DNA of 25,733 nucleotides, from IMG/VR virus record IMGVR_UViG_2585427772_000005, positions 1-25,733 of that record; one strand, written 5' to 3'. Numbering within the stretch: the stretch's first letter is position 1; every line of letters begins with the position of its first letter. This stretch comes from a virus. Taxonomy: Duplodnaviria > Heunggongvirae > Uroviricota > Caudoviricetes. The translations under genes were made by a program, and so were the position numbers. Below, piece after piece: positions 1 to 25,733 of this stretch. The notes beneath the pieces were generated by a model. The model did no database searches and was not told where the DNA came from. It saw only the letters and a program-made list of their open reading frames with translations.

Positions 1-1131
1 TCAAATGACCAGTTTTTTCCATTCCTTACCGCGTGCGTCGTTGTAAATATCGGTCATTTTTTGATTCGAATGGCCCAGCAAAATTTTGGTATCAACCCCC
101 TGCTCTCTGAACAATCGCTCTGATAAAGATCTCTGCTCATGGAAAGAGGGTGGGGTGCCATTAGCACGCCAGTTGTAATCCACAGAATCCCGGGCTTTTT
201 TAAATGCAACGGTTAATGTTGCTGGCTTAACCATCCCGCCGCGCTTAGCTGTCCCTTTCGCGTGATGGTGGTGCAATAGCCACGGACTAAGAACGCAATC
301 GCGGCAGGATGACACTACATCATCCAGGGTGAGATTTAATTTATCGCAACGCAGAGCCAGAGGGATGGCAATCCGGGTTCCTGTTTTTTGCTGTTCGACA
401 TGAAGATAACCATCCCGGATATCCGAAAATTGCATTTTGCAAATATCTGAAAGGCGCTGGCCTGTCATCAGTGCCAGCAGCATACCGCGCTGTAAAAAGT
501 AACCATCCTTTTCCGCTGCGTTATAAATCATCATCCACTCATCAAAAGTCAGTCGCTGTCTTGATATCCGCACCTGCGGTTTTTTTGCCGATTCTGCAGG
601 GTTAAAGCCTGGCGGGACATCGCCCGTTTGCTGAGCTTCCCGGAAAACATCGATCAGTACTTTCCTGAAAATTTGTCCCATTCTGTTATGTCCTCTGGCC
701 TTGTACTCTTCCAGTACTGATACCACATCTTTTACGGTTATGGCATCTAACGGTCTGGTGCCAAAACGTTCATCAAATACCCTGAGAGGGGCCGCTTTCT
801 GTTTCAGCGTGTTGAGTTTGATCTCGCCGTTTTCATATCTTTCCTGTTGAATTTTTCTGTAATTATTCAGAAAAATGGTAACGGTTGATGAACCGCCGGT
901 ATCACTAATAATTTTCTCCTGCAGACTGAGCATTTGTTCCATTTGCTGCCGGGCAAGACGGCTGTTCGCTTCTGCTGCAATAGTTTCTGCCAGTTTCTGG
1001 TCAATACTGCCGAGACCGTGATTTTTGCCTGTTATGGGATGCCTGTAACGCCAGTAAACTTTGTTATTTCTTTTGTCAAAATACGGAGATAATCCCGGAA
1101 CATCGGTTTTATATTTTCGCGGGCGCGCCAT
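1..1131 (-). CDS. int: Phage integrase, tyrosine recombinase family
   Basis: 376-aa ORF at the prophage end. C-terminal region has the catalytic pattern of lambda-family integrases (HEQRSLSERLF ... LLGHSNQKMTDIY with the terminal Tyr). GAGGA lies about 10 nt upstream of the ATG. The stop codon is at window position 1-3, so the att site would lie just outside the window. Confidence 0.9.
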   Translation of the reverse strand: MARPRKYKTDVPGLSPYFDKRNNKVYWRYRHPITGKNHGLGSIDQKLAETIAAEANSRLARQQMEQMLSLQEKIISDTGGSSTVTIFLNNYRKIQQERYENGEIKLNTLKQKAAPLRVFDERFGTRPLDAITVKDVVSVLEEYKARGHNRMGQIFRKVLIDVFREAQQTGDVPPGFNPAESAKKPQVRISRQRLTFDEWMMIYNAAEKDGYFLQRGMLLALMTGQRLSDICKMQFSDIRDGYLHVEQQKTGTRIAIPLALRCDKLNLTLDDVVSSCRDCVLSPWLLHHHHAKGTAKRGGMVKPATLTVAFKKARDSVDYNWRANGTPPSFHEQRSLSERLFREQGVDTKILLGHSNQKMTDIYNDARGKEWKKLVI

Positions 1132-1357
1132 CTTCCAGTATCCTCTTCAAAGCAGGGTGATCTGTGGCGATCACCTCCGGCTTGTTTACCATTCCGACAA
1201 AGCGAGCTTGCGGATCCACTCGCCAGCGTCTTCCAACTTTTTTGGGGAGAGGAAATATCATTCCGGCTTTAGCGTATTTACTTAACGTACTCGGAGTTGG
1301 GACCGGTTCACTGAATTCCTCTTTTGCCCACTCAGTGAGCAGAATAAGTCTTGCCAT
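1109..1357 (-). CDS. xis: Excisionase-like DNA-binding protein (Xis/AlpA-type)
   Basis: 82-aa ORF immediately upstream of int and overlapping its start by 23 nt, the usual xis-int arrangement. The sequence (LTEWAKEEF...KVGRRWRV) resembles lambdoid prophage excisionases as I recall them. The SD is weak. Confidence 0.7.
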   Translation of the reverse strand: MARLILLTEWAKEEFSEPVPTPSTLSKYAKAGMIFPLPKKVGRRWRVDPQARFVGMVNKPEVIATDHPALKRILEDGAPAKI

Positions 1358-1421
1358 GGGCGTCGTTCGCTAATCATGGTCGCCGCCACTATAGTTGGTG
1401 GGCAACGACCGGGGTTGAACA

Positions 1422-3896
1422 TTAAAAATCAGCCTGACTCGGGATCAGTTTTTGCCAGATAACTGAAACGTATTTTGCCTGGTAACGGGCGTCATCAAGT
1501 GCATTATGGCGCTCACCTTCGAATGGAATAGCCGTTCTGGCATCGAAGTCTATGGCTTTCCCCAGCTCAACGATTGTGCGTACATCGCGATCGTTGTAGT
1601 AACGCCACGGGTAGGGGATCCCCTGCCGTTCGTATGAACGGCGCAAAATCGTGTTGTCGAAGTTGGCTCCATTTCCCCAAACCTGAACAAAAAATTCACC
1701 GGAGTTTTCGTCGATAAATTCCCGCAATTGTAACAGTGCATCATCTAACGGGATTTCATCGGTCATAATGGCAGATTGCGCTTCGCGTGATTGCTTAAGC
1801 CACCATTTAATGGTGTCCCGATCAATGACTCCGCCAGCAGTTTCCAGATCGATAGTCTTACTAAATTCCGGTCCCATATCTCCGGTTTGCGGATCGAAAA
1901 ATATTGCACCTATTGAGATGATCGGGGCATCAGGATTTTTTCCCATGGTTTCAAGGTCGATCATTAGATGGTCACACGTCCTGCTGGTGGATGTGATTTC
2001 TTGATGACCGTTCACCTTAATTGAGTGATCTGCCGTCTCGCCAGTTTCATTATCGCTATCGTGATGCTGATTGCCGTCAGTGTTCTCCTTGTGTGGATGT
2101 TCAGCGCCTTCCATTTCCTCCGGATCATCTTCCTGAACTTCAACCTGATACTCTTCATCGAATGTTTCCTGGTATGTTGCGTCGCCCATCACCGCGCCAC
2201 AATCAGGGCAGTTGCCGCCGCCGGTCTGACCGCAGGCGGTGCAGACTTTTTCCACTTCCTGTTGCGCCACTGGTTCAGGCTGTTTCGTTTCTGGCTCGTT
2301 TTGTAACGCATTTGGGCTGTTTTGTTCCGCTTTCTGGCCGTTCTGTTCCGTTTCTTGCTGGTTCTGATTCACTGAATCGCGGGTTTCAATCCCCTTCACC
2401 CATTTCGGATCATTCGGGTCGCTAATCCCTGCAACAAATTCACCACGTGATACAGCAAGCAACTTATTGGCGTCAGGCTGGCTGATATTGGCTGCCTGCA
2501 TAATTTTGTTTACTTCGTCAGCGGTAACTTTTACCGGCTCTGGTTGTGCGATCGTGTCAGATGCACCAGTATTTTGTTGTGAACCTGAGTACGTGCCGTT
2601 TTTACGTGCGAAGTATTCCTCTTTTGTGATTTCCGTAGCTCCCAGGGCCAGTGCTTTTTCCAGACCAGAAAGTTTGTTTGCGCGACCGTATTTTTCGCCG
2701 TCCTTATCGGTGAAAAGGAAGTAGAACGGTCCCTCACGCTCTACAGATGGTTCGTCTTCCACTTCGCATTCGTTTTTTTCGTTGTCCGGCATTGCCGTTT
2801 CCACTGCATCAGTTTCTGGTACTGGTGACGGGAGAGTACCAGCTGTGCCCTGATTTGTTCCTTCGTCATCTTCAAACACGCCCTTGGTAGTCAGGTATTC
2901 AGTGATGTATTTGTTCAGTGCTACGGGATCTTTGTGAATGTCGATCGGACGCTCACGGACAAGGCCAAAAATAGTCTGACGGTCGTAGCGAACGGCATCG
3001 GGTTGTTTGCGCATTGATGCGGAAATGCGCTTCCAGTCTTCGCGATCTTTGTCGATAACTTCATTTTTTGCCCAGCGATGGATGCTGCCGTCAATGTTTC
3101 CGGTATCAATATCGCCAGGCCAGAGAGCGTAGGCCAGTTCTTCATCCAGCGTTTTCCATGTCTGCTTGTATTCGCGACAAATGGCGGCAGTGACTGGGTT
3201 GATTTTTCCTGCTGAGTTTTCAGTGTTCTGTTGATTGACTCTGGCGCTGGCGAGATCAACAACAGACGTGTATTTTCCAGTCTCTTTGCGCTCTGCGTCC
3301 TGCCGTTTTTTCCAGTTACGTAATTCAGCCTGAATTTCGGGCCATTTGGCACCCGGATTACATTTGTGTTTAACCCATCCGATAGCGAACAGTTTGCGTT
3401 CCGGATACATAGCGTTAATTTCAGGCGTTTTCATCAGTGCTTCAACGATATGCCCGTCAAAGGTAGCAACGTCTTCCTGCAGTAATTCCTGCGCGTCAAT
3501 CGCCATATCAACGGTGATGTTTTCACATGTACCGAACTTAACCAGGACCGCGTTCTGTACTTCAAGGGACAGCTTGTCAAAATTGACGTTCATCGGATCG
3601 GATTCTGGTTCGACCGGAATAAAGGAAGCGGATTCCTCATCCCAGCGGTTTTCCTGCATATATTCAGCATCCCAGGAATCGAGGGCAGGGCGGGGTATAC
3701 CGGGTTTATCCTCGCAGACAAGAAATTTATAAGCGCAGTCCTGAGCAGCCGGATAATGTTCCAGGAATTGCCAGTGAAATTTTGCGCGGGCGCGACGTTC
3801 ATCACCGGCTTCAATGGCAGTGGCTACAGCGACGGCACCTTCTTCCTTTATTGCCTGTTCGTCCGGAATGGCGGCGCAAATAAAGACTTTACTCAT
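1422..3896 (-). CDS. Exodeoxyribonuclease VIII-like protein with a C-terminal DEDDh-type 3'-5' exonuclease domain
   Basis: 824-aa ORF with an SD (TGAGGT) about 9 nt upstream. The C-terminal ~190 aa carry DEDD-type exonuclease motifs (DLETMG ... HNALDDA). The central acidic, Q/E-rich low-complexity region contains a CxxC-N9-CxxC zinc-ribbon-like motif (CTACGQTGGGNCPDCG). The family is common in enterobacterial lambdoid prophages at the exo/recE position. Confidence 0.8.
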   Translation of the reverse strand: MSKVFICAAIPDEQAIKEEGAVAVATAIEAGDERRARAKFHWQFLEHYPAAQDCAYKFLVCEDKPGIPRPALDSWDAEYMQENRWDEESASFIPVEPESDPMNVNFDKLSLEVQNAVLVKFGTCENITVDMAIDAQELLQEDVATFDGHIVEALMKTPEINAMYPERKLFAIGWVKHKCNPGAKWPEIQAELRNWKKRQDAERKETGKYTSVVDLASARVNQQNTENSAGKINPVTAAICREYKQTWKTLDEELAYALWPGDIDTGNIDGSIHRWAKNEVIDKDREDWKRISASMRKQPDAVRYDRQTIFGLVRERPIDIHKDPVALNKYITEYLTTKGVFEDDEGTNQGTAGTLPSPVPETDAVETAMPDNEKNECEVEDEPSVEREGPFYFLFTDKDGEKYGRANKLSGLEKALALGATEITKEEYFARKNGTYSGSQQNTGASDTIAQPEPVKVTADEVNKIMQAANISQPDANKLLAVSRGEFVAGISDPNDPKWVKGIETRDSVNQNQQETEQNGQKAEQNSPNALQNEPETKQPEPVAQQEVEKVCTACGQTGGGNCPDCGAVMGDATYQETFDEEYQVEVQEDDPEEMEGAEHPHKENTDGNQHHDSDNETGETADHSIKVNGHQEITSTSRTCDHLMIDLETMGKNPDAPIISIGAIFFDPQTGDMGPEFSKTIDLETAGGVIDRDTIKWWLKQSREAQSAIMTDEIPLDDALLQLREFIDENSGEFFVQVWGNGANFDNTILRRSYERQGIPYPWRYYNDRDVRTIVELGKAIDFDARTAIPFEGERHNALDDARYQAKYVSVIWQKLIPSQADF

Positions 3897-3975
3897 TTTG
3901 TTTTACCTCATTACAGATTTAAGGGTGAACAAATCCCTGCCATTGCTGGCATATAAAAATGAAACTGGATATTAA

Positions 3976-4179
3976 TTACGGCGCTGTTTTTAATCCTGCC
4001 GGGATTTCGTTATTGTCCATGTGAATAACTTTATCGACCGGATAACAGTTGCCGGGAATTTTCTGTTCCGCTGCGGCAGCCATGCATTCTTTCATTGAGT
4101 TGTACATGCCGGTGATTGCATCAAGCGACTCACCAGTATTGAGATGTACAGTCAGAATGAGTACGAATAATGTGTTCAT
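3976..4179 (-). CDS. Small exported protein of unknown function (prophage early-left accessory gene)
   Basis: The start ATG overlaps the stop of the upstream 62-aa ORF (ATGA), which argues for translational coupling and for ATG at 4179 rather than the GTG at 4185 used by the ORF track. The N-terminus is hydrophobic (NTLFVLILTV), consistent with a signal peptide or membrane anchor. Confidence 0.5.
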   Translation of the reverse strand: MNTLFVLILTVHLNTGESLDAITGMYNSMKECMAAAAEQKIPGNCYPVDKVIHMDNNEIPAGLKTAP

Positions 4180-4364
4180 CGCCACTCTCCGAAAATACCG
4201 AGTTTAAGAAGGGCAATTCTGGAGAGTATGGAATTGTCATTCAGCAGGTAGGGTTCATATTTTCTCATATTGATTGCATCCTCGGTGAAATCCCTGTTAC
4301 TGAGCAGAACACCAATATTAAAGCACCCGTCAGACGTATTAACGTTTGGTAGTGACGTTTCCAT
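4176..4364 (-). CDS. Hypothetical protein, 62 aa
   Basis: Co-directional with its neighbours. GAGGA lies 7 nt upstream of the ATG and overlaps the Rha stop codon; its own stop overlaps the next gene start. Confidence 0.5.
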   Translation of the reverse strand: METSLPNVNTSDGCFNIGVLLSNRDFTEDAINMRKYEPYLLNDNSILSRIALLKLGIFGEWR

Positions 4365-4374
4365 TATCGCGTCC

Positions 4375-4932
4375 TCAACAATGAATTTTTAGCAATTGCT
4401 CCACAGTCATATTTTTAATTGCGCTCCGGTTTACAAGAGTCCATCCTTGTTTCTCCAGATAAAACCGGAAGGTATCCAGGGTGCAGACCATTGCGCCGTC
4501 AGGAACGGTTTCAGTGAATTTGATATTGCCGTGTTCGTCGAGACGGATAACCAGGGTGCGTCCGTCCCCGTGAATCATTTTGTCGGGAGACGGGGCGTTA
4601 TTCTGGCGCAGTTCTGCTTCCATGCGGTCGAACTCAGCAATGTATGCCTCTTTAAATGCAGCGGCTTTTTTGCCAGTGAAGCCCATCACCAGGAAAACGA
4701 AGCCGTTTTTGGTGATTTGGTACATTGGGAGTTTGCGCCCGGTTGAGTCGGTGTATTCGCTCGACACAAAATTGTGCTCAGTGAATTTTGCTGAACAGTC
4801 CAGATTGCGAATTTTATCCAACACTCGTTCGTGGCGTTTGCCAAAGAACTCGGCGATCGCAACAGACGTAGTGACAGCGCGACCATTTTCGATGGTTACG
4901 TCAGGGTGAGAAAGGGTAAGGATAGTAGCCAT
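4375..4932 (-). CDS. Rha-family phage regulatory protein
   Basis: The ORF track extends this to 5229, but the internal ATG at 4932 is preceded by GGAGG at an 8-nt spacing, and the conserved Rha N-terminal pattern (AIAEFFGKRHERVLDKIRNL ... MYQITKNGFVFLVMGFTGKKAAAFKEAYIAEF) begins just after it. The upstream 99 codons look like a non-coding in-frame extension. Confidence 0.7.
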   Translation of the reverse strand: MATILTLSHPDVTIENGRAVTTSVAIAEFFGKRHERVLDKIRNLDCSAKFTEHNFVSSEYTDSTGRKLPMYQITKNGFVFLVMGFTGKKAAAFKEAYIAEFDRMEAELRQNNAPSPDKMIHGDGRTLVIRLDEHGNIKFTETVPDGAMVCTLDTFRFYLEKQGWTLVNRSAIKNMTVEQLLKIHC

Positions 4933-5775
4933 GATGGCAGCCTCCGCGATGAATTTGATTAACTCACCACCGAGGTTTTCCACGACCATAAGGGTGGTGA
5001 GACGTACAGGGGTGGAAATACCGGTCATCACGGAACCCGGCCAGCCTTGCGGCTGCCCTGCACGCCCCACCATAATGCGAATGTGGCTGTGCTTAACGCA
5101 TAAAAAAACCGCCTGAGCGCGGTTATGCGCCGTGAATGATTTCGGGTTTCCACGCCCGGCACCCGTTTTATGAGGTGCAGGTGCACTATAATTCCACCCG
5201 TTCTGGTTTTCAATAGCTACATTCAACATTTTCTCTACCTTTCATCACCGAAGTGAACTTTGTTGATGCGGTGCCTGGTGCCTCCAGGTGACGTTAACCA
5301 GTTAACAATTAACGTCGGATACAGAGCATTCCCGTTACGCCCGTAAAAGACCGCTTGTTTTAACTGTTCCGCGTGCGCTGAGCCGCATTCACCGCATCAC
5401 AAAATTCACTTTAAAAAGGGCGGCAGAGCAGTCACGGAGTAGAACTGATACCGCCAAAAGTCACCAGAAAATTGATAACAGAGGGCGTTGCAGCGGAGTT
5501 GTCACTTAAGCGTATGGTCAACCTGACAACCCGGTGTCCTCAACGGGGGAAGAAATACCCCCGCCATACTTACCGCCGCGCCATTTCGCGGATTGCCACA
5601 ACCGGAAGCGCACGATCGAATTAAATTTAACGACGACCTATACAGAGAGACTAACTTCTCCGGGCGCTTTCGTGTTATGCCCTGACTTTTCAGGGATATA
5701 TCCTTTTCAGTAAACTGTCAGTGCCGGATTCTTATCCGTGTCCGGCGCACGCACTCTACCTCACCTGTGAATAAA

Positions 5776-6150
5776 TTAATGATTAATTGATATTTTGTTG
5801 TTTGATTCAACTTTCCCATCGGATGTGTGATGCTTTAAATCACAGGAATTAATACTGCTCGCTGTAAAATGATTTTCAAGGGGAGCTATTCGAATCCCTT
5901 TCTTTTTCATTAACAAGCCAAATCCTTTATTAATGATGTCCATTAATTCCAGGAAGTATTTTTCATGTAAATCCTGGTTATCAGAGAGCTGCTTCTCTTC
6001 GTACAGACCGATAAAGGCACGACGCACGTTACCGGATATAGTATCGATGGTTTCTTTTTCTACGGTACTCAGGTCAAGAGTCGCCAGTTGAGAGCGAACC
6101 ACATTCGATGCCATTTCCTGGAATGGTACTGGTAAATCTTTAAATTCCAT
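5776..6150 (-). CDS. Hypothetical protein, about 124 aa (repressor-proximal accessory gene)
   Basis: GAGG lies 7 nt upstream of the internal ATG at 6150; the track start at 6162 lacks an SD. The 3' third of the gene is AT-rich. I recognise no family. Confidence 0.55.
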   Translation of the reverse strand: MEFKDLPVPFQEMASNVVRSQLATLDLSTVEKETIDTISGNVRRAFIGLYEEKQLSDNQDLHEKYFLELMDIINKGFGLLMKKKGIRIAPLENHFTASSINSCDLKHHTSDGKVESNNKISINH

Positions 6151-6161
6151 CGTCAACCTCA

Positions 6162-6314
6162 TCAGTCAGTGTTTCTGGTTAACCAGCGACGCGCGCCAGC
6201 TTCAGTTTTAAACGTTTTGCTTCTGGTATACGTCATCGCGGTAAACGTGCCGTCCTGGTTGGGAAACACGCCGTACACCAGAGATTCGTTGTTGCCAAGA
6301 TCGATAGTATCCAT
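6162..6314 (-). CDS. Small hypothetical protein, 50 aa (below the ORF-track size cutoff)
   Basis: ATG at 6314 with GAGG about 8 nt upstream. The translation MDTIDLGNNESLVYGVFPNQDGTFTAMTYTRSKTFKTEAGARRWLTRNTD has balanced composition. Its TGA stop overlaps the SD of the downstream gene. It sits where Rac-type prophages carry small ydaF/ydaG-like genes. Confidence 0.45.
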   Translation of the reverse strand: MDTIDLGNNESLVYGVFPNQDGTFTAMTYTRSKTFKTEAGARRWLTRNTD

Positions 6315-6519
6315 GCTGACCTCATTTCCCCTTAACGCCGGGTGGCGGAACTAAAACCTACAGCGCCGTGCTGTTCTTGATAGAAATATTAGTAACGCGG
6401 ATATTTTAAGTCAACAGTATGGCGTATGATATTTTTGATTTGGTAACTATGTAAATGTTTTTTCAAGGGAAAAATATTAGTTATACAGCTGATTTGCAGA
6501 AGTTATGGCACAAAAAAAC

Positions 6520-6553
6520 CAACTAAGACGTCGGTTTTTTTGTTGTGGATGGG
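6520..6553 (-). terminator. Candidate weak intrinsic terminator 3' of the repressor gene
   Basis: An A7CC ... GGT8 inverted repeat (9-bp, mostly A-U stem) around a GACGTC palindrome, immediately downstream of the repressor stop. The symmetric structure could act on either strand. Confidence 0.3.
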
Positions 6554-6567
6554 GTAGTGAGCGGTGG

Positions 6568-7029
6568 CTACTGGTTACGTTTCTTTAGTGCCAGCATGTT
6601 CTCGAAGGCTTCCTCGTAGAGCTTGTTTAGTCCACGTAGCTGGTTAAGGAGTTTGGCTTTTTCTGACGCAGGTAGAATCTCGAAGAGGTTAAGTAACTCT
6701 GCCTGTTCTTCATTGACCAGCCTCCATCCTTTGCCTGAAAAGTTATCATCATAAGTATCTGATGATCTTACATAATTCATTAAGTCTTTAAGGTCTTCTC
6801 GAATGTCCTCTGGTTTTACCTTTAACAGAGCCGCAAATTTTAGCGCAGCGTCGGTATTTACCGGTATCTTGCCGTTCAGATACTGGCTAACGGTGCCTTG
6901 AGATTCGAATCCCAACAACTCAGCCGCCAGCTCTTGAGTCAGCTTCAGCTCTTTTTTTCTTGCATTCCATGCGGCTTTTAAATTCTTGCTCGCTTCTGGA
7001 GTTGCAATCACTTCGCGTGTTTTTTTCAT
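6568..7029 (-). CDS. XRE-family HTH transcriptional repressor (CI/RacR-like prophage repressor, no S24 peptidase domain)
   Basis: 153-aa ORF with an N-terminal HTH (LTQELAAELLGFESQGTVSQYLNGK). It is transcribed divergently from a Cro-like gene across a 107-bp operator-bearing intergenic region. Confidence 0.75.
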   Translation of the reverse strand: MKKTREVIATPEASKNLKAAWNARKKELKLTQELAAELLGFESQGTVSQYLNGKIPVNTDAALKFAALLKVKPEDIREDLKDLMNYVRSSDTYDDNFSGKGWRLVNEEQAELLNLFEILPASEKAKLLNQLRGLNKLYEEAFENMLALKKRNQ

Positions 7030-7136
7030 ACATAGAGTTTATTTGTTTTACCAATATTATCAAAGATAGCCTGGCTATTGATCTTTAAAATTAGCGGGGC
7101 TAATATTTGCTCGAGGCATAACGTAGAAGGTTGGCT
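7030..7136. promoter_or_regulatory. Divergent immunity promoter/operator region between the repressor and the Cro-like gene
   Basis: AT-rich 107-bp spacer with inverted repeats (AAAGAT ... ATCTTT flanking AGCCTGGCT; AATATT palindromes) placed like OR/PR/PRM. Confidence 0.5.
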
Positions 7137-7412
7137 ATGAACTTAAGAGACTATTTAAAAGAGAAACATATCACCCAGCTACAGTTTGGGAAGCTAACGG
7201 GTTTATCTCAGGTGCATGTAAGTCGAGTGCTGGGGGGCTATGAAAGATTCAGCCCTGAAAAAGCATTACGTGTTGCTGAAGTAACGAATTTCGAGGTTAC
7301 ACCTCATGAACTCCGGCCTGATATTTACCCGAATCCAACCGACGGCTTACCTGTTGGATTCAAGGCTAACACACCAAATGCATCGGAGTTGATTCATGAA
7401 AATCAGGCATGA
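7137..7412 (+). CDS. Cro-like HTH protein (YdaS-type)
   Basis: ATG at 7137 with GAAGG 8 nt upstream; the track start at 7131 is a TTG. HTH pattern (QLQFGKLTGLSQVHVSRVL). It sits in the cro position. Confidence 0.7.
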   Translation: MNLRDYLKEKHITQLQFGKLTGLSQVHVSRVLGGYERFSPEKALRVAEVTNFEVTPHELRPDIYPNPTDGLPVGFKANTPNASELIHENQA

Positions 7413-7821
7413 GCACATCCGCATGGCGATGAATGCCTGGGCGCATCCGGACGGTGAAAAAGTTCCGGCAGCTGAAATAACCCGGGCTTATTTTGAGCTT
7501 GGTATGACGTTCCCGGAATTATATGACGACAGCCATCCGGAAGCCCTGGCTCGCAATACCCAGAAAATTTTCCGCTGGGTGGAGAAAGACACTCCTGATG
7601 CGGTTAAAAAAATTCAGGCGTTGTTACCAGCGATCGAAAAAGCAATGCCGCCTCTGCTGGTGGCCCGAATGCGCAGCCACAGTTCAGCTTATTTTCGGGA
7701 GCTGGTGGAGACGCGGGAACGACTGGTGAGAGACGCTGATGATTTTGTCGCAGTGGCGATCGCTGGTTTCAACCAGATGAATCGTGGTGGCCCGGCGGGA
7801 AATATTGTGGTTGTGCATTGA
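7396..7821 (+). CDS. YdaT-like protein (cII-position regulator or toxin-like protein of Rac-type prophages)
   Basis: 141-aa ORF overlapping the YdaS-like gene by 17 nt, with GGAG 7 nt upstream. The sequence (MKIRHEHIRMAMNAWAHPDGEKVPAAEITRAYFELGMTFPELYDD...) matches my recollection of Rac YdaT-family proteins. Confidence 0.7.
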   Translation: MKIRHEHIRMAMNAWAHPDGEKVPAAEITRAYFELGMTFPELYDDSHPEALARNTQKIFRWVEKDTPDAVKKIQALLPAIEKAMPPLLVARMRSHSSAYFRELVETRERLVRDADDFVAVAIAGFNQMNRGGPAGNIVVVH

Positions 7822-7892
7822 CTGACAATATTCATACCGGATCGCTTCCGGTAATTCGTGAGTAAAAAGATTCGGTATCAGAAGAGGTGAGT

Positions 7893-8933
7893 ATGGCTAA
7901 TGCCTGGCTCAGGTTATGGCATGACATGCCAAATGATCCTAAGTGGCGAACAATTTCCAGGGTGTCAGGACAGCCAATTGCAACAGTGATGGCGGTGTAT
8001 ATCCACCTTCTGGTGAGCGCGTCACGAAATGTCACGACATGTCACGGCGTGTCACTACGTGGTCACATTGATGTCACGACGGAAGATTTAGCAAGTGCGC
8101 TTGATGTGACGGAAGAAGTAATTGATTCAATTTTACAGGCAATGCAGGGGCGGGTACTTGATGGAGATTTAATCACCGGATGGGAAAAACGCCAGGTACT
8201 GAAAGAGGACAATGGCAACGTTTCACAAACCGCGAAATCCCCGGCAGAGCGCAAGAGAGCGCAGCGCGAGAGGGAAAAATTACGAAAACAGAATGAGGGG
8301 TGTCACGACGAGTCACGCATATGTCACGACATGTCACGACGAGTCACGACAGATAAAGATACAGATAAAGAATTAAACCCCACACATAACGCGCACGTGC
8401 GCGAGAGTGCTCCGACCAGTGAGTCGAGTGGTACGCCGTTGCAGGCAGCAGAACCTGCATCCCTGGATGGACTGAGCGAACCCATCGGGAAATTTCCGAT
8501 GGTCGATGACTGGCATCCGTCGCCGGATTTTCGACGACGGGCTGCGTTGTGGGGGATGGCTTTGCCGGAGCCGGAATTTACACCTGCTGAACTTGCCGCT
8601 TTCCGGGACTACTGGGCAGCGGAGGGGAAAGTTTTCACGCAGGTTCAGTGGGAGCAGAAATTCGCCCGTCACGTAAATCACGTCAGGGCGCAGGTTAAGC
8701 CAGTCAGCAAGGGGGTAAACCATGCAGCAGCACCAGGTGGCACCGCATCACGGGCAGTTCAGGAAATTCGGGCAGCACGTGAGCAGTGGGAACGTGAAAA
8801 CGGATTTATCAGCGACGGAAACGGTCTGGAAGCTGTGGGAACTCATGGGGGAGGTTTATTCGAACCGCTGGACCCAGAAGAACGGGGCCGCACCTTCGAA
8901 GCTCTGGATTGCACAGATTGGCGCGATGACTGA
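7893..8933 (+). CDS. Replication initiator (lambda O-like replisome organiser) with the origin embedded in its coding sequence
   Basis: N-terminus (MANAWLRLWHDMPNDPKWRTIS) resembles phage replisome-organiser N-domains. Two iteron clusters followed by an AT-rich block lie inside the ORF. The 3' end is uncertain because the last ~210 nt overlap the P-like gene in another frame. Confidence 0.7.
   Translation: MANAWLRLWHDMPNDPKWRTISRVSGQPIATVMAVYIHLLVSASRNVTTCHGVSLRGHIDVTTEDLASALDVTEEVIDSILQAMQGRVLDGDLITGWEKRQVLKEDNGNVSQTAKSPAERKRAQREREKLRKQNEGCHDESRICHDMSRRVTTDKDTDKELNPTHNAHVRESAPTSESSGTPLQAAEPASLDGLSEPIGKFPMVDDWHPSPDFRRRAALWGMALPEPEFTPAELAAFRDYWAAEGKVFTQVQWEQKFARHVNHVRAQVKPVSKGVNHAAAPGGTASRAVQEIRAAREQWERENGFISDGNGLEAVGTHGGGLFEPLDPEERGRTFEALDCTDWRDD
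8021..8082. repeat. Iteron cluster 1: six direct GTCAC(G) repeats at roughly 10-11 bp spacing
   Basis: Direct reading: GTCACGAAAT GTCACGACAT GTCACGGCGT GTCACTACGT G GTCACATTGAT GTCACGACGG. Confidence 0.75.
8302..8380. repeat. Iteron cluster 2 (five GTCACG repeats) followed by an AT-rich block; candidate origin of replication
   Basis: GTCACGACG A GTCACGCATAT GTCACGACAT GTCACGACGA GTCACGAC, then AGATAAAGATACAGATAAAGAATTAAA. The layout resembles the lambda ori inside gene O. Confidence 0.7.
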
Positions 8934-9387
8934 GCAGCAAATCCGACAGGTCTGCCGCCAGTGCATGGACCGCTGCCGGGCGGGTGAAACATGGCCTCCG
9001 GACCTGGCTGAGTTTGTGGCGCTGATTTCGGAGAGCGGAGCCAATCCATTCGGTCTGACGGTGGATGCTGTGATGGAGGAGTACCGCCGCTGGCGCAATG
9101 AGTCCTGGCGATATGACGGAAGTGATAAGTACCCGTGGCCTCAGCCTGTGCTGTATCACATTTGCCTTGAGATGCGTTCAAAGGGGATTGAGCGCCAGAT
9201 GACCGAAGGGGAATTAAAACGGCTTGCAGAACGGCAGCTGACGAAATGGGCAAAGCATGTTAGTAACGGCCTGAGCGTTCCGCCAGTCCGGCGACAACTG
9301 GCGGCACCCAAACGCCCGTCGGGGCCAACGCCAATTGAGTTGCTGAAACAGGAATATGAACGCCGGAAAGCGGCTGGGTTTGTCTGA
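8722..9387 (+). CDS. Replication protein P-like (helicase loader, lambda P family)
   Basis: 221-aa ORF with AAGGGGG 6 nt upstream of the ATG at 8722. Similarity to lambda P runs from near the N-terminus (WIAQIGAMTEQQIRQ ... PDLAEFVAL ... YPWPQPVLYHICLEMRSKG against lambda P WVLAFRENGITTMEQV ... PGQFVAW ... YPWKSNAHYWLV). Confidence 0.65.
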   Translation: MQQHQVAPHHGQFRKFGQHVSSGNVKTDLSATETVWKLWELMGEVYSNRWTQKNGAAPSKLWIAQIGAMTEQQIRQVCRQCMDRCRAGETWPPDLAEFVALISESGANPFGLTVDAVMEEYRRWRNESWRYDGSDKYPWPQPVLYHICLEMRSKGIERQMTEGELKRLAERQLTKWAKHVSNGLSVPPVRRQLAAPKRPSGPTPIELLKQEYERRKAAGFV

Positions 9388-9419
9388 GTTGAGAAGTAAT
9401 TTTTACCGGGAGGAAATTT

Positions 9420-10172
9420 ATGGAGACTGTTTTTGACGCACTGAAAGCGATGGGAAAAGCCACGTCGGTAGAGCTGGCTGCGCGACTTGATATCAGTCGT
9501 GAAGAAGTGCTGAACGAACTATGGGAACTGAAAAAGGCTGGTTTCGTTGATAAAAGCGCGTACACCTGGCGTGTGGCTGATAACAACGTTCAGCAGGAAC
9601 AGCCAGCGCAGGCAGAACTGCCGGAAGAAACCACCACAGCAACAGTAGCGAAAATCTCAGAGTGCGATTTAACCGCAACGATTGAACAACGCGGACCACA
9701 AACGGCGGATGAACTGGCTACGTTTTTCGGCATCACATCACGCAAAGTGGCTTCAACGCTGGCAATGGCAATCAGTAAAGGTCGTCTGATTCGCGTTAAT
9801 CAGAACGGTAAATTTCGTTACTGCATGCCGGGCGATAATTTACCAGCAGAGCCGAAAGCTGCATCGGTAGCGGAAACTGATGGTAAAGCCTTTCCTCAGC
9901 CAGCCGGTGTTGCGTTACCAGTACTGGAAGCTGCAACACAGGAAGATATTAAAACCGAAACTGTGGCGGACATTGTGCAGTCGTTGCCATCGTTTACTGA
10001 AACGCAAGCGGATAACCTGATTTTACCATCGCTGCATATAGCAAATCGTGAACTGCGTCGGGCGAAAAGTCATGTCCAGAAGTGGGAACGAGTCTGCACC
10101 GCGCTGCGGGAGCTGAACAAGCACCGGGATATTCTTCGGGATATTACCGCGACCGGAGAGCTGCAGCGGTGA
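9420..10172 (+). CDS. Prophage protein with an N-terminal winged-helix-like domain (DUF1627-like)
   Basis: 250-aa ORF with GGAGG 7 nt upstream. The N-terminus ([29 protein letters not shown]) looks like a winged-helix DNA-binding domain. Conserved hypothetical of E. coli lambdoid prophages, from memory. Confidence 0.6.
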
Positions 10173-10486
10173 GTGGCTGGAAGAAGTGGTACGAGGCTGA
10201 AATCATGATACTCCGGCAGTGTGCGGGAACGATGACGGTCGAAAGCATTGGGAGGCTGACCGGTCGTACAGGTGATGCTGTCAGAACGAAAGCGCGGGAA
10301 CTGGGTGTCAGCCTGATGTTACGGGGTGATTATCACCAGTCAACAAAATATCCGCAGAGTGATATTGAACTGGCGCGACAGCTGCATCAGCGTGGCGTAC
10401 CCAGGAGAGAAATCGCCAGAAAATTTGGAATGCCGTTGCGCACAGTGAATAACTACGTTTATTTCGACAGGAGAGTTCAGGAGTGA
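10169..10486 (+). CDS. Small HTH DNA-binding protein
   Basis: GTG start overlapping the upstream stop (GTGA); the track start at 10082 lies inside the upstream gene. C-terminal HTH pattern ([21 protein letters not shown]). Confidence 0.5.
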
Positions 10487-10779
10487 GGGTGAGAGTTTAT
10501 ATTGCCGGTCCAATGACCGGGTATAAAAATTTCAACCGTGAGGCGTTCCACAAGGCGGAAGAGGAACTGAAACGGGAAGGGCATACAGTCTTGAACCCGG
10601 CAGTACTTCCGGATGGGCTGACACAGCCGCACTACATGGATATTTGCATGGCAATGATTCGTTGTGTGGATGCGATTTACATGCTGAAAGGCTGGCAGCG
10701 GTCAGCAGGTGCTAAGGCAGAACTGGCGCTGGCGGAGAAACTGGGGCATGCAGTTATTTTCCAGGAGGAGGTACAGTGA
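10483..10779 (+). CDS. DUF4406-like protein (nucleoside 2-deoxyribosyltransferase-like fold)
   Basis: 98-aa ORF with CAGGAG upstream. The N-terminal motif VYIAGPMTG is typical of this family. Confidence 0.7.
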   Translation: MRVRVYIAGPMTGYKNFNREAFHKAEEELKREGHTVLNPAVLPDGLTQPHYMDICMAMIRCVDAIYMLKGWQRSAGAKAELALAEKLGHAVIFQEEVQ

Positions 10780-11051
10780 ATATCGACGCAACAATGACGA
10801 TTGGTACGGCCCTCAATACGGGGTTGGCGCTTCTTGGTTGGTGCTACATCATGTTCTGCTCATGGCGGTGGCTGTCACTGATGTTACTGAAAGAATGGAA
10901 TAAACGCTGTAAACAGACGCAGCGGCAGAAGGCAATGAATGCGTTTTTTGAGACCTTCGATATTGACAGTATAGAACCAGGAGAGCCAGCTCGCGTGATT
11001 AGCAGAGGTGACGTTGTAATTCTTGTATACCGGAGTGAAGAGAAAGCATAA
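10776..11051 (+). CDS. Hypothetical small membrane protein
   Basis: GTG start overlapping the upstream stop with GGAGG upstream. One predicted transmembrane segment (LALLGWCYIMFCSWRWLSLMLL). Confidence 0.45.
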   Translation: MNIDATMTIGTALNTGLALLGWCYIMFCSWRWLSLMLLKEWNKRCKQTQRQKAMNAFFETFDIDSIEPGEPARVISRGDVVILVYRSEEKA

Positions 11052-11156
11052 TCCAAATCTGAATAATTAAATCCAGCACTGTAAATAAAATTTAATCCTT
11101 AACCGGAGGGATTTCTGCACCCTCAGAACATCAGGAGGCCGCCTGAAAGGGCGGTA

Positions 11157-11579
11157 ATGAAAATGACTGAATTAACAAAAGAACAATTAATCGAAGAAGC
11201 CAAATTAAAAATAGCGATTACGAAATGCCACCCCAATTCAGGGATGGCGCGAGTAGAGGGCGAGTTATTCAAAATTGCACTGGCATCGCTGGAAGCAGAG
11301 CCGATAGCGTGGCGATATCGCTACGTGAAAAAAGGTGTTATGGACTCTCAGGGGGAGTTGTGGGTTGGTGACTGGAAATATGTACCGAAAAAAGAGGATT
11401 GTAACGACAGGCCGAACTATGAAATTCAGGCCTTATTCACTGCCCCACCAGTCCCGGTTACATCAGAAGAACTGGTTAAAGCTGTGCACTTTTATGAACA
11501 ACTAAAACGCGAAAATCCACCAGCATCCGGCAACCAGATTAATGGGTTAACTATGCCGGTTAAACGACCAGCCGACTGA
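11157..11579 (+). CDS. Hypothetical protein, 140 aa
   Basis: AAGGG about 7 nt upstream of the ATG; protein-like composition. I recognise no family. Confidence 0.55.
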   Translation: MKMTELTKEQLIEEAKLKIAITKCHPNSGMARVEGELFKIALASLEAEPIAWRYRYVKKGVMDSQGELWVGDWKYVPKKEDCNDRPNYEIQALFTAPPVPVTSEELVKAVHFYEQLKRENPPASGNQINGLTMPVKRPAD

Positions 11580-11790
11580 AAAACGGAAACCTGATTACAG
11601 ATTCCCAGATAAGGCAATGAGCTACCTGGCGTAGAGTGGGCTGATAAGTATGGGGAATGTTTTACGATGAATATTTAGACTAAAGAGTTTGTAACGCTAT
11701 GTAAGTGATTTTTTCTGGTTTAGATATTTATATGTCCGGCCAAATTGAGGTGTGTTTAAATGTAATTGCACATTGATTGTAGGGGGAATA

Positions 11791-11970
11791 ATGAAAAACG
11801 CATTGCAGTTTTTGTTTGTTGCGTTCTGGTTGTTCGCATCATGTATGCCCATCATCTTCACAGCAAGGTATATGGAAAAAATTGATGTTTTGATATTAAT
11901 GTTTGGACATATAAATGCCCTTTTTTTAGGGGTGTTCATGGCGGTCACGTGCATTGAATACTGGCGGTAA
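11791..11970 (+). CDS. Small hydrophobic (two-transmembrane) protein, 59 aa, in an AT-rich insert
   Basis: AGGGGG lies 4 nt upstream of the ATG at 11791. Two hydrophobic stretches (LQFLFVAFWLFASCMPIIF; LFLGVFMAVTCI). The overlapping minus-strand ORF 11697..11954 lacks comparable signals. Confidence 0.4.
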   Translation: MKNALQFLFVAFWLFASCMPIIFTARYMEKIDVLILMFGHINALFLGVFMAVTCIEYWR

Positions 11971-12229
11971 ATACAGCGAACGCTATTGGTTTAGTTGGAT
12001 ATTTACTGTGCCGGACAAAAACGGTTTGCAGGGAAATCTTAGTTAAGTAGAATGACTGTGGGTGCTTGAGGCTATCTGTCTCAGGCATGAACACCAAAAG
12101 GCAGATAGAGAAAAGCCCCAGTTAACATTACGCGTCCTGCAAGACGCTTAACATTAATCTGAGGCCATATCTATGCTCTACACACGTAGGTTAGCCTCTT
12201 ACGTGCCGAAAGGCAAGGAGAAGCAGGCT

Positions 12230-12385
12230 ATGAAGCAGCAAAAGGCGATGCTAATCGCCCTGATCGTCATCTGTTTAACCGTCATAGTGACGGCACTGGT
12301 AACGAGGAAAGACCTCTGCGAGGTACGAATCCGAACCGGCCAGACGGAGGTCGCTGTCTTCACAGCTTACGAACCTGAGGAGTAA
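12230..12385 (+). CDS. hok: Hok/Gef-family type I toxin (HokD/RelF-like, 51 aa)
   Basis: The translation MKQQKAMLIALIVICLTVIVTALVTRKDLCEVRIRTGQTEVAVFTAYEPEE has the Hok-family hydrophobic helix and conserved LC-E-R core, and matches the chromosomal HokD/RelF sequence as I recall it. The track ORF starting at 12173 is an in-frame upstream extension. A strong terminator follows. Confidence 0.8.
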   Translation: MKQQKAMLIALIVICLTVIVTALVTRKDLCEVRIRTGQTEVAVFTAYEPEE

Positions 12386-12452
12386 GAGACCGGGCGGGGG
12401 AGAAATCCCTCGCCACCTCTGATGTGTCAGGCATCCTCAACGCACCCGCACT

Positions 12453-12483
12453 TAACCCGCTTCGGCGGGTTTTTGTTTTTATT
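12453..12483 (+). terminator. Rho-independent terminator downstream of hok
   Basis: ACCCGC-TTCG-GCGGGT hairpin followed by TTTTGTTTTTATTTT. Confidence 0.7.
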
Positions 12484-12604
12484 TTCAACGCGTTTGAAGT
12501 TTTAGATGGTGCCGGAATAGAATCAAAAATACTTAAGTAGCGCGCAGGGAGAAGAGGGATGGACCCCGAAGGGGAAGAGCTATTTATCTGGAAGGATTCT
12601 GAAG

Positions 12605-12778
12605 ATGAAAATCGAAGAATTACGTGAAATTTTTAGTGAAGATGGCCTCTATGCTGTGCGCGTTGAGAATGGGGGTATTACCTACACAGCGTTAATTCCT
12701 GATGATCATGTAGTGTTATCTGTTGAGGCATTCATTGAATACTTGGAAAGACTCGGTTTCAAGGTAGTTCGGGAATAA
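12605..12778 (+). CDS. Small hypothetical protein, 57 aa (below the ORF-track cutoff)
   Basis: ATG at 12605 with GAAGGA 8 nt upstream. The translation MKIEELREIFSEDGLYAVRVENGGITYTALIPDDHVVLSVEAFIEYLERLGFKVVRE has balanced, protein-like composition. Confidence 0.35.
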   Translation: MKIEELREIFSEDGLYAVRVENGGITYTALIPDDHVVLSVEAFIEYLERLGFKVVRE

Positions 12779-12837
12779 GTTATAATACGTGAGCCAGCCT
12801 GAACAACTGGCAACCTGCAGCGCCATTGGAGATGACA

Positions 12838-13110
12838 ATGGCGCATAATTTCAAATTTCGCAATTCTGATTCTGCCTTTGCCAGCAGGCACGGGTGGCGT
12901 TCTCACGCATTCAAATATGACTGGTATCAGCACGATCCCTGTACTGAAGAACAGGCCGAATGGCTGATTCATAACTACCGCAGACGTGGATATGAGTTTA
13001 GGAAAGCCCTCACCCTCGATTATCGTCACTGGATAATCTACGTCAGACTCCCTTATTCCGAACGCCCACCGCGTCCGTCCCGCACATTCCAGCAACGCAT
13101 CTGGAGGTAA
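12838..13110 (+). CDS. Hypothetical nin-region protein, about 90 aa
   Basis: GGAG 6 nt upstream of the ATG at 12838. It ends 1 nt before the DUF968-like gene on the same strand. The larger antisense ORF 12706..13236 has low-complexity S/T/R-rich composition. Confidence 0.5.
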   Translation: MAHNFKFRNSDSAFASRHGWRSHAFKYDWYQHDPCTEEQAEWLIHNYRRRGYEFRKALTLDYRHWIIYVRLPYSERPPRPSRTFQQRIWR

Positions 13111-13111
13111 C

Positions 13112-14158
13112 GTGCGGGTATTACTTCGACCTGTTCTGGTACCGGAACTCGGGCTGGTGATCGTTAAGCCGGGCCGTGAATCCATGCCGGTATTCCACAA
13201 TACCCGGGTACTGGTGGAGCCGGAACCGAAAAGCATGCGTAATCTGCCGTCCGGGGTCGTTCCTGCCGTTCGCCAGCCGCTGGCGGAGGATAAATCATTA
13301 CTGCCATTTTTCAGCGACGAACGAGTGATTCGTGCTGCTGGTGGCGCTGGCGCATTGTCTGACTGGTTACTGCGCCATGTTAAATCCTGCCAGTGGCCAC
13401 ACGGCGATTATCACCACAGTGAAACCGTCATTCACCGTTATGGTACCGGCGCAATGGTGTTGTGCTGGCACTGCGACAACCAGCTGCGCGACCAGACCTC
13501 CGAATCACTCGGGCAACTTGCTCACCAAAACCTGTCTGCATGGATGATTGACGTCATACGCCATGCAATGAATGGCTCGCAGGAACGGGAATTATCGCTG
13601 GCTGAATTATCCTGGTGGGCGGTCCGCAATCAGGTGGCGGACGCGCTACCGGAAGCGGTATTACGTCGTTCGCTGGGGTTGCGTGCGGAAAAAATCCGCT
13701 CAATGTACCGTGAAAGCGACATCGTACCGGGAGAGCAGACCGCCACCAGCATACTGAAGCAGCGCACAAAAAATCTTGCGCCGCTGCCTCACGCCCACCA
13801 GCAAAACCCGCCACAGGAAGAGACGGTGGTCAGCATTGCCGTTGATCCTGAGTCTCCGGAATCTTTCATGAAACGACCTAAACGTCGCCGCTGGGTTAAC
13901 GAGAAATACACACGCTGGGTGAAGACACAGCCGTGTGCGTGTTGTGGTAAGCCAGCCGACGATCCCCATCACCTGATTGGTCATGGTCAGGGCGGAATGG
14001 GGACAAAATCTCACGATATTTTCACGCTACCGTTGTGTCGGGAGCATCACAACGAGCTTCATGCGGATCCTCTGGCGTTCGAAGAAAAGCATGGTTCTCA
14101 GGTTGATTTAATTTTTCGTTTTCTTGATCACGCCTTTGCAACTGGCGTGCTTGGGTAA
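13112..14158 (+). CDS. DUF968-like prophage protein with a C-terminal HNH/zinc-finger-like motif
   Basis: 348-aa ORF. The C-terminus has CACCGK...DPHHLIGHGQGG...LCREHHNELH, the Cys/His pattern typical of DUF968 proteins (YdfU-like) that sit upstream of rusA and Q in E. coli prophages. Confidence 0.7.
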   Translation: MRVLLRPVLVPELGLVIVKPGRESMPVFHNTRVLVEPEPKSMRNLPSGVVPAVRQPLAEDKSLLPFFSDERVIRAAGGAGALSDWLLRHVKSCQWPHGDYHHSETVIHRYGTGAMVLCWHCDNQLRDQTSESLGQLAHQNLSAWMIDVIRHAMNGSQERELSLAELSWWAVRNQVADALPEAVLRRSLGLRAEKIRSMYRESDIVPGEQTATSILKQRTKNLAPLPHAHQQNPPQEETVVSIAVDPESPESFMKRPKRRRWVNEKYTRWVKTQPCACCGKPADDPHHLIGHGQGGMGTKSHDIFTLPLCREHHNELHADPLAFEEKHGSQVDLIFRFLDHAFATGVLG

Positions 14159-14170
14159 AAGAGGTGACTG

Positions 14171-14545
14171 ATGCTCATAGATTTGGTTTTACCTTACCCG
14201 CCGACGGTGAACACTTACTGGCGACGCCGTGGCAGCACATATTTTGTATCAAAAGCCGGGGAGCGTTATCGCCGGGCAGTGGCGCTTATTGTTCGCCAGC
14301 AGCGGCTGAAATTAAGCCTGTCCGGAAGGCTGGCGATAAAGGTGATTGCAGAGCCACCGGATAAGCGTCGTCGCGACCTGGACAATATCCTGAAAGCACC
14401 GCTGGATGCGCTGACGCATGCGGGAGTGTTAATGGACGATGAGCAGTTTGATGAAATCAATATCGTTCGTGGTCAGCCAGTATCTGGTGGACGTATGGGG
14501 GTGAAGATTTACCCCATAATGCATGAAGAGCAGGTCAAAAAATGA
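14171..14545 (+). CDS. rusA: Crossover junction endodeoxyribonuclease RusA (Holliday junction resolvase)
   Basis: 124-aa ORF with AGAGGTG upstream. Conserved RusA pattern (PPTVNTYWRRRG ... DKRRRDLDNILKAPLDALTHAGVLMDDEQ). Confidence 0.85.
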   Translation: MLIDLVLPYPPTVNTYWRRRGSTYFVSKAGERYRRAVALIVRQQRLKLSLSGRLAIKVIAEPPDKRRRDLDNILKAPLDALTHAGVLMDDEQFDEINIVRGQPVSGGRMGVKIYPIMHEEQVKK

Positions 14546-15363
14546 AACTGGAAGATTTACCGAAATACTACTCCCCAAAATCCCCTGGCCTGACCGATGC
14601 ATCGGCCTCAACGTCAAAAGATGCGCTGAGTATCACTGATGTGATGGCCGCGCAGGGCATGACACAGAATCGGGCTGAGATGGGGTTTTCTGCGTTCCTG
14701 GGGAAAATGGGCATCAGTATGAATGACAGGGCGCGGGCAACAGAATTACTGGCAGATTATGCACTCAGTCGGTGCGATCGTGTGGCGGCGTTGAGAAAAC
14801 TTCCGGCAGAAATAAAACCGGTAGTGATGCGCATTATGGCTTCGTATGCGTTTGAAGATTATGCCCGTAGCGCGGCGAGCAAAAAACAGTGCCCCTGCTG
14901 TCACGGAAAAAAATTTATTGAAAGCGAGGTTTTTACAAACAAGATCCAGTATCCGGATGGTAAGCCACCAGTGTGGGCAAAGTGCACAAAAGGCGTGTAT
15001 CCGTCTTACTGGGAAGAATGGAAAAAAGTCAGGGAGGTGGTAAAAGTTGCCTGTCCGGAGTGTGGCGGAAAGGGTGAGGTTTCCACCGCCTGTAAGGATT
15101 GCCGTGGGCGTGGTGTCGCCATTCATCGTGAAGAGTCGGTAAAACGTGGTATGCCTGTTATCAGAGATTGCCAGCGTTGTGGTGGTCGTGGCTGTGAAAG
15201 GCTGCCATCAACGGAGGCATTTAATGCCATATGCAAAGTGACGAGTGCTATCACGCTTGATACGTGGAAAAAATCAGTGAAACGCTTTTACGATACGTTG
15301 GTGGTTCGGTTTGACATTGAAGAGGCATGGGCGGAGCGGCAGTTAAAGAGGGTAACGCGATAG
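14542..15363 (+). CDS. Late-gene antitermination protein Q (Cys-rich zinc-binding Q family)
   Basis: 273-aa ORF coupled to rusA by an ATGA overlap. Multiple CxxC pairs (CPCCHGK, CPECGGKGE, CKDCRGRG, CQRCGGRGC), placed immediately upstream of a PR'-like promoter. Confidence 0.8.
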   Translation: MKLEDLPKYYSPKSPGLTDASASTSKDALSITDVMAAQGMTQNRAEMGFSAFLGKMGISMNDRARATELLADYALSRCDRVAALRKLPAEIKPVVMRIMASYAFEDYARSAASKKQCPCCHGKKFIESEVFTNKIQYPDGKPPVWAKCTKGVYPSYWEEWKKVREVVKVACPECGGKGEVSTACKDCRGRGVAIHREESVKRGMPVIRDCQRCGGRGCERLPSTEAFNAICKVTSAITLDTWKKSVKRFYDTLVVRFDIEEAWAERQLKRVTR

Positions 15364-15368
15364 TGTTG

Positions 15369-15397
15369 TTGATTTTTCCCGAATCTGTGGTAAATTT
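15369..15397 (+). promoter_or_regulatory. Candidate late promoter PR' / Q-utilisation region
   Basis: TTGATT, a 16-nt spacer, then TAAATT preceded by TGTGG. Lambda PR' also has a TAAATT -10 element. It starts 6 nt after the Q stop. Confidence 0.45.
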
Positions 15398-15443
15398 GCT
15401 CTAACGATGGGCGTTTTATGCCTGACGTTAGAAGATTTTTTAC

Positions 15444-15469
15444 ACCCCGCCGCCTGGCGGGTTTTTTAT
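15444..15469 (+). terminator. Rho-independent terminator (tR'-like) downstream of the candidate PR'
   Basis: CCCGCC-GCCT-GGCGGG hairpin followed by TTTTTTAT. Confidence 0.6.
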
Positions 15470-15589
15470 GACTGAAATCGCGTCAGTACAGTAAACGCGC
15501 TGGTGGCGGTGAATACCTGTCTTTCAGCTTGCTGGCTTTTTCGACAAGAGTTATTGGTGTGTCACGTTAACCGGAAAAGGGAAAAAGAC

Positions 15590-15787
15590 ATGCTAAAACA
15601 GCAGGATATGACAGAAACCGCCAGAGTGGTGTTTAATGAATTAAGCGTTACCGAACCGGCGACAGTCGGGGAGATAGCGCAGAATACTTACCTTTCACGC
15701 GAACGCTGCCAGTTAATACTGACCCAGCTGGTTATGGCGGGTCTGGCAGACTATCAGTTCGGTTGTTACAGACGCCTTCCGCAGTGA
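15590..15787 (+). CDS. Small putative winged-helix DNA-binding protein, 65 aa, in the late leader
   Basis: AAGGG 8 nt upstream of the ATG at 15590; the track start at 15503 lacks an SD. HTH-like segment TVGEIAQNTYLSRERCQLILTQLVMAGLADY. It is bracketed by two intrinsic terminators. Confidence 0.45.
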   Translation: MLKQQDMTETARVVFNELSVTEPATVGEIAQNTYLSRERCQLILTQLVMAGLADYQFGCYRRLPQ

Positions 15788-15799
15788 AGGCTTTTTTAT
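15774..15799 (+). terminator. Rho-independent terminator overlapping the stop codon of the small winged-helix ORF
   Basis: GCCTTC-CGCAGT-GAAGGC hairpin followed by TTTTTTATT. Confidence 0.6.
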
Positions 15800-15814
15800 T
15801 TGTGGTAAATGGGC

Positions 15815-15845
15815 GGCTGGTGGGTGTTAGGGGCACCCACCAGCC
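15815..15845 (+). other. 12-bp perfect-stem hairpin (GGCTGGTGGGTG / CACCCACCAGCC) with a 7-nt loop
   Basis: Direct reading. No U-tract follows. It lies just after a second copy of TGTGGTAAAT. Confidence 0.5.
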
Positions 15846-15937
15846 ATCTGCTCATGCGTTGGGTTCACAAGCAAACCTCAGGCCCACTGCTTTGCGCAAA
15901 AGCAGAATGAGCCTATCAGAGACAGGCTTAATGATCC

Positions 15938-16987
15938 ATGCTTAATACTGTAAAAATATCCAGTTGTGAGTTAATCAACGCCGACTGCCTGGAATTTATC
16001 CGGTCGTTACCCGAAAATTCTGTTGACCTGATAGTCACGGACCCGCCGTACTTTAAAGTGAAGCCTGAGGGCTGGGATAACCAGTGGAAGGGCGACGATG
16101 ATTACCTGAAGTGGCTGGACCAGTGTCTGGCGCAGTTCTGGCGGGTGCTGAAACCTGTCGGAAGTCTTTACCTGTTCTGTGGTCATCGCCTGGCATCTGA
16201 TATCGAAATCATGATGCGTGAACGCTTCAGTGTGCTGAACCATATTATCTGGGCGAAGCCGTCCGGACGCTGGAACGGATGCAACAAGGAAAGCCTGCGG
16301 GCGTATTTCCCCGCCACAGAGCGCATTCTGTTCGCGGAACATTATCAGGGGCCGTATCGTCCGAAAGATGCCGGGTATGCGGCGAAGGGCAGTGCACTGA
16401 AACAGCATGTGATGGCCCCGCTGATTTCTTACTTTCGTGATGCGCGCGCGGCCCTGGGGATAACGGCAAAACAGATTGCAGATGCCACAGGAAAGAAAAA
16501 CATGGTGTCGCACTGGTTCAGTGCCAGTCAGTGGCAGCTACCGAACGAAAGCGATTATCTGAAATTACAGTCGCTGTTTGCCCGGGTGGCAGAAGAGAAA
16601 CATCAGCGCGGTGAACTGGAAAAGCCCCACCACCAGCTGGTGGATACGTATACGTCACTGAACCGGCAGTATGTGGAGCTGCAGAGTGAATATAAGCATC
16701 TGCGGCGGTATTTTGGTGTGACGGCGCAGGTGCCGTACACGGATGTGTGGACACATAAACCGGTGCAGTTCTATCCCGGGAAACATCCGTGCGAAAAACC
16801 GGCAGAAATGCTGCAGCAGATAATCAGCGCAAGCAGTCGTCCGGGTGACCTGGTTGCAGATTTTTTTATGGGCTCAGGTTCAACGGTAAAAGCTGCACTG
16901 GCGCTCGGGCGTCGTGCGATTGGCGTTGAACTGGAGACCGGACGTTTTGAGCAGACAGTCAGGGAAGTTCAGGATTTAATCGTTTGA
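15938..16987 (+). CDS. Orphan DNA methyltransferase (probably N6-adenine; DPPY motif IV N-terminal to FxGxG motif I)
   Basis: 349-aa ORF. DLIVTDPPYF near the N-terminus and DFFMGSGSTVKAA near the C-terminus. No restriction-endonuclease-like partner ORF is adjacent. Confidence 0.85.
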   Translation: MLNTVKISSCELINADCLEFIRSLPENSVDLIVTDPPYFKVKPEGWDNQWKGDDDYLKWLDQCLAQFWRVLKPVGSLYLFCGHRLASDIEIMMRERFSVLNHIIWAKPSGRWNGCNKESLRAYFPATERILFAEHYQGPYRPKDAGYAAKGSALKQHVMAPLISYFRDARAALGITAKQIADATGKKNMVSHWFSASQWQLPNESDYLKLQSLFARVAEEKHQRGELEKPHHQLVDTYTSLNRQYVELQSEYKHLRRYFGVTAQVPYTDVWTHKPVQFYPGKHPCEKPAEMLQQIISASSRPGDLVADFFMGSGSTVKAALALGRRAIGVELETGRFEQTVREVQDLIV

Positions 16988-17036
16988 AACGGATGAGATT
17001 GCAGAATTAATTACGCACCATTATTATTCTGCTTCC

Positions 17037-17112
17037 GGCCCTTTAGCTCAGTGGTGAGAGCGAGCGACTCATAATCGCCAGGTCGCTGGTTCAAATCCAG
17101 CAAGGGCCACCA
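17037..17112 (+). tRNA. tRNA with CAU anticodon, most likely tRNA-Ile2 (lysidine-modified, reads AUA)
   Basis: Cloverleaf read by hand: acceptor GGCCCTT/AAGGGCC, D-arm GCTC..GAGC, anticodon loop CTCATAA, T-arm GCTGG-TTCAAAT-CCAGC, encoded CCA. Closely resembles E. coli tRNA-Ile2 as recalled. Confidence 0.85.
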
Positions 17113-17212
17113 TCACAAACCGCCATTAGCTTATCAGGAAGAGCAGACGACACGATAACAGGGTTGTTGGTGCGGGGGCGGGTCCCCGATGACGGTCCAT
17201 TATCGGTATTCA

Positions 17213-17289
17213 GCGTTGTTAGCTCAGCCGGACAGAGCAATTGCCTTCTAAGCAATCGGTCACTGGTTCGAATCCAGTACAGCGCGCCA
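17213..17289 (+). tRNA. tRNA-Arg (anticodon UCU, reads AGA/AGG)
   Basis: Cloverleaf: acceptor GCGTTGT/ACAGCGC with one G-U pair, anticodon stem ATTGC/GCAAT, loop CTTCTAA, T-arm ACTGG-TTCGAAT-CCAGT, encoded CCA. Confidence 0.9.
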
Positions 17290-17396
17290 TATTCATTCTT
17301 CCAGATTCCTTTCGGCAGAGCCTTATACTGAAATATACCTGGCTCAGGATATTGTTGAAAATATTATATGTTTGTCAAAAATAAAAGTTCTGTTAA

Positions 17397-17753
17397 GTGT
17401 TGATTGAGTGTTTGTTATACGGTCTAATGGTTTTTTCAGCATTAAATATTTATCATTCATATGGTGTGGGTAGAGTGAATATTGATGAGGCGTCGGGGTG
17501 TTTCATCCTTAGGCAGCGTATTGATATAGTCAATGCAGAACGAGCAAAGGCCTTCAGCCGTTTGACAGTTTTGTTCTGTACTCCTGATCGTCTTTCGGGA
17601 AGAGACGTTATTATTCTGAATAGTGATGCTATACAGAGGGTTTGCGATGAGTTCATGGTGGCTAATTCAGAATTATTTGCTCTTGTTCAGGAGTACAACA
17701 GAATAGCCAGGACCTGTGGTATGGATGAACTTCGGATTACTCATCTGGGGTAG
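17397..17753 (+). CDS. Hypothetical cargo ORF, up to 118 aa; start uncertain
   Basis: Open frame in the AT-rich segment. No convincing SD before either the GTG at 17397 or the ATG at 17427. Composition is protein-like. Confidence 0.3.
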   Translation: MLIECLLYGLMVFSALNIYHSYGVGRVNIDEASGCFILRQRIDIVNAERAKAFSRLTVLFCTPDRLSGRDVIILNSDAIQRVCDEFMVANSELFALVQEYNRIARTCGMDELRITHLG

Positions 17754-18144
17754 ATACATATCTGGATTATCACCGGTTACGGTAAAAAGTGATTGCTTAC
17801 TGTTTTTGTGAATGGCATTGCAGCAGCCGGATAATGTCAGTGCTGGCTGACGGTGTGCTGGTGGCGGGGGTGGTGGTTGCTGCTTTCCCGTTGCTGAAAA
17901 AGAAAACGCCAGACTGTTAGCCGGGTATCAGTTAGCGGGAGAAATTTTTAAATACTTCACAATTCAGGCGGTTGACTGTTGTCTGGTTTGCGGGGAGTTT
18001 GTTAAAAGAAACTGGCATGGTGAATCCCCCTGTGCGGAGGGGCAATCAGCGAGTAGGTATATGGGATAATCGCGGATTCAGGTGCTGGTACTGAATTCAC
18101 CGGGAGGCACCCGGCACCATGCAATGGCACATAGCGCCACTCTC

Positions 18145-18178
18145 CAGCCCCTCTCCGGAGGGGCTGTTTATATTGATT
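18145..18178 (+). terminator. Strong rho-independent terminator
   Basis: 9-bp perfect GC-rich stem CAGCCCCTC / GAGGGGCTG with loop TCCG, followed by TTTATATTGATTTT. It lies 23 nt beyond the 3' end of the minus-strand ORF 18201..18536. Confidence 0.65.
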
Positions 18179-18200
18179 TTGTCAGATGTGAGTAAACTCC

Positions 18201-18536
18201 TTATGGACTTTGTTGTTTTAGCCCATAAGGACATATTTGCAGAGTGCAACGGTTATTAAAGCATTCATTCAATACGTTATCTGTATTTGTAGGGCATTCC
18301 TGGCTGTTTTTGATTAAATTCCAGAATGTTTTATTGAATGGTACTACGTTGTAAATGGTTACAGGCAGCACTTTGTTATTGAGCATGATGCCTGTGTGAG
18401 TCAGTGTAAATATACTTTCAGGAGGTAAGAAAGCATCCGATTGATACCAGATTATTAATTTTATTTTACTCCATATGACTGAAAAAGATATTCCGCATGA
18501 TGGCTGGATAACTGTATCAATCACAATCCACTTCAT
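18201..18536 (-). CDS. Hypothetical AT-rich cargo protein, 111 aa, on the opposite strand to the late operon
   Basis: AAGGAA 6 nt upstream of the ATG at 18536. Cys-containing C-terminus ([16 protein letters not shown]). A 245-bp AT-rich promoter-like region lies upstream. I recognise no family. Confidence 0.5.
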
Positions 18537-18781
18537 TTAGTTTCCTTGTTTATGCCTTGCTGGTGATGTTCTGAAAAGTATAAATGATATTTTTGATTGT
18601 AAACCATAGAGCAGAATTATTTTTCTGATGTTGTTTATTGTTTATTTAAATGCAGGGTGGTTTATATCTCGTCTTGTAGTTTATCCATGCATATCTGCTT
18701 GATGATGAGGTTTTTAATTAAGGTATGGTTTTGTGTTTTTTCTGTATTACATGTCAGGTATTTTAAAGAATCATTTTTCAG

Positions 18782-20647
18782 ATGGTGGAAAGAACCATGG
18801 CATTTAAACACTATGATGTTGTCAGGGCGGCGTCGCCGTCAGATCTTGCGGAAAAGCTGACACATAAACTGAAAGAGGGCTGGCAGCCGTTTGGTAGTCC
18901 GGTGGCCATAACCCCTTATACCCTGATGCAGGCGATTGCAGCAGAAGGTGATGTGGTCGTCAGTGGTGCAACTGAGCCGGAGTGGTACTACGTCATCGTA
19001 CTGGCCGGGCAGTCCAATGCCATGGCTTACGGTGAAGGGCTTCCGCTTCCGGATTCATACGATGCGCCCCATCCGCGCATTAAGCAACTGGCCCGTCGTA
19101 ACACAGTGACTCCCGGTGGTGAAGTATGCGTATTTAACGACATCATTCCTGCTGACCATTGTCTGCATGATGTTCAGGATATGAGTACGATTAACCATCC
19201 CCGGGCTGACCTGAGCAAAGGGCAGTACGGCTGTGTCGGACAGGGCTTACATATTGCCAAAAAACTGCTTCCGTATATCCCTAATAACGCGGGGATCCTG
19301 CTGGTACCATGCTGTCGTGGTGGTTCGGCATTCACCCAGGGCACGGAGGGGACATTCAGCGAGTCCACGGGGGCCAGTCAGGATTCGGCTCGCTGGGGAG
19401 TGGGTAAGCCGTTATATCAGGATCTGCTTTTCCGCACGAAGGCAGCATTGCAGAAAAACCCGAAAAACGTTTTGCTGGCGATATGCTGGATGCAGGGGGA
19501 ATTCGATATGACGAATGCCAGTTACGCCCAGCAGCCAGCAGCATTTCTTGCAATGGTACAGCAGTTCCGTGCTGACCTTGCCGGGCTGGCGGCGCAGTGT
19601 CACGGTGGAAGTCCGGCATCAGTCCCCTGGATTTGTGGCGACACGACATACGCGTGGAAACAAGAACACGGTACGCAATATGAAGTGGTATATGGTGCAT
19701 ATAAAGGTAAAGAATCCCAGCAGATTTATTTTGTTCCCTTTATGACCGATGGTAGCGGAGTTAATACACCGACAAACAACCCGTCAGAAGATCCTGATAT
19801 TGTCGGGTCTGGTTATTACGGTTCGGCATCCCGAACGAACAAAAACTGGGTATCATCAAATCGCCCGACGCATTTCAGCTCATGGGCGCGTCGTGGCATT
19901 ATTCCCGATCGTATGGCAACCGCTATTCTGAACGCAGCCGGGCGCACCTCAGCCTTCATCAGTGGTAAGGCACCGGAAATCAAACCCTCGCCCGGCGGCG
20001 ACACGCCATCGGGTCCGTCTGCAGATACGTCCGTTCGCACAATCTCCCTGCTGCCGACAGCCGGAGAGGCTGCTGCGCAGGGCTGGAGCATTAAGAATGG
20101 CGGAATTCAGTTGTCAGATGGTGTATTTAAGATCACCAAGCAGAGCAATAAAGCCTGGTCCCTGACGCGCCCGGTGGATGACGCAGTCTCCCTGCTGACA
20201 CGGGGTGGCAGACTGAGCTGTAAGTTTCGACTGTCAGGCGCACTGACCAACAACCAGTTCGGTCTGGGAATTTATCTGTATACCGATGTAGCGTTACCTG
20301 ACGTCGTGGCGATGACCGGGACTGGTAACCCGTTCCTGATGTCGTTCTTCACCCAGACCACAGACGGCAAACTGAATCTGATGCATCACAAGAAAGCCGG
20401 AAACACAAAGTTGGGCGAGTTCGGGAATTACAGTAACGACTGGCAGACGCTGGAGCTGGTGTTCACCGCCGGCAGTGCCACGGTTACTCCGAAACTGAAT
20501 GGAGTGGCTGGCCCGGCATTCCAGGTCATAAAAGACAGTCTGACACTGGGGCTGAATGCGCTGACGTTAACTGATATCACTAAAAATGCCGCGTACGGCG
20601 TCGATATCGGCAGCCTGGTGCTGGAAATCAATAATCCCGCAGCATAA
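18782..20647 (+). CDS. NanS-p-like sialate O-acetylesterase (DUF1737 N-domain, SASA/SGNH esterase domain, C-terminal lectin-like domain)
   Basis: 621-aa ORF. VIVLAGQSNAMAYGEG is the SGNH/SASA catalytic-serine motif. Same architecture and position (after the tRNAs) as the nanS-p/yjhS-like genes of Stx phages. The alternative start at 18797 (MAFKHYDV) has a modest SD. Confidence 0.8.
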   Translation: MVERTMAFKHYDVVRAASPSDLAEKLTHKLKEGWQPFGSPVAITPYTLMQAIAAEGDVVVSGATEPEWYYVIVLAGQSNAMAYGEGLPLPDSYDAPHPRIKQLARRNTVTPGGEVCVFNDIIPADHCLHDVQDMSTINHPRADLSKGQYGCVGQGLHIAKKLLPYIPNNAGILLVPCCRGGSAFTQGTEGTFSESTGASQDSARWGVGKPLYQDLLFRTKAALQKNPKNVLLAICWMQGEFDMTNASYAQQPAAFLAMVQQFRADLAGLAAQCHGGSPASVPWICGDTTYAWKQEHGTQYEVVYGAYKGKESQQIYFVPFMTDGSGVNTPTNNPSEDPDIVGSGYYGSASRTNKNWVSSNRPTHFSSWARRGIIPDRMATAILNAAGRTSAFISGKAPEIKPSPGGDTPSGPSADTSVRTISLLPTAGEAAAQGWSIKNGGIQLSDGVFKITKQSNKAWSLTRPVDDAVSLLTRGGRLSCKFRLSGALTNNQFGLGIYLYTDVALPDVVAMTGTGNPFLMSFFTQTTDGKLNLMHHKKAGNTKLGEFGNYSNDWQTLELVFTAGSATVTPKLNGVAGPAFQVIKDSLTLGLNALTLTDITKNAAYGVDIGSLVLEINNPAA

Positions 20648-20670
20648 GGAAGAGCAGGAGAGCAAAACAG

Positions 20671-21138
20671 ATGCTTAAGACAAACAGTCTGCGAGAGTCC
20701 ATGCTTCATGGGTGTCGGTGGTGCCAGGCTAATCCCGAGAAATTCACCATTTTCGTGGAGAGCGGCAACATTGAAACGACCGGAGAAGCGCCCTCGTTTG
20801 TTTACCGCTATCAGATGGTGATGTTTGTCATGGATTACGCCGGAGAGCTGGACGACCTCACGCTGCCGCTGCTGGCGTGGTTATCCGAAAATCAGCCACA
20901 GTTGTTGCTCAATCCGGAGCGTAATCAGGACATCAAATTTTCTGCCGTTATCAATGACGATGACAGCGCCGATCTCCTGTTTACGCTCCCCCTGCGGGAA
21001 CGCGTTCGCATCACGCGCAACAGTCAGGGCACACCGCAGGCAGAACACCTGCCGGAGCCAAAACCCCGTCTGCCCTCTTCCGAAGGCGACTGGTCGCATG
21101 TATTCCAGGATGTGACGTGGGGTGAAAGCGATGGATAA
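20671..21138 (+). CDS. P2 gpR-like tail completion protein
   Basis: 155-aa ORF with AGGAG upstream. Similar in length and sequence to P2 R as recalled (LPLLAWLSENQP against P2 VPVLAWLRENQP). Confidence 0.75.
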   Translation: MLKTNSLRESMLHGCRWCQANPEKFTIFVESGNIETTGEAPSFVYRYQMVMFVMDYAGELDDLTLPLLAWLSENQPQLLLNPERNQDIKFSAVINDDDSADLLFTLPLRERVRITRNSQGTPQAEHLPEPKPRLPSSEGDWSHVFQDVTWGESDG

Positions 21139-21766
21139 GGCATTCACCAGCGTGGATGAAACCTTTGAGGCTATCCGCGACAGCCTGAATCAGCAGGCCA
21201 TCAATAACATCGCCAGAAAGCTGGCACAGGATTTACGTCGCGCCCAGCAGGCACGTATCCGATCACAAAAAGCGCCGGACGGGACCGAATGGACACCACG
21301 CAGACGCCGCGTAACCCGGATACAGGAGCGCATTCGCTTTATCTGGAATAACGAAGCACGCACGCTGAAAAACTGGCATCACGACACGGGGAAATACGGG
21401 CGAACCATTACCGGGTGGGATGAGGATAAAAACAATATCCGCACGTTTTACCGGGATGACATCGACCGTTTTCTGGAAATACGCACCCGGCGCATCAACC
21501 AGGACAGCACAAAGCGCGTCCCCATGTTCGTAAAACTGCGCACCGCCCGCTACCTGAAAGCCCGTGCAGATGCCTCCGGTGTGACGGTGGGTTACAGCGG
21601 CGTGGCCGCACGTATTGCACGCGTTCATCAGTTCGGTGAGCGCGATCAGGTTGCGCCGGGCATTTTCACCGATTACCCGGTACGTGAGCTGTTGGGTATC
21701 AGCCAGGCAGATGAGCGCCTGATTTATAACACGGTGCTGGGCCGGATTGCGGAGGCTGTACGGTGA
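21131..21766 (+). CDS. P2 gpS-like tail completion / virion morphogenesis protein
   Basis: ATG overlaps the R stop (ATGGATAA). Position between R and V and family resemblance; longer than P2 S. Confidence 0.65.
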   Translation: MDKAFTSVDETFEAIRDSLNQQAINNIARKLAQDLRRAQQARIRSQKAPDGTEWTPRRRRVTRIQERIRFIWNNEARTLKNWHHDTGKYGRTITGWDEDKNNIRTFYRDDIDRFLEIRTRRINQDSTKRVPMFVKLRTARYLKARADASGVTVGYSGVAARIARVHQFGERDQVAPGIFTDYPVRELLGISQADERLIYNTVLGRIAEAVR

Positions 21767-22344
21767 GCGCAGAACTCATGCGACTGCTGAGCAACATCAT
21801 CCGCACCGGGATCATCTCTGAAGTTGATGAGAAGTCCTGGCGCGTGCGCGTTCGCAGCGGCGAACTGGAAACAGGCTGGTTGCGCTGGAACACCACGCGC
21901 GCGGGAGCCTTCAATGTGTGGCTGCCGCCATCACCAGGCGAACAGGTGGTAATTGCCTGCATTGGCGGCAACCCGGAAACCGCCATGATAATTGGCAGCC
22001 TGTGGAGTGATGCCAGTCCGGCCCCCGGCAAAAGCCTGAAAGAAATCGTGGTCAGCGCGCCGGATGGCGCGGTGTTCCGCTACGACGCAGACGCTGGCGC
22101 ACTGAGCGCCAGCGGCATGAAAACAGCCACCCTGCAGGCATCCGTCAGCGTGACACTGGATACGCCCGTCGTGGAATGCACAAACCTTCTGAGAACAGCG
22201 ACGCTTGACGTCACAAAAGGGGGAAAGATGAGCGGCAATATCACGCACAGCGGCGGCAACTTCACCTCAAACGGCATCACAGTGCATACGCATAAACACG
22301 GTGGTGTGAAAGGCGGCAGCGATTCGACAGGAGGCCCGCAGTGA
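21763..22344 (+). CDS. Baseplate assembly protein V (P2 gpV-like spike)
   Basis: Strong similarity to P2 V across the length (IRTGII ... GEQVVIACIGG ... PDGAVFRYD ... TLDTPVVECTN ... KGGKMSGNITHSGG ... HTHKHGG). GTG start overlaps the S stop. Confidence 0.85.
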   Translation: MSAELMRLLSNIIRTGIISEVDEKSWRVRVRSGELETGWLRWNTTRAGAFNVWLPPSPGEQVVIACIGGNPETAMIIGSLWSDASPAPGKSLKEIVVSAPDGAVFRYDADAGALSASGMKTATLQASVSVTLDTPVVECTNLLRTATLDVTKGGKMSGNITHSGGNFTSNGITVHTHKHGGVKGGSDSTGGPQ

Positions 22345-22691
22345 CAACCCGCTACACAGGAATGAATCCGGACGGGACGGGAAACCTGAATGATATGGAG
22401 CACCTGAAACAGTCAGCCAGGGACATCCTGACCACCCCGCTGGCCAGCCGGGTTATGCGACGGGAATATGGCAGCCTTGTACCTGATTTGATTGACGAAC
22501 CCATGAATAACACCACGCGTCTGCAATGCATGAGTGCTGCCGTGATTGCGCTGACACGATGGGAACCCCGCATTGCCCTGGACGCCATCGACGTTGTCTG
22601 GAAAGCGGGAGGCCGCGCCGGGGTGACGCTGTCGGGCACTGTCATGCAGACCATGCAGAATGTTGAGTTAACCATCACGCTGAGGGAGTAA
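22341..22691 (+). CDS. Baseplate assembly protein W (P2 gpW, gp25-like)
   Basis: VTTRYTGMN ... RVMRREYGSL ... WEPRIAL against P2 W MTARYLGMN ... RVMRRDYGSL ... WEPRVTL. GTGA overlap with V. Confidence 0.85.
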   Translation: MTTRYTGMNPDGTGNLNDMEHLKQSARDILTTPLASRVMRREYGSLVPDLIDEPMNNTTRLQCMSAAVIALTRWEPRIALDAIDVVWKAGGRAGVTLSGTVMQTMQNVELTITLRE

Positions 22692-22694
22692 ATC

Positions 22695-23591
22695 ATGCCT
22701 GCTGTTGACCTTTCCCAGTTACCGGAACCCGCCATCATCGCGAAGCCTGATTTTGAGGCAATTCTGGCTGACACAAAGGCCATGATGATTGCGTCCTATC
22801 CTGCCGAACAGCGTGAAGCCGTCTCCGCCGCGCTGGAGCTGGAATCGGAACCCCTGAACGTTATCGCCCAGACAACAGCGTTTCGTGAAATGCTGTTACG
22901 CCAGCGGGTCAATGAGGGTGCACGCGCCTGCATGTTAAGCCACAGCGCCGGGACAGACCTGGACAACCTCGCGGGCAATATGAACACAAAGCGCCTGGTT
23001 ATCACTCCGGCAACGGATACCACCGACGCGGTGATGGAAAGCGACACATCGCTGAGACTGCGGGCGCAACGGGCGTATGACGGTCTGAGTGTTGCTGGCC
23101 CGTCAGGCGCATACGAGTATTTTGCACGCAGCGCCAGCGGTCTGGTACGCGACGCGCGAGCCATCAGCCCGTCTCCGGCCAACGTGACGGTTTCCATCCT
23201 GTCCACTGAAGGCGACGGCACAGCAACGGAGGCGTTGCTTAATACCGTTCGCGCCGTTCTGAATGCAGAGGATACCCGCCCGGTGGCCGACCGCCTGACC
23301 GTACAGAGCGCCAGAATCGTGACATGGCGGCTGAATGCAAAACTGTACTTTTACCCCGGCCCGGAATCCGAACCTATTCTGGCCGCGGCTGAATCGTCGT
23401 TCAGGAAGTGGCTGGCTGAGCAGGGGCTTATCGGTCAGGACGTGGCGTTGTCCGCCATTGCTGCCGCACTGCATGTGCACGGTGTGCAACGCGTGGAGAT
23501 AATCGAACCCACACAGAATATGGCCATCAGCGACATACAGGCGGCGCGCTGTGAGTCATTCACCATCAGCGAAGGTGGACGCAATGAGTAA
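22695..23591 (+). CDS. Baseplate assembly protein J (P2 gpJ)
   Basis: Near-collinear similarity to P2 J (LPEPAIIAKPDFE ... RQRVNE ... DGLSVAG ... YEYFARSA ... RPVADRLTVQSA ... YPGPESEPI ... LHVHGVQRVE). GGGAG upstream. Confidence 0.9.
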   Translation: MPAVDLSQLPEPAIIAKPDFEAILADTKAMMIASYPAEQREAVSAALELESEPLNVIAQTTAFREMLLRQRVNEGARACMLSHSAGTDLDNLAGNMNTKRLVITPATDTTDAVMESDTSLRLRAQRAYDGLSVAGPSGAYEYFARSASGLVRDARAISPSPANVTVSILSTEGDGTATEALLNTVRAVLNAEDTRPVADRLTVQSARIVTWRLNAKLYFYPGPESEPILAAAESSFRKWLAEQGLIGQDVALSAIAAALHVHGVQRVEIIEPTQNMAISDIQAARCESFTISEGGRNE

Positions 23592-24192
23592 TTCGTTGTT
23601 ACCACCATCAGCCAGCAATTTCATGCGTTGTGCCGAAGCCGTCGGAACACGCATTACAGACATTCCGGTAGACCTCAACACGCTGTGGTCGCCGGACACC
23701 TGCCCGGTGCATCTGCTGCCTTATCTCGCCTGGGCGTTTTCCGTTGACCGCTGGGATCGCAACTGGCCGGAAGAGACAAAGCGACAGGTGATTCGTGATG
23801 CATGGCTGATACACCGACACAAAGGGACCATCAGCGCACTGCGAAGAGCCGTGGAGCCTCTCGGCTACCTGATTGAAGTAAAGGAGTGGTGGCAACTCAA
23901 CGAGGAGCCGGGAACATTTCGCATTGTTGTCGGAGTACTTGATCAGGGCATCACCGATGAAATGTATCAGGAACTTGAGCGCCTTATTGCGGATGCAAAA
24001 CCAGTAAGTCGCCATCTGACGGGGCTGGCGATCAGCCTGAGTGTGAACGGAAAGATTTTCGTTGGTACGGGATGCTATCACGGCGATGCCCTGACGGTTT
24101 ATCCCTACACCCCGGAGTCCATTATTGTCGAAGGGGATTATTTCCCTGCCCCGGCCATTCATTTAATTGATAATCTGAGAGTAAACGCATGA
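23584..24192 (+). CDS. Tail protein I (P2 gpI)
   Basis: ATG overlaps the J stop (ATGAGTAA); the track start at 23551 lies inside J. Similarity to P2 I (WSPDTCPVHLLPYLAWAFSVDRWD ... HKGTISALRRAVEPLGYLI ... IADAKPVSRHL). Confidence 0.85.
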   Translation: MSNSLLPPSASNFMRCAEAVGTRITDIPVDLNTLWSPDTCPVHLLPYLAWAFSVDRWDRNWPEETKRQVIRDAWLIHRHKGTISALRRAVEPLGYLIEVKEWWQLNEEPGTFRIVVGVLDQGITDEMYQELERLIADAKPVSRHLTGLAISLSVNGKIFVGTGCYHGDALTVYPYTPESIIVEGDYFPAPAIHLIDNLRVNA

Positions 24193-25733
24193 CAGTGAAA
24201 TACTACGCCATTCTGACTAATCAGGGCGCGGCACGACTGGCTAACGCGACGATGCTCGGCAGTAAGCTGAATCTGACGCGAATGGCCGTTGGTGATGCAA
24301 ATGGTGTGTTACCAACACCAGACCCTGCACAAACAAAACTGATTAACCAGAAACGCATTGCACCGCTGAATCTTCTGAGTGTTGACCCTAACAATCAGAG
24401 CCAGATTATTGCGGAGCAAATCATCCCTGAAAGCGAGGGTGGATTCTGGATCCGTGAGATTGGTCTTTATGATGATAAAGGTGTACTCATTGCGGTGGCA
24501 AACTGCCCGGAAACGTACAAACCGCAGTTGCAGGAAGGCAGTGGACGCACCCAGACTATCCGCATGATTCTGGTTGTCACGAACACCGAAGCCATCACGC
24601 TGAAAATCGACCCGTCTGTGGTTCTGGCAACCCGCAAATATGTGGATGATAAAATCTCAAAGCACGAGCAGTCACGACGTCACCCGGACGCCTCGCTGAC
24701 CGCAAAAGGCTTTGTTCAACTTAGCAGTGCCACGGACAGTCAATCAGAAACTGAGGCTGCCACGCCGAAGGCTGTGAAAATCGCGTATGATCTGGCCTGG
24801 GGAAAATACACAGCCCAGGATGCAACAACGACCCGTAAAGGGATCGTACAACTGAGCAGTGCCACCAACAGCACCTCTGAAACGCTGGCCGCCACACCAA
24901 AAGCCGTCAAGGCGGCATACGACCTTGCAGCCGGCAAGGCCCCCGTCAGCCACACTCACCCATGGAGTCAGATAACGGGAGTGCCTGCTGCCTCGCTGAC
25001 GGCAAAAGGCACCGTACAACTGAGCAGTGCCATCAACAGCACGTCTGAAATACTGGCCGCCACACCGAAAGCGGTCAAGGATGCATACGATCTGGCAAAC
25101 GGAAAACAACCGGCAGATGCCACGCTCACTGCTCTGGCAGGACTTGCCACTGCAGCAGATCGGTTGCCTTATTTTACCGGAGCAGACCGCGCAGCGCTGG
25201 CAACCCTTACAGCTATTGGTCGCGCTATTATCGCTAAGGGCAGTATAAAAGATGTCCTCAATTACCTTGGTTTGGGGGAAGGCTCTGCATTGCCTGTTGG
25301 TGTACCGGTTCCGTGGCCCACCGCCACACCGCCAGAAGGCTGGTTAAAGTGCGACGGGCGCGCCTTTACAAAAGAACAATATCCTGTTCTGGCCAGAGCC
25401 TACCCGACCCTCCGTCTTCCCGATTTACGCGGTGAATTTATTCGTGGCTGGGATGACGGACGTGGTGTGGATGCCGGGCGACAATTATTATCTTCACAGG
25501 GGGATGCAATAAGAAATATTGAGGGATTCGCAGATGGCGGGATCGGTATGTCTTTTGATGCAATCAGAGGGGCTTTTTACGATGCAGGAACACGATCAGC
25601 GAGAATGCCGAATAACACAACTACTATAGACAAAACCGATGACCTTGGATTCGACGCCTCTCGTGTCGTGCCAACAGCTAATGAAAACCGTCCTCGTAAT
25701 ATTGCCTTTAATTATATCGTAAGGGCGGCATAA
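24189..25733 (+). CDS. Tail fibre protein (P2 gpH-like N-terminus, three tail-fibre repeats, C-terminal collar/receptor-binding-like domain)
   Basis: ATGA overlap with I. The N-terminus matches P2 H (GGFWIREIGLYDDKGVLIAVAN ... YKPQLQEGSGR ... KYVDDKISKHEQSRRHPDASLTAKGF). The stop codon is at the last three bases of the window. Confidence 0.85.
   Translation: MTVKYYAILTNQGAARLANATMLGSKLNLTRMAVGDANGVLPTPDPAQTKLINQKRIAPLNLLSVDPNNQSQIIAEQIIPESEGGFWIREIGLYDDKGVLIAVANCPETYKPQLQEGSGRTQTIRMILVVTNTEAITLKIDPSVVLATRKYVDDKISKHEQSRRHPDASLTAKGFVQLSSATDSQSETEAATPKAVKIAYDLAWGKYTAQDATTTRKGIVQLSSATNSTSETLAATPKAVKAAYDLAAGKAPVSHTHPWSQITGVPAASLTAKGTVQLSSAINSTSEILAATPKAVKDAYDLANGKQPADATLTALAGLATAADRLPYFTGADRAALATLTAIGRAIIAKGSIKDVLNYLGLGEGSALPVGVPVPWPTATPPEGWLKCDGRAFTKEQYPVLARAYPTLRLPDLRGEFIRGWDDGRGVDAGRQLLSSQGDAIRNIEGFADGGIGMSFDAIRGAFYDAGTRSARMPNNTTTIDKTDDLGFDASRVVPTANENRPRNIAFNYIVRAA
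24690..25110 (+). repeat. Three tandem roughly 145-bp in-frame repeats in the fibre gene (TAKGxVQLSSAxNSTSExLAATPKAVKxAYDLAxGK)
   Basis: Direct reading of DNA and protein. The repeats also create the spurious antisense ORFs 24740..24955, 24744..25109 and 24968..25150. Confidence 0.8.

Follow-up and report, generated by a model that had tools for sequence, protein, structure and literature searches.

DicF is a cell-division-blocking prophage RNA that has been under study since 1989. The published species are a 53-nt form, delimited by RNase E cleavage and by the terminator, and a 190-nt form whose 5' end is generated by RNase III (PMC10448788, PMC5069750, PMC9438474); in K-12, the 5' end of the 190-nt precursor is RNase III-dependent (PMC10448788). 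A 72-nt form arises when RNase III cuts at the 3' end of read-through RNA (PMC5069750, PMC9438474), and K-12 DicF is known to terminate at its own intrinsic terminator (PMC10448788, PMC9438474). The second closely related system is the antirepressor switch of P1/P7 (immI) and of Gifsy-1 (isrK-orf45-anrP), in which a promoter is followed by an a1-bearing leader or isrK with its terminator, then by C4, a2 and the antirepressor (PMC4825925); in Gifsy-1 the isrK terminator is leaky, and the C4-like/orf45 region and the antirepressor follow it (PMC4825925).

The window analysed here is the whole 25,733-nt stretch of a caudoviral record (IMGVR_UViG_2585427772_000005), in which the original prediction had singled out an unusually long non-coding gap at 5230-5775. 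The gap is real: it contains no ORF of at least 60 aa on either strand, and the longest ORFs on the operon sense (minus) strand are of 29-33 aa. In a 99.8%-identical genome, RefSeq likewise ends the 124-aa gene at 5776 and starts the 'Rha' gene at 5229, with no feature in between. The gap is very probably not empty, and holds the DicF sRNA cassette of a Qin-like (dicBF-type) early-left operon, encoded, like all the operon features located below, on the minus strand. Judged by sequence comparison, the actual signal in the gap is homology, 5254-5770 appearing as a single conserved module. Of the possibilities that had been raised for the gap, a small RNA has been found (DicF, at 5418-5470) and so has a termination site (the DicF intrinsic terminator), whereas neither an antitermination site nor a deleted gene finds support. 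The strand, the RNA family and the role of the repeats in processing had not been named, and the annotated Rha start had been accepted.

The surroundings of the gap are those of the dicBF operon. A DicA-like HTH repressor (6568-7029, assigned by Pfam) is followed by the ydfA-like DUF1391 gene (6162..6314), identified by Pfam and by the K-12 layout as first of the operon, near which a promoter scan places promoter-like sites at 6455..6426 and 6414..6386. Next comes the hypothetical 124-aa gene (5776..6150), which has no Pfam match, takes the place of ydfB/ydfC and bounds the gap on its upper side; beyond the gap lie dicB (4176..4364), the cell-division inhibitor that serves as synteny marker of the operon (Pfam DicB, 111.7 bits; also annotated by RefSeq), and a DUF1482 gene, all on one strand. 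DicF is thus located as in other dicBF-type operons (repressor, ydfA-like gene, dicF, dicB), with an extra module between dicF and dicB. The stretch 5254-5770 is collinear with the K-12 Qin ydfC-dicF-dicB spacer at about 90% identity over 517 bp, and aligned with both that spacer and phage Tritos, in which DicF is annotated, it shows 86% mean column identity. This locus shares with K-12 Qin its place in the operon, the leader, the RNase III helix, the RNase E region and the terminator, as well as the structured spacer that follows. Sequence identity to K-12 and Tritos is complete or almost so in the RNase E region, in the terminator and in the 3' arm of the RNase III helix. Two things differ: the gene upstream of the cassette is here the 124-aa ORF, which is unrelated to K-12 ydfB/ydfC, and the isrK/C4/antirepressor module lying between the cassette and dicB is absent from K-12 Qin.

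A search against sRNA family models, which the original prediction had proposed, recovers DicF directly. Rfam RF00039 matches 5418-5469 over model positions 1-52 of 52 with 71.5 bits (cut-off 48; E=3.6e-14), which places the 53-nt DicF sRNA at 5418..5470 with its 5' end at 5470. This copy aligns with annotated K-12 dicF and with the misc_RNA of Tritos, and 51 of its 53 nucleotides are identical to K-12 DicF, the two substitutions being G12U and U29C. Its intrinsic terminator (5413..5455), consisting of a stem GGCGGUAUCAG...CUGCUCUGCCGCC and then U5 at 5413-5417, is paired both in the structure line of the Rfam alignment and in the fold, and matches the K-12 sequence save for one loop base. DicF by itself is no more stable in its fold than shuffled sequences (z = -1.5). 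In the pairing expected of the 3' half of DicF with the ftsZ ribosome-binding region, the core complementarity is kept and one A-U pair is lost through U29C; the full-length DicF-ftsZ RNAduplex energy is -36.9 kcal/mol as against -38.5 kcal/mol for K-12, figures that do not discriminate, shuffled sRNAs averaging -32 to -33. The finding of DicF is genuine but ordinary: the cassette is well known and this is one more un-annotated copy of it. The sole less-charted part of the cassette is the structured element just downstream of DicF, here called X.

Upstream of DicF, the 3' UTR of the 124-aa gene provides the untranslated leader of the DicF precursor (5471..5775), which from about 5770 downwards runs collinear with the spacer between K-12 ydfC and dicF. 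A promoter scan of the gap revealed no sigma-70-like promoter on the minus strand, and an internal promoter is absent from the K-12 spacer too, as published (PMC10448788). The whole leader folds just marginally better than shuffles (z = -2.0). Its predicted fold includes the two inverted repeats that had drawn attention to the region, CCCTGA-CTTT-TCAGGG at 5680-5695 and GGGGG-AAGAAATA-CCCCC at 5545-5562, both of which can be read directly at these positions and are partly kept in K-12, with 4 bp each. It also contains an imperfect long helix at 5595..5680 (arms 5664-5680 and 5595-5613, with two small hairpins enclosed), a predicted RNase III site, which is seen in MFE and centroid folds and as an inverted repeat, and whose 3' arm is identical in sequence to K-12. 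Counting 190 nt from the DicF 3' end reaches this 3' arm, and the precursor 5' end is predicted to lie at about 5607. The RNase E site is placed at ~5470/5471, where the AU-rich UUAUCAAU meets UUUCUGG, and would be processed as in K-12 (PMC10448788). All cleavage positions were transferred from K-12 by alignment, and species sized on gels are uncertain by a few nucleotides; with this margin, both published RNase III positions map inside helices predicted for this locus. Some 28 nt upstream of DicF lies a further hairpin, GUUGUCA-AGGUUGACCAUACGCUUAAG-UGACAAC (5498..5530), which is invariant among DicF loci and is carried by the annotated 'dicF-like region' of P1 and P7 with a compensatory change from U-A to C-G.

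Some phage records have automatic 'hypothetical protein' calls under the match, as might be expected if the gap were the decayed remnant of a gene still intact in related prophages, another of the readings offered originally together with the proposal to compare syntenic prophages. That comparison speaks against it: the spacers of K-12 Qin and of phage Tritos are collinear with the gap and hold no intact gene, the curated records of both showing an equivalent, geneless spacer of 340 nt. No conserved or consistently open frame is present among 28 distinct leaders (minimum stop-free run 19-39 codons), the gap is ~90% conserved with known RNA signals throughout, and in RefSeq nearly all genomes have no feature under the match. 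A deleted gene is, on this evidence, scarcely credible, and the gap is better read as a DicF cassette. The cassette, at a coverage of at least 80%, is present in 4066 of 5426 complete E. coli genomes (75%), often in several copies, while the form with the isrK/C4/antirepressor insertion occurs in just 315 of them. It is common and yet left unannotated by RefSeq/PGAP in nearly every E. coli genome, which is why readers keep flagging a mysterious gap.

Beyond the cassette, the sequence 4933-5215 holds the parts of the P1/P7 and Gifsy-1 switches in the same order. A sigma-70-like promoter, TTGAAA-17-TATAGT (5185..5213; promoter scan, 10/12 matches), has its -35 and -10 positions conserved in eight diverged homologs. 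About 7 nt past it begins an isrK-type sRNA (5102..5178; Rfam RF01394, 67.7 bits, cut-off 50), which ends in an intrinsic terminator (5107-5124 plus U7) detected by a terminator scan and showing compensatory stem changes. The loop of the second isrK hairpin carries the C4 target site a1 (5147-5154), which co-varies with C4. The C4-type antisense RNA follows at 4990..5077 (Rfam RF01695, 81.9 bits, cut-off 45), with co-varying stems and its recognition motif at 5012-5019; the target site a2 (GUGGAAA, 4977..4984), part of the three-way covariation, precedes the antirepressor start codon by ~45 nt. When compared by longest exact complements, the C4 motif is in four specificities a 7-nt exact complement of its own a1 and a2, cross-matches being of at most 5 nt; the specificity heptamers thus co-vary, as P1/P7-type heteroimmunity predicts. 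Promoter, isrK, C4 and antirepressor together form an antirepressor switch of the P1 immI/Gifsy-1 type, in which read-through of the isrK terminator may be expected by analogy with Gifsy-1. It differs from P1, P7 and Gifsy-1 in that neither icd nor orf45 forms a cistron of its own, the AUG equivalent to that of orf45 lying within C4 and in frame with the antirepressor; in that the antirepressor is of Rha type; and in its location inside a lambdoid early-left operon, directly behind DicF and X.

The start of the antirepressor bears on the extent of the gap. According to the RefSeq model, a 284-aa Rha protein begins at 5229 with a genuine 'Ash' N-terminal domain, and the gap ends at 5230. A Pfam Phage_ASH match at aa 14-109 (E=2e-16) accords with this, the frame is stop-free for ~100 codons upstream of ATG 4932 in 8/8 homologs when the other frames have 0-5 stops, and Gifsy-1 translates an ORF of 45 codons that overlaps its C4-like RNA (PMC4825925). 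Within the same 284-aa ORF, however, lie two RNAs scoring above Rfam thresholds as well as a promoter and a strong intrinsic terminator, and the module has its own transcription start downstream of ATG 5229, a codon that two of the eight homologs lack. Substitutions over the three codon positions are 43/28/69 from ATG 4932 on, where a third-position bias first sets in, as against a flat 60/67/61 upstream of it, unlike a coding sequence; upstream of 4932, stems also show compensatory changes, and covariation ties the C4 motif to two target sites. ATG 4932 is preceded at 8 nt by a GGAGG Shine-Dalgarno sequence, and the Pfam Phage_pRha match covers aa 120-204 of the 284-aa ORF. Taken together, these observations leave the annotated model improbable. 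The antirepressor most likely begins at 4932 and not at 5229 (CDS 4375..4932), the lower boundary of the gap at 5230 is probably wrong, and the non-coding stretch most likely reaches 4933. To regard the upstream extension as a plain artefact was considered and set aside, the frame being open in all eight homologs; because of this, and of the Gifsy-1 precedent, the claim is lowered to RNA-constrained sequence, possibly with a translated orf45-like part, and an in-frame AUG within C4 (5071-5073) may give an orf45-like extension. As it stands, the 284-aa 'Rha' model, together with the Pfam 'Ash' domain that it triggers, covers a promoter, a terminator and two genuine RNAs.

Between the DicF terminator and this module lies X, a structured element of 163 nt (5250..5412) recognised by its fold and by covariation. 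It is closed by the 22-bp helix P1 (5390-5411/5251-5273), one arm of which directly follows the DicF U-run and the other directly precedes the next module, and it encloses helices P2 (5371-5386), P3 (5317-5370, variable), P4 (5290-5316) and P5 (5274-5288). The MFE is -68.5 kcal/mol (z = -6.7), with none of 200 shuffles as stable, and the G-U pairs show that it is the minus strand that folds. In an alignment fitted to the model, and therefore favouring structure, 96% of cells are paired as against 76% when shuffled, 18 of 26 pairs have changed on both sides, and the covariation score is 0.50 compared with 0.03-0.10 for slid controls. P4 includes the tandem GTTAAC motifs pointed out originally, which are indeed present at 5293-5298 and 5301-5306. 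As a meaningful repeated motif GTTAAC was rejected: it occurs nine times in the window when 5.5 are expected, a number reached by 12 of 100 shuffles, and is thus not enriched. The two adjacent copies are part of one hairpin, contained in a perfect 8-bp inverted repeat (5290-5297/5309-5316), which is maintained in other phages through compensatory changes and co-varies strongly across 95 distinct copies. The covariation of X and P4 was assessed in an alignment anchored on the 3' arm and in a CM-based alignment; MAFFT/RNAalifold did not recover the GTTAAC hairpin, its 5' arms having been aligned in different registers.

By sequence and model comparison X, itself without annotation, is related to the STnc100/PasD sRNA family and has no terminator of its own. 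It matches Rfam STnc100 (RF02076) over model positions 22-154 of 206 with 35.6 bits (E=1.5e-5), below the gathering score of 47, the terminator portion of the model remaining unmatched. Conversely, a model built from X-type copies only (R1) matches STnc100-type copies full-length at 40-65 bits, including the window's own STnc100 copy at 18003-18133 (51.9 bits). Both groups are built alike, with a closing helix, then GGUGAAU leading into hairpin 1, a variable middle and, after it, a co-varying hairpin and the invariant CACCNGGAGGCACCNGGCACC hairpin; joint covariation of the two groups is seen in an alignment fitted to the model. They differ in hairpin 1, which is GCGGCU.AGCGCACGC in X and CCCCC...GGGG in STnc100; in location, copies of X lying in early or ban operons and STnc100 downstream of Q in the late region; and at their 3' ends, where STnc100-type copies have a terminator and X has none, no T-run being found within 120 nt downstream in DicF-type copies. 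A closing helix of at least 20 bp is present in all 24 DicF-linked copies and in none of 56 STnc100-type copies (median 8 bp). Since the core domain also exists without the long helix, the latter looks like an add-on to an older element.

An antitermination site had been among the suggestions for the gap, and X could in principle be a factor-independent processive antiterminator resembling put, promoting read-through of downstream terminators in an operon lacking N. No N homolog is found among the operon's identified genes, X sits in long early operons and here upstream of the isrK terminator, and its invariant blocks could, from their context, be a binding surface. HK022 putL and putR resemble X in being cis-encoded structured RNAs of N-less lambdoid early operons; they differ in size, in position relative to terminators and in family behaviour, and have no sequence or model similarity to it. 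HK022 26000-36000, which spans the putL and putR region, gave no motif, nhmmer or covariance-model match to X, and for this reason homology to put is rejected. X is moreover twice the size of put, an RNA of ~70 nt with two stems (PMC9378689); it comes after and not before the DicF terminator; and its STnc100-type relatives run straight into efficient terminators, the opposite of what an antiterminator would predict. Such a function is highly improbable.

The following course of events is proposed, by homology with K-12 as far as the 72-nt species. Transcription would begin upstream of the ydfA-like gene, at the promoter under repressor control, and proceed through the 124-aa gene into the 300-nt leader, where an RNase III cut of the imperfect helix 5664-5680/5595-5613 would yield the ~190-nt precursor. 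RNase E would then cut at ~5470 to give mature 53-nt DicF, ending at its own terminator with the U-run 5413-5417, and DicF with Hfq would act in trans on ftsZ, xylR, pykA and manX, leading to a division block and metabolic rewiring. Read-through past the DicF terminator would transcribe the 163-nt X, and RNase III acting in the 22-bp closing helix would produce 72-nt DicF, the published cut falling by analogy at 5399/5398, in the 5' arm of P1. The same cut would sever the downstream message and should free a structured core of ~135 nt. Next downstream, where dicB might directly follow, comes the inserted P1-immI/Gifsy-1-type switch with its own promoter (isrK, C4 and the Rha-type antirepressor), and then dicB. 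The present analysis shows the family assignments, the collinearity with K-12, the folds and X's covariation; for maturation through RNase E and RNase III cleavage, it is site sequence and structure that are seen to be conserved at this locus, and the processing would follow that known from K-12 (PMC10448788, PMC5069750).

A role in RNase III processing accounts for the long closing helix of X, yet not for the conserved multi-hairpin core. Lambda early transcripts (N leader, sib) also contain long intramolecular RNase III helices in polycistronic RNA, which, when cut, divide functional RNAs from each other and decide what becomes of the flanking messages; on this general comparison, the helix of X differs in enclosing a conserved multi-hairpin domain. 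It is possible, if rather doubtful, that the ~135-nt core, once excised by RNase III, is a stable regulatory RNA, a sister without terminator of the Hfq-associated STnc100/PasD sRNAs, acting in trans or in cis on the next gene, which would be compatible with the identification of the gap as a DicF cassette. In favour of such a role, X and STnc100 match each other significantly in both directions, copies that otherwise diverge all keep the blocks GGUGAAU and CACCNGGAGGCACCNGGCACC unchanged, and the core co-varies and is kept without DicF or the long helix in P1, P7, Klebsiella, Pantoea and Buttiauxella; X also usually stops 20-40 nt short of the start codon of a small gene directed at the host (such as dicB or terB/tciA). 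Against such a role, X scores under the Rfam gathering score and lacks the terminator and U-tail of its own that form the usual Hfq module, literature searches turned up no transcript of the dicF-dicB spacer, and X has no known target or seed.

A two-RNA cassette may tentatively be suggested, in which X represents a terminator-less branch of STnc100/PasD across Enterobacterales phages (lambdoid, P1/P7, Klebsiella, Pantoea), regulating the small host-directed gene that comes next or acting in trans; with equal reserve, the DicF-linked copies might be released by RNase III cutting the added 22-bp helix. X has strong covariation support and ties the dicF-dicB spacer to the STnc100/PasD sRNA family, and if its core does more than serve RNase III, then the classic dicBF operon has an overlooked component.

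Between positions 5230 and 5775 an ORF scan detected no reading frame of 60 or more amino acids on either strand, and on the minus strand, on which all the neighbouring genes also lie, the longest ORFs span 29–33 amino acids. The RefSeq annotation of E. coli EcPF7 (99.8% identical) shows the same gap with no feature inside it, flanked on the minus strand by a 124-aa hypothetical gene ending at 5776 and a 'Rha family' gene of 284 aa whose annotated start is 5229. The ORF-poor gap of the original prediction is therefore real, and the motifs named within it (the GTTAAC pair and the inverted repeats at 5545–5562 and 5680–5695) are all present. The small RNA and the termination site suggested for the gap were likewise found: a search against the Rfam family models, with assignments judged by the curated thresholds, returned a full-length DicF sRNA at 5418–5469 (-) (71.5 bits, cut-off 48, E=3.6e-14), together with its terminator. 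The surroundings are those of a dicBF-type early-left operon, with an HTH repressor gene (6568–7029), a ydfA-like DUF1391 gene (6162–6314), dicB downstream of the gap (4176–4364; Pfam 111.7 bits), and a DUF1482 gene further downstream.

Comparison with syntenic prophages revealed the same layout in Qin of E. coli K-12, where the spacers of 340 bp (ydfC–dicF) and 174 bp (dicF–dicB) are also non-coding. The stretch 5254–5770 (-) is collinear with the K-12 spacer and with phage Tritos, in which DicF is annotated, with a mean column identity of 86% and long identical runs. Similarity begins directly after the stop codon of the unrelated upstream gene and stops at the position of the K-12 dicB start, limits which define this 517-bp cassette as a mosaic unit; phage matches to a larger query split exactly at the cassette boundary. 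At least 80% of the cassette is present in 4066 of 5426 complete E. coli genomes (about 75%), in a median of two and a maximum of ten copies per carrying genome, and in nearly all of them PGAP places no RefSeq feature under the match, the exception being K-12 MG1655.

The DicF copy differs from that of K-12 by G12U and U29C, a minority variant (29 copies collected). Its 3' half, the part that pairs with the ftsZ ribosome-binding site (PMC5069750), still has its core complementarity, with one A-U pair fewer; the duplex energy is -36.9 kcal/mol, versus -38.5 kcal/mol for K-12, from a calculation that fails to separate real from shuffled RNAs. In the viral record L067 a DicF-like RNA near the DicF position (minus strand; index 7878, reverse complement) still has UUUCUGGUGA, the 5' seed, and also the upstream hairpin. 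Its terminator hairpin differs, being short and devoid of the ftsZ-pairing region, and the RNA is possibly a DicF variant acting on fewer targets.

DicF of K-12 is not transcribed from its own promoter but is cut from the operon transcript, which starts at dicBp; RNase III generates the 5' terminus of a 190-nt species, RNase E that of the 53-nt sRNA, and both RNAs end at the DicF terminator (PMC10448788). By homology, the same maturation would operate in this prophage. Within the gap, the promoter scan of the sense strand gave no sigma-70-like site, and in the alignment the sequence of K-12 is kept in the AU-rich RNase E region and in the terminator. The position 190 nt back from the DicF 3' end, at about 5607, falls within an imperfect helix (5664–5680/5595–5613), in its 3' arm; the helix is predicted by the MFE fold as well as by the centroid fold and is also found as an inverted repeat. 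The leader is marginally more stable than its shuffles (z = -2.0), and the small hairpins at 5545–5562 and 5680–5695 form part of its fold and are only partly conserved. Just upstream of DicF, at 5498–5530 (-), lies a 33-nt hairpin that does not vary among DicF loci; its conserved loop, AGGUUGACCAUACGCUUAAG, is 19 nt long. The annotated 'dicF-like region' of phages P1 and P7 has a counterpart of the hairpin with one compensatory change, and has this hairpin and a terminator in common with DicF loci while lacking the DicF body; no function for the hairpin was found described in the literature. A remnant of a deleted gene, also proposed for the gap, is unlikely, since no reading frame is consistently open among 28 distinct leaders.

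Immediately beyond the DicF U-run, a stretch of 163 nt (5250–5412 (-), here called X) folds at -68.5 kcal/mol (z = -6.7), with none of 200 shuffles as stable. The predicted minus-strand fold comprises a 22-bp closing helix P1 (5390–5411/5251–5273), a small hairpin P2, a variable arm P3, and hairpins P4 (5290–5316) and P5 (5274–5288). P4 is what had been noted as 'tandem GTTAAC': the adjacent pair exists, as part of a perfect 8-bp inverted repeat (5290–5297/5309–5316), but the motif is not enriched in the window (9 occurrences versus 5.5 expected). In two reviews citing Faubladier 1990 (PMC5069750, PMC9438474), a 72-nt DicF is attributed to RNase III processing of read-through dicBF RNA. Adding 19 nt to the 53-nt end leads to 5399/5398, in the middle of the P1 5' arm, so P1 is most likely the RNase III site that yields 72-nt DicF. 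Cleavage there would free a core of about 135 nt and would make the 5' end of the downstream message.

The Rfam STnc100 model matches X below threshold (35.6 bits versus 47, E=1.5e-5). The same prophage holds a structural relative of X in its late region, a full STnc100 copy at 17986–18175 (+) (132.4 bits), downstream of two tRNA genes (17037–17109, 17213–17286). A search of the viral collection with a pattern of two blocks common to X and this copy found at least 119 viral stretches (80 among the matches listed), with at least 89 distinct cores of two types. STnc100-type cores are usually followed by a T-run, and are arrayed in tandem, three or four at a time, in the viral records L017 (2315–3362), L032 (362–999), L051 (1715–2352) and L029 (254–694). 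X-type cores (GGUGAAU-GCGGCU.AGCGCACGCGG...) have no T-run after them, whereas the Hfq-associated sRNAs STnc100 and PasD carry terminators of their own (bioRxiv 10.64898/2026.05.13.724894). Many X-type copies have no DicF upstream; they are found also in Klebsiella phages, in Citrobacter, Raoultella, Lelliottia, Buttiauxella, Pantoea and Mixta genomes, and in the ban operons of P1 and P7, just upstream of tciA/terB. In the P1 record (1212–1313 and 2488–2632) and in that of P7 (2488–2628), the order in this C1-controlled operon is 'dicF-like' hairpin and terminator, tRNA genes, and X-type element, and neither record annotates X. A small host-directed gene, for example dicB or terB, typically begins 20–40 nt beyond the end of X.

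A covariance model derived from 42 X-type copies matched STnc100-type copies over their full length at 40–65 bits, including window positions 18003–18133 at 51.9 bits. In an alignment of 95 distinct sequences, whose fitting to the model favours the structure, 96% of cells are paired versus 76% in shuffles, 18 of 26 pairs show changes in both partners, and covariation scores 0.50 versus 0.17 for shuffles and 0.03–0.10 for slid partners. An anchored analysis of P4, independent of model fitting, found all seven pairs kept across at least eight unrelated arm sequences, and the abundance of G-U pairs fixes the folded strand of X. A long closing helix (at least 20 bp) is present in 24/24 DicF-linked, 11/47 other X-type and 0/56 STnc100-type copies, and is specific to one lineage. 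From the kinship with STnc100, the copies without DicF, the covariation and this lineage-specific helix, we read X as an apparently older conserved RNA domain, sister to STnc100/PasD, to which the RNase III helix would have been added in the DicF lineage. The X core is an un-annotated STnc100/PasD relative with strong covariation; the literature searched yielded no description of an RNA from the dicF–dicB spacer. An antitermination site had also been suggested for the gap; the X covariance model had no match in HK022, and a put-like antiterminator role for X found no support in this comparison (PMC9378689).

Beyond the lower boundary of the gap lie isrK (5102–5178 (-); Rfam 67.7 bits), which ends with a strong terminator, and a C4 antisense RNA (4990–5077 (-); 81.9 bits), with a good promoter upstream at 5213..5185 (-) in the promoter scan. 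Promoter, isrK, terminator and C4 all fall within codons 1–99 of the 'Rha' ORF, annotated as 284 aa long, in which Pfam recognises 'Ash' (Phage_ASH, PF10554) at aa 14–109 and Rha at aa 120–204. Among eight homologs of 67–100% identity, the isrK terminator and the C4 stems show compensatory substitutions. The single-stranded C4 motif at 5012–5019 matches over 7 nt both a1, in the isrK loop (5147–5154 (-)), and a2 (4977–4984 (-)), about 45 nt upstream of ATG 4932; such matching recurs in four specificities across the homologs, with cross-matches of at most 5 nt. The logic is the same as in the immI antirepressor control module of P1 and P7. DicF, X and immI occur fused in 315 of 5426 genomes, and S. 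flexneri and Citrobacter have the same arrangement. At 9642–11211 of the viral record L099, an isrK/C4/antirepressor-like module is repeated three times in tandem at a spacing of about 655 bp, with the 7-nt C4 specificities TTGGAAC, TTGGCGT and TTCGCAG, each with its own matching a1 and a2; judged by sequence, this array would amount to a set of heteroimmune antirepressor switches. In the window itself, an Rfam match to sok antitoxin RNA at 12060–12235 (+) (117.1 bits) indicates a putative hok/sok-type toxin-antitoxin locus.

Substitutions by codon position are flat upstream of ATG 4932 (60/67/61), versus a third-position bias in the coding sequence (43/28/69), and the upstream frame is stop-free in all eight homologs. 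These observations can be reconciled through Gifsy-1 orf45, a translated reading frame coupled to the antirepressor and overlapping a processed C4-like RNA (PMC4825925); the equivalent AUG here, 5071–5073, is in frame with the antirepressor. Given the flat substitution pattern, the 'Ash' similarity looks like translated conserved RNA, part of it possibly translated in the manner of orf45. The annotated start, 5229, precedes the promoter of the module itself and is missing in two of the eight homologs; it is therefore considered an annotation artefact, and the antirepressor likely starts at ATG 4932. The non-coding stretch is accordingly most likely about 843 bp (4933–5775) rather than the gap alone, and carries three known RNAs and X. 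DicF and its processing flanks are already known and ubiquitous; the residual interest lies in the conserved core of X and in the mis-modelled antirepressor start.

Follow-up and report, generated by a model that had tools for sequence, protein, structure and literature searches.

The immunity region of CP-933P (Sp12), a prophage of E. coli O157:H7, comprises PaaR2, YdaS and YdaT (Jurenas 2021, PMC8630535; Prolic-Kalinsek 2023, PMC9986795). Experiments have shown that its YdaT is non-toxic and is the CII-equivalent activator of a PRE-like promoter (PMC8630535, PMC9986795): the protein binds TTGATTN6AATCAA at the ydaS/ydaT junction and thereby activates PRE933P (PMC9986795, PMC8630535). The CP-933P YdaS acts like Cro (PMC8630535, PMC9986795), and slows growth when it is overexpressed for long. 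In the Rac prophage of E. coli K-12, racR is an essential gene; knocking it down relieves the repression of ydaS-ydaT and leads to filamentation and death (PMC5700377, PMC5700373). The Rac YdaT, which shares the TTGATT-N6-AATCAA motif, activates the host gene rcsA and is toxic (PMC11879457).

Two further systems illustrate how prophages with short repressors may be switched. In Qin, DicA represses dicBp, and Rem, a proven antirepressor of DicA, lifts this repression 165-fold; the ensuing filamentation needs DicB or DicF, and mitomycin C gives no induction (10.1101/2023.04.14.536235). The same promoter can also become active spontaneously, or in response to urea or heat, in a manner that is independent of Rem and RecA and dependent on DicC (10.1101/2023.04.14.536235). 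The Gifsy prophages combine a short repressor devoid of a cleavage domain with a separate antirepressor module (Lemire 2011, PMC3121763), and in Gifsy-1 expression of AnrP raises transcription of the antQ operon and induces the prophage (PMC4825925).

Here we describe the immunity region of a lambda-type prophage of E. coli, integrated beside ompW, as found in a window of 25,733 nucleotides (the whole stretch of DNA analyzed), in which the int, xis, replication, Q and late-region genes all look complete. An earlier note on this DNA had interpreted two genes at 7137-7821 as a Rac-type toxic pair held in check by a non-cleavable repressor, with induction proceeding through an antirepressor for which a Rha-domain protein was a candidate. 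The non-cleavable repressor, the antirepressor route and the candidacy of the Rha protein are upheld by our analysis; the Rac-type designation and the toxicity of the pair are not. We are confident that the pair instead represents the rightward early regulatory operon, with YdaS as the Cro analog, YdaT as the CII analog and the divergent 153-aa repressor as the CI analog.

Architecture of the immunity region

What the window shows directly is which genes it encodes, which domains their products contain, where the motifs lie and which experimentally characterized proteins are homologous (Table 1). The ORF of the ydaS-like gene begins with ATG, with an alternative TTG start at 7131 that would yield 93 aa, and overlaps the ydaT ORF by 17 nt; the repressor gene diverges from the pair. 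The resulting order is repressor (-), HTH protein (+), YdaT (+), O-like and P-like, and, as the replication genes lie directly downstream of ydaT, the pair occupies the cro-cII position of the lambdoid map. The coordinates that the earlier note gave for the pair are exact when compared with the ORF list, and its family calls were confirmed with Pfam, PHROG and RefSeq. In a 99%-identical locus, RefSeq names the three genes 'helix-turn-helix domain-containing protein', 'YdaS family helix-turn-helix protein' and 'toxin YdaT family protein', and the repressor together with the intergenic region was recovered from 180 of 5426 complete E. coli genomes. This recurrence and the RefSeq annotation indicate that the three genes are real and conserved rather than chance ORFs. 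The arrangement is an ordinary and already well described one, namely the Cro-like/CII-like switch of a lambda-type prophage.

Table 1. Coordinates of the features of the immunity region, leftward operon and candidate antirepressor genes in the window
Feature	Position	Strand	Evidence or remark
dicB, cell-division inhibitor	4176-4364	-	NCBIfam CellDivInhibDicB 103.4 bits (cut-off 100)
Rha-domain protein (AnrP-like)	4375-4932	-	Pfam Phage_pRha 1e-30; NCBIfam phage_pRha TIGR02681 108 bits
C4-like RNA/orf45-equivalent leader	4990-5077	-	Rfam C4 81.9 bits (gathering 45)
IsrK-like RNA	5102-5178	-	Rfam isrK 67.7 bits (gathering 50)
DicF sRNA gene, inhibits ftsZ translation	5418-5469	-	Rfam RF00039 71.5 bits (gathering 48)
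128-aa ORF	5776-6162	-	One of the first leftward-operon genes
DUF1391/YdfA homolog	6162-6314	-	Pfam DUF1391 4e-28; 92% identical to Qin YdfA
Putative OL/PL analog	6385-6481	-	Two AATATTAGT motifs, 6385-6393 and 6473-6481
Hairpin (inverted repeat I2)	6510-6543		14-nt arms, 93% complementary, flanking A/T runs; directly past repressor stop codon
Maintenance repressor, 153 aa	6568-7029	-	N-terminal XRE/CI-type HTH and short DicA-like helical C-terminus; HTH_3, DicA model, PDB
Divergent control region, putative OR analog	7030-7136		Motif count, promoter scan, direct reading
ydaS-like gene, probable Cro analog, XRE HTH protein, 91 aa	7137-7412	+	Pfam, PHROG, PDB
Putative YdaT operator (OM-like), TTGATTCATGAAAATCAG	7389-7406		One mismatch to footprinted TTGATTN6AATCAA (PMC9986795)
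ydaT gene, probable CII analog, 141 aa	7396-7821	+	PDB 3c4r/8bt1, Pfam, PHROG 163
Replication genes, O/DnaT-like and lambda P-like	7887-9387	+	Pfam DnaT 1e-17; Phage_lambda_P 2.5e-16; PHROG 1408, 109
Rem-like ORF, 57 aa	12605-12778	+	Between hok/sok and DUF968 (ydfU-like) gene, as rem in Qin

The HTH_3 match of the repressor (1.1e-9) is confined to residues 23-75 and leaves about 78 residues after the HTH. No Peptidase_S24 domain was found with Pfam at E<=10, either in the whole protein or in its C-terminal 77 aa searched alone, in agreement with the earlier claim that an S24 autopeptidase domain is missing; self-cleavage stimulated by RecA is thus no route to inactivation of the repressor. 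The CI of Stx2 phages shares 50% identity with residues 14-89, and a weak PDB match (2.6e-4) links the protein to the lambda CI N-terminal domain. The NCBIfam model of DicA aligns with residues 18-152 (E 1e-8), with a score of 35 bits that falls under the cut-off of 101. Identity to Qin DicA is 38% over the C-terminal 42 aa and about 27% overall. Judged from its sequence, the repressor probably falls among the short (about 135-155 aa), non-cleavable prophage repressors in the style of DicA and Gifsy (GfoR). It gives no meaningful alignment with RacR (BLASTP E = 26).

The divergent control region of 107 bp, shared by the repressor gene and the ydaS-like gene as the first of its operon, contains the motif AATATTRGY at 7050-7058 and 7099-7107, the second copy overlapping the palindrome ATTAGCGGGGCTAAT (7090-7104). 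This motif was seen 5 times in the window against an expectation of 0.85, and 4 of the 5 copies lie in the two control regions. A consensus scan placed a PRM-like leftward promoter at 7063-7036; its -10 element ends 7 nt ahead of the repressor ATG, which implies a leaderless repressor mRNA, and by analogy with cI and PaaR2 (PMC8630535) the transcript probably is leaderless. The hairpin past the repressor gene is likely to act as the terminator of this transcript. Beyond it, the two AATATTAGT motifs overlap or flank leftward sigma70-like promoters at 6414-6386 and 6455-6426, and the position of this segment suggests that it corresponds to PL. The promoters and operators here are consensus matches, and the operator assignments are putative. 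In the scheme that they suggest, the repressor would keep PR and the PL-like promoter off via paired operators at 7050-7107 and 6385-6481.

The layout is the same in CP-933P, where a short repressor gene diverges from the genes for a Cro-like HTH protein and YdaT, with replication genes following, and leaderless expression of the repressor is likely in both. At the sequence level the likeness resides in YdaT (~88% identity) and in the operator motif at the ydaS/ydaT junction; the repressor and YdaS were compared by layout. The two loci also differ in what follows the repressor, the toxin-antitoxin genes paaA2-parE2 in CP-933P versus a likely terminator and the PL-like promoter here, and in the operator motif for repressor and Cro, which is AATATTRGY here versus GTTTAGTAA repeats in CP-933P. 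Rac-SA53 (KU052037), a Rac-like prophage encoding LT-IIa, has the same control region, with a repressor ('dicA') that is 99% identical over its whole length and a Cro analog ('dicC') that is 98% identical. Its YdaT, in contrast, belongs to the type found in K-12 Rac and is 32% identical to the present one, with a mosaic joint at about window position 7420, in codon 8 of ydaT. It further differs in its leftward operon (kilR/recET versus DicF/dicB/Rha here) and its integration site (ttcA versus ompW here). A text search of the literature on Rac-SA53 returned nothing relevant.

YdaS and YdaT in the rightward operon

The 141-aa protein matches Pfam YdaT_toxin (PF06254) with 39.1 bits against a cut-off of 21, and PHROG 163, 'CII-like transcriptional activator', at 2.7e-45. 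It is about 97% identical to PDB 3c4r (1e-90) and about 88% identical to the CP-933P YdaT (PDB 8bt1; 1e-79), with the recognition-helix segment NTQKIFRW being identical in the latter comparison. Both solved relatives display a POU-like HTH followed by a long C-terminal tetramerizing helix, and near-identity over the full length to 3c4r and 8bt1 indicates that the present protein possesses the same two elements. The putative operator straddles the gene junction, taking in the last bases of ydaS and the start codon of ydaT, which is the position of lambda PRE. By our own calculation, only about 0.06 matches to TTGATTN6AATCAA with one mismatch are expected in the whole window, and both Rac-SA53 and K-12 Rac carry the conserved box at the corresponding position. 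The promoter scan detected no consensus leftward promoter at the junction, as is to be expected of a PRE-like promoter that would be activator-dependent. We propose that a YdaT tetramer would bind TTGATTCATGAAAATCAG across the junction and turn on a leftward PRE-like promoter, whose transcript would serve as repressor mRNA, and also be antisense to ydaS, while lysogeny is established.

The 91-aa protein has a borderline match to Pfam YdaS_toxin (PF15943; 30.8 bits, cut-off 30), along with matches to HTH_3 (29.2 bits) and PHROG 35 (5e-26) and weak PDB matches to the phage Cro proteins 8c7k and 8co2. Its identity to the K-12 YdaS is 32% over 50 aa. Matches to HigA/HipB-type proteins, which might prompt a toxin-antitoxin reading, are weak, lie far below threshold and reflect the shared XRE fold. 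Made from PR, YdaS would bind AATATTRGY-type operators in common with the repressor and turn off the leftward PRM.

Candidate antirepressors and the route of induction

The repressor being short and non-cleavable, and given the precedents of Gifsy (Lemire 2011, PMC3121763) and Qin (Ragunathan 2023, 10.1101/2023.04.14.536235), induction through an antirepressor is plausible, as the earlier note had proposed. Derepression would then come about via such a protein, or by a stochastic flip of a bistable switch, instead of self-cleavage. As in Gifsy, a separate module of the same prophage contains a small candidate gene, and its 57-aa Rem-like product is in our view the most likely antirepressor, a choice of cognate partner that follows from comparisons with related elements. 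Just as in Qin, the gene comes after hok: from hok to about codon 25 the DNA is near-identical to Qin, with only scattered substitutions, and diverges thereafter. At the protein level, identity to Qin Rem is 76% over the first 25 aa, and the C-terminus belongs to a different type, a shorter one. In Rac-SA53, the Rem that accompanies the same repressor is of this short type and 68% identical over the full length. The class of the Rem C-terminus tracks that of the repressor in all 6 of the elements compared, although these cover just two repressor classes in partly related prophages, and linkage rather than function may explain the pattern. Among the E. coli records common to both of our sampled lists, 13 of 14 have a rem-like gene 7-11 kb downstream of the repressor and on the same strand. 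The spacing between the two genes takes several different values in these records.

The repressor, too, resembles that of Qin, both being short and non-cleavable and related in their C-termini (Ragunathan 2023, 10.1101/2023.04.14.536235 = PMC10448788). The repressors of the two prophages are nonetheless only about 27% identical overall, and the present one falls under the DicA family cut-off. The Cro analog is YdaS-like here and DicC, a member of a different family, in Qin, and the CII position is held here by a full-length YdaT and in Qin by the truncated YdfX.

The Rha-domain protein, which the earlier note had put forward, is encoded by a real gene and makes a fair candidate, situated as it is behind the IsrK- and C4-like RNAs; the Rem-like ORF, which that note had missed, is the better-founded one. 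The possibility that the Rha protein (4375-4932), and not the Rem-like one, is the cognate antirepressor appears to us unlikely, if worth consideration. It would have the IsrK RNA acting in trans to unlock translation of the leader and Rha, which would then bind and inactivate the repressor. The architecture upstream is indeed that of the Gifsy-1 isrK-orf45-anrP module (PMC4825925), with an IsrK RNA that has a predicted promoter of its own (5213-5185) and an internal terminator (5124-5107), a structured leader and a Rha-type gene. Antirepressor is a frequent annotation of phage proteins with a Rha domain, and in the present one the N-terminal ~110 aa are conserved among phages while the C-terminal ~75 aa vary, as expected of a specificity domain. 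Against it, 1) the Gifsy-1 work on AnrP did not demonstrate direct binding of a repressor by AnrP or any Rha-domain protein; 2) Rac-SA53, with its 99% identical repressor, has no Rha module in the leftward operon, and merely a distant Ant (23% identity) elsewhere; 3) the gene lies inside an operon that the repressor itself should silence; and 4) the module also occurs in Stx2a phages, of which at least one (Stx2_131990) has a CI assigned in annotation elsewhere to the LexA family, which argues that the module is not tied to non-cleavable repressors.

The module, an insertion between DicF and dicB relative to Qin, has some peculiarities of its own. In Gifsy-1 the orf45 stop overlaps the anrP start (AUGA), whereas here the orf45-equivalent frame runs on into the Rha gene; the frame is likewise continuous in S. 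dysenteriae (PMC4825925). Were translation to begin at one of the alternative in-frame starts, 5072 or 5229, the Rha protein would be fused to the RNA leader. A 284-aa 'Ash+Rha' ORF is doubtful as a true gene, since its 'Ash' part corresponds to the two RNA genes and holds the isrK promoter, and also since homology to Stx2a phages starts at 5177, the 5' end of isrK. The folding energy of an IsrK/leader duplex (-58.3 kcal/mol) was equaled by 29 of 300 shuffles and is uninformative.

We give rather little credence to a switch that has no dedicated antirepressor at all and operates stochastically or by physical stress via the Cro-like protein, or to the variant in which the prophage is domesticated and non-inducible. 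The spontaneous and urea- or heat-triggered, Rem- and RecA-independent activity of Qin dicBp speaks for such a switch, and so does the lack of a LexA box preceding the rem-like gene. The paradigmatic Gifsy antirepressor is under LexA control, in contrast to both candidates here: no box of the CTGT-N8-ACAG type lies ahead of 12605 or 5178, and none of the 15 matches with up to one mismatch precedes either gene. The sole exact box (12939-12954) is inside a 94-aa ORF and not upstream of a candidate, and a good-looking one at 15948-15963 lies where a DNA methylase ORF begins. Nor is any other recognizable signal seen ahead of the rem-like gene. The 94-aa ORF itself (12826-13110) shows no similarity to Rem, the Rem-like protein being its 57-aa neighbor. 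On the other side, most of the sampled genomes, and Rac-SA53 as well, pair the repressor with an intact Rem-like ORF, and the apparent completeness of the int, xis, replication, Q and late-region genes does not suggest domestication.

Returning to the Rem-like protein as the favored antirepressor, a speculative extension is that Rem-family antirepressors are two-part proteins, in which ~25 conserved N-terminal residues precede a C-terminal module that can be exchanged and that fits the C-terminal domain of one particular class of non-cleavable repressor, and that this prophage combines two SOS-blind circuits, one Rem-like and the other an sRNA-gated Rha/AnrP-like one, on a single repressor. 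In this two-part reading the N-terminal ~25 residues go together with the conserved upstream region. Were it correct, the short 57-aa Rem would represent a new repressor/antirepressor specificity pair, present in about 3% of E. coli genomes and in the LT-II toxin phage Rac-SA53. The repressor and the short Rem make a simple and testable pair with which to study how prophages are induced independently of SOS, in uropathogenic E. coli and in others. RefSeq mis-annotates the short Rem variant as a truncated pseudogene.

The leftward operon and the question of toxicity

The first genes of the leftward operon (5776-6314) match PHROG 6937, and its order of ydfA homolog, DicF, dicB and ydfD homolog is that of Qin. 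The dicB product is 64% identical to Qin DicB, and RefSeq names the gene dicB. These known division inhibitors, DicF and DicB, had escaped the earlier note. Derepression would switch on the leftward operon, with DicF, DicB, a ydfD-like lysis gene and an exonuclease, along with the replication and late genes. As with every phenotype considered here, we infer the consequences of repressor loss from these gene contents: any 'toxicity' would be expected from the division block combined with lytic development and not from YdaS/YdaT toxins. If loss of the repressor is toxic, DicF (5418-5469), DicB (4176-4364) or lytic growth would be better-founded causes than YdaS and YdaT.

That YdaS and YdaT are toxic effectors checked by the repressor, as in a 'toxin-repressor' module of the RacR-YdaS-YdaT type, so that repressor loss kills or aborts through them, is highly improbable: it draws on the Pfam family names YdaS_toxin and YdaT_toxin and on the K-12 racR and rcsA phenotypes described above, but the repressor is unrelated to RacR, YdaS and YdaT are just 32% identical to their Rac counterparts, the 88%-identical YdaT of CP-933P is non-toxic and the CP-933P pair proved to be regulators (PMC8630535), an earlier toxin-antitoxin prediction has been refuted and criticized on genetic context (PMC5917428), and established division inhibitors lie in an operon presumably under the same repressor. 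K-12 Rac does share with this locus the gene order, a YdaT-family CII analog and the same box over its start codon; yet, with no detectable homology between the repressors and only distant YdaS and YdaT proteins, the Rac toxicity data are not simply transferable, nor is the 'Rac-type' label.

The 'toxin' label of YdaS and YdaT is a legacy name. Such names in Pfam and RefSeq invite a toxin-antitoxin or abortive reading, which the work on a near-identical protein contradicts for the present subtype. Tests of repressor essentiality in prophages of this kind should control for DicB, DicF and the lytic genes before YdaS/YdaT are blamed. The present YdaT may still have a host-directed effect, given that the Rac YdaT has the same recognition motif in DNA and acts on the host by activating rcsA (PMC5700377, PMC11879457).

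Identity of the ydaS-ydaT pair

The window spans 25.7 kb at the left end of a lambdoid E. coli prophage; in E. coli strain EcPF7 a copy with 99% identity adjoins ompW. A YdaS-like and a YdaT-like gene, overlapping by 17 nt, are separated from a divergent repressor gene by a 107-bp intergenic region and are directly followed by a DnaT/O-like gene and then a lambda-P-like replication gene (Pfam, PHROG). An earlier note had placed this pair, at the same coordinates, next to the repressor; this is confirmed, and the RefSeq annotation of the three genes in the EcPF7 copy agrees. The note's view of the pair as toxic is outdated for the YdaT subtype found here. Pfam assigns the 141-aa protein to YdaT_toxin (39.1 bits, cut-off 21), and PHROG to family 163, 'CII-like transcriptional activator' (2.7e-45). 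This protein shares about 97% identity along its full length with PDB 3c4r, a structure deposited by structural genomics for an E. coli O6:H1 cryptic prophage, and about 88% with PDB 8bt1, the YdaT of the O157:H7 prophage CP-933P, with an identical recognition-helix segment, NTQKIFRW. The 91-aa protein scores barely above the Pfam YdaS_toxin cut-off (30.8 bits versus 30), and also matches Pfam HTH_3 and PHROG 35 (5e-26). The 'toxin' in these Pfam names goes back to an early prediction of toxin-antitoxin function, since refuted (PMC5917428).

In CP-933P, PaaR2, YdaS and YdaT act as the equivalents of CI, Cro and CII; YdaT is non-toxic, and switches on the otherwise silent leftward promoter PRE933P, and its footprint covers an inverted repeat, TTGATTN6AATCAA, where ydaS ends (PMC8630535, PMC9986795). 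In the window, TTGATTCATGAAAATCAG (7389-7406) departs from this motif at one position and exactly covers the ydaT start codon and the ydaS 3' end; by our own calculation some 0.06 one-mismatch matches would be expected over the full window. The same box lies in the same place in phage Rac-SA53 and K-12 Rac, and Rac YdaT has been reported to use this motif (PMC11879457). Given the near-identity of YdaT, the roles established in CP-933P and the operator motif at the ydaS/ydaT junction, the pair is the operon in the cro-cII position of the immunity switch.

The box TGATTCATGAAAATCA and the first eight ydaT codons (MKI(R/K)HEHI; ~7389-7420) are kept across YdaT types otherwise only 32% identical, and mark where recombination has joined a Rac-SA53-like half of the immunity region to a CP-933P-like one; the YdaT of Rac-SA53 is of Rac type, and the joint falls at ~7420, just 3' of these conserved elements. 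Where Rac-SA53 has TAG the window has TCG, making the Cro analogue 91 rather than 82 aa, hence its overlap with ydaT in the window. The whole locus is a mosaic of known parts: YdaT plus operator of CP-933P/CFT073 type, a repressor/Cro pair of Rac-SA53 type, a leftward operon and rem position of Qin type, and an IsrK module of Gifsy-1 type. The finding is real but ordinary. For every part there is either a published description or an annotation in public genomes.

The repressor and its candidate operators

The only domain of the repressor is HTH_3 (residues 23-75), and Peptidase_S24 gave no match at E<=10 in either the whole protein or its C-terminal 77 residues; self-cleavage by RecA stimulation, which the earlier note had called unlikely, is therefore unavailable to it. 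It is unlike RacR, with which BLASTP gave no alignment, and a Rac-type reading does not hold. The N-terminal domain weakly resembles the lambda CI DNA-binding domain; residues 14-89 are 50% identical to CI of some Stx2 phages (one such CI is annotated LexA-family), and the last 42 residues share 38% identity with the Qin DicA C-terminus. Against the NCBIfam DicA model the alignment runs from end to end (E 1e-8) but scores far below the cut-off. The repressor and Cro analogue are respectively 99% and 98% identical to 'dicA' and 'dicC' of Rac-SA53, and the repressor region was found in 180 of 5426 complete E. coli genomes.

The window contains five copies of the 9-nt motif AATATTRGY, where 0.85 would arise by expectation; four of the copies fall in the two stretches expected to hold operators. 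The pair 3' of the repressor gene overlaps leftward promoter-like sites. A further leftward promoter-like sequence, TTGATA-16-TAAACT, stops 7 nt short of the repressor ATG, and no Shine-Dalgarno sequence is seen before this ATG; together these suggest that the mRNA is leaderless, like those of cI and PaaR2. We infer these operators and promoters from the sequence. Just 3' of the PL-like promoter and 5' of the DUF1391 gene, a GC-rich short hairpin, ACAGCACGGCGCTGT, is followed by a T-rich tract (6360-6374, minus strand) and may serve the leftward operon as an early terminator or a nut-like element.

The leftward operon and loss of the repressor

Features of the immunity region and its surroundings, in window coordinates
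Feature	Position	Strand	Remarks
End of integrase gene	1-1131	-	window start
ydfD homologue, then exonuclease			last listed of leftward operon
dicB	4176-4364		after Rha gene; NCBIfam 103 bits, cut-off 100
Rha gene	4375-4932		leftward operon, after C4-like RNA
C4-like RNA	4990-5077		leftward operon, after IsrK-like RNA
IsrK-like RNA	5102-5178		leftward operon, after DicF
DicF RNA	5418-5469		Rfam 71.5 bits
DUF1391/YdfA homologue, then 128-aa ORF			first genes of leftward operon
AATATTRGY copies	6385-6393, 6473-6481		just past hairpin terminator 3' of repressor gene
Repressor ORF, 153 aa	6568-7029	-	divergent from ydaS-ydaT
AATATTRGY copies	7050-7058, 7099-7107		between divergent genes; second inside palindrome ATTAGCGGGGCTAAT
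YdaS-like ORF, 91 aa	7137-7412	+	
YdaT-like ORF, 141 aa	7396-7821	+	
sok/hok type I toxin-antitoxin locus; tRNA-Met (cat); tRNA-Arg (tct); STnc100	12060-12385, 17037-17289, 17986-18175		RNA genes; Rfam: sok 117 bits, STnc100 132 bits
Rem-like ORF, intact, 57 aa	12605-12778	+	rem position, between hok/sok and DUF968 gene

Qin DicA represses an equivalent operon, whose derepression causes filamentation and growth inhibition requiring DicB or DicF (10.1101/2023.04.14.536235). Hence the proposal that repressor loss is toxic is plausible here by analogy, with DicF and DicB rather than YdaS/YdaT as the well-founded effectors, to which a functional prophage would add its replication and late genes. 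YdaT may contribute by acting on host targets, as Rac YdaT is reported to act on rcsA, but the CP-933P result lowers the likelihood of this.

Candidate antirepressors

The step from a non-cleavable repressor to an antirepressor is sound: short Gifsy repressors, with DicA and RacR named as relatives, are inactivated by small antirepressors (Lemire et al., PMC3121763), and Qin Rem derepresses a DicA-controlled promoter 165-fold, with no mitomycin C induction (Ragunathan et al., 10.1101/2023.04.14.536235). The Rem-like ORF of the window is 76% identical to Qin Rem over residues 1-25; the DNA from hok to codon ~25 is near-identical to Qin, with scattered substitutions only, and diverges completely thereafter. 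In the searched collection Rac-SA53 is the only phage with the same repressor, and it alone has a Rem that aligns with the 57-aa protein from end to end (68%). In a set of six elements, the type of C-terminus found in Rem tracks repressor class (two with a 153-aa repressor and short Rem, four with a 135-aa DicA-type repressor and long Rem), which the CII-position protein does not. Among the 14 E. coli records found in both sampled hit lists (repressor and rem-like), 13 have a same-strand rem-like segment located 7-11 kb downstream from the repressor, at no fewer than four distinct spacings. This supports, without proving, a cognate pair of Rem-like ORF and repressor, as there are two classes only and linkage within related prophages could yield the same pattern. 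The co-occurrence of the short Rem variant with this repressor is a mildly new point. In EcPF7 the ORF is intact and identical, and the 75-nt 'partial, missing C-terminus' pseudogene of RefSeq (L001 18827-18901) is a PGAP mis-call, apparently arising from N-terminal likeness to Qin Rem only.

The Rha protein, the candidate of the earlier note, is also a reasonable candidate antirepressor. Upstream of its gene come first the IsrK-like RNA, which has a promoter of its own (5213-5185) and an internal terminator, and next the C4-like leader, matching the Gifsy-1 isrK-orf45-anrP layout, in which IsrK unlocks translation of the antirepressor-like AnrP, whose expression induces Gifsy-1. Three points weigh against it as the cognate antirepressor: direct repressor binding by a Rha-domain protein was not demonstrated in that study (PMC4825925); Rac-SA53 lacks the module, having only a 23%-identical Ant elsewhere; and Stx2a phages carry the module too, with at least one of them among those listed (Stx2_131990) having a CI annotated elsewhere as LexA-family.

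That Ant is encoded by a 185-aa 'ant' gene in the Rac-SA53 tail region, with an sRNA-Xcc1 family RNA (78 bits) 5' of it (L010 42225-42899, minus strand). Only the C-terminal ~60 residues of Ant align, weakly (23% identity, E 7e-5), with the Rha C-terminal part, and the two phages with the same repressor may share this domain. RefSeq and PHROG call a 284-aa 'Ash+Rha' ORF, whose Pfam Phage_ASH match (aa 14-109) falls on the Rfam IsrK and C4 RNA genes. The extension (4933-5229, minus strand) contains the IsrK promoter, and DNA homology across phages sets in at 5177, the 5' end of IsrK, rather than at the ATG (5229). The Ash 'domain' probably results from translating an RNA leader, and this likely spurious extension over two RNA genes is another mildly new point.

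A box search found no LexA box upstream of the Rem-like ORF or the Rha gene. The single exact CTGT-N8-ACAG match in the window (12939-12954) sits inside a 94-aa ORF, and a LexA-box-like aaTACTGTAAAAATATCCAGc (CTG-N10-CAG, AT-rich core) at 15948-15963 spans codons 4-9 of a 349-aa DNA methyltransferase-like ORF (15938-16987) located 3' of the Q antiterminator gene. The STnc100 sRNA lies upstream of a 621-aa ORF (18782-20647).

Follow-up and report, generated by a model that had tools for sequence, protein, structure and literature searches.

Do two adjacent replication genes of a Rac-type prophage share more than two hundred nucleotides of coding sequence, and if so, which protein do these nucleotides serve? 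The question arises in the window (the whole stretch of DNA analysed, 25,733 nt), where an earlier note had described a 212-nt overlap between an initiator (O) frame open to 8933 and a loader (P) frame open from 8719, with AAGGGGG placed 6 nt before the ATG at 8722. All of this is confirmed from the open reading frames and the sequence; the P frame is shut by TAA at 8716-8718, and the last 70 initiator codons and the first 70 loader codons lie on the same DNA in two frames. Our comparative data indicate that this is probably a genuine, maintained same-strand dual-coding overlap, with O running to 8933, full-length P starting at 8722, and the constraint partitioned between the two. The features of the locus are as follows.

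7893..8933, + strand: replication initiator gene, 346 aa from the ATG start (348 aa from GTG 7887; open reading frame list)
8029..8350, + strand: two 10-bp iteron clusters, (A/G)TGTCACGAC, with 10-bp spacing, at 8029-8080 and 8300-8350, within the initiator gene
8709..8715, + strand: Shine-Dalgarno sequence AAGGGGG, inside initiator codons, 6 nt 5' of ATG 8722
8722..9387, + strand: lambda-P-family helicase loader gene, full-length, ATG start, 221 aa (open reading frame list)
8722-8933, + strand: O/P overlap, 212 nt, the P frame being O +1
8722..8826, + strand: overlap segment A, O frame, conserved tail helix motif (T)ASRAVQEIRAAREQWE
8722..8826, + strand: overlap segment A, P frame, residues 1-35, a variable, predicted-disordered leader equivalent to lambda P domain I
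8827..8933, + strand: overlap segment B, P frame, start of the conserved domain II equivalent, W36-x-L-W39...RW..KNG..P...W62.AQIG
8827..8933, + strand: overlap segment B, O frame, Gly/acidic tail end GGGLFEPLDPEERG...LDCTDWRDD, then stop
8845..8847, + strand: in-frame P ATG (M42), probably an internal Met
8926..8933, + strand: ATGACTGA, the P ATG M69 overlapping the initiator stop (TGA at 8931-8933)

The overlap is not peculiar to the window. Related loci were gathered through their resemblance to the P body, the overlap playing no part in the choice. All 30 intact ones, from about 13 enterobacterial genera, show an overlap, 149-242 nt long and with P in frame O+1; it is carried by Escherichia, Citrobacter, Enterobacter, Klebsiella, Salmonella, Phytobacter, Pluralibacter, Kluyvera, Pectobacterium, Scandinavium, Buttiauxella, Dryocola, and Samsonia, further overlaps being of 182 nt (L026) and 191 nt (L032). 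Both frames remain open with unchanged geometry in orthologues down to approximately 45%-50% protein identity, and the module, of which there are roughly 2,470 E. coli copies, is present in 1256 of 5426 complete E. coli genomes. Orthologues with the same uninterrupted overlap are what the earlier note had named as speaking against an artefact, and its suggestion of a genuine extensive overlap is borne out; the orthologue alignment contained no initiator with a stop near 8720. The locus is a well-supported new example of a known phenomenon, long overlapping genes. An earlier description of this overlap was not found in the literature, of which our search coverage was incomplete, and no ribosome-profiling or proteomic data for the locus were found in the literature searched.

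Selection on the O frame is visible in its openness. O-frame stops are absent from the overlap, compared with 5.4% per codon over the rest of P, and when the P codons are reshuffled synonymously, the O frame survives in a median of no more than about 4.5% of the trials at a locus. Over 12 thinned lineages, less than 75% identical in the overlap, this gives a Fisher combined p = 1.5e-8, a value that is optimistic since the lineages share ancestry. Conversely, that the P leader frame is open is by itself unremarkable for these O sequences (probabilities of 0.4-1.0 per locus, Fisher test not significant), and it is not used as evidence for the start at 8722. The analysis of GC content by codon position proposed in the earlier note was run across the overlap and did not discriminate either way.

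The initiator consists of an N-terminal origin-binding region, a DnaT DNA-binding domain (residues 203-269), and a C-terminal tail. The DnaT domain PF17948 scores 64.1 bits against a cut-off of 25 in a Pfam profile search; the NCBIfam DnaT model is matched at positions 80-166 with 97.4 bits against an equivalog cut-off of 201, and by these scores the initiator is not a DnaT equivalog. It also matches the PHROG replication-initiation families phrog_1408 and phrog_3729, and PGAP, which names it 'DnaT-like ssDNA-binding domain-containing protein', places the stop identically. The domain PF04492 (Phage_rep_O) is absent from the window initiator at E <= 0.01, and the identical scan detects it in L024 and L038. 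Thus the description of this gene as O-like holds for its role, as it has iterons within the gene, but not for its domain content, where DnaT stands in place of Phage_rep_O: by these profile searches the YdaU-like initiator is O-like in role only and no homologue of lambda O. The copies of the iteron at the two clusters comprise four exact matches, two with one mismatch, and four on the + strand with two mismatches; the window as a whole contains 37 matches, where 21.5 are expected and none of 100 shuffles reached 37. These intragenic iterons form a putative replication origin.

The 221-aa product of the P frame is, by its profile matches and predicted fold, a lambda-P-family helicase loader. 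PF06992 is found at residues 55-188 (60.3 bits against a cut-off of 26, E = 2.5e-16), and phrog_109, 'P-like helicase loader', aligns residues 19-220 to profile positions 22-235 of 236 (E = 5.9e-64); homologues of 212-226 aa span 95%-100% of the 221-aa form. In the family alignment conservation begins at approximately residues 32-36, after a variable leader of about 30 residues, and W39, W50, K53, N54, G55, P58, and W62 are invariant. The earlier note, which saw P similarity from near the N-terminus, is therefore broadly correct, the variable leader being the exception. An AF2 model of P, built from an alignment without lambda P, has a mean pLDDT of 69.6, with residues 1-29 disordered (pLDDT < 50) and helices at 32-54 and 60-66. 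In Foldseek its three best PDB matches are all chains of lambda P in 9oa1 (probability 1.0, E = 6e-5 to 3e-4, with 194-213 columns aligned), the first of them being full-length lambda P, 9oa1_Z, with 213 columns; the low TM scores (0.36) between the model and lambda P result from the flexible linkage of the domains. In lambda P, domain I (1-29) is a disordered lasso and domain II covers residues ~30-119 (PMC12661323). The model agrees with the lambda P fold and domain order, namely an N-terminal lasso, domain II, domain III, and a C-terminal lasso.

Where P starts determines how long the overlap is. The start at 8722 is suggested by the Shine-Dalgarno sequence together with its ATG, by the lack of any other conserved start 5' of W36, and by collinearity with lambda P. 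The energy of pairing with the anti-Shine-Dalgarno sequence is -11.8 kcal/mol at 8722, and at the equivalent of M1 in 25 loci its median is -10.8 kcal/mol, in the top 1% of the background, and within the best 5% in 23 of them. At M42 the median over the same number of loci is -5.5 kcal/mol, and at M69 it is -2.3 kcal/mol, equal to the background. Folding of 8660-8780 gave no signal of RNA structure around the P ribosome-binding site (z = 0.19).

A start at the nearly invariant Met42 (ATG 8845), which would give a P of 180 aa and an 89-nt overlap and leave the Shine-Dalgarno sequence and ATG of 8722 unused, is unlikely. At least 90% of sequences have this methionine, PGAP calls a P of 180-181 aa in Salmonella, Klebsiella, Citrobacter, and Kluyvera, and phrog_33198 begins there, the Shine-Dalgarno energy being moderate. 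However, the conserved W36 and the invariant W39 lie upstream of it, in a helix predicted to begin at residue 32; the codon is CTG (Leu) in 2 of the 25 loci, those of Buttiauxella and Dryocola; the Shine-Dalgarno sequence at 8722 is far stronger and is kept in 23 of 25 loci; and the P leader has a counterpart of about 30 residues in domain I of lambda P. Even a start at M42 would leave a conserved 89-nt dual-coding overlap.

With P beginning at 8722, the substitution patterns suggest that the 5' half of the overlap is constrained mainly by the initiator frame and the 3' half mainly by P. In segment A, changes synonymous in O and nonsynonymous in P make up 49% of substitutions, compared with 29% expected (observed/expected 1.66), and changes nonsynonymous in both frames are depleted (observed/expected 0.44). 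The P-synonymous rate in this segment is 0.30, compared with 0.63 in the P body, and the amino-acid difference of the P leader (0.60-0.68) is close to that of a passenger frame (0.62-0.71); the O frame has here the conserved tail helix motif ASRAVQxIxxAxxxW. Translated from 8722, the leader starts with MQQHQVAPHH and contains FGQHVSSGNVK. In segment B, P-synonymous, O-nonsynonymous changes amount to 74% of substitutions, close to the 71% of the P body, and the amino-acid divergence of P residues 36-68 (0.33-0.39) is equal to that of the P body. The P-synonymous rate in segment B is 18% below the P body (8 of 11 pairs, p = 0.11). Selection appears to be weak on the O amino acids in segment B and on the P amino acids in segment A.

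The distal part of the O tail needs separate consideration. The O-frame sequences in the overlap include AVQEIR, ENGFISDGNGLEAVGTHGGGLFEPLDPEER, and TFEALDCTDWR, and the terminus has a recurrent, loosely conserved D-x-x-D-(W/F/R)-x-D-(D/E). In segment B the amino acids of the O tail are only marginally better conserved than in a passenger frame, and this conservation is not relied on; the importance of this part is suggested mainly by stop avoidance and the loose terminal motif. We find it quite unlikely that only the segment A helix is needed and the last ~35 codons are tolerated read-through with no role of their own. Such a reading would agree with the almost passenger-like evolution of the O amino acids in segment B and with the shifts of the tail end, which comes some 20-25 residues early in L036 and later in L025, L027, and L029. 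Against it, O-frame stops are expected to be frequent given the P sequence, yet they are absent, and across the DnaT-type group the initiator stop is nearly fixed (209-215 nt of overlap). Moreover, the terminal motif resembles the ...TDWI... end of lambda O, for which a mutation that leaves 294 of 299 residues, Oam205, is a classical amber mutation (PMC6022878).

The shortest form of P is that of the current annotation. The PGAP model has P begin at ATG 8926, as a protein of 153 aa whose translation is coupled to the initiator stop via ATGACTGA; only 8 nt would then truly overlap, and the 204 nt of open P frame before this ATG would encode no protein in the P frame. Coupling through ATG-N-TGA junctions is common, the 153-aa P is annotated by RefSeq/PGAP in all E. 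coli genomes inspected and likewise in the Rac-SA53 record, and this form still covers most of phrog_109. Nevertheless, we regard such a start as very improbable, as residues 36-68, which it discards, are conserved like the P body with an identical substitution spectrum, correspond to lambda P domain II in the alignment, and form helices in the predicted structure; M69 itself is without a Shine-Dalgarno sequence and is replaced by a Leu codon (CTG or TTG) in 4 of 25 loci, and PGAP picks M42 in other genera. A minor truncated isoform from 8926 may exist beside the full-length P.

The RefSeq calls, of 153 aa in the E. coli records inspected and of 180 aa in other genera, hide the overlap and cut off conserved residues of the domain II equivalent; in lambda P the pentameric spiral of the loader is built by this domain. 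Studies of structure or function that start from the RefSeq P models would be made with a truncated protein. The truncation of P by the annotation, the dominance of different frames in the two halves of the overlap, and the lack of homology between the initiator and lambda O are points that the earlier note had missed.

It is hardly credible that the overlap stems from a frameshift introduced in sequencing or assembly, from a pseudogene initiator slipped out of frame at its 3' end, from the relic of an O-P fusion, or from programmed frameshifting that yields an O-P fusion protein: the phrog_15931 profile (482 positions) does join O-like and P-like sequence, and a few database proteins (P0108, P0082, P0147) look fused, but the identical architecture recurs in the 1256 complete E. 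coli genomes and about 13 genera, the fused examples are an indel-ridden long-read contig, a frameshifted copy, or internal deletions, and the sequence shows neither a slippery site nor an RNA structure that could stimulate frameshifting (z = 0.19). Of the alternatives raised in the earlier note, a frameshift in the initiator 3' end is refuted, the tail being conserved, always C-terminal, and held open in its frame under selection; an O-P fusion history finds no support, the apparent fusions (P0108, L033, P0082) being artefacts or defective copies.

Several candidates were rejected individually. P0108 (385 aa), considered as an in-frame O-P fusion, comes from an indel-ridden long-read assembly in which the initiator is broken across frames; P0082 and P0014 look like internal-deletion chimeras; and L033 is a frameshifted copy. 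The P gene of L034, with an 8-nt overlap, was considered as a natural non-overlapping comparator and dismissed, as it adjoins a PTS transporter gene in a prophage remnant; both L034 and L037 are degraded remnants.

A genuine overlap with full-length P would be expressed as follows. Ribosomes translating the initiator would run on in frame 0 to the TGA at 8931-8933, adding a tail of ~70 residues, ~277-346, after the DnaT domain, and other ribosomes would start independently at the internal AAGGGGG and ATG 8722 in the +1 frame and produce the 221-aa loader. In the first ~105 nt the amphipathic helix of the initiator tail would dominate, the P side being the disordered 'N-terminal lasso' leader; in the last ~107 nt the first helices of P domain II would dominate, the O side being a Gly/acidic/aromatic end kept free of stops.

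What the tail may do is suggested by its distribution. In an exhaustive representative search it was always C-terminal and attached to at least six types of initiator N-terminal domains; a homologue search using just the 77-aa tail was uninformative, yielding no more than partial fragments from E. coli. Initiators without a P partner, such as K-12 YdaU and that of phage Tritos, end in a different, DnaT-like tail, ...PD..IPPGFRG, and the Tritos initiator shares its N-terminal domain with the window initiator. Genetics suggested that the P-binding domain of lambda O lies in its COOH-terminal region, and the N-terminal part of P, when expressed, blocks complementation by O (PMC6022878). By analogy with this C-terminal domain of lambda O, we infer that the initiator tail would be a loader-specific adaptor. 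The interleaving of the tail with the beginning of P would make the two a single inherited cassette of tail and loader, recombining onto many origin-binding bodies. This offers a concrete, testable account of how loader specificity stays linked to the loader gene while origin-binding domains swap.

It is conceivable, though we put it forward only tentatively, that the 212 nt encode both sides of one interface, the O adaptor peptide and the P lasso with its first helices. If so, the specificity determinants of the two partners would lie on the same nucleotides, inseparable by recombination and forced to co-evolve, and the overlap would be a built-in linkage device, the tail and loader cassette being transplantable onto any origin-binding domain in mosaic phages. 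The frames can be separated in silico by single-nucleotide changes: T8723C (ATG to ACG) abolishes the start codon of P without altering the O protein (CAT to CAC); C8760T leaves the P protein unchanged and introduces a stop in O at codon 290 (numbered from ATG 7893); and G8898T, also silent in P, introduces an O stop at codon 336, with the loss of the 11 residues EALDCTDWRDD. A clean, deeply conserved overlap of 70 codons between well-understood partners, with a measurable partition of constraint and such separation mutations, may serve as a test bed for the evolution and translation of overlapping genes.

Of the known systems, lambda O-P is similar in having an iteron-bearing initiator gene directly 5' of a P-family loader gene on the same strand, in the four-domain layout of the loader, and in an initiator C-terminal part that is believed to be the binding site of the loader and accompanies it among mosaic phages. 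However, O and P overlap by 4 nt in lambda and by 4-17 nt in the lambda-type loci L038-L041, compared with 212 nt in the window, and the window initiator has a DnaT domain in place of Phage_rep_O and a tail about 45 residues longer than the lambda type.

The ydaS-ydaT-ydaU-ydaV-ydaW region of the K-12 Rac prophage has homologous flanks and the same order of repressor, ydaS, ydaT, initiator, loader, and the DUF1627 gene ydaW. In contrast to the window, its YdaU ends in ...PDSAIPPGFRG and is followed, after a 6-nt gap, by the DnaC/IstB-type ATPase YdaV, with no P-family loader, tail motif, or long overlap. Host DnaT shares with the initiator the DNA-binding domain PF17948, whereas the initiator has a phage origin-binding N-terminus, and the P-associated tail replaces the IPPGFRG C-terminus.

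Finally, the classical long same-strand overlaps are A/B/K and D/E of phiX174 and Rz/Rz1 of lambda (reviews PMC8227390, PMC6195259). There, as in the window, two frames are carried by one DNA, one tending to be constrained where the other is disordered or variable. Unlike them, the window pair is not nested, the 3' end of one gene lying over the 5' end of the next, and its products are not unrelated proteins but partners in a single pathway.

The window carries the control and replication region of a Rac-type lambdoid prophage, with the genes in the following order:

6568-7029, minus strand, DicA/RacR-like repressor
7131-7412, YdaS-like HTH gene
7396-7821, YdaT-like gene
7887/7893-8933, plus strand, initiator (GTG 7887, ATG 7893)
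8722-9387, plus strand, P-like gene (221 aa)
9420-10172, DUF1627/YdaW gene

Both reading frames described in the earlier note were found exactly so in the ORF listing. The initiator and P have 8722-8933 (212 nt) in common, the P frame being +1 relative to the initiator; it is closed by TAA at 8716-8718 and therefore opens at 8719, and the Shine-Dalgarno (SD) sequence AAGGGGG (8709-8715) lies 6 nt upstream of ATG 8722. The downstream ORF is a helicase loader of the lambda P family, matching PF06992 (60.3 bits, cut-off 26) and, with residues 19-220, positions 22-235 of the 236 in phrog_109 ('P-like helicase loader'). The upstream ORF, with matches to the replication-initiator families phrog_1408 and phrog_3729, is a phage replication initiator. 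Its residues 203-269 form a DnaT DNA-binding domain (PF17948, 64 bits), and a profile scan of the protein revealed no Phage_rep_O domain; the name 'O-like' therefore holds for its role, not for its domain. Elsewhere in the region, 17 nt of the same strand (7396-7412) belong to both the YdaS-like and the YdaT-like gene. A GTG-started ORF (10082-10486) shares 91 nt of the same strand with the DUF1627 gene (10082-10172), which is probably a longest-ORF artefact, since the PGAP start of the matching gene lies further downstream (282 nt in the RefSeq record L004).

Relatives of the P body (the part beyond the overlap) were sought in a single genome from each species, a scan that was blind to the overlap itself and returned 33 loci. 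The initiator ORF extends 149-242 nt into the P ORF in 23 of them, P being always in the +1 frame, and L026 and L032 add overlaps of 182 and 191 nt; the earlier suggestion of genuine extensive overlap is thus borne out in orthologous loci. Among the loci without a long overlap, L033 is frameshifted, L034 and L037 are degraded remnants, and L031 has no upstream initiator ORF. In the true lambda P subfamily (L038-L041), O ends with ...NTDWI... or ...EAWEDF and overlaps P by only 4-17 nt.

The statistical tests used 30 intact loci, among them the window and six close relatives from E. coli or phages. Stops in the O frame occur at 5.4% per codon over non-overlapping P and are absent from the overlap. 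When synonymous codons of P were resampled with each locus's own codon usage, the median share of trials that left the O frame open was 4.5% (range 0.5-16%), with Fisher's combined p = 1.5e-8 for 12 lineages whose overlaps share less than 75% identity, a value that is optimistic owing to shared ancestry. The effect is large, and codon choice in P evidently avoids stops in the initiator frame. When 1.84 billion representative proteins were searched exhaustively by HMMER for the 77-residue initiator tail, only 28 matches at E <= 1e-3 emerged; save a few low-complexity ones, these form the very C-terminal end of proteins about 317-360 aa long.

The extent of the overlap depends on where P starts. 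Full-length P homologues (212-226 aa, 95-100% query coverage) were found down to 49% identity, and their conserved core begins at about residue 32-36, not at Met69, with the pattern (T)AW-x-LW-E-x-M-G-E-I-Y-S-N-R-W-T-x-K-N-G-A-x-P-S-x-L-W-I-A-Q-I-G. Positions W39, W50, K53, N54, G55, P58, and W62 are invariant in the alignment, W62 being also present in lambda P. In 25 non-redundant loci, amino-acid divergence of residues 37-68 (0.33-0.39) equals that of the rest of P (0.30-0.40), and residues 1-36 are far more variable (0.60-0.68); the earlier placing of P-family similarity near the N-terminus is thus largely correct, the exception being a variable leader of about 30 residues. An AlphaFold2 model based on 24 homologues has residues 1-29 disordered (pLDDT ~33) and helices at 32-54, 60-66, 71-86, and onwards. 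Its top PDB matches are lambda P chains of the DnaB-lambda P complex 9oa1 (213 columns with the full-length chain Z, E = 6e-5, probability 1.0), and BLASTP aligns residues 86-193 with lambda P 94-202. In lambda P, residues 1-29 (domain I) are intrinsically disordered and termed the 'N-terminal lasso', the pentameric loader spiral is built by domain II (~30-119), and domains III and IV span 120-192 and 193-233 (PMC12661323). Taken together with these boundaries, the alignment and the model matches make the 221-aa ORF collinear with all of lambda P.

Start signals were compared in the same 25 loci. Upstream of the first ATG, the median SD-antiSD duplex energy is -10.8 kcal/mol, among the best 1% of all positions within the genes concerned, and in 23 of 25 loci the energy falls within the best 5%; medians are -5.5 at the Met42 position (ATG 8845) and -2.3, equal to background, at Met69 (ATG 8926). 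The Met42 codon is CTG in two loci, and the Met69 codon is CTG or TTG in four. The initiator codons spanning the SD and ATG specify varying amino acids (KGVNH-A, TGGNSH-V, TGGTEN-A, QGETGY-V, etc.), and despite this variation they keep a G-rich SD and xAT-G. Openness of the P leader frame was uninformative, as the +1 frame is usually open anyway given the initiator amino-acid sequence. On the basis of alignment, divergence, structure, and start signals, the P start certainly lies before residue 32, with ATG 8722 as the most probable site.

Databases conflict over this start. Of 5426 complete E. coli genomes, 1256 carry the module, which makes it very common, and in every E. coli record opened PGAP places the initiator stop as in the window and takes the ATG of ATGACTGA (window 8926) as the start of 'replication protein P', giving a 153-aa product and an overlap of only 8 nt; phage Rac-SA53 is annotated likewise, and PPompW phages have a 140-aa product. 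In Salmonella, Klebsiella, Citrobacter, and Kluyvera, PGAP gives 180-181 aa from the Met42 equivalent, and non-PGAP pipelines give 212-226 aa (RefSeq records L004-L007; proteins P0023-P0040). Start codons therefore vary by pipeline and genus, and RefSeq conceals the long overlap. A separate observation concerns PP818812.1, 'Actinobacillus phage vB_Apl-pPE4', which has an E. coli-type replication module (93% DNA identity), unexpected for its recorded Pasteurellaceae host Actinobacillus pleuropneumoniae; it may be an E. coli prophage contaminant or have a mis-assigned host.

Of the rival readings (ALTERNATIVES), the most serious is a start at Met42, used by PGAP in four genera; we consider it improbable, and even if it were true, an 89-nt conserved dual-coding overlap would remain. 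The PGAP start at 8926 in E. coli conflicts with the conservation, structure, and start-signal evidence: it strips conserved, structured residues from P, removing domain I and almost half of domain II. A minor truncated isoform may still arise from 8926. Folding gave no notable RNA structure near the P start (z = 0.19), and we see no reason to invoke programmed frameshifting. The O-P fusion history proposed earlier finds no support in database fusion proteins: P0108 comes from an error-prone long-read assembly full of indels (L043), and the others reflect internal deletions or the frameshifted copy L033 (2438-2689; Leclercia adecarboxylata NCTC13032). Owing to a 1-nt indel within the overlap, the P leader there runs on into the last part of the initiator tail, and the initiator frame runs into nonsense; this is either a natural inactivation or a sequencing error. 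The profile phrog_15931 (482 positions) is matched by both the initiator (1-347) and P (280-482), and so at least one of its members must be fused or frameshifted. A frameshift in the initiator 3' end was the remaining earlier suggestion; orthologues with the same overlap exclude both a sequencing frameshift and a pseudogene.

Within the genuine overlap, constraint is divided between the frames. Each difference in 16 near-neighbour sequence pairs was typed by its effect in both.

Substitution classes by segment (expected values in brackets)
Segment A (P 2-35; 8725-8826): P-nonsynonymous/O-synonymous 49% (29%); P-synonymous/O-nonsynonymous 29% (23%); nonsynonymous in both 21% (47%)
Segment B (P 36-68; 8827-8925): 7%; 74%; 16%
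P body: 7%; 71%; 21%

Segment A is thus constrained mainly by the initiator frame, with possibly some extra constraint from P, and the spectrum of segment B is indistinguishable from that of the P body. P-synonymous divergence, pooled from 11 independent pairs, rises from 0.30 in segment A through 0.51 in segment B to 0.63 in the P body. The alignments give a segment A tail motif, [ST]-A-S-R-A-V-Q-x-I-x-x-A-x-x-x-W-E, whose hydrophobic spacing suggests an amphipathic helix and which is still discernible in the most distant loci (ESDAVQRIRAERRRWE, ESAALRQVREARAEWE, KSRAMQKFLRATEERY). The segment B tail is rich in Gly/Asp/Glu; its pattern GG-x-(L/I)-(F/L)-E-(P/S)-(L/V)-D-x-E-E-(R/W) is largely a shadow of S-N-R-W-T-Q-K-N-G in P, and the terminus reads D-x-x-D-(W/F/R)-x-D-(D/E). 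Conservation in one frame thus coincides with variability or disorder in the other, as is typical of overlapping genes. A function for the last ~35 tail residues, the least secure part of this picture, is suggested by stop avoidance, by the nearly fixed stop in the DnaT-type group (209-215 nt of overlap), and by likeness to the end of lambda O, DLTNTDWIYGVDL; the classical amber mutation Oam205 leaves 294 of the 299 residues of O (PMC6022878).

Single-base changes that cleanly separate the genes were checked in silico: T8723C abolishes the start codon of P without changing the initiator protein, and C8760T and G8898T, both silent in P, cut the initiator at codons 290 (from ATG 7893) and 336. 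On the opposite strand, minus-strand ORFs 8373-8723, 8809-9159, and 8843-9253 (116-136 aa) lie antisense to the initiator end and the P gene, an equivalent of one being open in L005 too; no family match was found for any of the three, and GC-rich coding sequence is their likely source.

As to novelty (SIGNIFICANCE), both protein families are already known, as are long same-strand overlaps in phages, and full-length 221-aa P proteins are already in nr; no prior description of the initiator/P overlap was found in the searchable literature. The overlap is a well-supported example of a known phenomenon, obscured by RefSeq annotation. The data are also compatible with a more novel proposal, which we regard as doubtful: initiator and loader would have both sides of their interface encoded by the shared DNA.

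Two clusters of a 10-bp repeat, (A/G)TGTCACGAC, with 10-bp spacing lie within the initiator gene, one in the region coding for the N-terminal domain and the other in the linker preceding the DnaT domain (8029-8080 and 8300-8350). They encode the repeated peptides 'VT(T/R)(C/G)H / (C/E)HD(E/M)SRR' and are probably origin iterons, placed within the initiator gene as those of lambda are within O.

Initiators that differ in their origin-binding domain share the C-terminal tail described above, and in each the tail overlaps a P gene of the same kind:

the window's type
Phage_rep_O (L024, P0150)
HTH_36/DnaD_N (L025)
DUF1376 (L027, P0134)
'MARIRT(V/I)KPEFW' (P0137, P0149)
'MAGDWIKMRADL' (P0138)

Further N-terminal types beyond these six also bear it, and the middle regions before the tail differ as well (the DnaT domain, a lambda-O-like C-terminal region with ...NILCPSKLREKWDTL..., or YdaU-like ...ANGYQGLF...). 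Tail type tracks loader type, given the P-linked tail on one side and a DnaT-like tail in loci without P on the other, and from this we infer that the tail may serve the initiator as an adaptor specific to P; through the overlap, adaptor and loader would then form one unit, inseparable by recombination. Host DnaT has the same terminal motif (...IPPGFRG) as YdaU, and initiators ending with ...PD..IPPGFRG are followed either by no phage loader or by a DnaC-type loader, which suggests that C-terminal 'loader-adaptor' tails are interchangeable. In phage Tritos and its relatives (L044 2594-3664; L045), the initiator has the same N-terminal domain as that of the window (86-87% DNA identity) but ends with ...EPDTEIPPGFRG, a DnaT-like ...PD..IPPGFRG motif, with no P gene after it. 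YdaU of the K-12 Rac prophage (L042 2120-2977), with a DUF1376 N-terminus, ends with ...PDSAIPPGFRG and is followed by the DnaC/IstB-type YdaV.

Follow-up and report, generated by a model that had tools for sequence, protein, structure and literature searches.

The 25,733-nt stretch of Caudoviricetes DNA analysed here (the window) includes, between positions 11580 and 12483, a reading frame for a small Hok/Gef-type toxin preceded by AT-rich DNA. The locus raises two questions: whether the toxin gene is still part of a complete type I toxin-antitoxin system, with a mok coupling frame and an antisense sok gene, and whether the AT-rich DNA upstream is more than filler. [quoted passage not shown] Taken as a whole, we consider it very probable that the region combines a regulated hok/sok cassette in a nin-like region with a conserved gene, ORF59, that is most likely a passenger.

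The toxin gene and its prophage setting

Two overlapping reading frames define the protein-coding part of the cassette.

12230..12385, plus strand: hok toxin gene, 51 aa, with the SD AAGGAG at 12215-12220
12173..12385, plus strand: mok reading frame, 70 codons, in frame with hok, with the SD GAGG at 12161-12164

The original prediction had called a 51-aa ORF of the Hok/Gef type, and this assignment was borne out. The ORF at 12230-12385 matches Pfam HOK_GEF (PF01848) with an E-value of 1.2e-23 and 82.9 bits (cut-off 22) and PHROG 251, “MokW-like host killing,” with an E-value of 2.8e-33, and its product is 100% identical to HokD/RelF of E. coli K-12. An in-frame upstream extension had been noted from 12173; it exists, and gives a 70-aa ORF that ends at the same stop codon as hok. 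The mok ATG at 12173 lies 57 nt (19 codons) 5′ of the hok start, with GAGG 8 nt before it. The earlier reading had left a mok-like coupling frame open; such a frame is present at the sequence level, with the geometry of mokW and mokC.

Megablast against phage records identified hokW-mokW-sokW of 933W as the nearest annotated phage locus, with ~92% DNA identity over ~12017-12457, and VT2-Sakai/Sp5 aligned over the same span with the same identity. On a near-identical RefSeq chromosome, “hokD” is the sole annotation at the cassette. RefSeq omits mok, sok and the mRNA elements there, and phage records carry spurious minus-strand genes over the region, named “hornerin” and “mobile element protein.” Positions mapped from the RefSeq annotation place the cassette with O/P-like replication genes on one side and DUF968, RusA and Q on the other. 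The nin-like placement that had been proposed was thus upheld, and by its neighbors the site corresponds to the nin region of a lambdoid prophage. The same prophage also has dicB and DicF.

The hok mRNA and its control elements

We located a promoter, a leader, a terminator and a set of pairing elements for a hok transcript. The definitions of ucb and dcb follow Le Rhun et al. 2022 (PMC9841398).

12025..12053, plus strand: hok promoter, TTTGCA, 17-nt spacer, TAGAAT; sigma-70-like, 9/12 matches in a consensus scan
12060..12478, plus strand: predicted full-length hok mRNA, ~419 nt, from the Rfam leader match and an MFE fold closed by a 5′-3′ helix
12060..12071, plus strand: tac (translational activator element), at the mRNA 5′ end; pairs 12/12 with 12435-12447 in the MFE fold
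12114..12119, plus strand: ucb (anti-SD of mok), AGCCCC, box as defined in PMC9841398
12194..12199, plus strand: dcb (AGCCUC), complementary to the mok SD and overlapping the sok -10 region, box as defined in PMC9841398
12393..12414, plus strand: G+C-rich 3′ UTR hairpin of 9 bp in the MFE fold
12435..12447, plus strand: fbi (fold-back inhibitory element), CCUCAACGCACCC, pairing with 12060-12071
12454..12480, plus strand: intrinsic terminator of the hok mRNA, a stem-loop and T-run

From the end of the hok promoter it is 7 nt to position 12060, where the Rfam leader match begins. This match, to RF01794, covers 12060-12235 on the plus strand and the full length of the model (1-157), scoring 117.1 bits (gathering score 59). 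Despite the family name, “sok,” the strand that it aligns is the hok-sense one, and the alignment extends from the 5′ terminus of the mRNA as far as the start codon of hok.

In the MFE fold of 12060-12478, the tac/fbi helix closes the predicted mRNA over ~375 nt, and fbi is the strongest duplex partner of the mRNA 5′ end along the whole transcript (-21.5 kcal/mol). The full-length fold, as a thermodynamic prediction, also pairs the mok SD GAGG (12161-12164) with ucb (12115-12119). For an mRNA shortened by its last 44 nt, a fold in which tac pairs with ucb is predicted on the same thermodynamic grounds to lie 2.1 kcal/mol above the MFE and to leave the mok SD unpaired. The unconstrained MFE of the truncated mRNA is a “metastable” 5′ hairpin and not the tac/ucb stem, which counts against this rearrangement. 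By analogy with the R1 model in PMC9841398, the hairpin at 12393..12414 likely forms the 3′ end that protects the processed (truncated) mRNA.

The strong terminator expected downstream of the toxin ORF was found at 12454-12480. It comprises a 7-bp stem with 5 G-C pairs (12454-12471) followed by TTTTGTTTTT, and it is kept in most cassette copies. The hok 3′ UTR also gave a weak isrK-like match in Rfam (24.9 bits; gathering score 50), which we treated as generic hairpin-plus-terminator similarity.

The Sok antisense gene

On the opposite strand, comparison with 933W placed an antisense RNA gene and its promoter.

12112..12181, minus strand: Sok-like antisense RNA, ~70 nt, coordinates transferred from the 933W sokW annotation
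12188..12216, minus strand: sok promoter, -35 TTGCCT (12216-12211), 17-nt spacer, -10 TAACCT (12193-12188), by identity with 933W

The predicted Sok consists of a 5′ single-stranded tail, a long terminator hairpin and a U-run, and spans the mok SD and start codon. Both promoter hexamers and the spacer are identical in the window and in 933W sokW. The “pro-less” primers YO-421/422 of Takada et al. change exactly this -10, a mutation by which the sokW promoter was inactivated (PMC8621323). Our consensus scan returned no minus-strand promoter, and the sok promoter lies below its threshold: the -10 (TAACCT) agrees with the consensus at only 3/6 positions and was therefore missed by this crude scan, so the sok promoter was placed by homology.

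The minus strand of 12105-12185 forms a long hairpin followed by CUUUUCU, with z = -4.3 and 0/200 shuffles folding as well. Part of this structure had been noticed before as a leader hairpin flanked by direct repeats. The hairpin, GCGTC-CTGCAA-GACGC, is present at 12132-12147, and so are the flanks, TTAACATTA at 12122-12130 and 12148-12156, although the first starts at 12122 and not at 12124 as had been given. From the fold, this hairpin is the putative Sok terminator stem, and the TTAACATTA “direct repeats” are its outer arms. Read from the sequence, two pairs in the arms, 12126/12153 and 12127/12152, form G.U on the Sok strand and are C.A mismatches on the hok strand, so the hairpin should be more stable as Sok, which fits selection on the antisense RNA. 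Several positions in the 5′ part of Sok and around the mok start differ from sokW, and this counts against the assignment. The existence of a sok-like antisense gene, also left open originally, can be answered at the sequence level: a promoter, a terminator hairpin and a U-run are all there.

These features bear on whether the cassette might be an inactive relic like the chromosomal hok genes of K-12, in which the toxin ORF survives after its regulation or expression has failed. In favor of a relic, nothing upstream of 12216 is left in the K-12 hokD copy, some cassette copies are interrupted by an IS right at the start of hok, the sok -10 is weak, and chromosomal hok loci failed post-segregational killing tests (bioRxiv 10.1101/2025.08.07.668861). 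In the window, however, the promoter, tac, ucb, mok, sok promoter and hairpin, dcb, hok, fbi and terminator are all in register, and the cassette is free of IS, frameshift or stop. Moreover, the functional SokW of Sp5 is driven by the same promoter sequence (PMC8621323). We regard decay to a relic as highly unlikely for the window copy, and favor an intact cassette. Among 82 aligned cassette copies, Hok is intact in ~70.

Comparison with known hok systems

Alignment with characterised hok/sok loci, together with folding, located mok, tac, fbi and the sok promoter, all at the sequence level. In hokW-mokW-sokW of 933W and Sp5, which likewise resides in a lambdoid prophage, the promoter, tac, sok, mok and hok have the same order and spacing as in the window, and the layout of mokW in 933W matches that of the window mok. 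The two loci differ in four respects. The window toxin has the HokD C-terminus, ending ...FTAYEPEE, whereas 933W codes another ending; the Sok 5′ tail and the start of mok differ at ~7/20 positions; fbi is followed in the window by an intrinsic terminator, and 933W is without one at that place; and 933W has no ORF59 segment upstream of hokW. By analogy, hokW-mokW-sokW can serve as the model for the mechanism and likely role of the window cassette.

The hokD/relF gene of the K-12 Qin prophage encodes a protein identical to the window toxin, and its DNA is 95% identical over 12216-12672. In Qin, relBE replaces the whole leader and leaves hokD without the hok promoter, tac, sok and mok. Because K-12 homology begins only at 12216, with relBE before it, the window represents the complete locus that K-12 has truncated; on this alignment, it carries the ancestral form of the K-12 hokD locus. 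The mokC/hokC/sokC (gef) locus of K-12 shares the window geometry, with a mok start 57 nt upstream, in frame, and a common stop. Its sokC overlaps the first 9 nt of mokC. It belongs to a different Hok subfamily, and IS186 adjoins the K-12 locus.

The hok/sok (parB) locus of plasmid R1 has the same element set, namely tac/fbi, ucb, dcb, mok coupling and a Sok antisense RNA. Boxes that we take to be conserved in R1, for example GCUUGAGGCU, AGCCUCUUAC (12194-12203) and AAGGAGAAG, also occur in the window. In R1, mok is in a different frame from hok; the window mok, unlike that of R1, is in frame with hok. The window cassette is on a prophage, whereas R1 hok/sok is on a plasmid. At the protein level, HokW and R1 Hok are reported to be only ~44% identical (PMC8621323).

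Proposed mechanism and role

The steps proposed below follow from homology with R1 hok/sok and Sp5 hokW-sokW, and the RNA ends, processing and Sok turnover are transferred from these relatives. A weak sigma-70 promoter would produce a hok mRNA of roughly 420 nt. In this transcript, tac at the 5′ end would pair with fbi at the 3′ end, and ucb would cover the mok ribosome-binding site, so that the full-length mRNA would be inert. Slow 3′ trimming by ~40 nt would remove the terminator and fbi, after which tac could pair with ucb and the mok start would be exposed. Short-lived Sok, ~70 nt, would then pair across the mok SD and start codon, and RNase III would cut the duplex. If the supply of Sok drops, for example on prophage induction or transcription shut-off, mok would be translated, and hok with it by coupling. 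Hok would depolarise the inner membrane.

The nearest relative with published tests behaves accordingly in several respects. HokW is toxic, and SokW expressed from its own promoter neutralises it, in part depending on RNase III and Hfq (PMC8621323). After mitomycin C treatment and RecA-dependent induction, SokW is lost, and HokW is then found in the inner membrane, which it reaches ~1 h ahead of the endolysin (PMC8621323). The hokW-sokW locus is reported to speed lysis and to double phage release after induction; without it the yield halves (PMC8621323). HokD itself served as a toxic positive control in a study that also recalls that chromosomal hok loci do not mediate post-segregational killing (bioRxiv 10.1101/2025.08.07.668861). 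Given the lysis data for hokW-sokW and chromosomal hok loci that do not kill post-segregationally, help with lysis on induction is, by analogy, the best-supported role of the window cassette. An addiction or abortive-infection role is possible. Neither is what the nearest tested relative, hokW-sokW, showed (PMC8621323).

The AT-rich segment upstream of hok

The DNA from 11580 to 12015 has 38.1% GC, compared with 50.3% for the window, and falls in the lowest 2% of 436-nt windows. The original prediction had described about 600 bp of AT-rich DNA. AT-rich DNA is indeed found upstream, and the extra piece measures ~435 bp, since the 600 bp takes in the hok promoter and leader (from ~12020). Two features were delineated in this segment.

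11580..11670, plus strand: left cassette junction, non-coding here and, in other prophages, the 3′ end of the upstream gene
11791..11970, plus strand: ORF59, 59 aa, a predicted two-helix membrane protein, GGGGGAATA-ATG, with the SD GGGGG 5 nt before the ATG

A 205-aa CDS of strain KY1497 extends across the stretch homologous to 11580..11670, the first ~90 bp, and cassette copies begin at query positions 1-58. The segment is found in 1599/5426 complete E. coli genomes, usually once, and in only 3 of 50,697 phage records. It runs straight into the hok cassette in 80 viral-contig loci and several chromosomes. It fails to do so only where a contig ends, where an IS interrupts the sequence precisely at the start of hok, and in one locus that has a 1.26-kb insertion. 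On the minus strand, an 85-aa ORF (11697-11954) that is called “hornerin” in two phage records was rejected as a gene, because most cassette copies have an internal stop in it.

ORF59 as a candidate gene

As had been described, the 59-aa frame has a strong SD and two potential transmembrane segments: hydrophobic stretches cover residues 4-25 and 31-55, and AlphaFold models a plain helical hairpin with helices at 2-24 and 30-58 (pLDDT 74). Relatives of ORF59 were found only in Escherichia/Shigella. Several observations could be taken to mean that ORF59 is not a gene, and that the frame arose by chance in non-coding DNA, in a recombination scar, or in a regulatory or H-NS-bound spacer. It is annotated in none of the RefSeq records inspected and has no family match in Pfam, PHROG, NCBIfam or PADLOC at E <= 0.1; known holin and phage small-membrane families gave no sequence match, and a literature search returned nothing on the peptide. 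A search of BFVD with the fold gave no match at E <= 0.001, an uninformative result. Databases hold ORF59 versions that are frameshifted at the T7 run, and a consensus scan assigned ORF59 no promoter.

Variation within the subfamily to which the window ORF59 belongs does not decide the matter. The frame is intact in 82/82 aligned cassette copies, a set picked by similarity to the ORF59 protein and therefore biased towards intact copies. Within the subfamily, 7/8 variable sites are non-synonymous and alter the protein, although with only 8 variable sites this codon analysis is uninformative. A further copy, “67% identical” (locus L091), was left out; it is riddled with single-base indels and looks like a poor assembly.

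More informative was a second ORF59 subfamily, also of 59 aa, with 44% protein identity to the first, which was recovered when 1.84 billion representative proteins were searched exhaustively with HMMER. The motifs SCxPII, FGxxNAL and ExWR, which are polar, are invariant across both subfamilies. At 59% nucleotide identity, the two genes have a common start and stop and 59 codons with 0 indels, whereas the flanks need many gaps to align. Identity per codon position is 0.58 / 0.70 / 0.50, and between subfamilies pN is 0.34 vs a pS of 0.72, giving a dN/dS of ~0.18 with dS saturated. The SD is kept, or improved to GGAGG. From this codon-level conservation between subfamilies, together with the two-helix AlphaFold model, we judged ORF59 to be real: it appears to be a gene for a small two-helix membrane protein, and we hold a non-coding origin of the frame to be improbable. 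No third subfamily was found by tblastn of both proteins against plasmids and phages or by a profile search.

The second subfamily and the link to hok

The second subfamily is located in a chromosomal islet that is bordered by ttcA with an integrase fragment and, at its other end, by sit-transporter remnants, uspF and ompN. This islet is present in 1045/5426 complete E. coli genomes, including ATCC 11775 and ST131, and the second-subfamily gene is unannotated in all 12 records listed. About 55 nt 3′ of the gene we identified a hok fragment that derives from the 3′ half of the gene and matches window 12298-12363 with 80% identity. The islet has lost the 5′ half of hok along with sok, the leader and the hok promoter.

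The ORF59 segment is joined to hok in nearly all sampled loci, and its adjacency to hok and orientation are kept in two lineages with 44% protein identity, in the prophage nin region and in the chromosomal ttcA/sit islet. Adjacency in two diverged lineages and two contexts may mean that both descend from one old module, or that the two genes are functionally linked. If the link is functional, ORF59 could be a partner of Hok in a three-component module that, for example, tunes Hok insertion, toxicity or lysis timing, and both proteins are of small inner-membrane types. Against such a partnership, ORF59 is missing from most hok cassettes, including the functional hokW-sokW; the islet retains ORF59 intact while hok is destroyed; and one ancestral arrangement may underlie both lineages. 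Beyond adjacency and membrane type, nothing else ties ORF59 to Hok. As most hok cassettes do without ORF59, we favor a passenger over a partner, and consider a functional partnership unlikely.

ORF59 is most likely a passenger gene of the “moron” type, with a role separate from that of Hok. Of the features by which morons are recognised, a composition unlike that of the surrounding phage genes is seen in the ORF59 segment (38% vs 50% GC). For the other, a flanking promoter and terminator of its own, none was detected on the plus strand between 11580 and 12020 by the consensus scan, which is crude and misses the sok promoter too. ORF59 may be expressed by read-through of the phage early-right transcript. 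In answer to the second question, the AT-rich DNA upstream of hok is, by these comparisons, not inert filler, and carries a conserved small gene inherited with hok.

Significance

The hok/sok part of the locus adds one more intact copy of a paradigm system, a close relative of which has already been studied in a Shiga-toxin prophage, and the practical value of the cassette analysis is in annotation. The new lead is an overlooked Escherichia/Shigella family of small membrane proteins beside hok, with two subfamilies in 1599 and 1045 of 5426 genomes. If ORF59 is not a partner of Hok, it would be one more uncharacterised small membrane protein of prophages. If it does act with Hok, this would change the picture of some hok loci, which would then be three-component systems.

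Variation in the cassette leader

Copies of the cassette, in which an AT-rich segment with ORF59 (a gene for a predicted two-helix membrane protein) is followed by the hok locus, carry several leader alleles, as seen at window positions 12166-12185 and 12203-12214 compared across loci L002-L087 from other genomes and phage records. Within the leader, these copies differ most in the 5′ tail of the Sok-like antisense RNA and the start region of mok. The commonest allele (47 of 82 copies) has one extra base (GGTCAAGG), as a result of which mok becomes a 19-codon ORF that ends across the hok start, with its TGA overlapping the hok ATG (ATGA). A small hairpin is also altered in this allele, from UGCC/GGCA to GACC/GGUC, a compensatory change.

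Disrupted cassettes and a chromosomal islet

Cassette homology ends exactly at the hok start codon in L005 (near position 3141; strain ATCC 8739) and in L082-L087. An ISNCY transposase pseudogene lies near this point. In one locus, L043, a 1.26-kb insertion (1694-2957) separates ORF59 from the hok promoter. A second ORF59 subfamily, of the same 59-aa length and with 44% protein identity, is carried together with a hok 3′ fragment by a chromosomal islet (L093, 5001-5300; also L092 and L094-L100). The islet is bordered by ttcA with an integrase fragment on one side and by sit remnants, uspF and ompN on the other. Of 5426 complete E. coli genomes, 1045 have this islet, and none of the 12 RefSeq records listed annotates it.

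In GenBank phage records, two minus-strand ORFs over the cassette are named “hornerin” and “mobile element protein” (in L002, 2614-2865 (-) and 3344-3478 (-)). Stops interrupt the first in most cassette copies, and the second covers the 3′ UTR and terminator of hok. Both appear to be annotation errors.

Flanks of the hok locus

Three features were recorded at the left edge of the cassette and downstream of hok:
11607-11584 (-), terminator-like hairpin of 10 pairs (3 G.U), followed by TTTTTC
12394-12475 (+), weak isrK-like Rfam match (24.9 bits vs a gathering score of 50; E 0.005, local search)
12605-12778 (+), 57-aa ORF matching positions 13-68 of the 85 of PHROG 340

The hairpin lies immediately past the codon that ends the 140-aa ORF upstream. 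It might terminate antisense transcription, or it might be a chance occurrence: 1.1 such sites are expected per shuffle. The isrK-like match over the hok 3′ UTR probably reflects generic hairpin-plus-terminator similarity. The 57-aa ORF may be a truncated rem-like gene, because “rem” follows hokD at the equivalent place in other prophages; the homologue is annotated in RefSeq as a partial pseudogene.

Other sRNA matches and tRNA genes in the window

Elsewhere, the window contains these sRNA family matches and tRNA genes:
4990-5077 (-), C4 antisense RNA (Rfam, 82 bits)
5102-5178 (-), isrK (Rfam, 68 bits)
5418-5469 (-), DicF (Rfam, 71.5 bits)
17037-17112 (+), tRNA with anticodon CAT
17213-17289 (+), tRNA-Arg (TCT)
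17986-18175 (+), STnc100 family sRNA, a strong match (132 bits vs a gathering score of 47)

The first three are grouped close to dicB. The tRNA genes come after the Q and methyltransferase genes, and STnc100 sits downstream of them. ARAGORN assigns the CAT tRNA to Met, whereas RefSeq gives its homologue in a related genome as Ile.

A possible editing site in hok

Codon 47 of Hok is TAC and is followed by G (window 12368-12371), within UUACGAA. In hokB, A-to-I editing by TadA reportedly turns a Tyr codon into Cys, as it does at a corresponding position, cysteine 46, of hokC, hokD and hokE (bioRxiv 10.1101/2025.08.07.668861). By its sequence, codon 47 looks like the UACG context of such editing.

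Follow-up and report, generated by a model that had tools for sequence, protein, structure and literature searches.

In the viral DNA studied here (the window, 25,733 nt in its whole length) the interval between the antiterminator gene Q and a DNA methyltransferase gene contains the 10-mer TGTGGTAAAT twice, at 15386–15395 and at 15801–15810, and the question is what the second copy is doing there. A sequence-only reading had located both copies exactly, the first inside a PR'-like element and the second after a second terminator and before a 12-bp hairpin, and had proposed either that the locus has two Q-engagement or promoter-like sites or that a small ORF with its terminator had been inserted into an ancestral PR' leader. 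Its outline of the interval was accurate: Q lies upstream (14542–15363, + strand, 273 aa; Pfam Antiterm PF03589, E 2e-49) and an N6_N4 methylase gene downstream (15938–16987, + strand), and a terminator scan of the + strand returned both terminators, with stem-loops at 15446–15461 (then T7) and 15774–15791 (then T6).

Copy 1 and the late promoter region

The Q protein matches Q-lambda (PDB 7UBM, E 2e-38) over residues 1–113 and 182–273 and differs from it by an insertion of about 68 aa (residues 114–181) with zinc-finger-like motifs, the rest belonging to the Q-lambda family. Downstream of Q, on the + strand, the hexamer TTGATT (15369–15374) aligns with the −35 of lambda PR' (TTGACT) and is followed after a 16-nt spacer by the −10 TAAATT, which is identical to lambda in both sequence and spacing. 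Copy 1 (15386–15395, + strand) overlaps the extended −10 (TGgTAAATT, 15388–15396), and alignment with NC_001416 showed that GGTAAATTTG is common to the copy 1 region and lambda PR', the whole shared stretch being GGTAAATTTG.CTC.AACGATGGG. The last part, AACGATGGG (15403–15411, + strand), covers +1 to +6 of PR' and then GGG as in lambda; it begins 6 nt downstream of the −10 and is by its sequence a candidate −10-like sigma70-dependent pause-inducing element, a role that we take over from the loading of Q-lambda in lambda. The sequence between the −35 and the −10, where the lambda Q-binding element sits, is unlike lambda.

The promoter is followed by an intrinsic terminator, tR' (15446–15468, + strand), with six G-C pairs before its T7, and the predicted leader RNA from the PR' start to the tR' end is about 65 nt. 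The locus thus resembles lambda in having a Q-lambda homologue and a short leader RNA ended by an intrinsic terminator, whereas the leader RNA of lambda is 194 nt and, in the window, tR' is separated from the lysis genes by a two-gene cassette and by tRNA genes. A sigma70 promoter scan of 15000–17300 on both strands called nothing; PR' itself scored 8/12, under the cut-off of the tool, so the scan is insensitive in this region. Judged by these homologies the copy 1 region is a lambda-type Q-dependent late promoter module, in agreement with the earlier assignment of copy 1 to a PR'-like element.

The mosaic region downstream of tR'

The DNA that follows tR' consists of a gene for a 65-aa protein with an upstream motif and a terminator, a structured element of about 140 nt, and the methylase gene. 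The small gene (15590–15787, + strand) is annotated in RefSeq (WP_000917767.1; phrog_331; NCBI label "TrmB family"), and an AlphaFold2 model of its product gave a canonical winged helix, H1-H2-H3 plus a beta-hairpin wing, at a mean pLDDT of 92, which bears out the winged-helix ORF read from the sequence. The fold is of the MarR/TrmB/IclR type, with weak Pfam matches (TrmB, MarR, DprA_WH); SelB was among the fold matches, and some winged-helix domains bind RNA hairpins. Searches of the protein returned no NCBIfam match, no relevant PADLOC match and no controller-family match, and lambda orf-64, considered as a relative, showed no similarity.

Upstream of the ORF lies the motif CTTGCTG-N17-TAYNTG..TGTCA (15528–15565, + strand), a candidate promoter or operator of the cassette. 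Its distance from the ORF is constant in every genus examined, and loci without the ORF do not have it; its spacing is sigma70-like with a non-consensus −10, the sigma70 scan did not call it, and it includes a conserved CAGAGTTATCTG-like partial palindrome, considered as a candidate C-box. The second intrinsic terminator (15774–15800, + strand) has its stem-loop at 15774–15791, with the stop codon of the ORF in the loop, followed by TTTTTTATT. In other genera the hairpin is kept with different stem sequences and a weaker T-tract, and the terminator is missing from the cassettes of the Providencia group.

Comparison with other phages showed that tR' is a mosaic junction. In most Stx2 phages and in phiP27 the match to the window begins only at about 15446, and in phage Evi it stops at 15467; Evi has the same Q-PR'-tR', followed directly by tRNA genes, without the cassette. 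Elsewhere the cassette follows PR' leaders of several other sequences, and the Q types upstream of it include at least two that are unrelated. These comparisons indicate that it is a mobile cassette inserted downstream of tR' in a lambda-type late leader, and the second of the two earlier proposals, insertion of the ORF and its terminator into a PR' leader, was right, with the methylase gene included in the insert. Of 5,426 complete E. coli genomes, 2,490 contain part of the region and 1,094 contain 80% or more of it. The region separates Q or PR' from the Shiga-toxin genes in phiP27, 1720a-02 and many Stx2a phages; these phages share with the window the same small ORF and leader upstream of the methylase and the position of the cassette between Q and the tRNA or stx genes. 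Such inserts recall the morons of lambdoid late operons (Juhala et al. 2000, as cited in Tree et al. 2014, PMC4104026). The insertion site here also carries stx and prophage small RNAs, the cassette has its terminator, and the conserved upstream motif is a candidate promoter; on the other hand, the anti-sRNAs of the site, AgvB, AsxR and STnc100/PasD, lie 3' of the moron and have no match to the structured element.

The methylase is a 349-aa beta-class N6-adenine DNA methyltransferase (Pfam N6_N4_Mtase PF01555, E 3e-44). Enzymes of the M.EcoGII family are non-specific adenine methylases that are toxic to the host and widely used as tools. Like M.EcoGII and M.EcoGI, which are beta-class enzymes of 349–352 aa with DPPY near the N-terminus, then a target-recognition domain, and FxGxG near the C-terminus, the protein has TDPPYF at residues 34–39 and DFFMGSGS near residue 308, and beta-class relatives were among its PDB matches. 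It is 95% identical to the methylase of phage 1720a-02, which is very similar to M.EcoGII, a prophage-borne 349-aa enzyme that is unexpressed in the lysogen and deleterious when expressed constitutively (Murray et al. 2018, PMC5778455). By this similarity the methylase here is an M.EcoGII-type enzyme, with non-specificity as a prediction. Murray et al. described the enzyme and its silence in the lysogen; the literature that we found gives no account of how the phage keeps the methylase silent, nor of the upstream structured element, the fold of the small ORF product or the second terminator.

Copy 2 and a conserved folded element

The two copies of the 10-mer extend to 12 of 13 identical bases (ATCTGTGGTAAAT and ATTTGTGGTAAAT), and the window has no third exact copy. 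A chance repeat of a 10-mer within about 400 bp had been considered unlikely. This argument fails, because simulated 582-nt regions had an exact direct 10-mer repeat in 11% of cases with mononucleotide shuffles and in 16% with a first-order Markov model, and the exact match is not conserved. When one mismatch was allowed three matches were observed, a number reached by 24 of 100 shuffles, and the window as a whole has 85 overlapping pairs of 10-mers within 600 nt of each other, about 40 independent repeats by our reading of the list. In most E. coli relatives the second site is the 9-mer TGTGGTAAT, and in other genera it is CTGTG(A/G)AA(A)T. Among the relatives copies 1 and 2 assort independently, with both copies in 14, copy 2 only in 16, the PR' copy only in 6 and neither in 62. 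The match of copy 2 to the PR' −10 region is a coincidence.

Copy 2 is instead the 5' edge, and the 12-bp hairpin the helix P2, of one conserved element of about 140 nt (15801–15940, + strand), which forms a three-way junction (P1–P3) and two further hairpins, P4 and P5, and reaches up to the methylase start codon. Copy 2 itself supplies a conserved single-stranded 5' flank, (U)GUGRAAA, and the first base of P1. RNAalifold paired 15810–15814 with 15882–15886 (P1) and 15847–15856 with 15866–15875 (P3), and together with pair counts gave P4 (15887–15893 with 15899–15905) and P5 (15908–15913 with 15925–15930), the last in a register that differs between the Enterobacteriaceae group and the Providencia group. 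The hairpin noticed earlier at 15815–15845 is, as described, a perfect inverted repeat, with arms at 15815–15826 and 15834–15845 and a 7-nt loop.

The element is spread over Enterobacterales, and in at least 11 genera its conservation exceeds that of the ORF beside it. In the predicted helices 85.6% of the cells were paired, as compared to 33–44% in slid controls, and pairs changed on both sides numbered 12 in a MAFFT alignment or 24 in a model-fitted one; none of 500 shuffles reached the observed pairing and covariation values. P2 is fully rewritten with compensation in Providencia-type loci and in locus L159. A covariance model matched all 68 full leaders at 120–170 bits and gave a single match in the window, at 15800–15949 with 129 bits. 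The length of the element varies by non-multiples of three, so it is not coding. A search of 15801–15940 against Rfam 15 gave no match at gathering thresholds, the best at E <= 10 being a minus-strand match to Pseudomonas P26 that scored 24 bits, below the threshold of 36, and the conserved folded element is apparently undescribed.

At the 3' end the near-invariant UGAUC(U/C)AUG (15932–15940, + strand) contains the start codon of the methylase together with the bases that precede it. UGAUC is complementary to GGUCA or GAUCA in the P3 loop, and this candidate pseudoknot is 96.8% paired with no covariation; being invariant, the GGUCA:UGAUC pairing is compatible with the alignment and at the same time unproven. 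There is no Shine-Dalgarno sequence within 12 nt of the methylase start, nor in any clade. In 31 of 37 homologues positions −14 to +3 had a lower predicted accessibility than in controls with the upstream sequence shuffled (0.33 vs 0.43), a modest effect that suggests a moderately occluded start region.

Lambda 45,016–45,100, upstream of S, is a homologue of the element's 5' half (z = 10–11 against shuffles); helix P1, as well as P4, P5 and the methylase start, which make up the 3' half, were either lost in lambda or never present there. The same 5' half stands ahead of holin genes without a methylase, so the role of the element is not methylase-specific.

Several other candidates for this region were rejected or found no support. 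A leader peptide with tandem Trp codons, MGGWWVL, read from the AUG of AAAUGGGCGG, has no Shine-Dalgarno sequence and is not conserved (MGDCKG... in Providencia, MGDSED... in L159); its frame varies in length, and leader lengths differ by non-multiples of three. The prophage small RNAs AgvB, AsxR, StxS, Pas and STnc100 gave no Rfam match over the region, and the literature places them either 3' of the moron or at the PR' that goes with other Q types. A CRP site (TGTGA ... TCACA) was dropped on inspection because its half-sites are about 58 nt apart. A SAM/SAH riboswitch is unsupported, with no Rfam match and with lambda- and holin-type copies that precede genes unrelated to SAM.

Alternative explanations

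The proposal of a second qut at copy 2, with Q engagement or promoter-like activity there, or else of a sigma70-dependent pause, would give a meaning to the 12 of 13 bases shared with the PR' −10 region, and copy 2 does read as a −10-like TAAAT followed by GGG, with TGtGAAAAT GGG in other genera resembling an extended −10 and a GGG discriminator. We find it extremely improbable: copy 2 has no −35 and was not called by the sigma70 scan, its best hexamer, TAAATG, lacks the T at −7, many relatives lack the A at −11 (GGAAAT, GGTAAT), and there is no AACGAT-type pause-inducing element downstream. The site is also kept behind unrelated Q types, assorting independently of copy 1, its lambda homologue GTGAAAGCGGG is not −10-like, and M.EcoGII-type genes are reported silent in lysogens (PMC5778455). 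As the last base of copy 2 is the first base of P1, a transcript begun at copy 2 would be unable to form P1, and a start 7 nt downstream would remove the covarying P1 arm. Very unlikely, too, is that P2 is mainly another tandem late-leader terminator and that the remaining conservation reflects a recombination boundary between phage modules and not a folded RNA. Tandem late terminators were reportedly described in lambda by Luk and Szybalski in 1983, locus L204 has two tandem + strand terminators ahead of the element, and a U-rich stretch follows P2 in lambda and in the Providencia group (GUUUUGCCCGU and AUUUGCCCGU). In the window, however, the sequence after P2 is AUCUGCUCAUG and no U-tract, the terminator scan did not call P2, and neither a terminator nor a boundary predicts the long-range P1 pairing or the covariation in P3. 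The 65-aa protein could in principle control the methylase, either as a DNA-binding repressor or activator like the controllers of restriction-modification (R-M) systems or as a binder of the leader RNA that opens the occluded start. The order of a small regulator-like gene before a DNA-modification gene is conserved across genera, the winged-helix fold is confident, a conserved motif precedes the ORF, and the methylase start region is structured and without a Shine-Dalgarno sequence. In R-M systems the C proteins have an Xre-type HTH, and by binding to C-boxes upstream of a C-R operon they time the expression of the endonuclease. The layout here had been likened to that of R-M controllers; the position of a small HTH-protein gene beside a methyltransferase gene stands, but membership in the C family is not supported, because the protein is a winged helix and not an Xre-type HTH (Pfam HTH_3/HTH_31, about 80–100 aa), has no controller-family match, and no endonuclease gene is annotated or seen beside the cassette, the neighbours being Q, the methylase and tRNA genes. 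A parallel for action on RNA would be com-mom of phage Mu, where a DNA-modification gene is under translational control with its start in RNA secondary structure, Com being a zinc-finger RNA-binding protein and com overlapping mom. Both loci have a small protein gene directly upstream of a potentially toxic DNA-modification gene with a structured start. However, the protein here is not a zinc finger, the genes do not overlap but are about 150 nt apart with a terminator between them in E. coli, and the leader persists with the methylase in three loci without the ORF (L157, L165 and L168). P2 varies freely in sequence with compensation, which makes its sequence-specific recognition unlikely. On balance control by the 65-aa protein seems unlikely.

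The sense of the element is a separate matter, since it may, wholly or in part, be a minus-strand antisense small RNA gene whose product in lysogens pairs with the leader of whichever lethal late gene comes first (the methylase here, holin S in lambda-like phages) and silences leaky read-through; the structure may also serve on both strands, by analogy with the hok/sok or CopA/CopT pairs. In P3 the + strand has C.A or A.C in all three clades (78 A.C cells vs 3 G.U cells), which become G.U on the minus strand, P2 of L204 has two further A.C mismatches on the + strand, and the RNAalifold consensus energy is −28.8 kcal/mol for the minus strand vs −14.4 for the plus strand. A canonical minus-strand intrinsic terminator stands directly beyond the element in 27 of 113 lambda-type late leaders, in seven hairpin variants with compensatory stem changes. 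The P2 micro-variants within E. coli, however, all yield G.U on the + strand, and P5 on that strand has 50 G.U vs 12 A.C. The window has no minus-strand terminator beyond the element, and no convincing minus-strand sigma70 promoter was found, the best (TTACTG / TTGTTA-N17-TACTGT / TAATGT, in lambda and L204) being weak and its −10 not conserved in methylase-type leaders. The G.U and A.C counts and the RNAalifold energies contradict each other between helices and do not single out the sense strand. We regard the minus-strand gene as rather unlikely. A broader form of the idea, doubtful as well, is that lambdoid phages including lambda carry an undescribed late-leader RNA element that works as a cis-antisense pair and silences lethal read-through in lysogens. 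Its parts would be the three-way junction with GUGAAA on its 5' side, located just downstream of the PR' terminators and just upstream of the earliest lethal late gene, and a minus-strand sRNA, with a dedicated minus-strand terminator in part of the family, which would act in the manner of a type I antitoxin until Q-driven transcription overwhelms it.

A model for late expression of the methylase

We consider it probable that this locus is a lambda-type late leader with an inserted mobile cassette, in which terminators and an occluding leader keep the methylase off until Q-modified transcription reads through. PR' (15369–15411) is presumably constitutive, and RNAP would pause at the AACGAT element, where a Q of the Q-lambda family could load. 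When Q is missing transcription would end at tR', giving the RNA of about 65 nt. As the methylase would be harmful in the lysogen, we propose that three layers insulate it, tR', the second terminator (if both are efficient) and the folded leader without a Shine-Dalgarno sequence, which may gate translation by burying the start in P5 and possibly also in the P3-loop pseudoknot. After induction the message would reach the amount needed for modification of progeny DNA by the methylase only through Q-modified, terminator-resistant transcription. The three-layer scheme is not universal, since cassettes of the Providencia group have no second terminator.

A covarying RNA element with a homologue before lambda S would extend one of the best-studied regulatory regions. 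In Stx2 phages such as phiP27 the region lies between PR' and stx, so any transcription from PR' has to pass the second terminator and the folded element before it arrives at stx, which places both in the circuit that sets Shiga-toxin output.

The locus and its late promoter

The region has the gene order of a lambdoid prophage, with DUF968, RusA, Q (14542-15363), a 65-aa ORF (15590-15787) that is a real gene, a DNA methyltransferase (15938-16987) upstream of tRNA genes, and further late-region genes. Many E. coli chromosomes carry positions 15300-16000 at 100% identity; of 5,426 complete E. coli genomes, 2,490 have some match to this interval and 1,094 have at least 80% of it. All the features listed in the sequence-only reading were found in place: the 10-mer by exact match starting at 15386 (copy 1) and 15801 (copy 2), two terminator-like sites in a terminator scan (15446-15461 followed by T7, and 15774-15791 followed by T6), the ORF, and the 12-bp perfect hairpin (15815-15826/15834-15845).

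When Q was compared with solved Q-lambda structures, residues 1-113 and 182-273 matched 7UBM (E 2e-38), and the intervening insertion of ~68 aa (residues 114-181) holds extra CxxC..CxxC DnaJ-like zinc-finger-like motifs. The PR' region reads TTGATT-16-TGgTAAATT and then, six bases on, AACGATGGG, and sequence alignment showed that GGTAAATTTG.CTC.AACGATGGG is common to the window and lambda PR'. In lambda, AACGAT resembles a -10 element and retains sigma70 at the +16 pause, the site of Q loading. Given this likeness to lambda PR', the extended -10 with which copy 1 overlaps is that of a genuine late promoter, and tR' (15446-15468) would terminate a leader RNA of ~65 nt. By every feature testable, the PR' part belongs to the lambda Q/qut family.

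The cassette is inserted behind tR'

The suggestion that the ORF and its terminator were inserted into a PR' leader is borne out by the match boundaries at tR'. In most Stx2 phages, phiP27 and 1720a-02 the match to the window starts only at ~15446, in the tR' stem, and runs downstream, whereas in phage Evi it stops at 15467 and the same Q-PR'-tR' is followed directly by tRNA genes. The Q of phiP27 and 1720a-02 is an unrelated protein of 126 aa, and across 104 related loci the cassette is preceded by PR' leader sequences of several types. Together the ORF and methylase form a mobile cassette that was inserted here, and mosaic late leaders of this kind are already known.

The two copies of the 10-mer do not make up a functional pair. 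The sequence-only reading had held a chance repeat to be unlikely, but an exact direct repeat of a 10-mer occurred in 11-16% of randomised 582-nt sequences, and the whole window has 85 overlapping 10-mer pairs at most 600 nt apart, which we read as ~40 independent repeats. Nor did a second Q site or a meaningful duplicated motif find support, since copy 2 has no -35 and no pause-inducing element downstream, and copy 2 and PR' type occur in different combinations: in the 98 loci with enough upstream sequence, the exact copy-2 10-mer was present in 14 with and 16 without the window-type PR', and absent from 6 with it (which have a 9-mer) and 62 without. The best hexamer at copy 2 is TAAATG, without T at -7. 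The commonest form of copy 2 in E. coli is TGTGGTAAT, and other genera have CTGTG(A/G)AA(A)T. Its last base is the first base of helix P1 of the structured element described below, and the (U)GUGRAAA before it is a conserved flank.

A covarying structured element before the methylase

The interval 15801-15940, which runs from copy 2 as far as the ATG of the methylase, is conserved in Escherichia, Salmonella, Kluyvera, Citrobacter, Klebsiella, Pseudocitrobacter, Buttiauxella, Scandinavium, Enterobacter, Mixta, Mangrovibacter and a Providencia-type group, more strongly at the nucleotide level than the adjoining 65-aa ORF, and it is kept in three loci that lack the ORF (L157, L165 and L168). RNAalifold and separate pair counts gave a structure of five helices: P1 (UGGGC/GCCCA, 15810-15814 with 15882-15886), P2 (the 12-bp hairpin), P3 (15847-15856 with 15866-15875), and P4 and P5 3' of P3, followed by a near-invariant UGAUC(U/C)AUG containing the start codon. 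In a MAFFT alignment of 37 diverse leaders, not fitted to the model, 85.6% of cells were paired, as compared to 33-44% when the partners were slid, and double-sided changes were seen in 12 pairs, values that none of 500 shuffles reached; in a model-fitted alignment of 74 distinct sequences such changes were found in 24 of 38 pairs. P2 is wholly re-written with compensation in the Providencia-type loci and in one further related locus (L159), and P1 of Mixta shows a G-C to A-U double change. Leader lengths differ by non-multiples of three, therefore the region is not coding. With a covariance model of the element, every one of the 68 full-length leaders gave a hit of 120-170 bits, and the window gave exactly one hit. 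Rfam 15 has no family matching it and we found no description in the literature searched; it is apparently undescribed, strongly covarying, and merits experimental follow-up. More distant methylase homologues (L169-L186, 72-76% aa identity to the Providencia-type query) have a shorter leader of ~95 nt; L169 keeps a near-full one (87 bits), and in the rest GGTGAAATGG and a P2-like hairpin that covaries are all that remains.

The covariance model also matched lambda 45,016-45,138, between tR' and S. Lambda 45,016-45,099 (NC_001416) scored 10-11 standard deviations above shuffles in pairwise comparison with Providencia-type leaders and shares GUGAAA, P2 and P3 with the 5' half of the element. When IMG/VR was searched by pattern for the P3 core, at least 120 loci were recovered, and in 79 of the first 80 classified the methylase start motif is absent; nearly all of those inspected are lambda-type leaders with holin genes directly downstream. 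In L204, one of the related loci, the entire three-way junction including P1 is retained (5400-5620) with a holin downstream. Since homologues lie upstream of lambda S and are widespread upstream of holin genes, the 5' half is a general late-leader component, located between the PR' terminators and the first lethal late gene. In L204, Q is split in the way seen in the window, and holin-type leaders were also examined in other IMG/VR loci (L190-L309).

Which strand carries the structure has to be considered, as overall pairing is 85.6% on the plus and 87.0% on the minus strand. P2 and P5 have G.U pairs on the plus strand, but P3 shows C.A/A.C mismatches there in every clade (78 cells vs 3 G.U) that would read as G.U on the minus strand. 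RNAalifold also favours the minus strand, and in 27 of 113 lambda-type leaders the element is adjoined by a canonical intrinsic terminator on the minus strand, whose stem variants are compensatory. For these reasons a serious alternative to the folded leader is that an antisense RNA, or a cis-antisense pair, is encoded here.

A proposed silencing mechanism

The methylase is a beta-class N6_N4 enzyme, 95% identical to that of phage 1720a-02, which has been named as very similar to M.EcoGII (Murray et al., PMC5778455), and it is a member of the M.EcoGII family. M.EcoGII is a prophage-encoded, non-specific adenine methylase of 349 aa, silent in the lysogen and deleterious when constitutively expressed (PMC5778455). 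A weak internal HTH_3-like stretch (residues 167-195, E 0.03) lies where the target-recognition domain is expected.

With a folded leader, we propose as the most likely mechanism that this toxic late gene would be held off by successive layers. The first would be tR', and the second the terminator belonging to the ORF, at which any transcripts from an upstream CTTGCTG-N17-TAYNTG motif would end too. The third would be the folded leader, without a Shine-Dalgarno, where P5 and perhaps also a GGUCA:UGAUC pseudoknot could occlude the start. After induction, Q-modified polymerase would read through both terminators. The candidate pseudoknot fits the alignment at 96.8% and has zero covariation; accessibility of the start region was 0.33 vs 0.43 in upstream-shuffled controls, and lower in 31 of 37 homologues.

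The motif, in full CTTGCTG-N17-TAYNTG..TGTCA (15528-15565), stands 40-60 nt 5' of the ORF in all genera, is missing wherever the ORF is missing, and includes a partial palindrome (CAGAGTTATCTG in relatives); it may serve the cassette as a promoter or operator of its own. The 65-aa protein is confidently predicted to have a winged-helix fold (AlphaFold2, pLDDT 92), closest among solved folds to the winged-helix domains of MarR and IclR regulators and to O-methyltransferase N-termini, with SelB lower in the list. The gene layout had been likened to that of restriction-modification controllers, but the protein failed the membership tests for that class, and a Com/mom-like role could be suggested by analogy only.

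Other features of the window and related loci

Contigs labelled as a Bacillus MAG (L004) and a Chryseobacterium isolate (L014) carry the enterobacterial cassette, with small ORFs of 98% and 79% aa identity, probably through contamination or mis-binning of the source assemblies. The tRNA genes 3' of the methylase are at 17037-17112 (anticodon CAT, annotated as tRNA-Ile/ileZ in relatives) and 17213-17289 (tRNA-Arg, TCT); an otherwise identical strain (L001) has three at the same place, and the region 3' of the methylase therefore differs there. Rfam gathering-threshold matches were STnc100 (17986-18175, 3' of the tRNA genes), sok antitoxin RNA (12060-12235, beside a hokD-like toxin gene) and, on the minus strand (4990-5469), known prophage small RNAs clustered within the immunity/early region: C4 antisense RNA (4990-5077), isrK (5102-5178) and DicF (5418-5469). 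Direct repeats of 10-20 nt spaced 132 and 168 nt (AGCAGTGCCA..., CGTACAACTGAGCAGTGCC...) at 24723-25055 may reflect a repeated domain of a late structural gene, and at least five irregularly spaced, iteron-like direct copies of ATGTCACGAC(G/A) at 8029-8340 probably mark a replication origin within an O-like gene.

Follow-up and report, generated by a model that had tools for sequence, protein, structure and literature searches.

A prophage copy of the adenine methyltransferase M.EcoGI in a lambda-type late operon, preceded by a conserved structured leader

We analysed a stretch of 25,733 nucleotides of viral DNA (Caudoviricetes; IMG/VR record IMGVR_UViG_2585427772_000005), hereafter the window, in which a DNA methyltransferase (MTase) gene lies between a late control region of lambda type and two tRNA genes. 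The locus and its downstream flank contain the following features:

14542–15363, plus strand: late antiterminator Q of the lambda-Q family with a zinc-finger-like insert, 273 aa (PF03589 Antiterm, E=2e-49)
15369–15408, plus strand: candidate late promoter PR', its putative function read from alignment with the lambda PR' region of NC_001416
15446–15468, plus strand: intrinsic terminator, tR'-like, a 6-bp all-GC stem CCCGCC/GGCGGG (15446–15461) followed by TTTTTTAT
15590–15787, plus strand: conserved 65-aa ORF, phrog_331 (E=1.4e-37), possibly a winged-helix protein
15774–15800, plus strand: second terminator-like hairpin, GCCTTC-CGCAGT-GAAGGC (15774–15791) followed by TTTTTTATTT, overlapping the stop codon of the small ORF
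15810–15937, plus strand: conserved structured leader of the MTase mRNA, ~130 nt, from a 50-sequence alignment
15938–16987, plus strand: MTase, an M.EcoGI-identical beta-class N6-adenine methyltransferase, 349 aa, ATG start
17037–17112, plus strand: tRNA with anticodon CAT, ileZ-type (ARAGORN Met(cat); Rfam tRNA, 72.5 bits)
17213–17289, plus strand: tRNA-Arg (TCT), argO-type (ARAGORN, Rfam)
17397–17753: ORF, phrog_2873
17986–18175: sRNA STnc100 (Rfam, 132 bits)
18201–18536, minus strand: IraM/PmrD-like anti-adaptor gene
18782–20647: SASA/DUF6645 esterase gene, a hybrid whose 5' part is of lambdoid type and whose 3' end is that of a P2-like-prophage copy

The MTase gene begins 575 nt 3' of the Q stop codon and 150 nt downstream of the 65-aa ORF, and it ends 50 nt before the CAT tRNA, homologues of which are labelled tRNA-Ile in RefSeq. 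The prophages of O104:H4 and the Stx2a prophages carry three tRNAs where two are found here, the extra one being a second Arg tRNA, argN. The interval 17300–18780 occupies the position of stxAB in Stx phages. Several small RNAs map elsewhere in the window: C4 antisense RNA, isrK and DicF lie within or beside a Rha/Ash-type gene at 4375–5229 (RNA cluster 4990–5469, minus strand), and a sok antitoxin RNA lies at 12060–12235 on the plus strand, around where hokD is annotated in homologous prophages.

The initial annotation had described an orphan MTase with DPPY and FxGxG motifs, placed between the late promoter and the tRNAs and with no restriction-endonuclease-like ORF nearby, and each of these points holds. 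Pfam found no restriction-endonuclease family among the ORFs of the window, PADLOC found none in the 10 ORFs scanned with it, and the DUF968 protein gave only a weak, sub-threshold HNH-like match. Related prophages contain no endonuclease partner of the MTase either. The locus thus differs from a Type II restriction-modification system, in which an endonuclease gene is adjacent.

By its sequence, the gene is real and intact and encodes a prophage enzyme that has already been characterised. The protein matches PF01555 (N6_N4_Mtase) over residues 29–340 (Pfam; E=2.7e-44, 152.2 bits, cutoff 26.7) and the PADLOC model MTase_II PDLC03265 (E=4.4e-167). No Pfam family beyond PF01555 was found on it, and thus no Dam-type profile, PF05869 included (we take such profiles to be PF05869 or the alpha-class MethyltransfD12 family). 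The catalytic DPPY motif is N-terminal (aa 35–38) and the FxGxG SAM motif, here FMGSG, is C-terminal (aa 310–314); 271 residues separate them, and not roughly 100 as first annotated. Using phmmer, we found PDB matches in two stretches, aa 8–114 and aa 281–333, with E-values down to 2.5e-25, and these relatives are all beta-class enzymes (M.BceJIV, M.RsrI, CcrM, MboIIA and M1.HpyAVI).

An AlphaFold2 model of the MTase has a mean pLDDT of 73.6, with 80–95 in the core, and the best PDB matches to the modelled core in Foldseek were CcrM, M.BceJIV, MboIIA and RsrI, with a probability of 1.00. Together, the model and these matches point to a Rossmann-type catalytic fold, as in the solved members. 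The middle part of the model, ~aa 146–255, is all-helical (helices 146–173, 177–184, 190–193, 204–224 and 231–255, where pLDDT is only 50–85), in line with the published model of M.EcoGII, in which the target-recognition domain (TRD) spans aa 160–237 (PMC11551740). The solved beta-class enzymes CcrM (6pbd), M.BceJIV (8urk, 9c3u), M.RsrI (1eg2) and M1.MboII (1g60) have the Rossmann core in common with the MTase, but their identity to it is ~20% and they lack its ~145-residue helical insert (aa 135–280); all of them are sequence-specific.

Which enzyme is encoded here? The protein is identical to RefSeq WP_000935536.1, an accession that also covers a nucleotide-identical copy of the gene in ST648. 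Exactly two places in the genome of E. coli O104:H4 C227-11 match the MTase family, one of them M.EcoGII and the other WP_000935536.1, and the gene for the latter (AAF13_RS11310) is one synonymous base apart from the gene in the window. One of the loci that we compared (L012) encodes the exact protein and shows 100% identity to all O104:H4 genomes, C227-11 included, across 21 kb. The M.EcoGII sequence was machine-read from Table S1 of the SUPREM paper, and three reading errors (NHHIWA, GRRRAIG and TKVPQYYPG) were mended against 120 natural homologues. Six candidate sequences were then checked by exact look-up, and one (P0135) was found among O104:H4 proteins, where it is present as AFS73976.1 and AKE83937.1. 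The MTase and M.EcoGII (P0135) are identical at 333 of 349 residues (95.4%) without gaps, and 333 of 349 is also the published figure for M.EcoGII and M.EcoGI, which is encoded by another prophage of the same strain C227-11 (PMC5778455). Because C227-11 has only two copies and the two figures match, we identify the MTase as M.EcoGI; the name comes from elimination and the 333/349 match rather than from a REBASE record.

M.EcoGII (EGT69837.1 / AKE83937.1) has the same motifs, length and domain plan as the MTase, and the 16 substitutions between them fall in the TRD (three), the linkers (eight) and the core (five), with none in DPPY or FxGxG. The gene is widespread. By Megablast, 1966 of the 5426 complete E. 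coli genomes searched carry it, with at most six copies each, and 597 records carry it at an identity of at least 99%. A further 38 records are from phages, mostly Stx2-converting phages, phiP27 and 1720a-02, and the cluster that holds the exact protein at 90% identity counts 5932 members.

Published work describes M.EcoGII of E. coli O104:H4 C227-11 as a beta-class enzyme of 349 aa that acts on adenines in every context, and reports both M.EcoGI and M.EcoGII to be non-specific for all adenines (PMC5778455). For M.EcoGI, this is known through PMC5778455 (Murray et al. 2018) citing Fang et al. 2012, and detailed biochemistry is published for M.EcoGII alone. The two enzymes are not expressed in the lysogen and their expression is deleterious (PMC5778455). 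Reconstructed ancestors remain non-site-specific. Enzymes of this family serve as laboratory reagents, M.EcoGII being on sale as a non-specific adenine methyltransferase. Since the protein is identical to M.EcoGI, no methylation motif is expected for the MTase, to judge from its sequence. The proposal of the initial annotation that the region between the motifs sets specificity is therefore not borne out for a protein identical to non-specific M.EcoGI and 95.4% identical to M.EcoGII, and the epigenetic role that it had also considered is unlikely in a heritable form, since lysogens do not express the enzyme and its expression does harm (PMC5778455).

When would the MTase be made? The Q protein of the window is 31% identical to lambda Q (E=1e-37). 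Right after its stop codon comes the block GGTAAATTTG....AACGATGGG, which lines up with the PR' region of lambda, the promoter-proximal pause element included. The candidate PR' consists of a −35 element TTGATT (15369–15374), a −10 element TAAATT (15391–15396) and a −10-like pause element AACGAT (15403–15408), and the stretch from the −10 element to the pause element, TAAATT...AACGATGGG, matches lambda PR' in the alignment. The promoter is seen only through this alignment: it was unflagged by a simple sigma-70 scan (8/12 consensus matches), which found no sigma-70-like sites on the plus strand of 15200–17354 and whose promoter-like hits were no more frequent than in shuffled sequences. The tR'-like terminator lies ~45 nt past the predicted start site. 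The stem of the second terminator-like hairpin is kept with compensatory changes (7 loci); its T-run is not conserved. As in the lambda late operon, a Q homologue, a PR' with −10 and pause elements and a tR'-like terminator are thus found here and, by this anatomy, the MTase is the first large gene of a late operon in which a lambda-type Q/PR' and two intrinsic terminators precede it.

The order Q, small ORF, MTase, then tRNA, stx or lysis genes recurs in phiP27, WGPS2, 1720a-02, the M.EcoGII prophage, Salmonella, Pantoea and Klebsiella; holin and endolysin genes stand directly 3' of the MTase gene in Pantoea, and tRNAs and stx follow it in Stx phages. The module of small ORF, MTase and tRNAs is identical or nearly identical in nucleotides behind three unrelated Q families (PF03589, PF06323 and PF06530), and near-identity to the prophages with unrelated Q genes (PF06323, PF06530) sets in at 15449, at the terminator. 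Because this near-identity holds despite the unrelated Q genes, the cassette is a module of the late operon that passes from one Q/PR' module to another, and on these alignments 15449 is the module boundary for recombination. The M.EcoGII gene likewise sits behind a Q gene, a small ORF and the conserved leader, but its Q belongs to a different family (PF06530), two reverse-strand genes are inserted at the locus and a separate PF05869 Dam gene is carried elsewhere in that prophage. The M.EcoGI prophage of C227-11 has DUF968, RusA, the 273-aa Q, the small ORF, the MTase, tRNAs, IraM and the esterase in common with the window and is 98.1% identical to it in nucleotides over 12795–20632, whereas the early region is only 85–90% similar or unrelated. 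It also carries three tRNAs where the window has two (Ile-CAT and Arg-TCT), and it continues with holin, lysozyme and terminase genes where the window continues with P2-like tail genes.

What would a non-specific adenine MTase do in a late operon? We are confident in an explanation in which M.EcoGI is made late and blanket-methylates the phage DNA against restriction. RNA polymerase modified by Q would proceed from PR' through the terminators only after induction, as the anatomy suggests, so that the MTase would be made late. It would then methylate the replicating phage DNA before packaging, and DNA modified in this way would blunt those Type I, II and III systems of the next host whose restriction is sensitive to adenine methylation. 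In the lysogen, the terminators, and possibly the structured leader too, would hold the toxic MTase off. Anti-restriction at induction, as suggested in the initial annotation, is also the role that has been proposed for this enzyme family (PMC5778455, PMC12707154) and, like the literature, we infer it. [quoted passage not shown]

Does this particular prophage benefit from the enzyme? The MTase could be carried along unused by a defective or rearranged prophage, intact by descent and protecting no progeny here, which we consider rather unlikely. From the 3' end of the esterase to 25733, the window contains the P2-like tail genes gpR, S, V, W, J and I, and no holin, endolysin or terminase gene was found there with Pfam. 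The window is a near-perfect match to lambdoid copies until ~20500 and a perfect match to a P2-like prophage copy from ~20200, which sets the crossover within the 3' end of the esterase gene (~20200–20500). The P2-side junction is present in 375 genomes; the whole window was found in no complete genome, at most 73% of it lying in one place. Because its late region runs into P2-like tail genes and not into lysis and head genes, this prophage may make no progeny of its own, and the wording "cryptic prophage" is used in the M.EcoGII paper. The junction, however, arose either when two paralogous esterase genes recombined or through their chimeric assembly, and the ORF, the leader, Q, PR' and both tRNAs are all intact. 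A nucleotide-identical gene is moreover found in prophages with lysis and terminase genes downstream. The question bears on the use of the MTase in this strain, not on the identity of the gene.

Alternatively, the main role of the enzyme could be something other than DNA protection, with RNA (transcripts or rRNA) as its target or with the MTase as a host-shutoff or toxic effector in lytic growth. M.EcoGII does act in vitro on single-stranded RNA and RNA/DNA hybrids (PMC5778455), but its activity on RNA is ~100-fold below that on DNA (V0 of 0.12 versus 11.12; SUPREM paper, Table S3). Residue 179 of the MTase is Q, the state of clade I (the M.EcoGII clade), and an E179Q change cut the RNA activity of SUPREM. 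The deleterious effect of expression and the poor transformation by heavily methylated DNA are both compatible with a toxic effector. A precedent for an RNA target comes from Stx phages, where M.EcoPA8orf6770P-PNB-2 prefers 16S rRNA and has a small winged-helix neighbour (PMC10810198). Like the MTase, this enzyme and Mu Mom are encoded by prophages, stay off in the lysogen and have toxic or regulatory effects when expressed, but their families and chemistry are unrelated to those of the MTase. We considered whether the MTase could be the Stx-phage "16S rRNA methyltransferase" itself and rejected this, the latter being a Dam-like gene of the early region with a GATC-type annotation (PMC10810198).

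A small partner protein would be available here as well, in the form of the possible winged-helix 65-aa ORF. Of 78 species-representative loci with DNA on the upstream side, 55 have this ORF at 83–168 nt before the MTase, in a range that runs from Escherichia to Xenorhabdus, and homologues of it also occur in phages phiP27, WGPS2 and 1720a-02. The ORF is missing from the other 23 loci and thus is not obligatory, and M.EcoGII is active alone. Hits of the 65-aa ORF to TrmB/MarR (winged-helix) profiles are sub-threshold only, Pfam returned nothing above threshold for it, and its single-sequence AlphaFold2 model is poor (pLDDT 53). Identity to the copy beside M.EcoGII is only 52%, with residues 12–36 as the divergent part. 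Taking both sides together, we regard a main role on RNA or as a toxin as improbable.

A sequence-specific orphan MTase, with a motif read by the central domain and serving to protect against one system or as an epigenetic regulator, we dismiss almost entirely: many family members are called "site-specific DNA-methyltransferase" in NCBI/nr, the central bundle, as modelled, is of helix-turn-helix type as in site-specific M.PflMI, and 11 of the 16 substitutions relative to the characterised M.EcoGII lie in the linkers and TRD, but that name is a label given to families automatically, C227-11 carries the exact protein as its second copy, both copies being reported as non-specific, and the reconstructed ancestors are non-site-specific as well, the SUPREM ancestor being ~70% identical to the MTase. 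Of the relatives whose recognition site is confirmed, M.PflMI (CCANNNNNTGG) is the nearest (PMC11551740), and it has the same beta-class motif order, a similar predicted structure and a helical TRD; it is likened to the MTase via M.EcoGII, to which it is only ~27% identical, and it lacks the long charged interdomain linker.

Under the preferred explanation, late synthesis of non-specific M.EcoGI, how is a toxic enzyme kept in check? The leader that precedes its start codon is strongly conserved, with a mean column identity of 82% over 50 loci from more than 25 genera, and it is retained even at loci without the 65-aa ORF. We used 50 sequences because a first alignment of seven varied too little; the Xenorhabdus and Photorhabdus homologues, which have a different and shorter leader, were excluded. 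Two folds can be drawn, with these elements in window coordinates:

15810–15814 with 15882–15886: helix P0
15815–15845: helix P1
15847–15875: helix P2
15888–15903: helix P3
15908–15930: helix P4
15809–15814 with 15850–15855: helix P0' of the alternative fold
15862–15872 with 15926–15937: anti-start helix of the alternative fold

The three-helix junction P0/P1/P2 and the hairpin P3 are supported by covariation: (i) 92.6% of cells are paired, against 29–46% when the partners are slid; (ii) double changes occur at 13 pairs, against 3.8±1.4 in shuffles; and (iii) one P2 pair is CG in 26 sequences, AU in 10, UA in 8 and UG in 4. The alternative fold, which excludes the P0/P2 fold, is equally conserved (95.3% paired, with P0' at 100%), and its anti-start helix adjoins the AUG. 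It is also the minimum free energy structure of the leader sequence here (−63.4 kcal/mol, z=−4.1). We also considered P4 as a hairpin that sequesters the SD; it is unsupported, being mostly invariant and only 80.6% paired. A GATC (Dam site) is located directly 5' of the MTase start codon (TGATCCATG; 15941–15944 region, alignment columns 141–144), within the 3' arm of the anti-start helix, and is kept in nearly all 50 leaders.

Rfam 15 gave no match to the leader at gathering thresholds, and the sole plus-strand match inside it at E≤10 was a short P26 fragment with E=1.7. In IMG/VR, 80 of 81 instances of the leader motif have an MTase homologue downstream, which in 79 instances starts 130–132 nt after the first base of the motif; in the 81st, merely 166 nt of DNA remain. 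Within IMG/VR, the leader is thus seen only upstream of this MTase family, and it looks like a dedicated regulatory RNA. Tentatively, it may be an undescribed cis-regulatory switch for the toxic MTase, in which the P0 and P2 fold would compete with P0' and a helix that buries the start codon, and in which the balance would be set by a ligand such as SAM or SAH, by the enzyme, which can bind RNA, or by the 65-aa protein. The leader is possibly the sole new item at the MTase locus.

What does the locus mean for this enzyme family? As a further copy of a very common prophage gene, the MTase changes little. The label "site-specific DNA-methyltransferase" is misleading for the M.EcoGI/M.EcoGII family, and searching for a methylation motif would be in vain. 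By contrast, the 65-aa ORF and the conserved leader offer handles for probing when such an MTase is made, whether it really hypermethylates phage DNA and how a toxic enzyme stays off, and the leader RNA is the one item at the locus that is worth pursuing.

Follow-up and report, generated by a model that had tools for sequence, protein, structure and literature searches.

An STnc100-family small RNA gene beside a shortened DUF3927/TciB-like reading frame in a lambdoid prophage region

STnc100 (Rfam RF02076) is a Gammaproteobacterial small RNA that was first listed in Salmonella, and it is among the most frequently annotated bacterial sRNA families (PMC9029176). EDL933 has 11 copies, all of them transcribed and one of them Northern-positive, and ribosome footprints have been reported on several (PMC5331693). 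The copy carried by Stx2 phages, 75 nt past stx2B (PMC12370729), is the RNA named EcOnc27 in Sakai and sRNA103 in EDL933 (also treated in PMC12711010). EcOnc27 has been crosslinked to Hfq and gives bands of about 235 and 247 nt on Northern blots, the 247-nt form being destabilised in the absence of hfq (PMC4104026 supplement), and the stxAB genes have been described as 'bookended' by Hfq-binding sRNAs (PMC7873438). Effects of an STnc100 member on fimZ and espA were seen on overexpression only (PMC12711010, PMC7873438), and variation in the Stx2-phage copy is statistically linked to HUS risk (PMC12711010).

Two further groups of prophage sRNAs are relevant. PasD1 and PasD2 of EPEC E2348/69 are about 172 nt long, with Hfq-dependent stability, targets found by RIL-seq, and a 3' seed (PMC8550237). 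PasD2 is the most abundant CsrA-bound chimera partner, and Hfq may therefore not be the sole partner. In a 2026 preprint (bioRxiv 10.64898/2026.05.13.724894) the Storz laboratory proposes, from structure and synteny, a common ancestor for STnc100 and PasD1/PasD2. AgvB and AsxR (RF02702, RF02703) occupy the neighbouring slot in Stx-type prophages, where they are convergent with the STnc100-type RNA; they are 51-60 nt long, come from the strand opposite to that of STnc100, and have no sequence relationship to it.

The locus described here lies in a viral DNA stretch of 25,733 nt (IMG/VR record IMGVR_UViG_2585427772_000005, positions 1 to 25,733), which is referred to as the window. It is a lambdoid prophage region, with the plus-strand order DUF968 gene, rusA, Q, methylase, tRNAs, ORFs, RNA, esterase. 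The Q antiterminator gene (Pfam Antiterm) is at 14542-15363 and the DNA methylase gene at 15938-16987, followed by two tRNAs called by ARAGORN (17037-17112 and 17213-17289) and a 118-aa ORF (17397-17753). The latter belongs to PHROG 2873 (E 1.7e-70), a family of unknown function; it matches nothing in Pfam or NCBIfam, and PGAP does not annotate it in E. coli O104:H4. Downstream of the RNA is an iraM-like anti-adapter gene on the minus strand (18201-18536; NCBIfam 162 bits, PHROG 4407), which is convergent with the RNA and sits between it and a SASA/DUF1737 NanS-p-type esterase gene on the plus strand (18782-20647). The prophage of O104:H4 strain 2011C-3493 is 99.9% identical to the window over 17300-18800.

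Some other features of the window may be recorded here. Between the two called tRNAs is a degenerate argN-like middle tRNA (17113-17212), which keeps its acceptor ends and has diverged in the anticodon and T arms, and was not called; RefSeq lists tRNA-Ile, Arg and Arg in the matching stretch of O104:H4. P2-type tail genes (gpR, gpS, gpV, gpW, gpJ, gpI and tail fibre) lie directly 3' of the esterase gene at 20671-25733, at the place where the near-identical O104:H4 prophage has holin, lysozyme and Rz genes. The window is a lambdoid early/Q region fused to a P2-like tail module, with no lysis cassette, and the same junction is present in 375 complete E. coli genomes. Further Rfam matches above threshold are C4 antisense RNA (4990-5077, minus), isrK (5102-5178, minus), DicF (5418-5469, minus) and sok (12060-12235, plus), the last being upstream of a 70-aa ORF (12173-12385) that may be a hok-type toxin.

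Between the 118-aa ORF and the iraM-like gene, a sequence-only reading had described the segment 17754-18200 as an ORF-free, hairpin-rich stretch ending in a strong terminator, and suggested a structured noncoding RNA rather than decayed coding sequence. There is indeed no ORF of 60 aa or more between 17753 and 18201, and the segment is richer in GC than its flanks, as stated (0.47-0.55 in 17775-18224, compared to 0.29-0.44 upstream and 0.29-0.39 downstream). The covariance-model search that had been suggested as a check gave a full-length match to STnc100: in an Rfam scan of the whole window, RF02076 matches 17986-18175 on the plus strand, over model positions 1-206 of 206, with a score of 132.4 bits against a gathering threshold of 47 (E 2.8e-29). 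In a permissive scan of 17300-21300, no other Rfam family matched at E<=1. The score is above threshold, the helices are maintained by compensatory change, the 3' end is a Rho-independent terminator, and the gene is in the lambdoid late-region moron slot expected of STnc100/EcOnc27, after Q and the cargo and before the esterase. The helices, terminator, prophage setting and presence of multiple copies per genome are all as in STnc100, and nothing excludes membership. The 3' half of the segment is therefore a catalogued prophage sRNA gene, and not a new class. Among the refinements made here, the STnc100 consensus line given by cmscan lacks the P3 pseudoknot described below and shows another register for helix P2.

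Folding analysis divides the segment in the same way. The region 17986-18180 is more structured than chance (minimum free energy z -2.2), and its predicted fold reproduces the main STnc100 helices, recovering P1, P2, P4 and P5; by contrast, the 232 nt of 17754-17985 are no more structured than shuffled sequences (z +0.13). The suggestion of a structured RNA thus holds for 17986-18180 but not for the 5' 170 nt or so, where there is a DUF3927/TciB-like ORF.

Several other types of element were considered for the RNA. A tRNA-like gene was rejected, with neither ARAGORN nor Rfam giving one there. The pseudoknot and the occurrence of tandem copies, both described below, raised the options of a type III toxin-antitoxin RNA, a put-like antiterminator, a riboswitch and a ribozyme, which were rejected for want of a conserved downstream gene, an Rfam match or a conserved metabolic context. 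A pR'-tR' leader, equivalent to lambda 6S or StxS, was also rejected, the RNA being 0.4-2.6 kb past Q with genes intervening.

Of the 5,426 E. coli genomes that are complete, 2,785 carry the 166-nt window RNA, and a single genome may have it at as many as 11 places. At these matches RefSeq has only 'hypothetical protein' and no RNA feature. In both O104:H4 and EPEC E2348/69, PGAP places a minus-strand 'incomplete hypothetical protein' pseudo-CDS over the sRNA gene (18002-18130 in the window; 4706-4831 in the O104:H4 locus L003; 898-1139 in the E2348/69 locus L235) and no ncRNA feature; this pseudo-CDS is probably an annotation artefact. Searching the literature by sequence strings found only a primer table. 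In work on STEC vesicles (PMC12370729), STnc_100 was assayed with qPCR primers that have exact matches in the window, at 18017-18036 and 18089-18108.

The fold was analysed using related copies from other genomes. A genome-wide scan with the 22-mer 18098-18119 gave 110 loci in many Enterobacteriaceae genera. They yielded 113 distinct copies, from which 65 representatives with less than 85% identity were taken. In a second scan, of viral contigs by the P2 motif, 90 of the 129 copies had the exact 22-mer, and most of those shown without it are one or two substitutions away. The comparison outlines a conserved 5' structured domain of about 108 nt (18015-18122, plus strand). It contains P1 (18015-18022 with 18115-18122, in which GGUG pairs with CACC at 18115-18118), P2 (18025-18030 with 18036-18042, A18038 being bulged), the P3 pseudoknot, a variable insert (18052-18070), a CGCG motif (18071-18074), P4 (18074-18081, GGAUUCAG, with 18091-18098, CUGAAUUC), and P5 (18100-18104 with 18110-18114, with the loop AGGCA). 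An alignment of 42 sequences (A2) was used to test P1, P2, the first four pairs of P4, and P5. Standard pairs occupy 94.3% of the cells, compared to at most 49.8% with the partners slid, and nine pairs show double-sided changes against a shuffled mean of 5.1; none of 500 shuffles came up to these values. RNAalifold found the same nested helices. P5 never varies and is therefore uninformative either way, its invariance being in part a product of the sampling of copies.

For P2, the bulged register UCCCCC/GG(A)GGGG is paired in 99.2% of cells in the 42 sequences and has three pairs with double changes. The register CCCCU/AGGGG, which is that of the Rfam consensus line and of the sequence-only reading, is paired in 88.1%, its U-A pair being present in only 24 of the 42, and is the less well supported of the two. 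The hairpin noted near 18025-18041 is thus real (18025-18042), but in a different register. Of the other pairings that had been picked out, that of GGTGAATC with GATTCACC does not stand: the second string is absent, 18093-18101 reading GAATTCACC, of which only 7 nt pair with GGTGAAT, and covariation assigns the two strands to P1 and P4. The palindrome CCATGCAATGG is present at 18117-18127, but its 5' half is really the 3' strand of P1. Syntenic copies do maintain the helices by compensatory changes, a point that had been put forward for checking.

P3 is an H-type pseudoknot, formed between the stretch that follows P2 (18045-18051, AUCAGCG) and the loop of P4 (18083-18089, UGCUGGU). The MAFFT register drifts between rows at the pseudoknot columns, and the pairing was therefore tested sequence by sequence, by swapping partners. 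For P3, strands form a mean of 6.27 contiguous base pairs with their own partners and 5.05 with those of other sequences (0 of 5000 permutations; 51 distinct helices); for P4, the values are 7.05 and 4.72 (0 of 5000; 54 distinct helices). P1, P2 and P4 thus covary across more than 60 diverse Enterobacteriaceae copies, and the P3 pseudoknot is also supported. We did not find a description of the pseudoknot, or of the modular division into 5' domain and 3' tail, in the literature searched.

Homology between copies starts near 17941 (alignment A1), and the block 17941-18014 on the plus strand is common to the E. coli phage copies. It holds a candidate promoter, with a -35 of TTGTCT (17979-17984) and, after a 17-nt spacer, a -10 of TTAAAA (18002-18007) preceded by TG (18000-18001); there is a second motif, TAAATA, at 17946-17951. 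The promoter is weak and non-canonical, and a generic promoter scan made no call. Across the family, however, relative to the GGUG of P1, hexamers resembling a -10 are enriched 13-15 nt upstream and those resembling a -35 are enriched 37-38 nt upstream, and the TTGACT-17-TTAAAA of PasD2 aligns with the TTGTCT and TTAAAA of the window. The published start of PasD2 (NC_011601, position 741157) is the first base of GCAUGGUG, which is the first base of P1. Because of this clustering and the mapped 5' end of PasD2, the start of the window RNA is placed at about 18015, which would give a transcript of probably about 160 nt ending near 18175. The first 29 or so positions of RF02076 (17986-18014) would then probably be promoter and not transcript. 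The sizes of EcOnc27 on Northern blots (235-247 nt) are greater than the distance from P1 to the terminator, which makes the 5' end tentative and suggests a longer form, possibly starting near 17940-17960.

After the 5' domain comes a single-stranded linker (18123-18144, plus strand, AAUGGCACAUAGCGCCACUCUC), which by analogy with relatives is a candidate for the seed and the Hfq-contact region. It varies among copies that have the same 5' domain. The RNA ends in an intrinsic terminator (18145-18180, plus strand), and here the 9-bp GC stem and U-tract recognised earlier are confirmed: the stem at 18145-18166 (CAGCCCCUC with GAGGGGCUG) has seven G-C pairs and the 4-nt loop UCCG, and is followed by the U-rich tail TTTATATTGATTTT. 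It is backed by a terminator scan, by the predicted fold and by the 3' end of the Rfam model. There are three terminator-like sites in 17300-18800, compared to 1.1 +/- 1.1 in shuffles. The same 5' domain is joined to differing linkers and terminators in the window, in the Shigella Stx1 phage 75/02, in the Sp5-type copies and in the copies L001/L002, and numerous E. coli matches end at query nt 109, which is the end of P1.

The 5' part of the segment looked free of ORFs only because of the 60-aa cut-off. It contains a 43-aa ORF with a GTG start (17789-17920, plus strand), encoding a hydrophobic DUF3927/TciB-like peptide, which RefSeq annotates in O104:H4 as WP_001438304.1. It matches Pfam PF13064 (DUF3927) over positions 7-53 of 53 with 92.7 bits (gathering threshold 25, E 1.3e-26), and PHROG 1470 'TciB-like' over its residues 12-40 only (profile positions 23-51). 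Nearly all members of DUF3927 are from E. coli or Shigella, with one partial match labelled Pseudomonas aeruginosa. The annotated forms are mostly 23-64 aa long, commonly 28, 43 and 54-57 aa, and the common core is the C-terminal 28 aa, which in the window starts from the ATG at 17834.

The C-terminal 29-31 residues (SSRIMSVLADGVLVAGVVVAAFPLLKKK) are conserved between the window ORF and DUF3927/TciB. Phage JLK-2012 has a 54-aa tciB that follows a TerB-like tciA, and relative to this gene the window has lost about 20 nt by deletion, together with the ATG of tciB. The hydrophobic helix at the N-terminus is missing from the window ORF (the 52-57 aa members have the N-terminal half), which so is not the full-length two-helix TciB. 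It also lacks a tciA partner, the ORF upstream of it belonging to a different family (PHROG 2873). In view of the deletions, the 43-aa ORF is an N-terminally truncated derivative, and because the N-terminal half of tciB has been lost in this way, the 5' portion of the segment does correspond to a degraded form of a gene that is intact in JLK-2012. Judged by its sequence, the ORF may be either functional or a remnant.

The RNA does not occupy the position equivalent to stx, as had been proposed. In the Stx1 phage 75/02 (locus L005) the STnc100 match is at 3472-3670, which is 79-277 nt past the end of stx1B (3393); the esterase gene begins at 3870, downstream of the RNA, and a convergent AgvB (3666-3725) abuts the terminator. 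Stx phages keep the RNA about 75-110 nt after stxB, and the RNA thus adjoins stx and is not replaced by it. The true cargo slot of the window lies at about 17290-17940, upstream of the RNA, and holds the 118-aa ORF and the DUF3927 ORF. The order tRNAs, cargo, sRNA, SASA/NanS-p esterase is common to O104:H4, JLK-2012, 75/02 and EPEC E2348/69. In the window, the iraM-like gene fills the slot that the anti-sRNAs AgvB or AsxR have in Stx phages.

Clustering of neighbouring genes shows two main settings for copies of the RNA. One is in lambdoid prophages, between Q and the holin/lysozyme/Rz genes. The other is chromosomal, in Kosakonia, Klebsiella and Enterobacter, where the RNA lies between a LuxR-type regulator, which is divergent, and a porin of the KdgM type. 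In loci with a KdgM/OmpL-type porin (L010, L024, L033, L038 and about 15 others) the RNA domain is about 80-200 nt before the start of the porin gene, and in at least one locus such a copy is near typA/bipA. A variant class with a long P1 is found in prophage early regions, with a Shine-Dalgarno sequence and ATG directly after it. Tandem cores, two or three within a few hundred bases, are seen on the viral contigs L119, L124, L135, L169, L117 and L123.

EcOnc27 resembles the window RNA in family, in slot (after the cargo and before the esterase), and in the sequences of P1, P2 and P5. The Sp5-type copy (for example L104) differs in the letters of P3 and P4, the central insert, the linker and the terminator. 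The Hfq peak and Northern probe of EcOnc27 fall in the linker and terminator of the copy in Sp5. EcOnc27 follows stx2B and converges with AsxR, whereas the window RNA follows the DUF3927 ORF and converges with the iraM-like gene. AgvB and AsxR themselves gave no match at E<=1 in 17300-21300; the positive control, 75/02, gave AgvB at 56.6 bits.

PasD2 likewise lies between a DUF3927 ORF and a SASA esterase gene, with promoter motifs that align with those of the window, and mean column identity over the region from the DUF3927 ORF to the sRNA is 69%. It keeps P1, P3 (AUGAUC/GAUCAU) and P4 (GAGUUCUG/CAGAACUU) with different, compensatory letters. However, its P5 is reduced to GCG-GGAGG-CGC, its linker differs and carries the seed UGUGAG (L235, 993-998), and RF02076 does not reach threshold on it. 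The UGUGAG seed is absent from the window RNA, which also differs in linker and P5. The window RNA is thus a positional and structural relative of PasD, and not a PasD variant.

The reading that we favour, with a probability of roughly 0.78, is of a prophage moron locus that carries a shortened DUF3927/TciB-like ORF and an STnc100-family sRNA gene, the RNA being Hfq-associated and acting in trans. In the lysogen the RNA would have a weak promoter of its own and would run from about 18015 to the intrinsic terminator near 18175. It would have two modules: the pseudoknotted conserved 5' domain (18015-18122), and a variable 3' tail made up of the linker, terminator hairpin and U tail. By analogy with its relatives, the 3' tail would bind Hfq and base-pair with targets in trans, with specificity in 18123-18144 and the terminator as the Hfq module; such an RNA is favoured because it is the 3' tail that contains the seed of PasD and, in EcOnc27, the Hfq peak and the probe. 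During lytic growth we infer, as the sequence-only reading reasonably proposed for late Q-dependent transcription, that Q-modified polymerase coming from pR' would pass the terminator and continue into the esterase gene. It is nevertheless the 5' domain, and not the presumed seed, that is the most conserved part, which is unusual for a plain base-pairing sRNA.

This conservation suggests another reading, which we consider possible though unlikely, in which the 5' domain 18015-18122 is the functional core, binding a protein, the ribosome or a small ligand, while the tail serves only for termination and stability. Its loops and junctions are near-invariant across genera while its stems covary, although this invariance arises in part from the exact-match collection of copies. 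It has an H-type pseudoknot inside a multi-helix junction, one domain is found with different tails, and on some viral contigs it is in tandem arrays. Its Shine-Dalgarno-like GGGAGG, part of a near-invariant hairpin, is kept even in the divergent PasD2, and the ribosome footprints on several EDL933 copies and the dominance of PasD2 among CsrA-bound chimeras also point this way. However, the domain matches no other Rfam family (riboswitch, ribozyme or tRNA-like), in relatives the seeds and Hfq peaks have been mapped to the 3' tail, and a structured 5' domain could merely shield the RNA from RNase E. We therefore suggest only tentatively that this domain of about 108 nt is a distinct and widespread Enterobacteriaceae RNA module, to which phages attach interchangeable tails, and whose function may exceed seed pairing; CsrA, Hfq, the 30S subunit or another factor may bind it.

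Two further explanations concern what lies downstream of the RNA or within it. That the RNA is a cis-acting leader or attenuator of late genes (the esterase here, lysis genes in other phages) is improbable. The RNA is on the same strand as the esterase gene and upstream of it, in other Enterobacteriaceae it is upstream of holin and lysozyme genes or of a KdgM-type porin gene, and in a subset of variant copies a Shine-Dalgarno sequence and ATG follow it directly. In the window, however, the convergent iraM-like gene (18201-18536) separates RNA and esterase, and in Stx phages the convergent AgvB or AsxR abuts the terminator. The downstream genes vary among copies with no single one conserved, which argues against a dedicated cis-regulatory role, and the related RNAs build up as stable, discrete species that bind Hfq and have partners in trans. 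Decayed or cryptic coding sequence in the hairpin-rich part, either a 46-aa ORF (18119-18259) or a minus-strand 42-aa ORF (18002-18130), is far less probable still. The minus-strand pseudo-CDS of PGAP, the GGAGG located 11 nt before the AUG at 18119, and the ribosome-profiling signal on some copies would fit it. But the pattern of conservation is one of RNA helices: it includes compensatory changes as well as G-U pairs, which the other strand would show as A-C mismatches; the variable insert has indels of every length; and the 46-aa ORF crosses the terminator. Most genera have CACCAC in place of the AUG at 18119, and a small ORF starting there was rejected since this AUG is not conserved.

The arrangement around this AUG may be noted separately. 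Within 18103-18121, P5 carries a Shine-Dalgarno-like GGAGG, and AUG 18119 comes 11 nt later, in the 3' strand of P1; in PasD2 a GGAGG is followed after 4 nt by the AUG of a 14-codon hydrophobic ORF. This arrangement may explain the ribosome footprints on some EDL933 copies.

The feature is thus real but ordinary, since it consists of an already known sRNA family beside a known small ORF. Its RNA is widespread, being present in about half of the complete E. coli genomes, and RefSeq annotates a pseudo 'hypothetical protein' in its place. What novelty there is lies in the conserved pseudoknotted 5' domain, and a function centred on it is a minority reading. The refined fold does provide handles for experiments, namely the pseudoknot, the register of P2, a probable start where P1 begins, and the division into two modules, 5' domain and 3' tail.

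Follow-up and report, generated by a model that had tools for sequence, protein, structure and literature searches.

[quoted passage not shown] 2014, mBio, PMC4045071). When iraL is deleted, CFT073 and Shigella sonnei contain less RpoS in log phase and its half-life in that phase is halved, from about 5 to about 2.5 min. In K-12, log-phase RpoS rises when iraL is supplied under its native promoter, on a fragment that begins at -100 and includes the coding region (PMC4045071). His6-IraL co-purifies with CBP-RssB. In two-hybrid assays, the contacts of IraL were confined to the N-terminal receiver domain of RssB; those of IraM extended to both domains (PMC4045071). In later work, the iraL mRNA or protein of CFT073 was found to respond to the loss of Fur and to a temperature shift to 37 °C, and RNA-seq experiments on CFT073 have detected expression of iraL. 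The log-phase RpoS trait has been linked to uropathogenic E. coli and Shigella, and iraL is reported to be under-represented in EHEC and STEC.

Two further proteins invite comparison. [quoted passage not shown] It is an anti-adaptor induced by Mg2+ starvation and PhoP, whereas IraL acts in unstressed log phase, and it binds both domains of RssB instead of the N-terminal one only. The two genes also differ in upstream region, with no obvious similarity by visual comparison, and in genomic location. iraM has been described as lying on the cryptic prophage e14 (PMC4045071); in K-12 it adjoins e14, just past its annotated right end and beyond the icdC pseudogene. PmrD, a PhoP-induced connector that binds PmrA, is likewise a small receiver-domain binder with an unusual small beta-barrel, but it has another target, lacks the four-cysteine tail and has no detectable sequence similarity to IraL.

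Here we compare these systems with a locus in the window, by which we mean the whole stretch of 25,733 nucleotides of tailed-phage DNA that was analysed. The features of this stretch are listed in the table. On the evidence of its sequence, the 111-codon gene on the strand opposite to its neighbours is almost certainly a prophage copy of iraL, encoding an RssB anti-adaptor that would stabilise RpoS. Gene, product, partner, promoter and phenotype have all been published already, and the gene is not new: the novelty suggested in the initial annotation gives way to identity with the CFT073 protein characterised in 2014 (PMC4045071).

Table. Features of the window discussed in the text, in order of position
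Feature	Position	Strand	Remark
C4 antisense RNA	4990-5077	-	Rfam
isrK	5102-5178	-	Rfam
DicF	5418-5469	-	Rfam
sok	12060-12235	+	Rfam; adjoins hok-type locus
Antiterminator Q	14542-15363	+
DNA methyltransferase	15938-16987	+
tRNAs	17037-17289	+
118-aa cargo ORF	17397-17753	+	matches phrog_2873 (unknown function)
DUF3927 ORF, 43 aa	17789-17920	+	matches PHROG labelled TciB-like (cell-division inhibition or colicin resistance; moron)
STnc100-family prophage sRNA gene	17986-18175	+	Rfam RF02076, 132 bits vs gathering score 47
STnc100 terminator hairpin	18145-18166	+	terminator scan
iraL moron cassette	18165-18796		about 630 bp, 32.6% GC; between STnc100 terminator and nanS-p start codon
iraL coding sequence	18201-18536	-	ATG start, 111 aa
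AAGGA Shine-Dalgarno	6 nt before iraL ATG	-	read from sequence
iraL mRNA 5' leader	18537-18569	-	33 nt including AAGGA; published 5'-RACE sequence placed in window
sigma-70-type promoter of iraL	18577-18603	-	read from sequence relative to mapped start
PhoP-box-like direct repeat TGTTTA-N5-TATTTA	18632-18648	+	candidate; -63 to -79 from iraL start
nanS-p-type esterase	18782/18797-20647	+	SASA/DUF1737/DUF6645

Identity of the opposite-strand gene

The protein of the window is identical in 111 of 111 residues to WP_000871291.1 of CFT073 (iraL, c1429), which is encoded at 1343465-1343800 of that genome within a lambdoid prophage adjacent to potB. At the nucleotide level, the window, CFT073 and O104:H4 are 99% identical over the coding sequence and the whole upstream region. 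The published criterion for the iraL subtype asks for a coding region that is at least 95% identical to that of CFT073 iraL and for a conserved promoter region (PMC4045071); the allele of the window shows 100% amino-acid identity and 99% nucleotide identity over the coding sequence and the upstream region.

The initial annotation had stated that the protein matched no recognised family and had proposed a sensitive profile search. That search contradicts the statement, returning the NCBIfam model NF007393 'anti-adapter protein IraM', which matches residues 1-110 with 162 bits (E 4.7e-48) and so exceeds its curated cutoff of 121, and RefSeq labels the same sequence IraM in hundreds of E. coli genomes. 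Compared with K-12 IraM (b1160), the alignment is gapless with 62% identity, and the crystallised IraM(1-78) (PDB 8twd_A) is matched at an E value of 9e-32. Other collections say less: the only match in PHROGs is phrog_4407, a family of unknown function, and the local Pfam gave none for the ORF even at an E value of 10. A search for homologous proteins recovered Escherichia-type relatives only, and Salmonella RssC was not among them.

The reading frame is a real gene and no product of chance, because dN/dS relative to K-12 iraM is 0.17, the exact protein occurs widely (on at least 1000 contigs) and 1446 of the 5426 complete E. coli genomes searched (about 27%) contain the cassette. The dN/dS value points to purifying selection between iraL and iraM; it was obtained at a dS of 1.5, which is near saturation. 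All of these genome matches have at least 90% identity, and 1428 of them cover at least 80% of the query, so the gene is conserved where frameshifts or a lack of conservation in related prophages would have spoken against the initial reading. The description given there of an opposite-strand ORF with a good Shine-Dalgarno sequence, about 245 bp of AT-rich DNA upstream and a cysteine-containing C-terminus also proved accurate. The ORF has 35.1% GC against 50.3% for the whole window, and the upstream DNA has 29.4% over positions 18537-18781 or 30.4% over 18537-18796, where the longer span extends to the start of nanS-p in RefSeq; the cysteines are C81, C92, C97 and C102.

Predicted fold, RssB contacts and cysteine tail

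IraL divides into a PmrD-like beta-barrel domain (residues 1-78), which would be the part that binds RssB, and a tail with the four cysteines (residues 79-111). The structure prediction proposed initially was made with AlphaFold2 from 14 members of the family. The model is confident over residues 1-80 (pLDDT mostly 78-91) and disordered over residues 81-111 (pLDDT below 50). Its six strands and a helix at residues 69-77 reproduce the antiparallel barrel and C-terminal helix of 8TWD. Its best match in the PDB is 8twd_A, IraM in the IraM-RssB complex, with an rmsd of 1.2 Å over 78 columns and a TMt of 0.91. The PmrD structures 2jso, 4hn7 and 2rqx follow with TMt values of 0.69-0.73, and nothing else was significant. 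This agrees with the description of the IraM fold as resembling PmrD only (8TWD structure paper).

The resemblance to PmrD, together with a precomputed newer Pfam annotation (PF11183.15) that places the family under PF11183 PmrD, would allow IraL to be a PmrD-like connector acting mainly on another response regulator such as PmrA, with RssB as a secondary target. We regard this as extremely unlikely. The PmrD model of the local Pfam, PF11183.13, recognises PmrD but matches neither IraL nor IraM at E values up to 10, and hhalign gives a probability of 1.5% for the family against E. coli PmrD. Kinship with PmrD is thus a matter of structure, because the comparison of profiles is negative. The residues that contact RssB are conserved, moreover, and co-purification with RssB has been demonstrated (PMC4045071).

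The residues of IraM at the interface with RssB are listed in the 8TWD paper. [quoted passage not shown] Contacts to the C-terminal domain and the linker are kept less fully, with three of five identical in cluster II and two of four in cluster III; P66 is retained. The changes from IraM to IraL are T13S, L75I, H63N and I64V, and the two in cluster II are conservative. [quoted passage not shown] At the position of C14, which contacts RssB in IraM, the relatives have either Cys or Ser.

The tail has the motif C81-P-x9-C92-x4-C97-x4-C102-P-Y-G. Its four cysteines and the ICPYG end are present without exception in the IraM/IraL relatives recovered, including those with as little as 54% identity. 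The corresponding tail of IraM was removed for crystallography as proteolytically unstable, and the only crystal structure accordingly omits it (8TWD paper); the words zinc and cysteine are both absent from that paper. Phmmer matches to Dph3/Kti11 zinc ribbons (E 0.26-0.9) align to residues 9-47, outside the cysteine-rich tail, and were dismissed as noise.

Transcription start, promoter and a candidate second input

The start of the iraL transcript has been determined by 5'-RACE as ACATCACCAGCAAGGCATAAACAAGGAAAC, and the start site is preceded by sigma-70-like -10 and -35 elements (PMC4045071). We located ACATCACCAGCAAGGCATAAACAAGGAAAC in the window, where it places the transcription start at 18569 and substantiates the initial suggestion that the ORF has a promoter-like region of its own. 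Read from the sequence relative to this start, the promoter consists of a -10 hexamer TATACT (18577-18582) and a -35-like hexamer TTTACA (18598-18603) with a spacer of 15 bp. A generic promoter scan missed the mapped promoter and returned two other weak sites instead, a yield at or below chance expectation. Single substitutions relative to CFT073 lie in the region of the -35-like hexamer, at -1 and in the leader, so that the level of iraL expression could differ between the two. At the other end of the gene, the terminator scan gave no clear intrinsic terminator on the minus strand and there is no obvious U-tract; the iraL transcript may therefore run antisense into STnc100. The STnc100 gene is full-length and lies convergent with iraL and outside the cassette; 25 nt separate its end from the stop codon of iraL.

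The consensus of the PhoP box is (T/G)GTTTA-N5-(T/G)GTTTA. With at most one mismatch allowed, the sole match to it in the window is TGTTTATTGTTTATTTA at 18632-18648, upstream of the mapped start. The repeat is invariant in CFT073 and O104:H4. Since dinucleotide shuffling of the 260-bp intergenic region yields such a match in 4.4% of cases, we treat it as weak evidence. PhoP control of iraL is not reported in the papers that mention both iraL and PhoP. We speculate that the cysteine tail could be a zinc-binding or redox-sensing module governing the stability or activity of the anti-adaptor, and that the repeat could add an Mg2+ or acid input to the log-phase promoter, but we consider this combination rather unlikely. 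Neither a zinc or redox function of the tail nor a PhoP-type second input for iraL is reported in the literature on IraL and IraM that was examined.

Based on the published function and the features described above, we propose the following hypothetical scheme, in which (i) a sigma-70 promoter of its own would drive leftward transcription of iraL, a prophage-borne paralogue of iraM, with the start at 18569 and without reliance on the surrounding Q-dependent late operon; (ii) IraL, as a small PmrD-like beta-barrel, would bind the N-terminal receiver domain of the adaptor RssB; (iii) RssB occupied in this way would no longer deliver RpoS to the ClpXP protease; and (iv) RpoS would thereby be stabilised in the lysogen, even in exponential growth. 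Experiments in CFT073 and Shigella sonnei have established this function for the identical protein (PMC4045071). For the allele of the window, we infer RssB binding and RpoS stabilisation from the 100% identity of the protein and the 99% identity of the promoter.

The moron cassette and its prophage neighbourhood

The genes that flank iraL all lie on the plus strand of a lambdoid prophage. The limits of the insertion were defined with PPwrbA_EH2201, an stx-negative and unannotated lambdoid phage that has the same order of Q, tRNAs, STnc100 and nanS-p and serves as an empty-site comparator. In the alignment with the window, homology stops at about 18164, past the STnc100 hairpin, and returns at about 18795 at the nanS-p ATG. 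Thus, the cassette is a discrete insert absent from PPwrbA_EH2201, with its own transcription start site and a deviating base composition (32.6% GC against 50.3%). These observations support the view of iraL as an independently acquired, AT-rich moron with its own promoter, as proposed in the initial annotation. The same cassette lies between the Q/tRNA region and the lysis genes in the deposited phage genome record vB_EcoS-640R1. In CFT073, the protein is identical, the promoter and leader DNA is 99% identical, the mapped start sequence is the same, and the order is also alike, with tRNAs, DUF3927, the pseudo-ORF/STnc100, iraL on the minus strand and DUF1737/nanS-p in a lambdoid prophage. The two differ in what follows: nanS-p is full-length and precedes P2-type tail genes in the window, whereas it is truncated and precedes lysis genes in CFT073.

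The proposed correspondence of the position to the toxin locus of Stx phages also holds, as the cassette occupies the Q-to-lysis cargo slot used by stx. Like stx and other morons between Q and S, iraL is AT-rich cargo that follows Q and the tRNAs and precedes nanS-p and the lysis genes; unlike them, it lies on the opposite strand, has a constitutive-type promoter of its own without dependence on Q, and encodes a product that acts inside the lysogen. The Stx-converting phages in the phage collection match the STnc100 part of the query only and never the iraL part, in line with the report that iraL is under-represented among EHEC and STEC. O104:H4 carries iraL, on a separate prophage.

A moron for phage defence, superinfection exclusion or toxin-like conversion, acting on phage or host and not on RssB, could also be expected as AT-rich opposite-strand cargo in the stx slot, next to a DUF3927 ORF that matches a PHROG annotated as a TciB-like moron. 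It is the position that speaks for such a role, which we consider very unlikely: PADLOC found no families at E values up to 0.01, IraL has neither a signal peptide nor a membrane segment, its fold is that of IraM and PmrD, and experiments on the identical protein have established both its partner, RssB, and its effect, the stabilisation of RpoS (PMC4045071). Of the functions guessed at in the initial annotation, lysogenic conversion thus stands, in the form of raised log-phase RpoS, while exclusion and defence fall away with the negative PADLOC result and with host RssB as the target. We therefore retain the reading of the gene as iraL.

Several further observations concern the neighbours of the cassette. 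The 118-aa and DUF3927 ORFs are two further cargo ORFs between the tRNAs and STnc100, the former without a RefSeq annotation at the O104:H4 locus. Opposite STnc100, at about 18005-18130 of the window, RefSeq has a partial 'hypothetical protein' pseudogene that is probably spurious. Of the usual trio of prophage tRNA genes (Ile2/'Met-CAT', Arg, Arg), the second, at 17123-17199 on the plus strand, has degenerated: it departs from the copies in O104:H4 and PPwrbA in its anticodon and T arms, and it is called by neither ARAGORN nor Rfam. On the other side, P2-type tail genes (gpR, S, V, W, J, I and H; region 20300-25733, plus strand) begin 23 nt after the nanS-p-type esterase, with no lambdoid lysis or head genes in between. 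The counterpart of this junction in O104:H4 lies in a separate P2-like prophage with its own nanS-p-like DUF6645 gene, and no complete genome matches the window across both its lambdoid and its P2-like parts. The window looks like a recombinant of two prophages joined through esterase paralogues, or an assembly chimera. This rearrangement of nanS-p and the tail genes does not touch the iraL cassette.

In summary, our analysis makes modest additions to what is published on iraL, namely a moron of about 630 bp placed exactly between the STnc100 terminator and nanS-p, in a slot that holds no iraL in the Stx phages searched. The prophage of the window would be a carrier of a regulator of the general stress response of its host, and its lysogens should have higher levels of RpoS in log phase.

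What the first reader, a model, noticed from the sequence alone, without database searches (positions are those of the whole stretch)
20600..21200. Lambdoid late region joined directly to a P2-type tail module, with no lysis or head genes
The esterase stop at 20647 is followed 23 nt later by a P2 R-like gene, then S, V, W, J, I and H in P2 order with overlapping start/stop codons. Between Q at 14542 and the window end I find no holin, endolysin, spanin, terminase, portal or capsid gene. In lambda-like and Stx phages the lysis genes follow the late promoter, and in P2 the lysis genes precede R. This is therefore a recombinational junction. The element is either a defective mosaic prophage or a tail-only (tailocin-like) cluster driven by a lambdoid Q-dependent late promoter.
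Basis: partly seen in the sequence, partly recalled or inferred. Interest (0 to 1): 0.6.

Follow-up and report, generated by a model that had tools for sequence, protein, structure and literature searches.

The report
Lambda-like and P2-like prophage hybrid
Two unrelated E. coli prophages, one lambda-like and one P2-like, carry related copies of a sugar-esterase gene; they recombined inside that gene to give a rare defective hybrid, not a purpose-built tail-only killing device.

Summary
Q, a methyltransferase, two tRNAs, iraM and a SASA/DUF6645 (NanS-p-type) esterase are followed 23 nt later by P2-type R, S, V, W, J, I and H. The window has no lysis, head or packaging gene.

The 20647/20671 boundary is not the recombination joint. 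Esterase-stop, 23-nt spacer and R are native to a common family of complete P2-like prophages. These carry an esterase cassette between lysC and R, and the adjacency is present in about 375 of 5,426 complete E. coli genomes.

The true crossover lies inside the esterase gene, in a 375-bp stretch (20171-20545) that is identical in both parent types. To its left the window is 99.6% identical to a complete lambda-like prophage at ompW. To its right it is 100% identical to an ordinary P2-like prophage.

The joint recurs identically in three independent assemblies, so it is real. No complete genome has it. The window is the end of contig JORM01000015.1.

The P2 arm continues with tfa, invertase, U and tape measure. 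It lacks baseplate gene X and any lysis cassette, and its sheath/tube genes lie on the opposite strand. A Q-driven tailocin is therefore unlikely.

I could not determine whether the event was a deletion-type fusion, an inversion, or insertion of the whole P2-like genome.

The parts
14542..15363 (+). Lambdoid antiterminator Q, the last regulatory gene of the lambda-like left arm.
   Evidence: Pfam PF03589, E=2e-49, and PHROG 'anti-termination protein Q-like'. The DNA is 99.6% identical to the ompW prophage of FDAARGOS_1259.
15446..15461 (+). Terminator-like hairpin followed by a T-run just downstream of Q. It is a candidate tR' of the late promoter region. A second one lies at 15774-15791.
   Evidence: Consensus scan only. 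Function is inferred by analogy with lambda PR'/tR'.
15938..16987 (+). DNA methyltransferase, cargo of the lambdoid late leader region.
   Evidence: Pfam PF01555, E=2.7e-44.
17037..17289 (+). Two tRNA genes: anticodon CAT (annotated tRNA-Ile in the relative) at 17037-17112, and Arg-UCU at 17213-17289.
   Evidence: ARAGORN and the annotation of L002.
18201..18536 (-). iraM/PmrD-like gene. It is a lambdoid-specific marker just upstream of the esterase.
   Evidence: PF11183 on the called genes of L004, L005 and L006. Annotated as IraM in L002.
18797..20647 (+). Hybrid NanS-p-type sialate O-acetylesterase, 616 aa (WP_032218146.1). The first ATG is at 18782. The lambdoid allele runs to at least 20170 and the P2-like allele starts by 20546.
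   Evidence: Pfam DUF1737, SASA and DUF6645. Informative sites. Exact-protein look-ups.
20171..20545 (.). Crossover interval: 375 bp identical in the lambdoid parent proxy (L002) and the P2-like parent proxy (L018). Against the ST131-type P2-like allele the interval narrows to 20399-20545.
   Evidence: The last lambdoid-specific site is 20170. The first P2-specific site is 20546.
20546..20712 (+). Right end of the P2-like esterase cassette. It holds the last 102 nt of the esterase, the 23-nt spacer and the first 42 nt of R. It is native to P2-like prophages and is not a joint.
   Evidence: 100% identical to L018. The cassette boundary against esterase-less P2-likes lies at window 20713.
20671..21138 (+). 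P2 gpR-type tail terminator / tail completion protein.
   Evidence: PF06891, E=1.4e-38. Role taken from the P2 cryo-EM preprint.
21131..21766 (+). P2 gpS-type tail completion / virion morphogenesis protein. An alternative GTG start lies at 21122.
   Evidence: PF05069, E=4e-27.
21778..22344 (+). Baseplate spike gpV. An alternative GTG start lies at 21763.
   Evidence: PF04717, PF18715 and PF18946.
22341..22691 (+). Baseplate wedge gpW.
   Evidence: PF04965 and PHROG 43.
22695..23591 (+). Baseplate wedge gpJ.
   Evidence: PF04865.
23584..24192 (+). Baseplate wedge / fibre-attachment gpI.
   Evidence: PF09684, E=4e-53. The exact protein is listed in 16,544 blocks of the assembly collection.
24189..25733 (+). 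Tail fibre gpH, 514 aa. The window ends at its stop codon.
   Evidence: PF12571, PF03406 and PF07484. The exact protein is on only 8 contigs.
25264..25733 (+). Switchable C-terminal segment of H, part of an invertible tail-fibre region.
   Evidence: The same 467-470 bp lie inverted in L005, L003, L007, L012 and L013, next to a resolvase-type invertase.

Best explanation
The window is the left part of a hybrid prophage made by ordinary homologous recombination between two paralogous NanS-p-type esterase genes.

The parents. One copy is the usual cargo gene downstream of Q in a complete lambda-like prophage integrated in the 3' end of ompW. The other is a ~2-kb cargo cassette that a subset of P2-like (P88-type) prophages carry between lysC and R. 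The two copies share a near-identical 3' segment.

The event. The strand exchange fell in 20171-20545. The product reads ompW, int, immunity and replication genes, Q, methylase, tRNAs, iraM, esterase (lambdoid 5' part, P2-like 3' part), R-S-V-W-J-I-H, tfa, invertase, U, T and onward.

Consequences (inferred). The lambdoid half keeps integration, immunity, replication and Q. It has lost its lysis, head and tail genes and its own right attachment site. The P2 half has lost its integrase, repressor, replication, head, X and lysis genes, and the late promoter that normally drives O through S. The element therefore cannot excise, package or lyse on its own, so it is a grounded, defective prophage. 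On SOS induction, Q-modified RNA polymerase starting at PR' would be expected to read through the esterase into R-S and probably V-H. It cannot reach the sheath/tube operon, which is on the other strand.

My preferred architecture, held at about 0.45, is a deletion-type fusion that left a single esterase copy. Inversion and insertion of the whole P2-like genome are not excluded.
For: Parents identified.
- Window 15300-20632 is 99.6% identical to the ompW lambda-like prophage of FDAARGOS_1259. In that prophage the esterase is followed by holin, YdfR, lysozyme, spanin, terminase, portal, capsid and tail genes.
- Window 20546-25733 is 100.000% identical (5,188 bp) to contig BGLZ01000041.1. That contig is an ordinary P2-like prophage with O, N, M, L, X, holin, M15 endolysin, LysB, LysC, esterase, then R through H.
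- R through I are 100% identical in complete genome NZ_OZ040035.

Joint mapped. Informative sites switch from lambdoid-type (up to 20170) to P2-type (from 20546). The 375 bp between are identical in both.

The esterase-R adjacency is native. About 375 of 5,426 complete genomes have it inside complete P2-like prophages. Esterase-less siblings have lysC overlapping R.

The joint is real.
- The exact 616-aa hybrid protein and identical DNA occur in JORM01000015.1, which is the source of the window (0 mismatches).
- They also occur in DAYBYU010000043.1, which differs by 2 SNPs over 6.4 kb.
- They also occur in contig ERZ27246364 k141_3533, which is 100% identical.

The left flank is ompW. The P2 arm continues with tfa, invertase, U and T in L005.

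Hints of a single copy.
- A contig whose name (k141_3533) suggests a k=141 assembly crosses the 375-bp identical stretch, and so does the third-party (TPA) assembly contig L005.
- Contigs of related genomes break exactly at that stretch (L017 starts at 20547 and L021 at 20402).
- Reciprocal proteins built from the best parent alleles are absent from the protein collection or carry no accession from these assemblies.
Against: - The DNA to the right of the tape-measure gene of a hybrid strain could not be retrieved. The right end, the fate of the lambdoid late genes and the fate of the P2 left arm are therefore unknown.
- A deletion-type fusion needs the two prophages close together and in the same orientation. 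I found no genome with such an arrangement. The known sites of this P2-like family are dmsA/serS (inverted relative to the ompW prophage), leuZ and flk (direct, but hundreds of kb away).
- The single-copy argument rests on assembler behaviour and on parent proxies that differ from the true ancestors by up to 0.4%.
- Chimeric esterases of the reciprocal type (P2 N-terminal part with lambdoid-type C-terminus) do exist in other assemblies. Two-copy outcomes or gene conversion therefore occur in nature.
- All transcription statements are inferences. The promoter and terminator scans were at chance level.
Confidence: 0.85

Rival explanations
1. Same crossover, but as a chromosomal inversion between an ompW lambda-like prophage and an oppositely oriented P2-like prophage, for example at dmsA/serS. 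The reciprocal hybrid (P2 early, head and lysis genes joined to the lambdoid lysis, head and tail genes) would then sit several hundred kb away in the same genome.
For: - In ST131-type genomes the two prophages coexist in inverted orientation about 490 kb apart.
- The invertase-U-T region of L005 is 99.8% identical to the dmsA/serS-site prophage of OZ040015.
- A prophage-prophage inversion at tail-fibre genes appears to be present in complete genome 4/0.
- Large rearrangements by recombination between prophages are documented for O157:H7 (PMC8743559).
- Reciprocal-type chimeric esterases exist in the protein collection.
Against: - Two copies of the 375-bp identical stretch would be expected to break a k=141 de Bruijn contig. 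L006 crosses the stretch, and so do L004 and L005.
- No reciprocal protein carries an accession from the two hybrid assemblies.
- The inversion would lie within one replichore, which is usually selected against (general knowledge).
- No complete genome shows either junction.
Confidence: 0.3
2. A whole circular P2-like genome, excised or infecting, inserted into the lambdoid esterase gene by a single crossover (Campbell-type). The hybrid prophage would then contain the complete P2-like genome, permuted, followed by the intact lambdoid late region. Both gene sets would be complete in one locus.
For: - A single crossover between a circle and a prophage gives exactly the left junction seen.
- Prophages nested inside prophages are known in E. 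coli (PMC8112680).
Against: - It also gives two copies of the identical stretch, so it meets the same assembler argument as the inversion.
- No reciprocal protein is on record from the same assemblies.
- No such nested arrangement is present in 5,426 complete genomes.
Confidence: 0.08
3. A dedicated tail-only (R-type tailocin) locus in which the lambdoid Q and late promoter have been recruited to drive a P2-type tail module.
For: - There are no head or packaging genes in the window.
- All seven tail genes are intact.
- There is no terminator-like site between the esterase and R.
- The P2 arm continues with tfa, U and T.
- The tail of the ST131 P2-like prophage has been likened to pyocin R2 (PMC9205054).
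Against: - Baseplate glue protein gene X and every lysis gene lie upstream of the crossover in the parent, so they are lost.
- Sheath, tube, E, T and U are on the opposite strand and cannot be reached from PR'.
- Both halves are 99.6-100% identical to ordinary prophages, so the event is recent and shows no adaptation.
- The joint was found in only three assemblies and in none of 5,426 complete genomes.
Confidence: 0.05
4. Assembly artefact: a chimeric contig joined across the shared esterase repeat in a genome that really holds the two parental prophages.
For: - The window comes from a short-read draft assembly.
- The repeat is 375 bp of perfect identity inside about 735 bp of ~98% identity.
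- Related genomes' contigs break there.
Against: The identical junction is present in three independent assemblies. These are a 2014 isolate draft, a third-party (TPA) isolate assembly and an ENA contig named k141_3533. All three would have to make the same false join in the same direction.
Confidence: 0.05

Closest known systems
Prophage-prophage homologous recombination in E. coli: large chromosomal rearrangements and 'grounded' or defective hybrid prophages (e.g. O157:H7; PMC8743559, PMC6379469)
   Same: Recombination at a stretch of shared sequence between two resident prophages yields hybrids that keep one arm of each parent and lose autonomy. Both parents are identifiable at 99.6-100% identity.
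   Different: The partners here belong to unrelated phage types, a lambda-like siphovirus and a P2-like myovirus. The shared sequence is a cargo gene rather than a phage core or tail-fibre gene. Whether the outcome was an inversion or a deletion is not known.
P2-like (P88-type) prophages of E. coli that carry the esterase cassette, for example the ST131 's2-ST131' prophage (PMC9205054)
   Same: The segment from esterase 3' end through the 23-nt spacer and R-S-V-W-J-I-H to the invertible fibre segment is identical in order. It is 100% identical in sequence to BGLZ01000041.1.
   Different: The window lacks everything to the left of the esterase 3' end: int, repressor, cox, replication genes, portal, terminase, capsid, X, holin, endolysin, LysB and LysC.
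Lambda-like prophage integrated in ompW (e.g. FDAARGOS_1259) with a NanS-p-type esterase downstream of Q, as in Stx phages and phage 434
   Same: The order int, xis, immunity, O/P, DUF968, RusA, Q, methylase, tRNAs, iraM, esterase is the same, at 99.6% identity, and the attachment site is the same.
   Different: In the parent the esterase is followed by a terminator, a holin, lysozyme, spanin, terminase, head and tail genes. Here P2 tail genes follow.
R-type tailocins (pyocin R2)
   Same: P2-related contractile-tail genes are present without head genes in the sequence seen.
   Different: There is no lysis cassette and no X homologue. There is no dedicated regulator pair and no conserved chromosomal locus. 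The locus is a recent recombinant, not a maintained one.

Membership tests
Lambdoid late region (Q-dependent late operon) | A Q-family antiterminator followed by the late promoter/terminator region. | tested here: met
   PF03589, E=2e-49. Terminator-like hairpins at 15446-15461 and 15774-15791 (consensus only).
Lambdoid late region (Q-dependent late operon) | A holin-endolysin-spanin cassette, then terminase, head and tail genes downstream of the late promoter. | tested here: not met
   tblastn with the parent's lysis, terminase, portal, capsid and tail proteins gave no hit. These genes are present in the parent L002.
P2-type tail module | R, S, V, W, J, I and H homologues in P2 order. | tested here: met
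   Pfam hits for all seven, in that order.
P2-type tail module | Baseplate glue protein X. | tested here: not met
   X (PF05489) lies between L and the holin in the parent. There is no tblastn hit in the window. Its structural role is described in the P2 cryo-EM preprint.
P2-type tail module | Sheath, tube, E/E', tape measure, U, D and the late activator Ogr. | tested here: inconclusive
   None is in the window. U and the tape measure follow in hybrid contig L005. The rest was seen only in non-hybrid or undetermined relatives (L017).
R-type tailocin locus | A complete contractile-tail gene set with its own lysis genes and no head genes. | tested here: not met
   There are no lysis genes and no X. 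The absence of head genes is shown only for the window and for L005.
R-type tailocin locus | Maintained as such across a lineage or species at a fixed locus. | tested here: not met
   0 of 5,426 complete E. coli genomes have it. Only three assemblies carry the joint.
Recombinant (hybrid) prophage formed by homologous recombination | Each side is near-identical to a different extant element, with an identical stretch at the switch point. | tested here: met
   99.6% to the left and 100% to the right, with 375 identical bp between the last and first informative sites.
Recombinant (hybrid) prophage formed by homologous recombination | The junction is reproducible in independent data. | tested here: met
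   Three assemblies have an identical joint.
Recombinant (hybrid) prophage formed by homologous recombination | The reciprocal product, or proof of its loss, in the same genome. | tested here: inconclusive
   17 constructed reciprocal proteins were tested. 4 exist in the collection, but none carries an accession of the hybrid assemblies.

The most novel reading that the evidence does not exclude
The hybrid is a working SOS-inducible weapon. The lambdoid repressor, Q and PR' control P2 tail-completion, baseplate and fibre genes. Ogr, freed from P2 immunity, turns on the sheath/tube operon. X and lysis functions are supplied by another resident prophage. The strain would then release headless contractile particles, a tailocin in the making caught just after its birth.
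Probability: 0.05. Interest if true: 0.65.

Novelty: new member of a known kind. Interest (0 to 1): 0.25.

Why it matters
The result corrects a tempting reading. What looks like a lambdoid late promoter grafted straight onto a P2 tail module is mostly a native P2-like arrangement. The real graft is hidden inside a gene that both phage types carry.

The modest point of interest is that a NanS-p-type esterase cargo gene acts as portable homology. It lets a lambda-like and a P2-like prophage, which otherwise share almost nothing, recombine cleanly. Chimeric esterase alleles in both directions exist in public assemblies.

The esterase cassette sits between lysC and R in about 7% of complete E. coli genomes. 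It is in none of 50,697 deposited phage records. This may deserve a note of its own.

For annotation pipelines, this is an example of a predicted prophage whose two halves have different origins and which is almost certainly defective.

Tried and rejected
1. Looking for the source or other copies of the joint. I used a 590-nt split pattern made of a lambdoid-specific block, N470 and a P2-specific block. It found nothing in GTDB species representatives, IMG/VR or JGI metagenomes. The pattern itself was verified on the window.

2. Exact look-up of the esterase from the first ATG (621 aa) found nothing. The annotated start (616 aa) worked.

3. Fetching the right end of hybrid contig DAYBYU010000043.1.
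- The gpI look-up was swamped by ordinary prophages (16,544 blocks).
- The gpH look-up found relatives but not that contig.
- I tried to unlock L005's own H protein with the search for homologous proteins. It returned 120 longer fibre proteins and not the exact one, so that search was wasted.

4. L017, which is 99.96% identical to the window's P2 arm, seemed to give the right flank (leuZ site). Its contig starts at the repeat boundary, so it may be a parental genome. Its ogr/hok end is of a different type from L005's relatives. I did not use it to place the hybrid.

5. The ogr-type promoter motif TGT-N12-ACA has no site upstream of V, and its count in the window is at chance level. The sigma-70 promoter and terminator scans were also at chance level. 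I used them only as weak hints.

6. A chimeric DNA query for the reciprocal junction was not discriminating on coverage, because megablast runs through the diverged 5' part. On identity, no record reached 95% at full length.

7. No paper mentions JORM01 or GCA_000713185.

8. P0129, a 616-aa esterase from a complete NCTC genome, looked like a second hybrid. It is a diverged lambdoid allele (94% identity) with a mosaic C-terminus.


Full report
**What is in the window.**
The window is 100% identical to the last 25.7 kb of contig JORM01000015.1 of the E. coli draft assembly GCA_000713185.1. The contig runs only 74 bp further. The window begins at the stop codon of a lambda-type integrase and ends at the stop codon of a tail-fibre gene. 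To the left of the integrase the contig carries ompW, yciC, yciB, yciA, tonB, kch and cls.

From left to right the window holds:
- int and xis, then a large exonuclease-like gene, Rha/Ash and DicB-type genes;
- an HTH repressor with a YdaS/YdaT pair;
- DnaT-like and lambda-P-like replication genes;
- DUF968, RusA and antiterminator Q;
- a DNA methylase, two tRNA genes and an iraM-like gene;
- a 616-aa SASA/DUF6645 esterase of the NanS-p type.

Twenty-three nucleotides after the esterase stop come P2-type R, S, V, W, J, I and H, tightly packed. None of 26 lysis, head, packaging, X, sheath, tube, U or Ogr proteins taken from the two parental phage types has a tblastn match in the window.

**The esterase-R boundary is not a joint.**
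A 2-kb query across the boundary matched about 375 of 5,426 complete E. coli genomes over at least 80% of its length. In every case I opened, the match lies inside a complete P2-like prophage. The gene order there is portal, terminase, scaffold, capsid, small terminase, L, tail protein X, holin, M15 endolysin, LysB, LysC, esterase, R, S, V, W, J, I, H, tfa, invertible segment and invertase. The genes U, T, E, tube and sheath follow on the other strand, and then D and ogr.

Sibling prophages lack the esterase and have lysC overlapping R. Compared with them, the esterase form has about 2.0 kb in place of 93 bp, and the right edge of the replacement lies 42 nt inside R, at window 20713. None of 50,697 deposited phage records has the esterase next to R. 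P88-type phages match only from window 20713 onward, and lambdoid and Stx phages match only up to the esterase stop.

The stretch "esterase stop, 23 nt, R" is thus the native right end of a cargo cassette of P2-like prophages.

**Where the two phages are really joined.**
The part of the window from Q to the esterase is 99.6% identical to the prophage at ompW in strain FDAARGOS_1259. That is a complete lambda-like prophage in which the esterase is followed by a terminator, holin, YdfR, lysozyme, spanin, terminase, portal, protease, capsid and lambda-type tail genes, ending at yciE.

Window 20546-25733 is 100.000% identical, over 5,188 bp, to contig BGLZ01000041.1. That contig is an ordinary esterase-bearing P2-like prophage with the same 514-aa fibre protein. 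R through I are also 100% identical in complete genome NZ_OZ040035.

Site-by-site comparison shows that the window carries the lambdoid allele at every informative site up to 20170 and the P2-like allele at every informative site from 20546. The 375 bp between are identical in both parent types. Against the ST131-type P2-like allele the interval is 20399-20545.

The two esterase paralogues are only about 70-75% alike in their 5' two-thirds and in their last 100 bp. They are 98-100% alike in between. This points to earlier sequence exchange between them. C-terminal variants in the protein cluster are visibly mosaic.

**Is the joint real?**
No complete genome holds it:
- no record covers window 15300-22500 in one place;
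- no record ranks as a full-length high-identity match for 18900-21700;
- none reaches 99% over 20000-20670.

Yet the exact hybrid protein (WP_032218146.1) is on three independent contigs:
- the source contig;
- DAYBYU010000043.1, a third-party (TPA) assembly of another isolate, with 2 SNPs over 6.4 kb and a different fibre state;
- contig k141_3533 of ENA assembly ERZ27246364, which is 100% identical over 2.9 kb.

Three assemblies making the same false join is very unlikely. I take the junction as real and inherited from one event.

**What follows the window.**
In DAYBYU010000043.1 the P2 arm goes on with H, tfa, two promoterless alternative fibre ends, a resolvase-type invertase, U and the tape measure, at 99.8% identity to the OZ040015 prophage. 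The last 470 bp of the window's H lie inverted in that contig and in several other prophages. This is an invertible fibre segment of the kind found in phages Mu and P1 (from my own knowledge of those phages). It probably explains why the source contig stops there. The remaining 20 kb of the DAYBYU contig could not be fetched with the tools allowed.

**Architecture: what can and cannot be said.**
A single crossover between two esterase copies has three possible outcomes:
- a deletion-type fusion, if the prophages are in the same orientation and near each other;
- an inversion with a reciprocal hybrid elsewhere, if they are in opposite orientation;
- insertion of a whole circular P2-like genome.

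Evidence leaning to a single copy:
- a contig whose name suggests a k=141 assembly, and two other assemblies, run through the 375-bp identical stretch;
- contigs of related genomes stop exactly at its edges;
- the reciprocal proteins I could build from the best parent alleles are either absent from the 15-billion-protein collection or carry no accession from the two hybrid assemblies.

Evidence against a simple deletion:
- the known attachment sites of this P2-like family are dmsA/serS (opposite orientation to the ompW prophage), leuZ-cysT-glyW and flk (same orientation, but 0.7-1.1 Mb away across essential genes);
- I found no genome with a P2-like prophage next to ompW.

Evidence for inversion as a live option:
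- the two prophages coexist in inverted orientation in ST131 genomes;
- a prophage-prophage inversion at fibre genes appears to be present in strain 4/0;
- such rearrangements are well documented (PMC8743559).

I put deletion-type fusion at about 0.45, inversion at 0.3, whole-genome insertion at 0.08 and artefact at 0.05.

**How it most likely behaves (inference).**
The lambdoid half keeps int/xis, immunity, replication and Q. It has no lysis, head or tail genes and no lambdoid right attachment site in the sequence seen.

The P2 half has lost the late promoter upstream of O, from which the run of genes from O through the lysis genes and esterase to R and S is transcribed in phage P2 (established P2 knowledge). 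It has also lost X, which the P2 cryo-EM study describes as the six-copy baseplate "glue" protein.

There is no terminator-like site between the esterase and R, and no TGT-N12-ACA motif upstream of V (both are weak evidence). After induction, Q-modified polymerase would probably transcribe R, S and perhaps V through H. The sheath, tube, E, T and U genes lie on the opposite strand and depend on Ogr-type activation.

Without X, without lysis genes and without a way to excise, the element is best seen as a grounded, defective prophage. A working tailocin is possible only with help in trans. I give it about 5%.

**Comparison with known things and novelty.**
This is a new instance of a known process, homologous recombination between resident prophages yielding hybrid, defective elements. 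What is slightly unusual is the pair of partners (lambda-like and P2-like) and the substrate, a shared cargo gene rather than a core or fibre gene. The NanS-p esterase family itself is well studied in Stx and other lambdoid prophages (PMC8065619). The ST131 P2-like prophage has been described as intact, with a pyocin-R2-like tail (PMC9205054). I rate interest at 0.25.

Noticed in passing
window 18797-20712; L001 18960-20902; L018 4527-6524: A ~2-kb NanS-p-type esterase cassette sits between lysC and R in a subset of P2-like prophages. It is present in about 375 of 5,426 complete E. coli genomes and in none of 50,697 deposited phage records. Its middle 3' part is 98-100% identical to lambdoid alleles, while the rest is about 70-75% identical. 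This suggests repeated exchange between the two phage families.
   Followed up: partly
L025 (NZ_CP023849.1, strain 4/0) 23644-27750: In ST131 strain 4/0 the P2-like prophage runs from cox to H and is then joined, in inverted orientation, to the tail-fibre, baseplate, sheath and head genes of a different (Mu-like) prophage. This looks like an inversion between two prophages at their fibre genes, in a complete genome.
   Followed up: no
window 25264-25733; L005 8535-9004 (inverted); invertase at L005 9068-9667: The C-terminal part of the tail-fibre gene H belongs to an invertible segment with several promoterless alternative ends and a resolvase-type invertase. The source contig ends 74 bp past H, and different assemblies show different orientations.
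   Followed up: partly
protein collection: P0136 (CAM6955338.1), P0151 (WP_139501607.1), P0137, P0138: Esterase proteins with a P2-like N-terminal part and a lambdoid-type C-terminus, the reciprocal of the window's hybrid, exist on 1-18 contigs each. It is unknown whether they mark reciprocal crossovers or gene conversion, because their context could not be fetched.
   Followed up: partly
L023/L001 (dmsA-serS), L024 (next to leuZ-cysT-glyW), L026 (next to flk): Near-identical P2-like tail modules (R-I 99.9-100%) sit in prophages at three or more different chromosomal sites with different int/cox modules. The family is strongly mosaic between its left and right arms.
   Followed up: partly
L001 35026-35879; L024 18802-19655; L026 33198-34051: In several complete genomes the P2 D (hub) gene is annotated as a shortened 266-aa 'VgrG/Pvc8 family' protein next to a small pseudogene fragment. 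It is 369 aa in L003, L015 and L017. The BMC Biology paper on ST131 also noted a frameshift annotation here. This could be a real defect or a programmed feature.
   Followed up: no
window 17037-17289 and 18201-18536: The lambdoid late leader carries two tRNA genes (anticodons CAT and UCU) and an iraM/PmrD-like anti-adaptor gene on the opposite strand, between Q and the esterase. This is typical cargo of the position that Stx genes occupy in Stx phages.
   Followed up: no
L002 8763-9460 versus window 1422-7000: The closest complete relative of the lambdoid arm (FDAARGOS_1259) has an IS1 insertion with loss of the immunity region. The window keeps an intact exonuclease-like gene, repressor and cro-like genes. 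The exact 824-aa exonuclease-like protein of the window is on only 4 contigs in the whole collection.
   Followed up: partly
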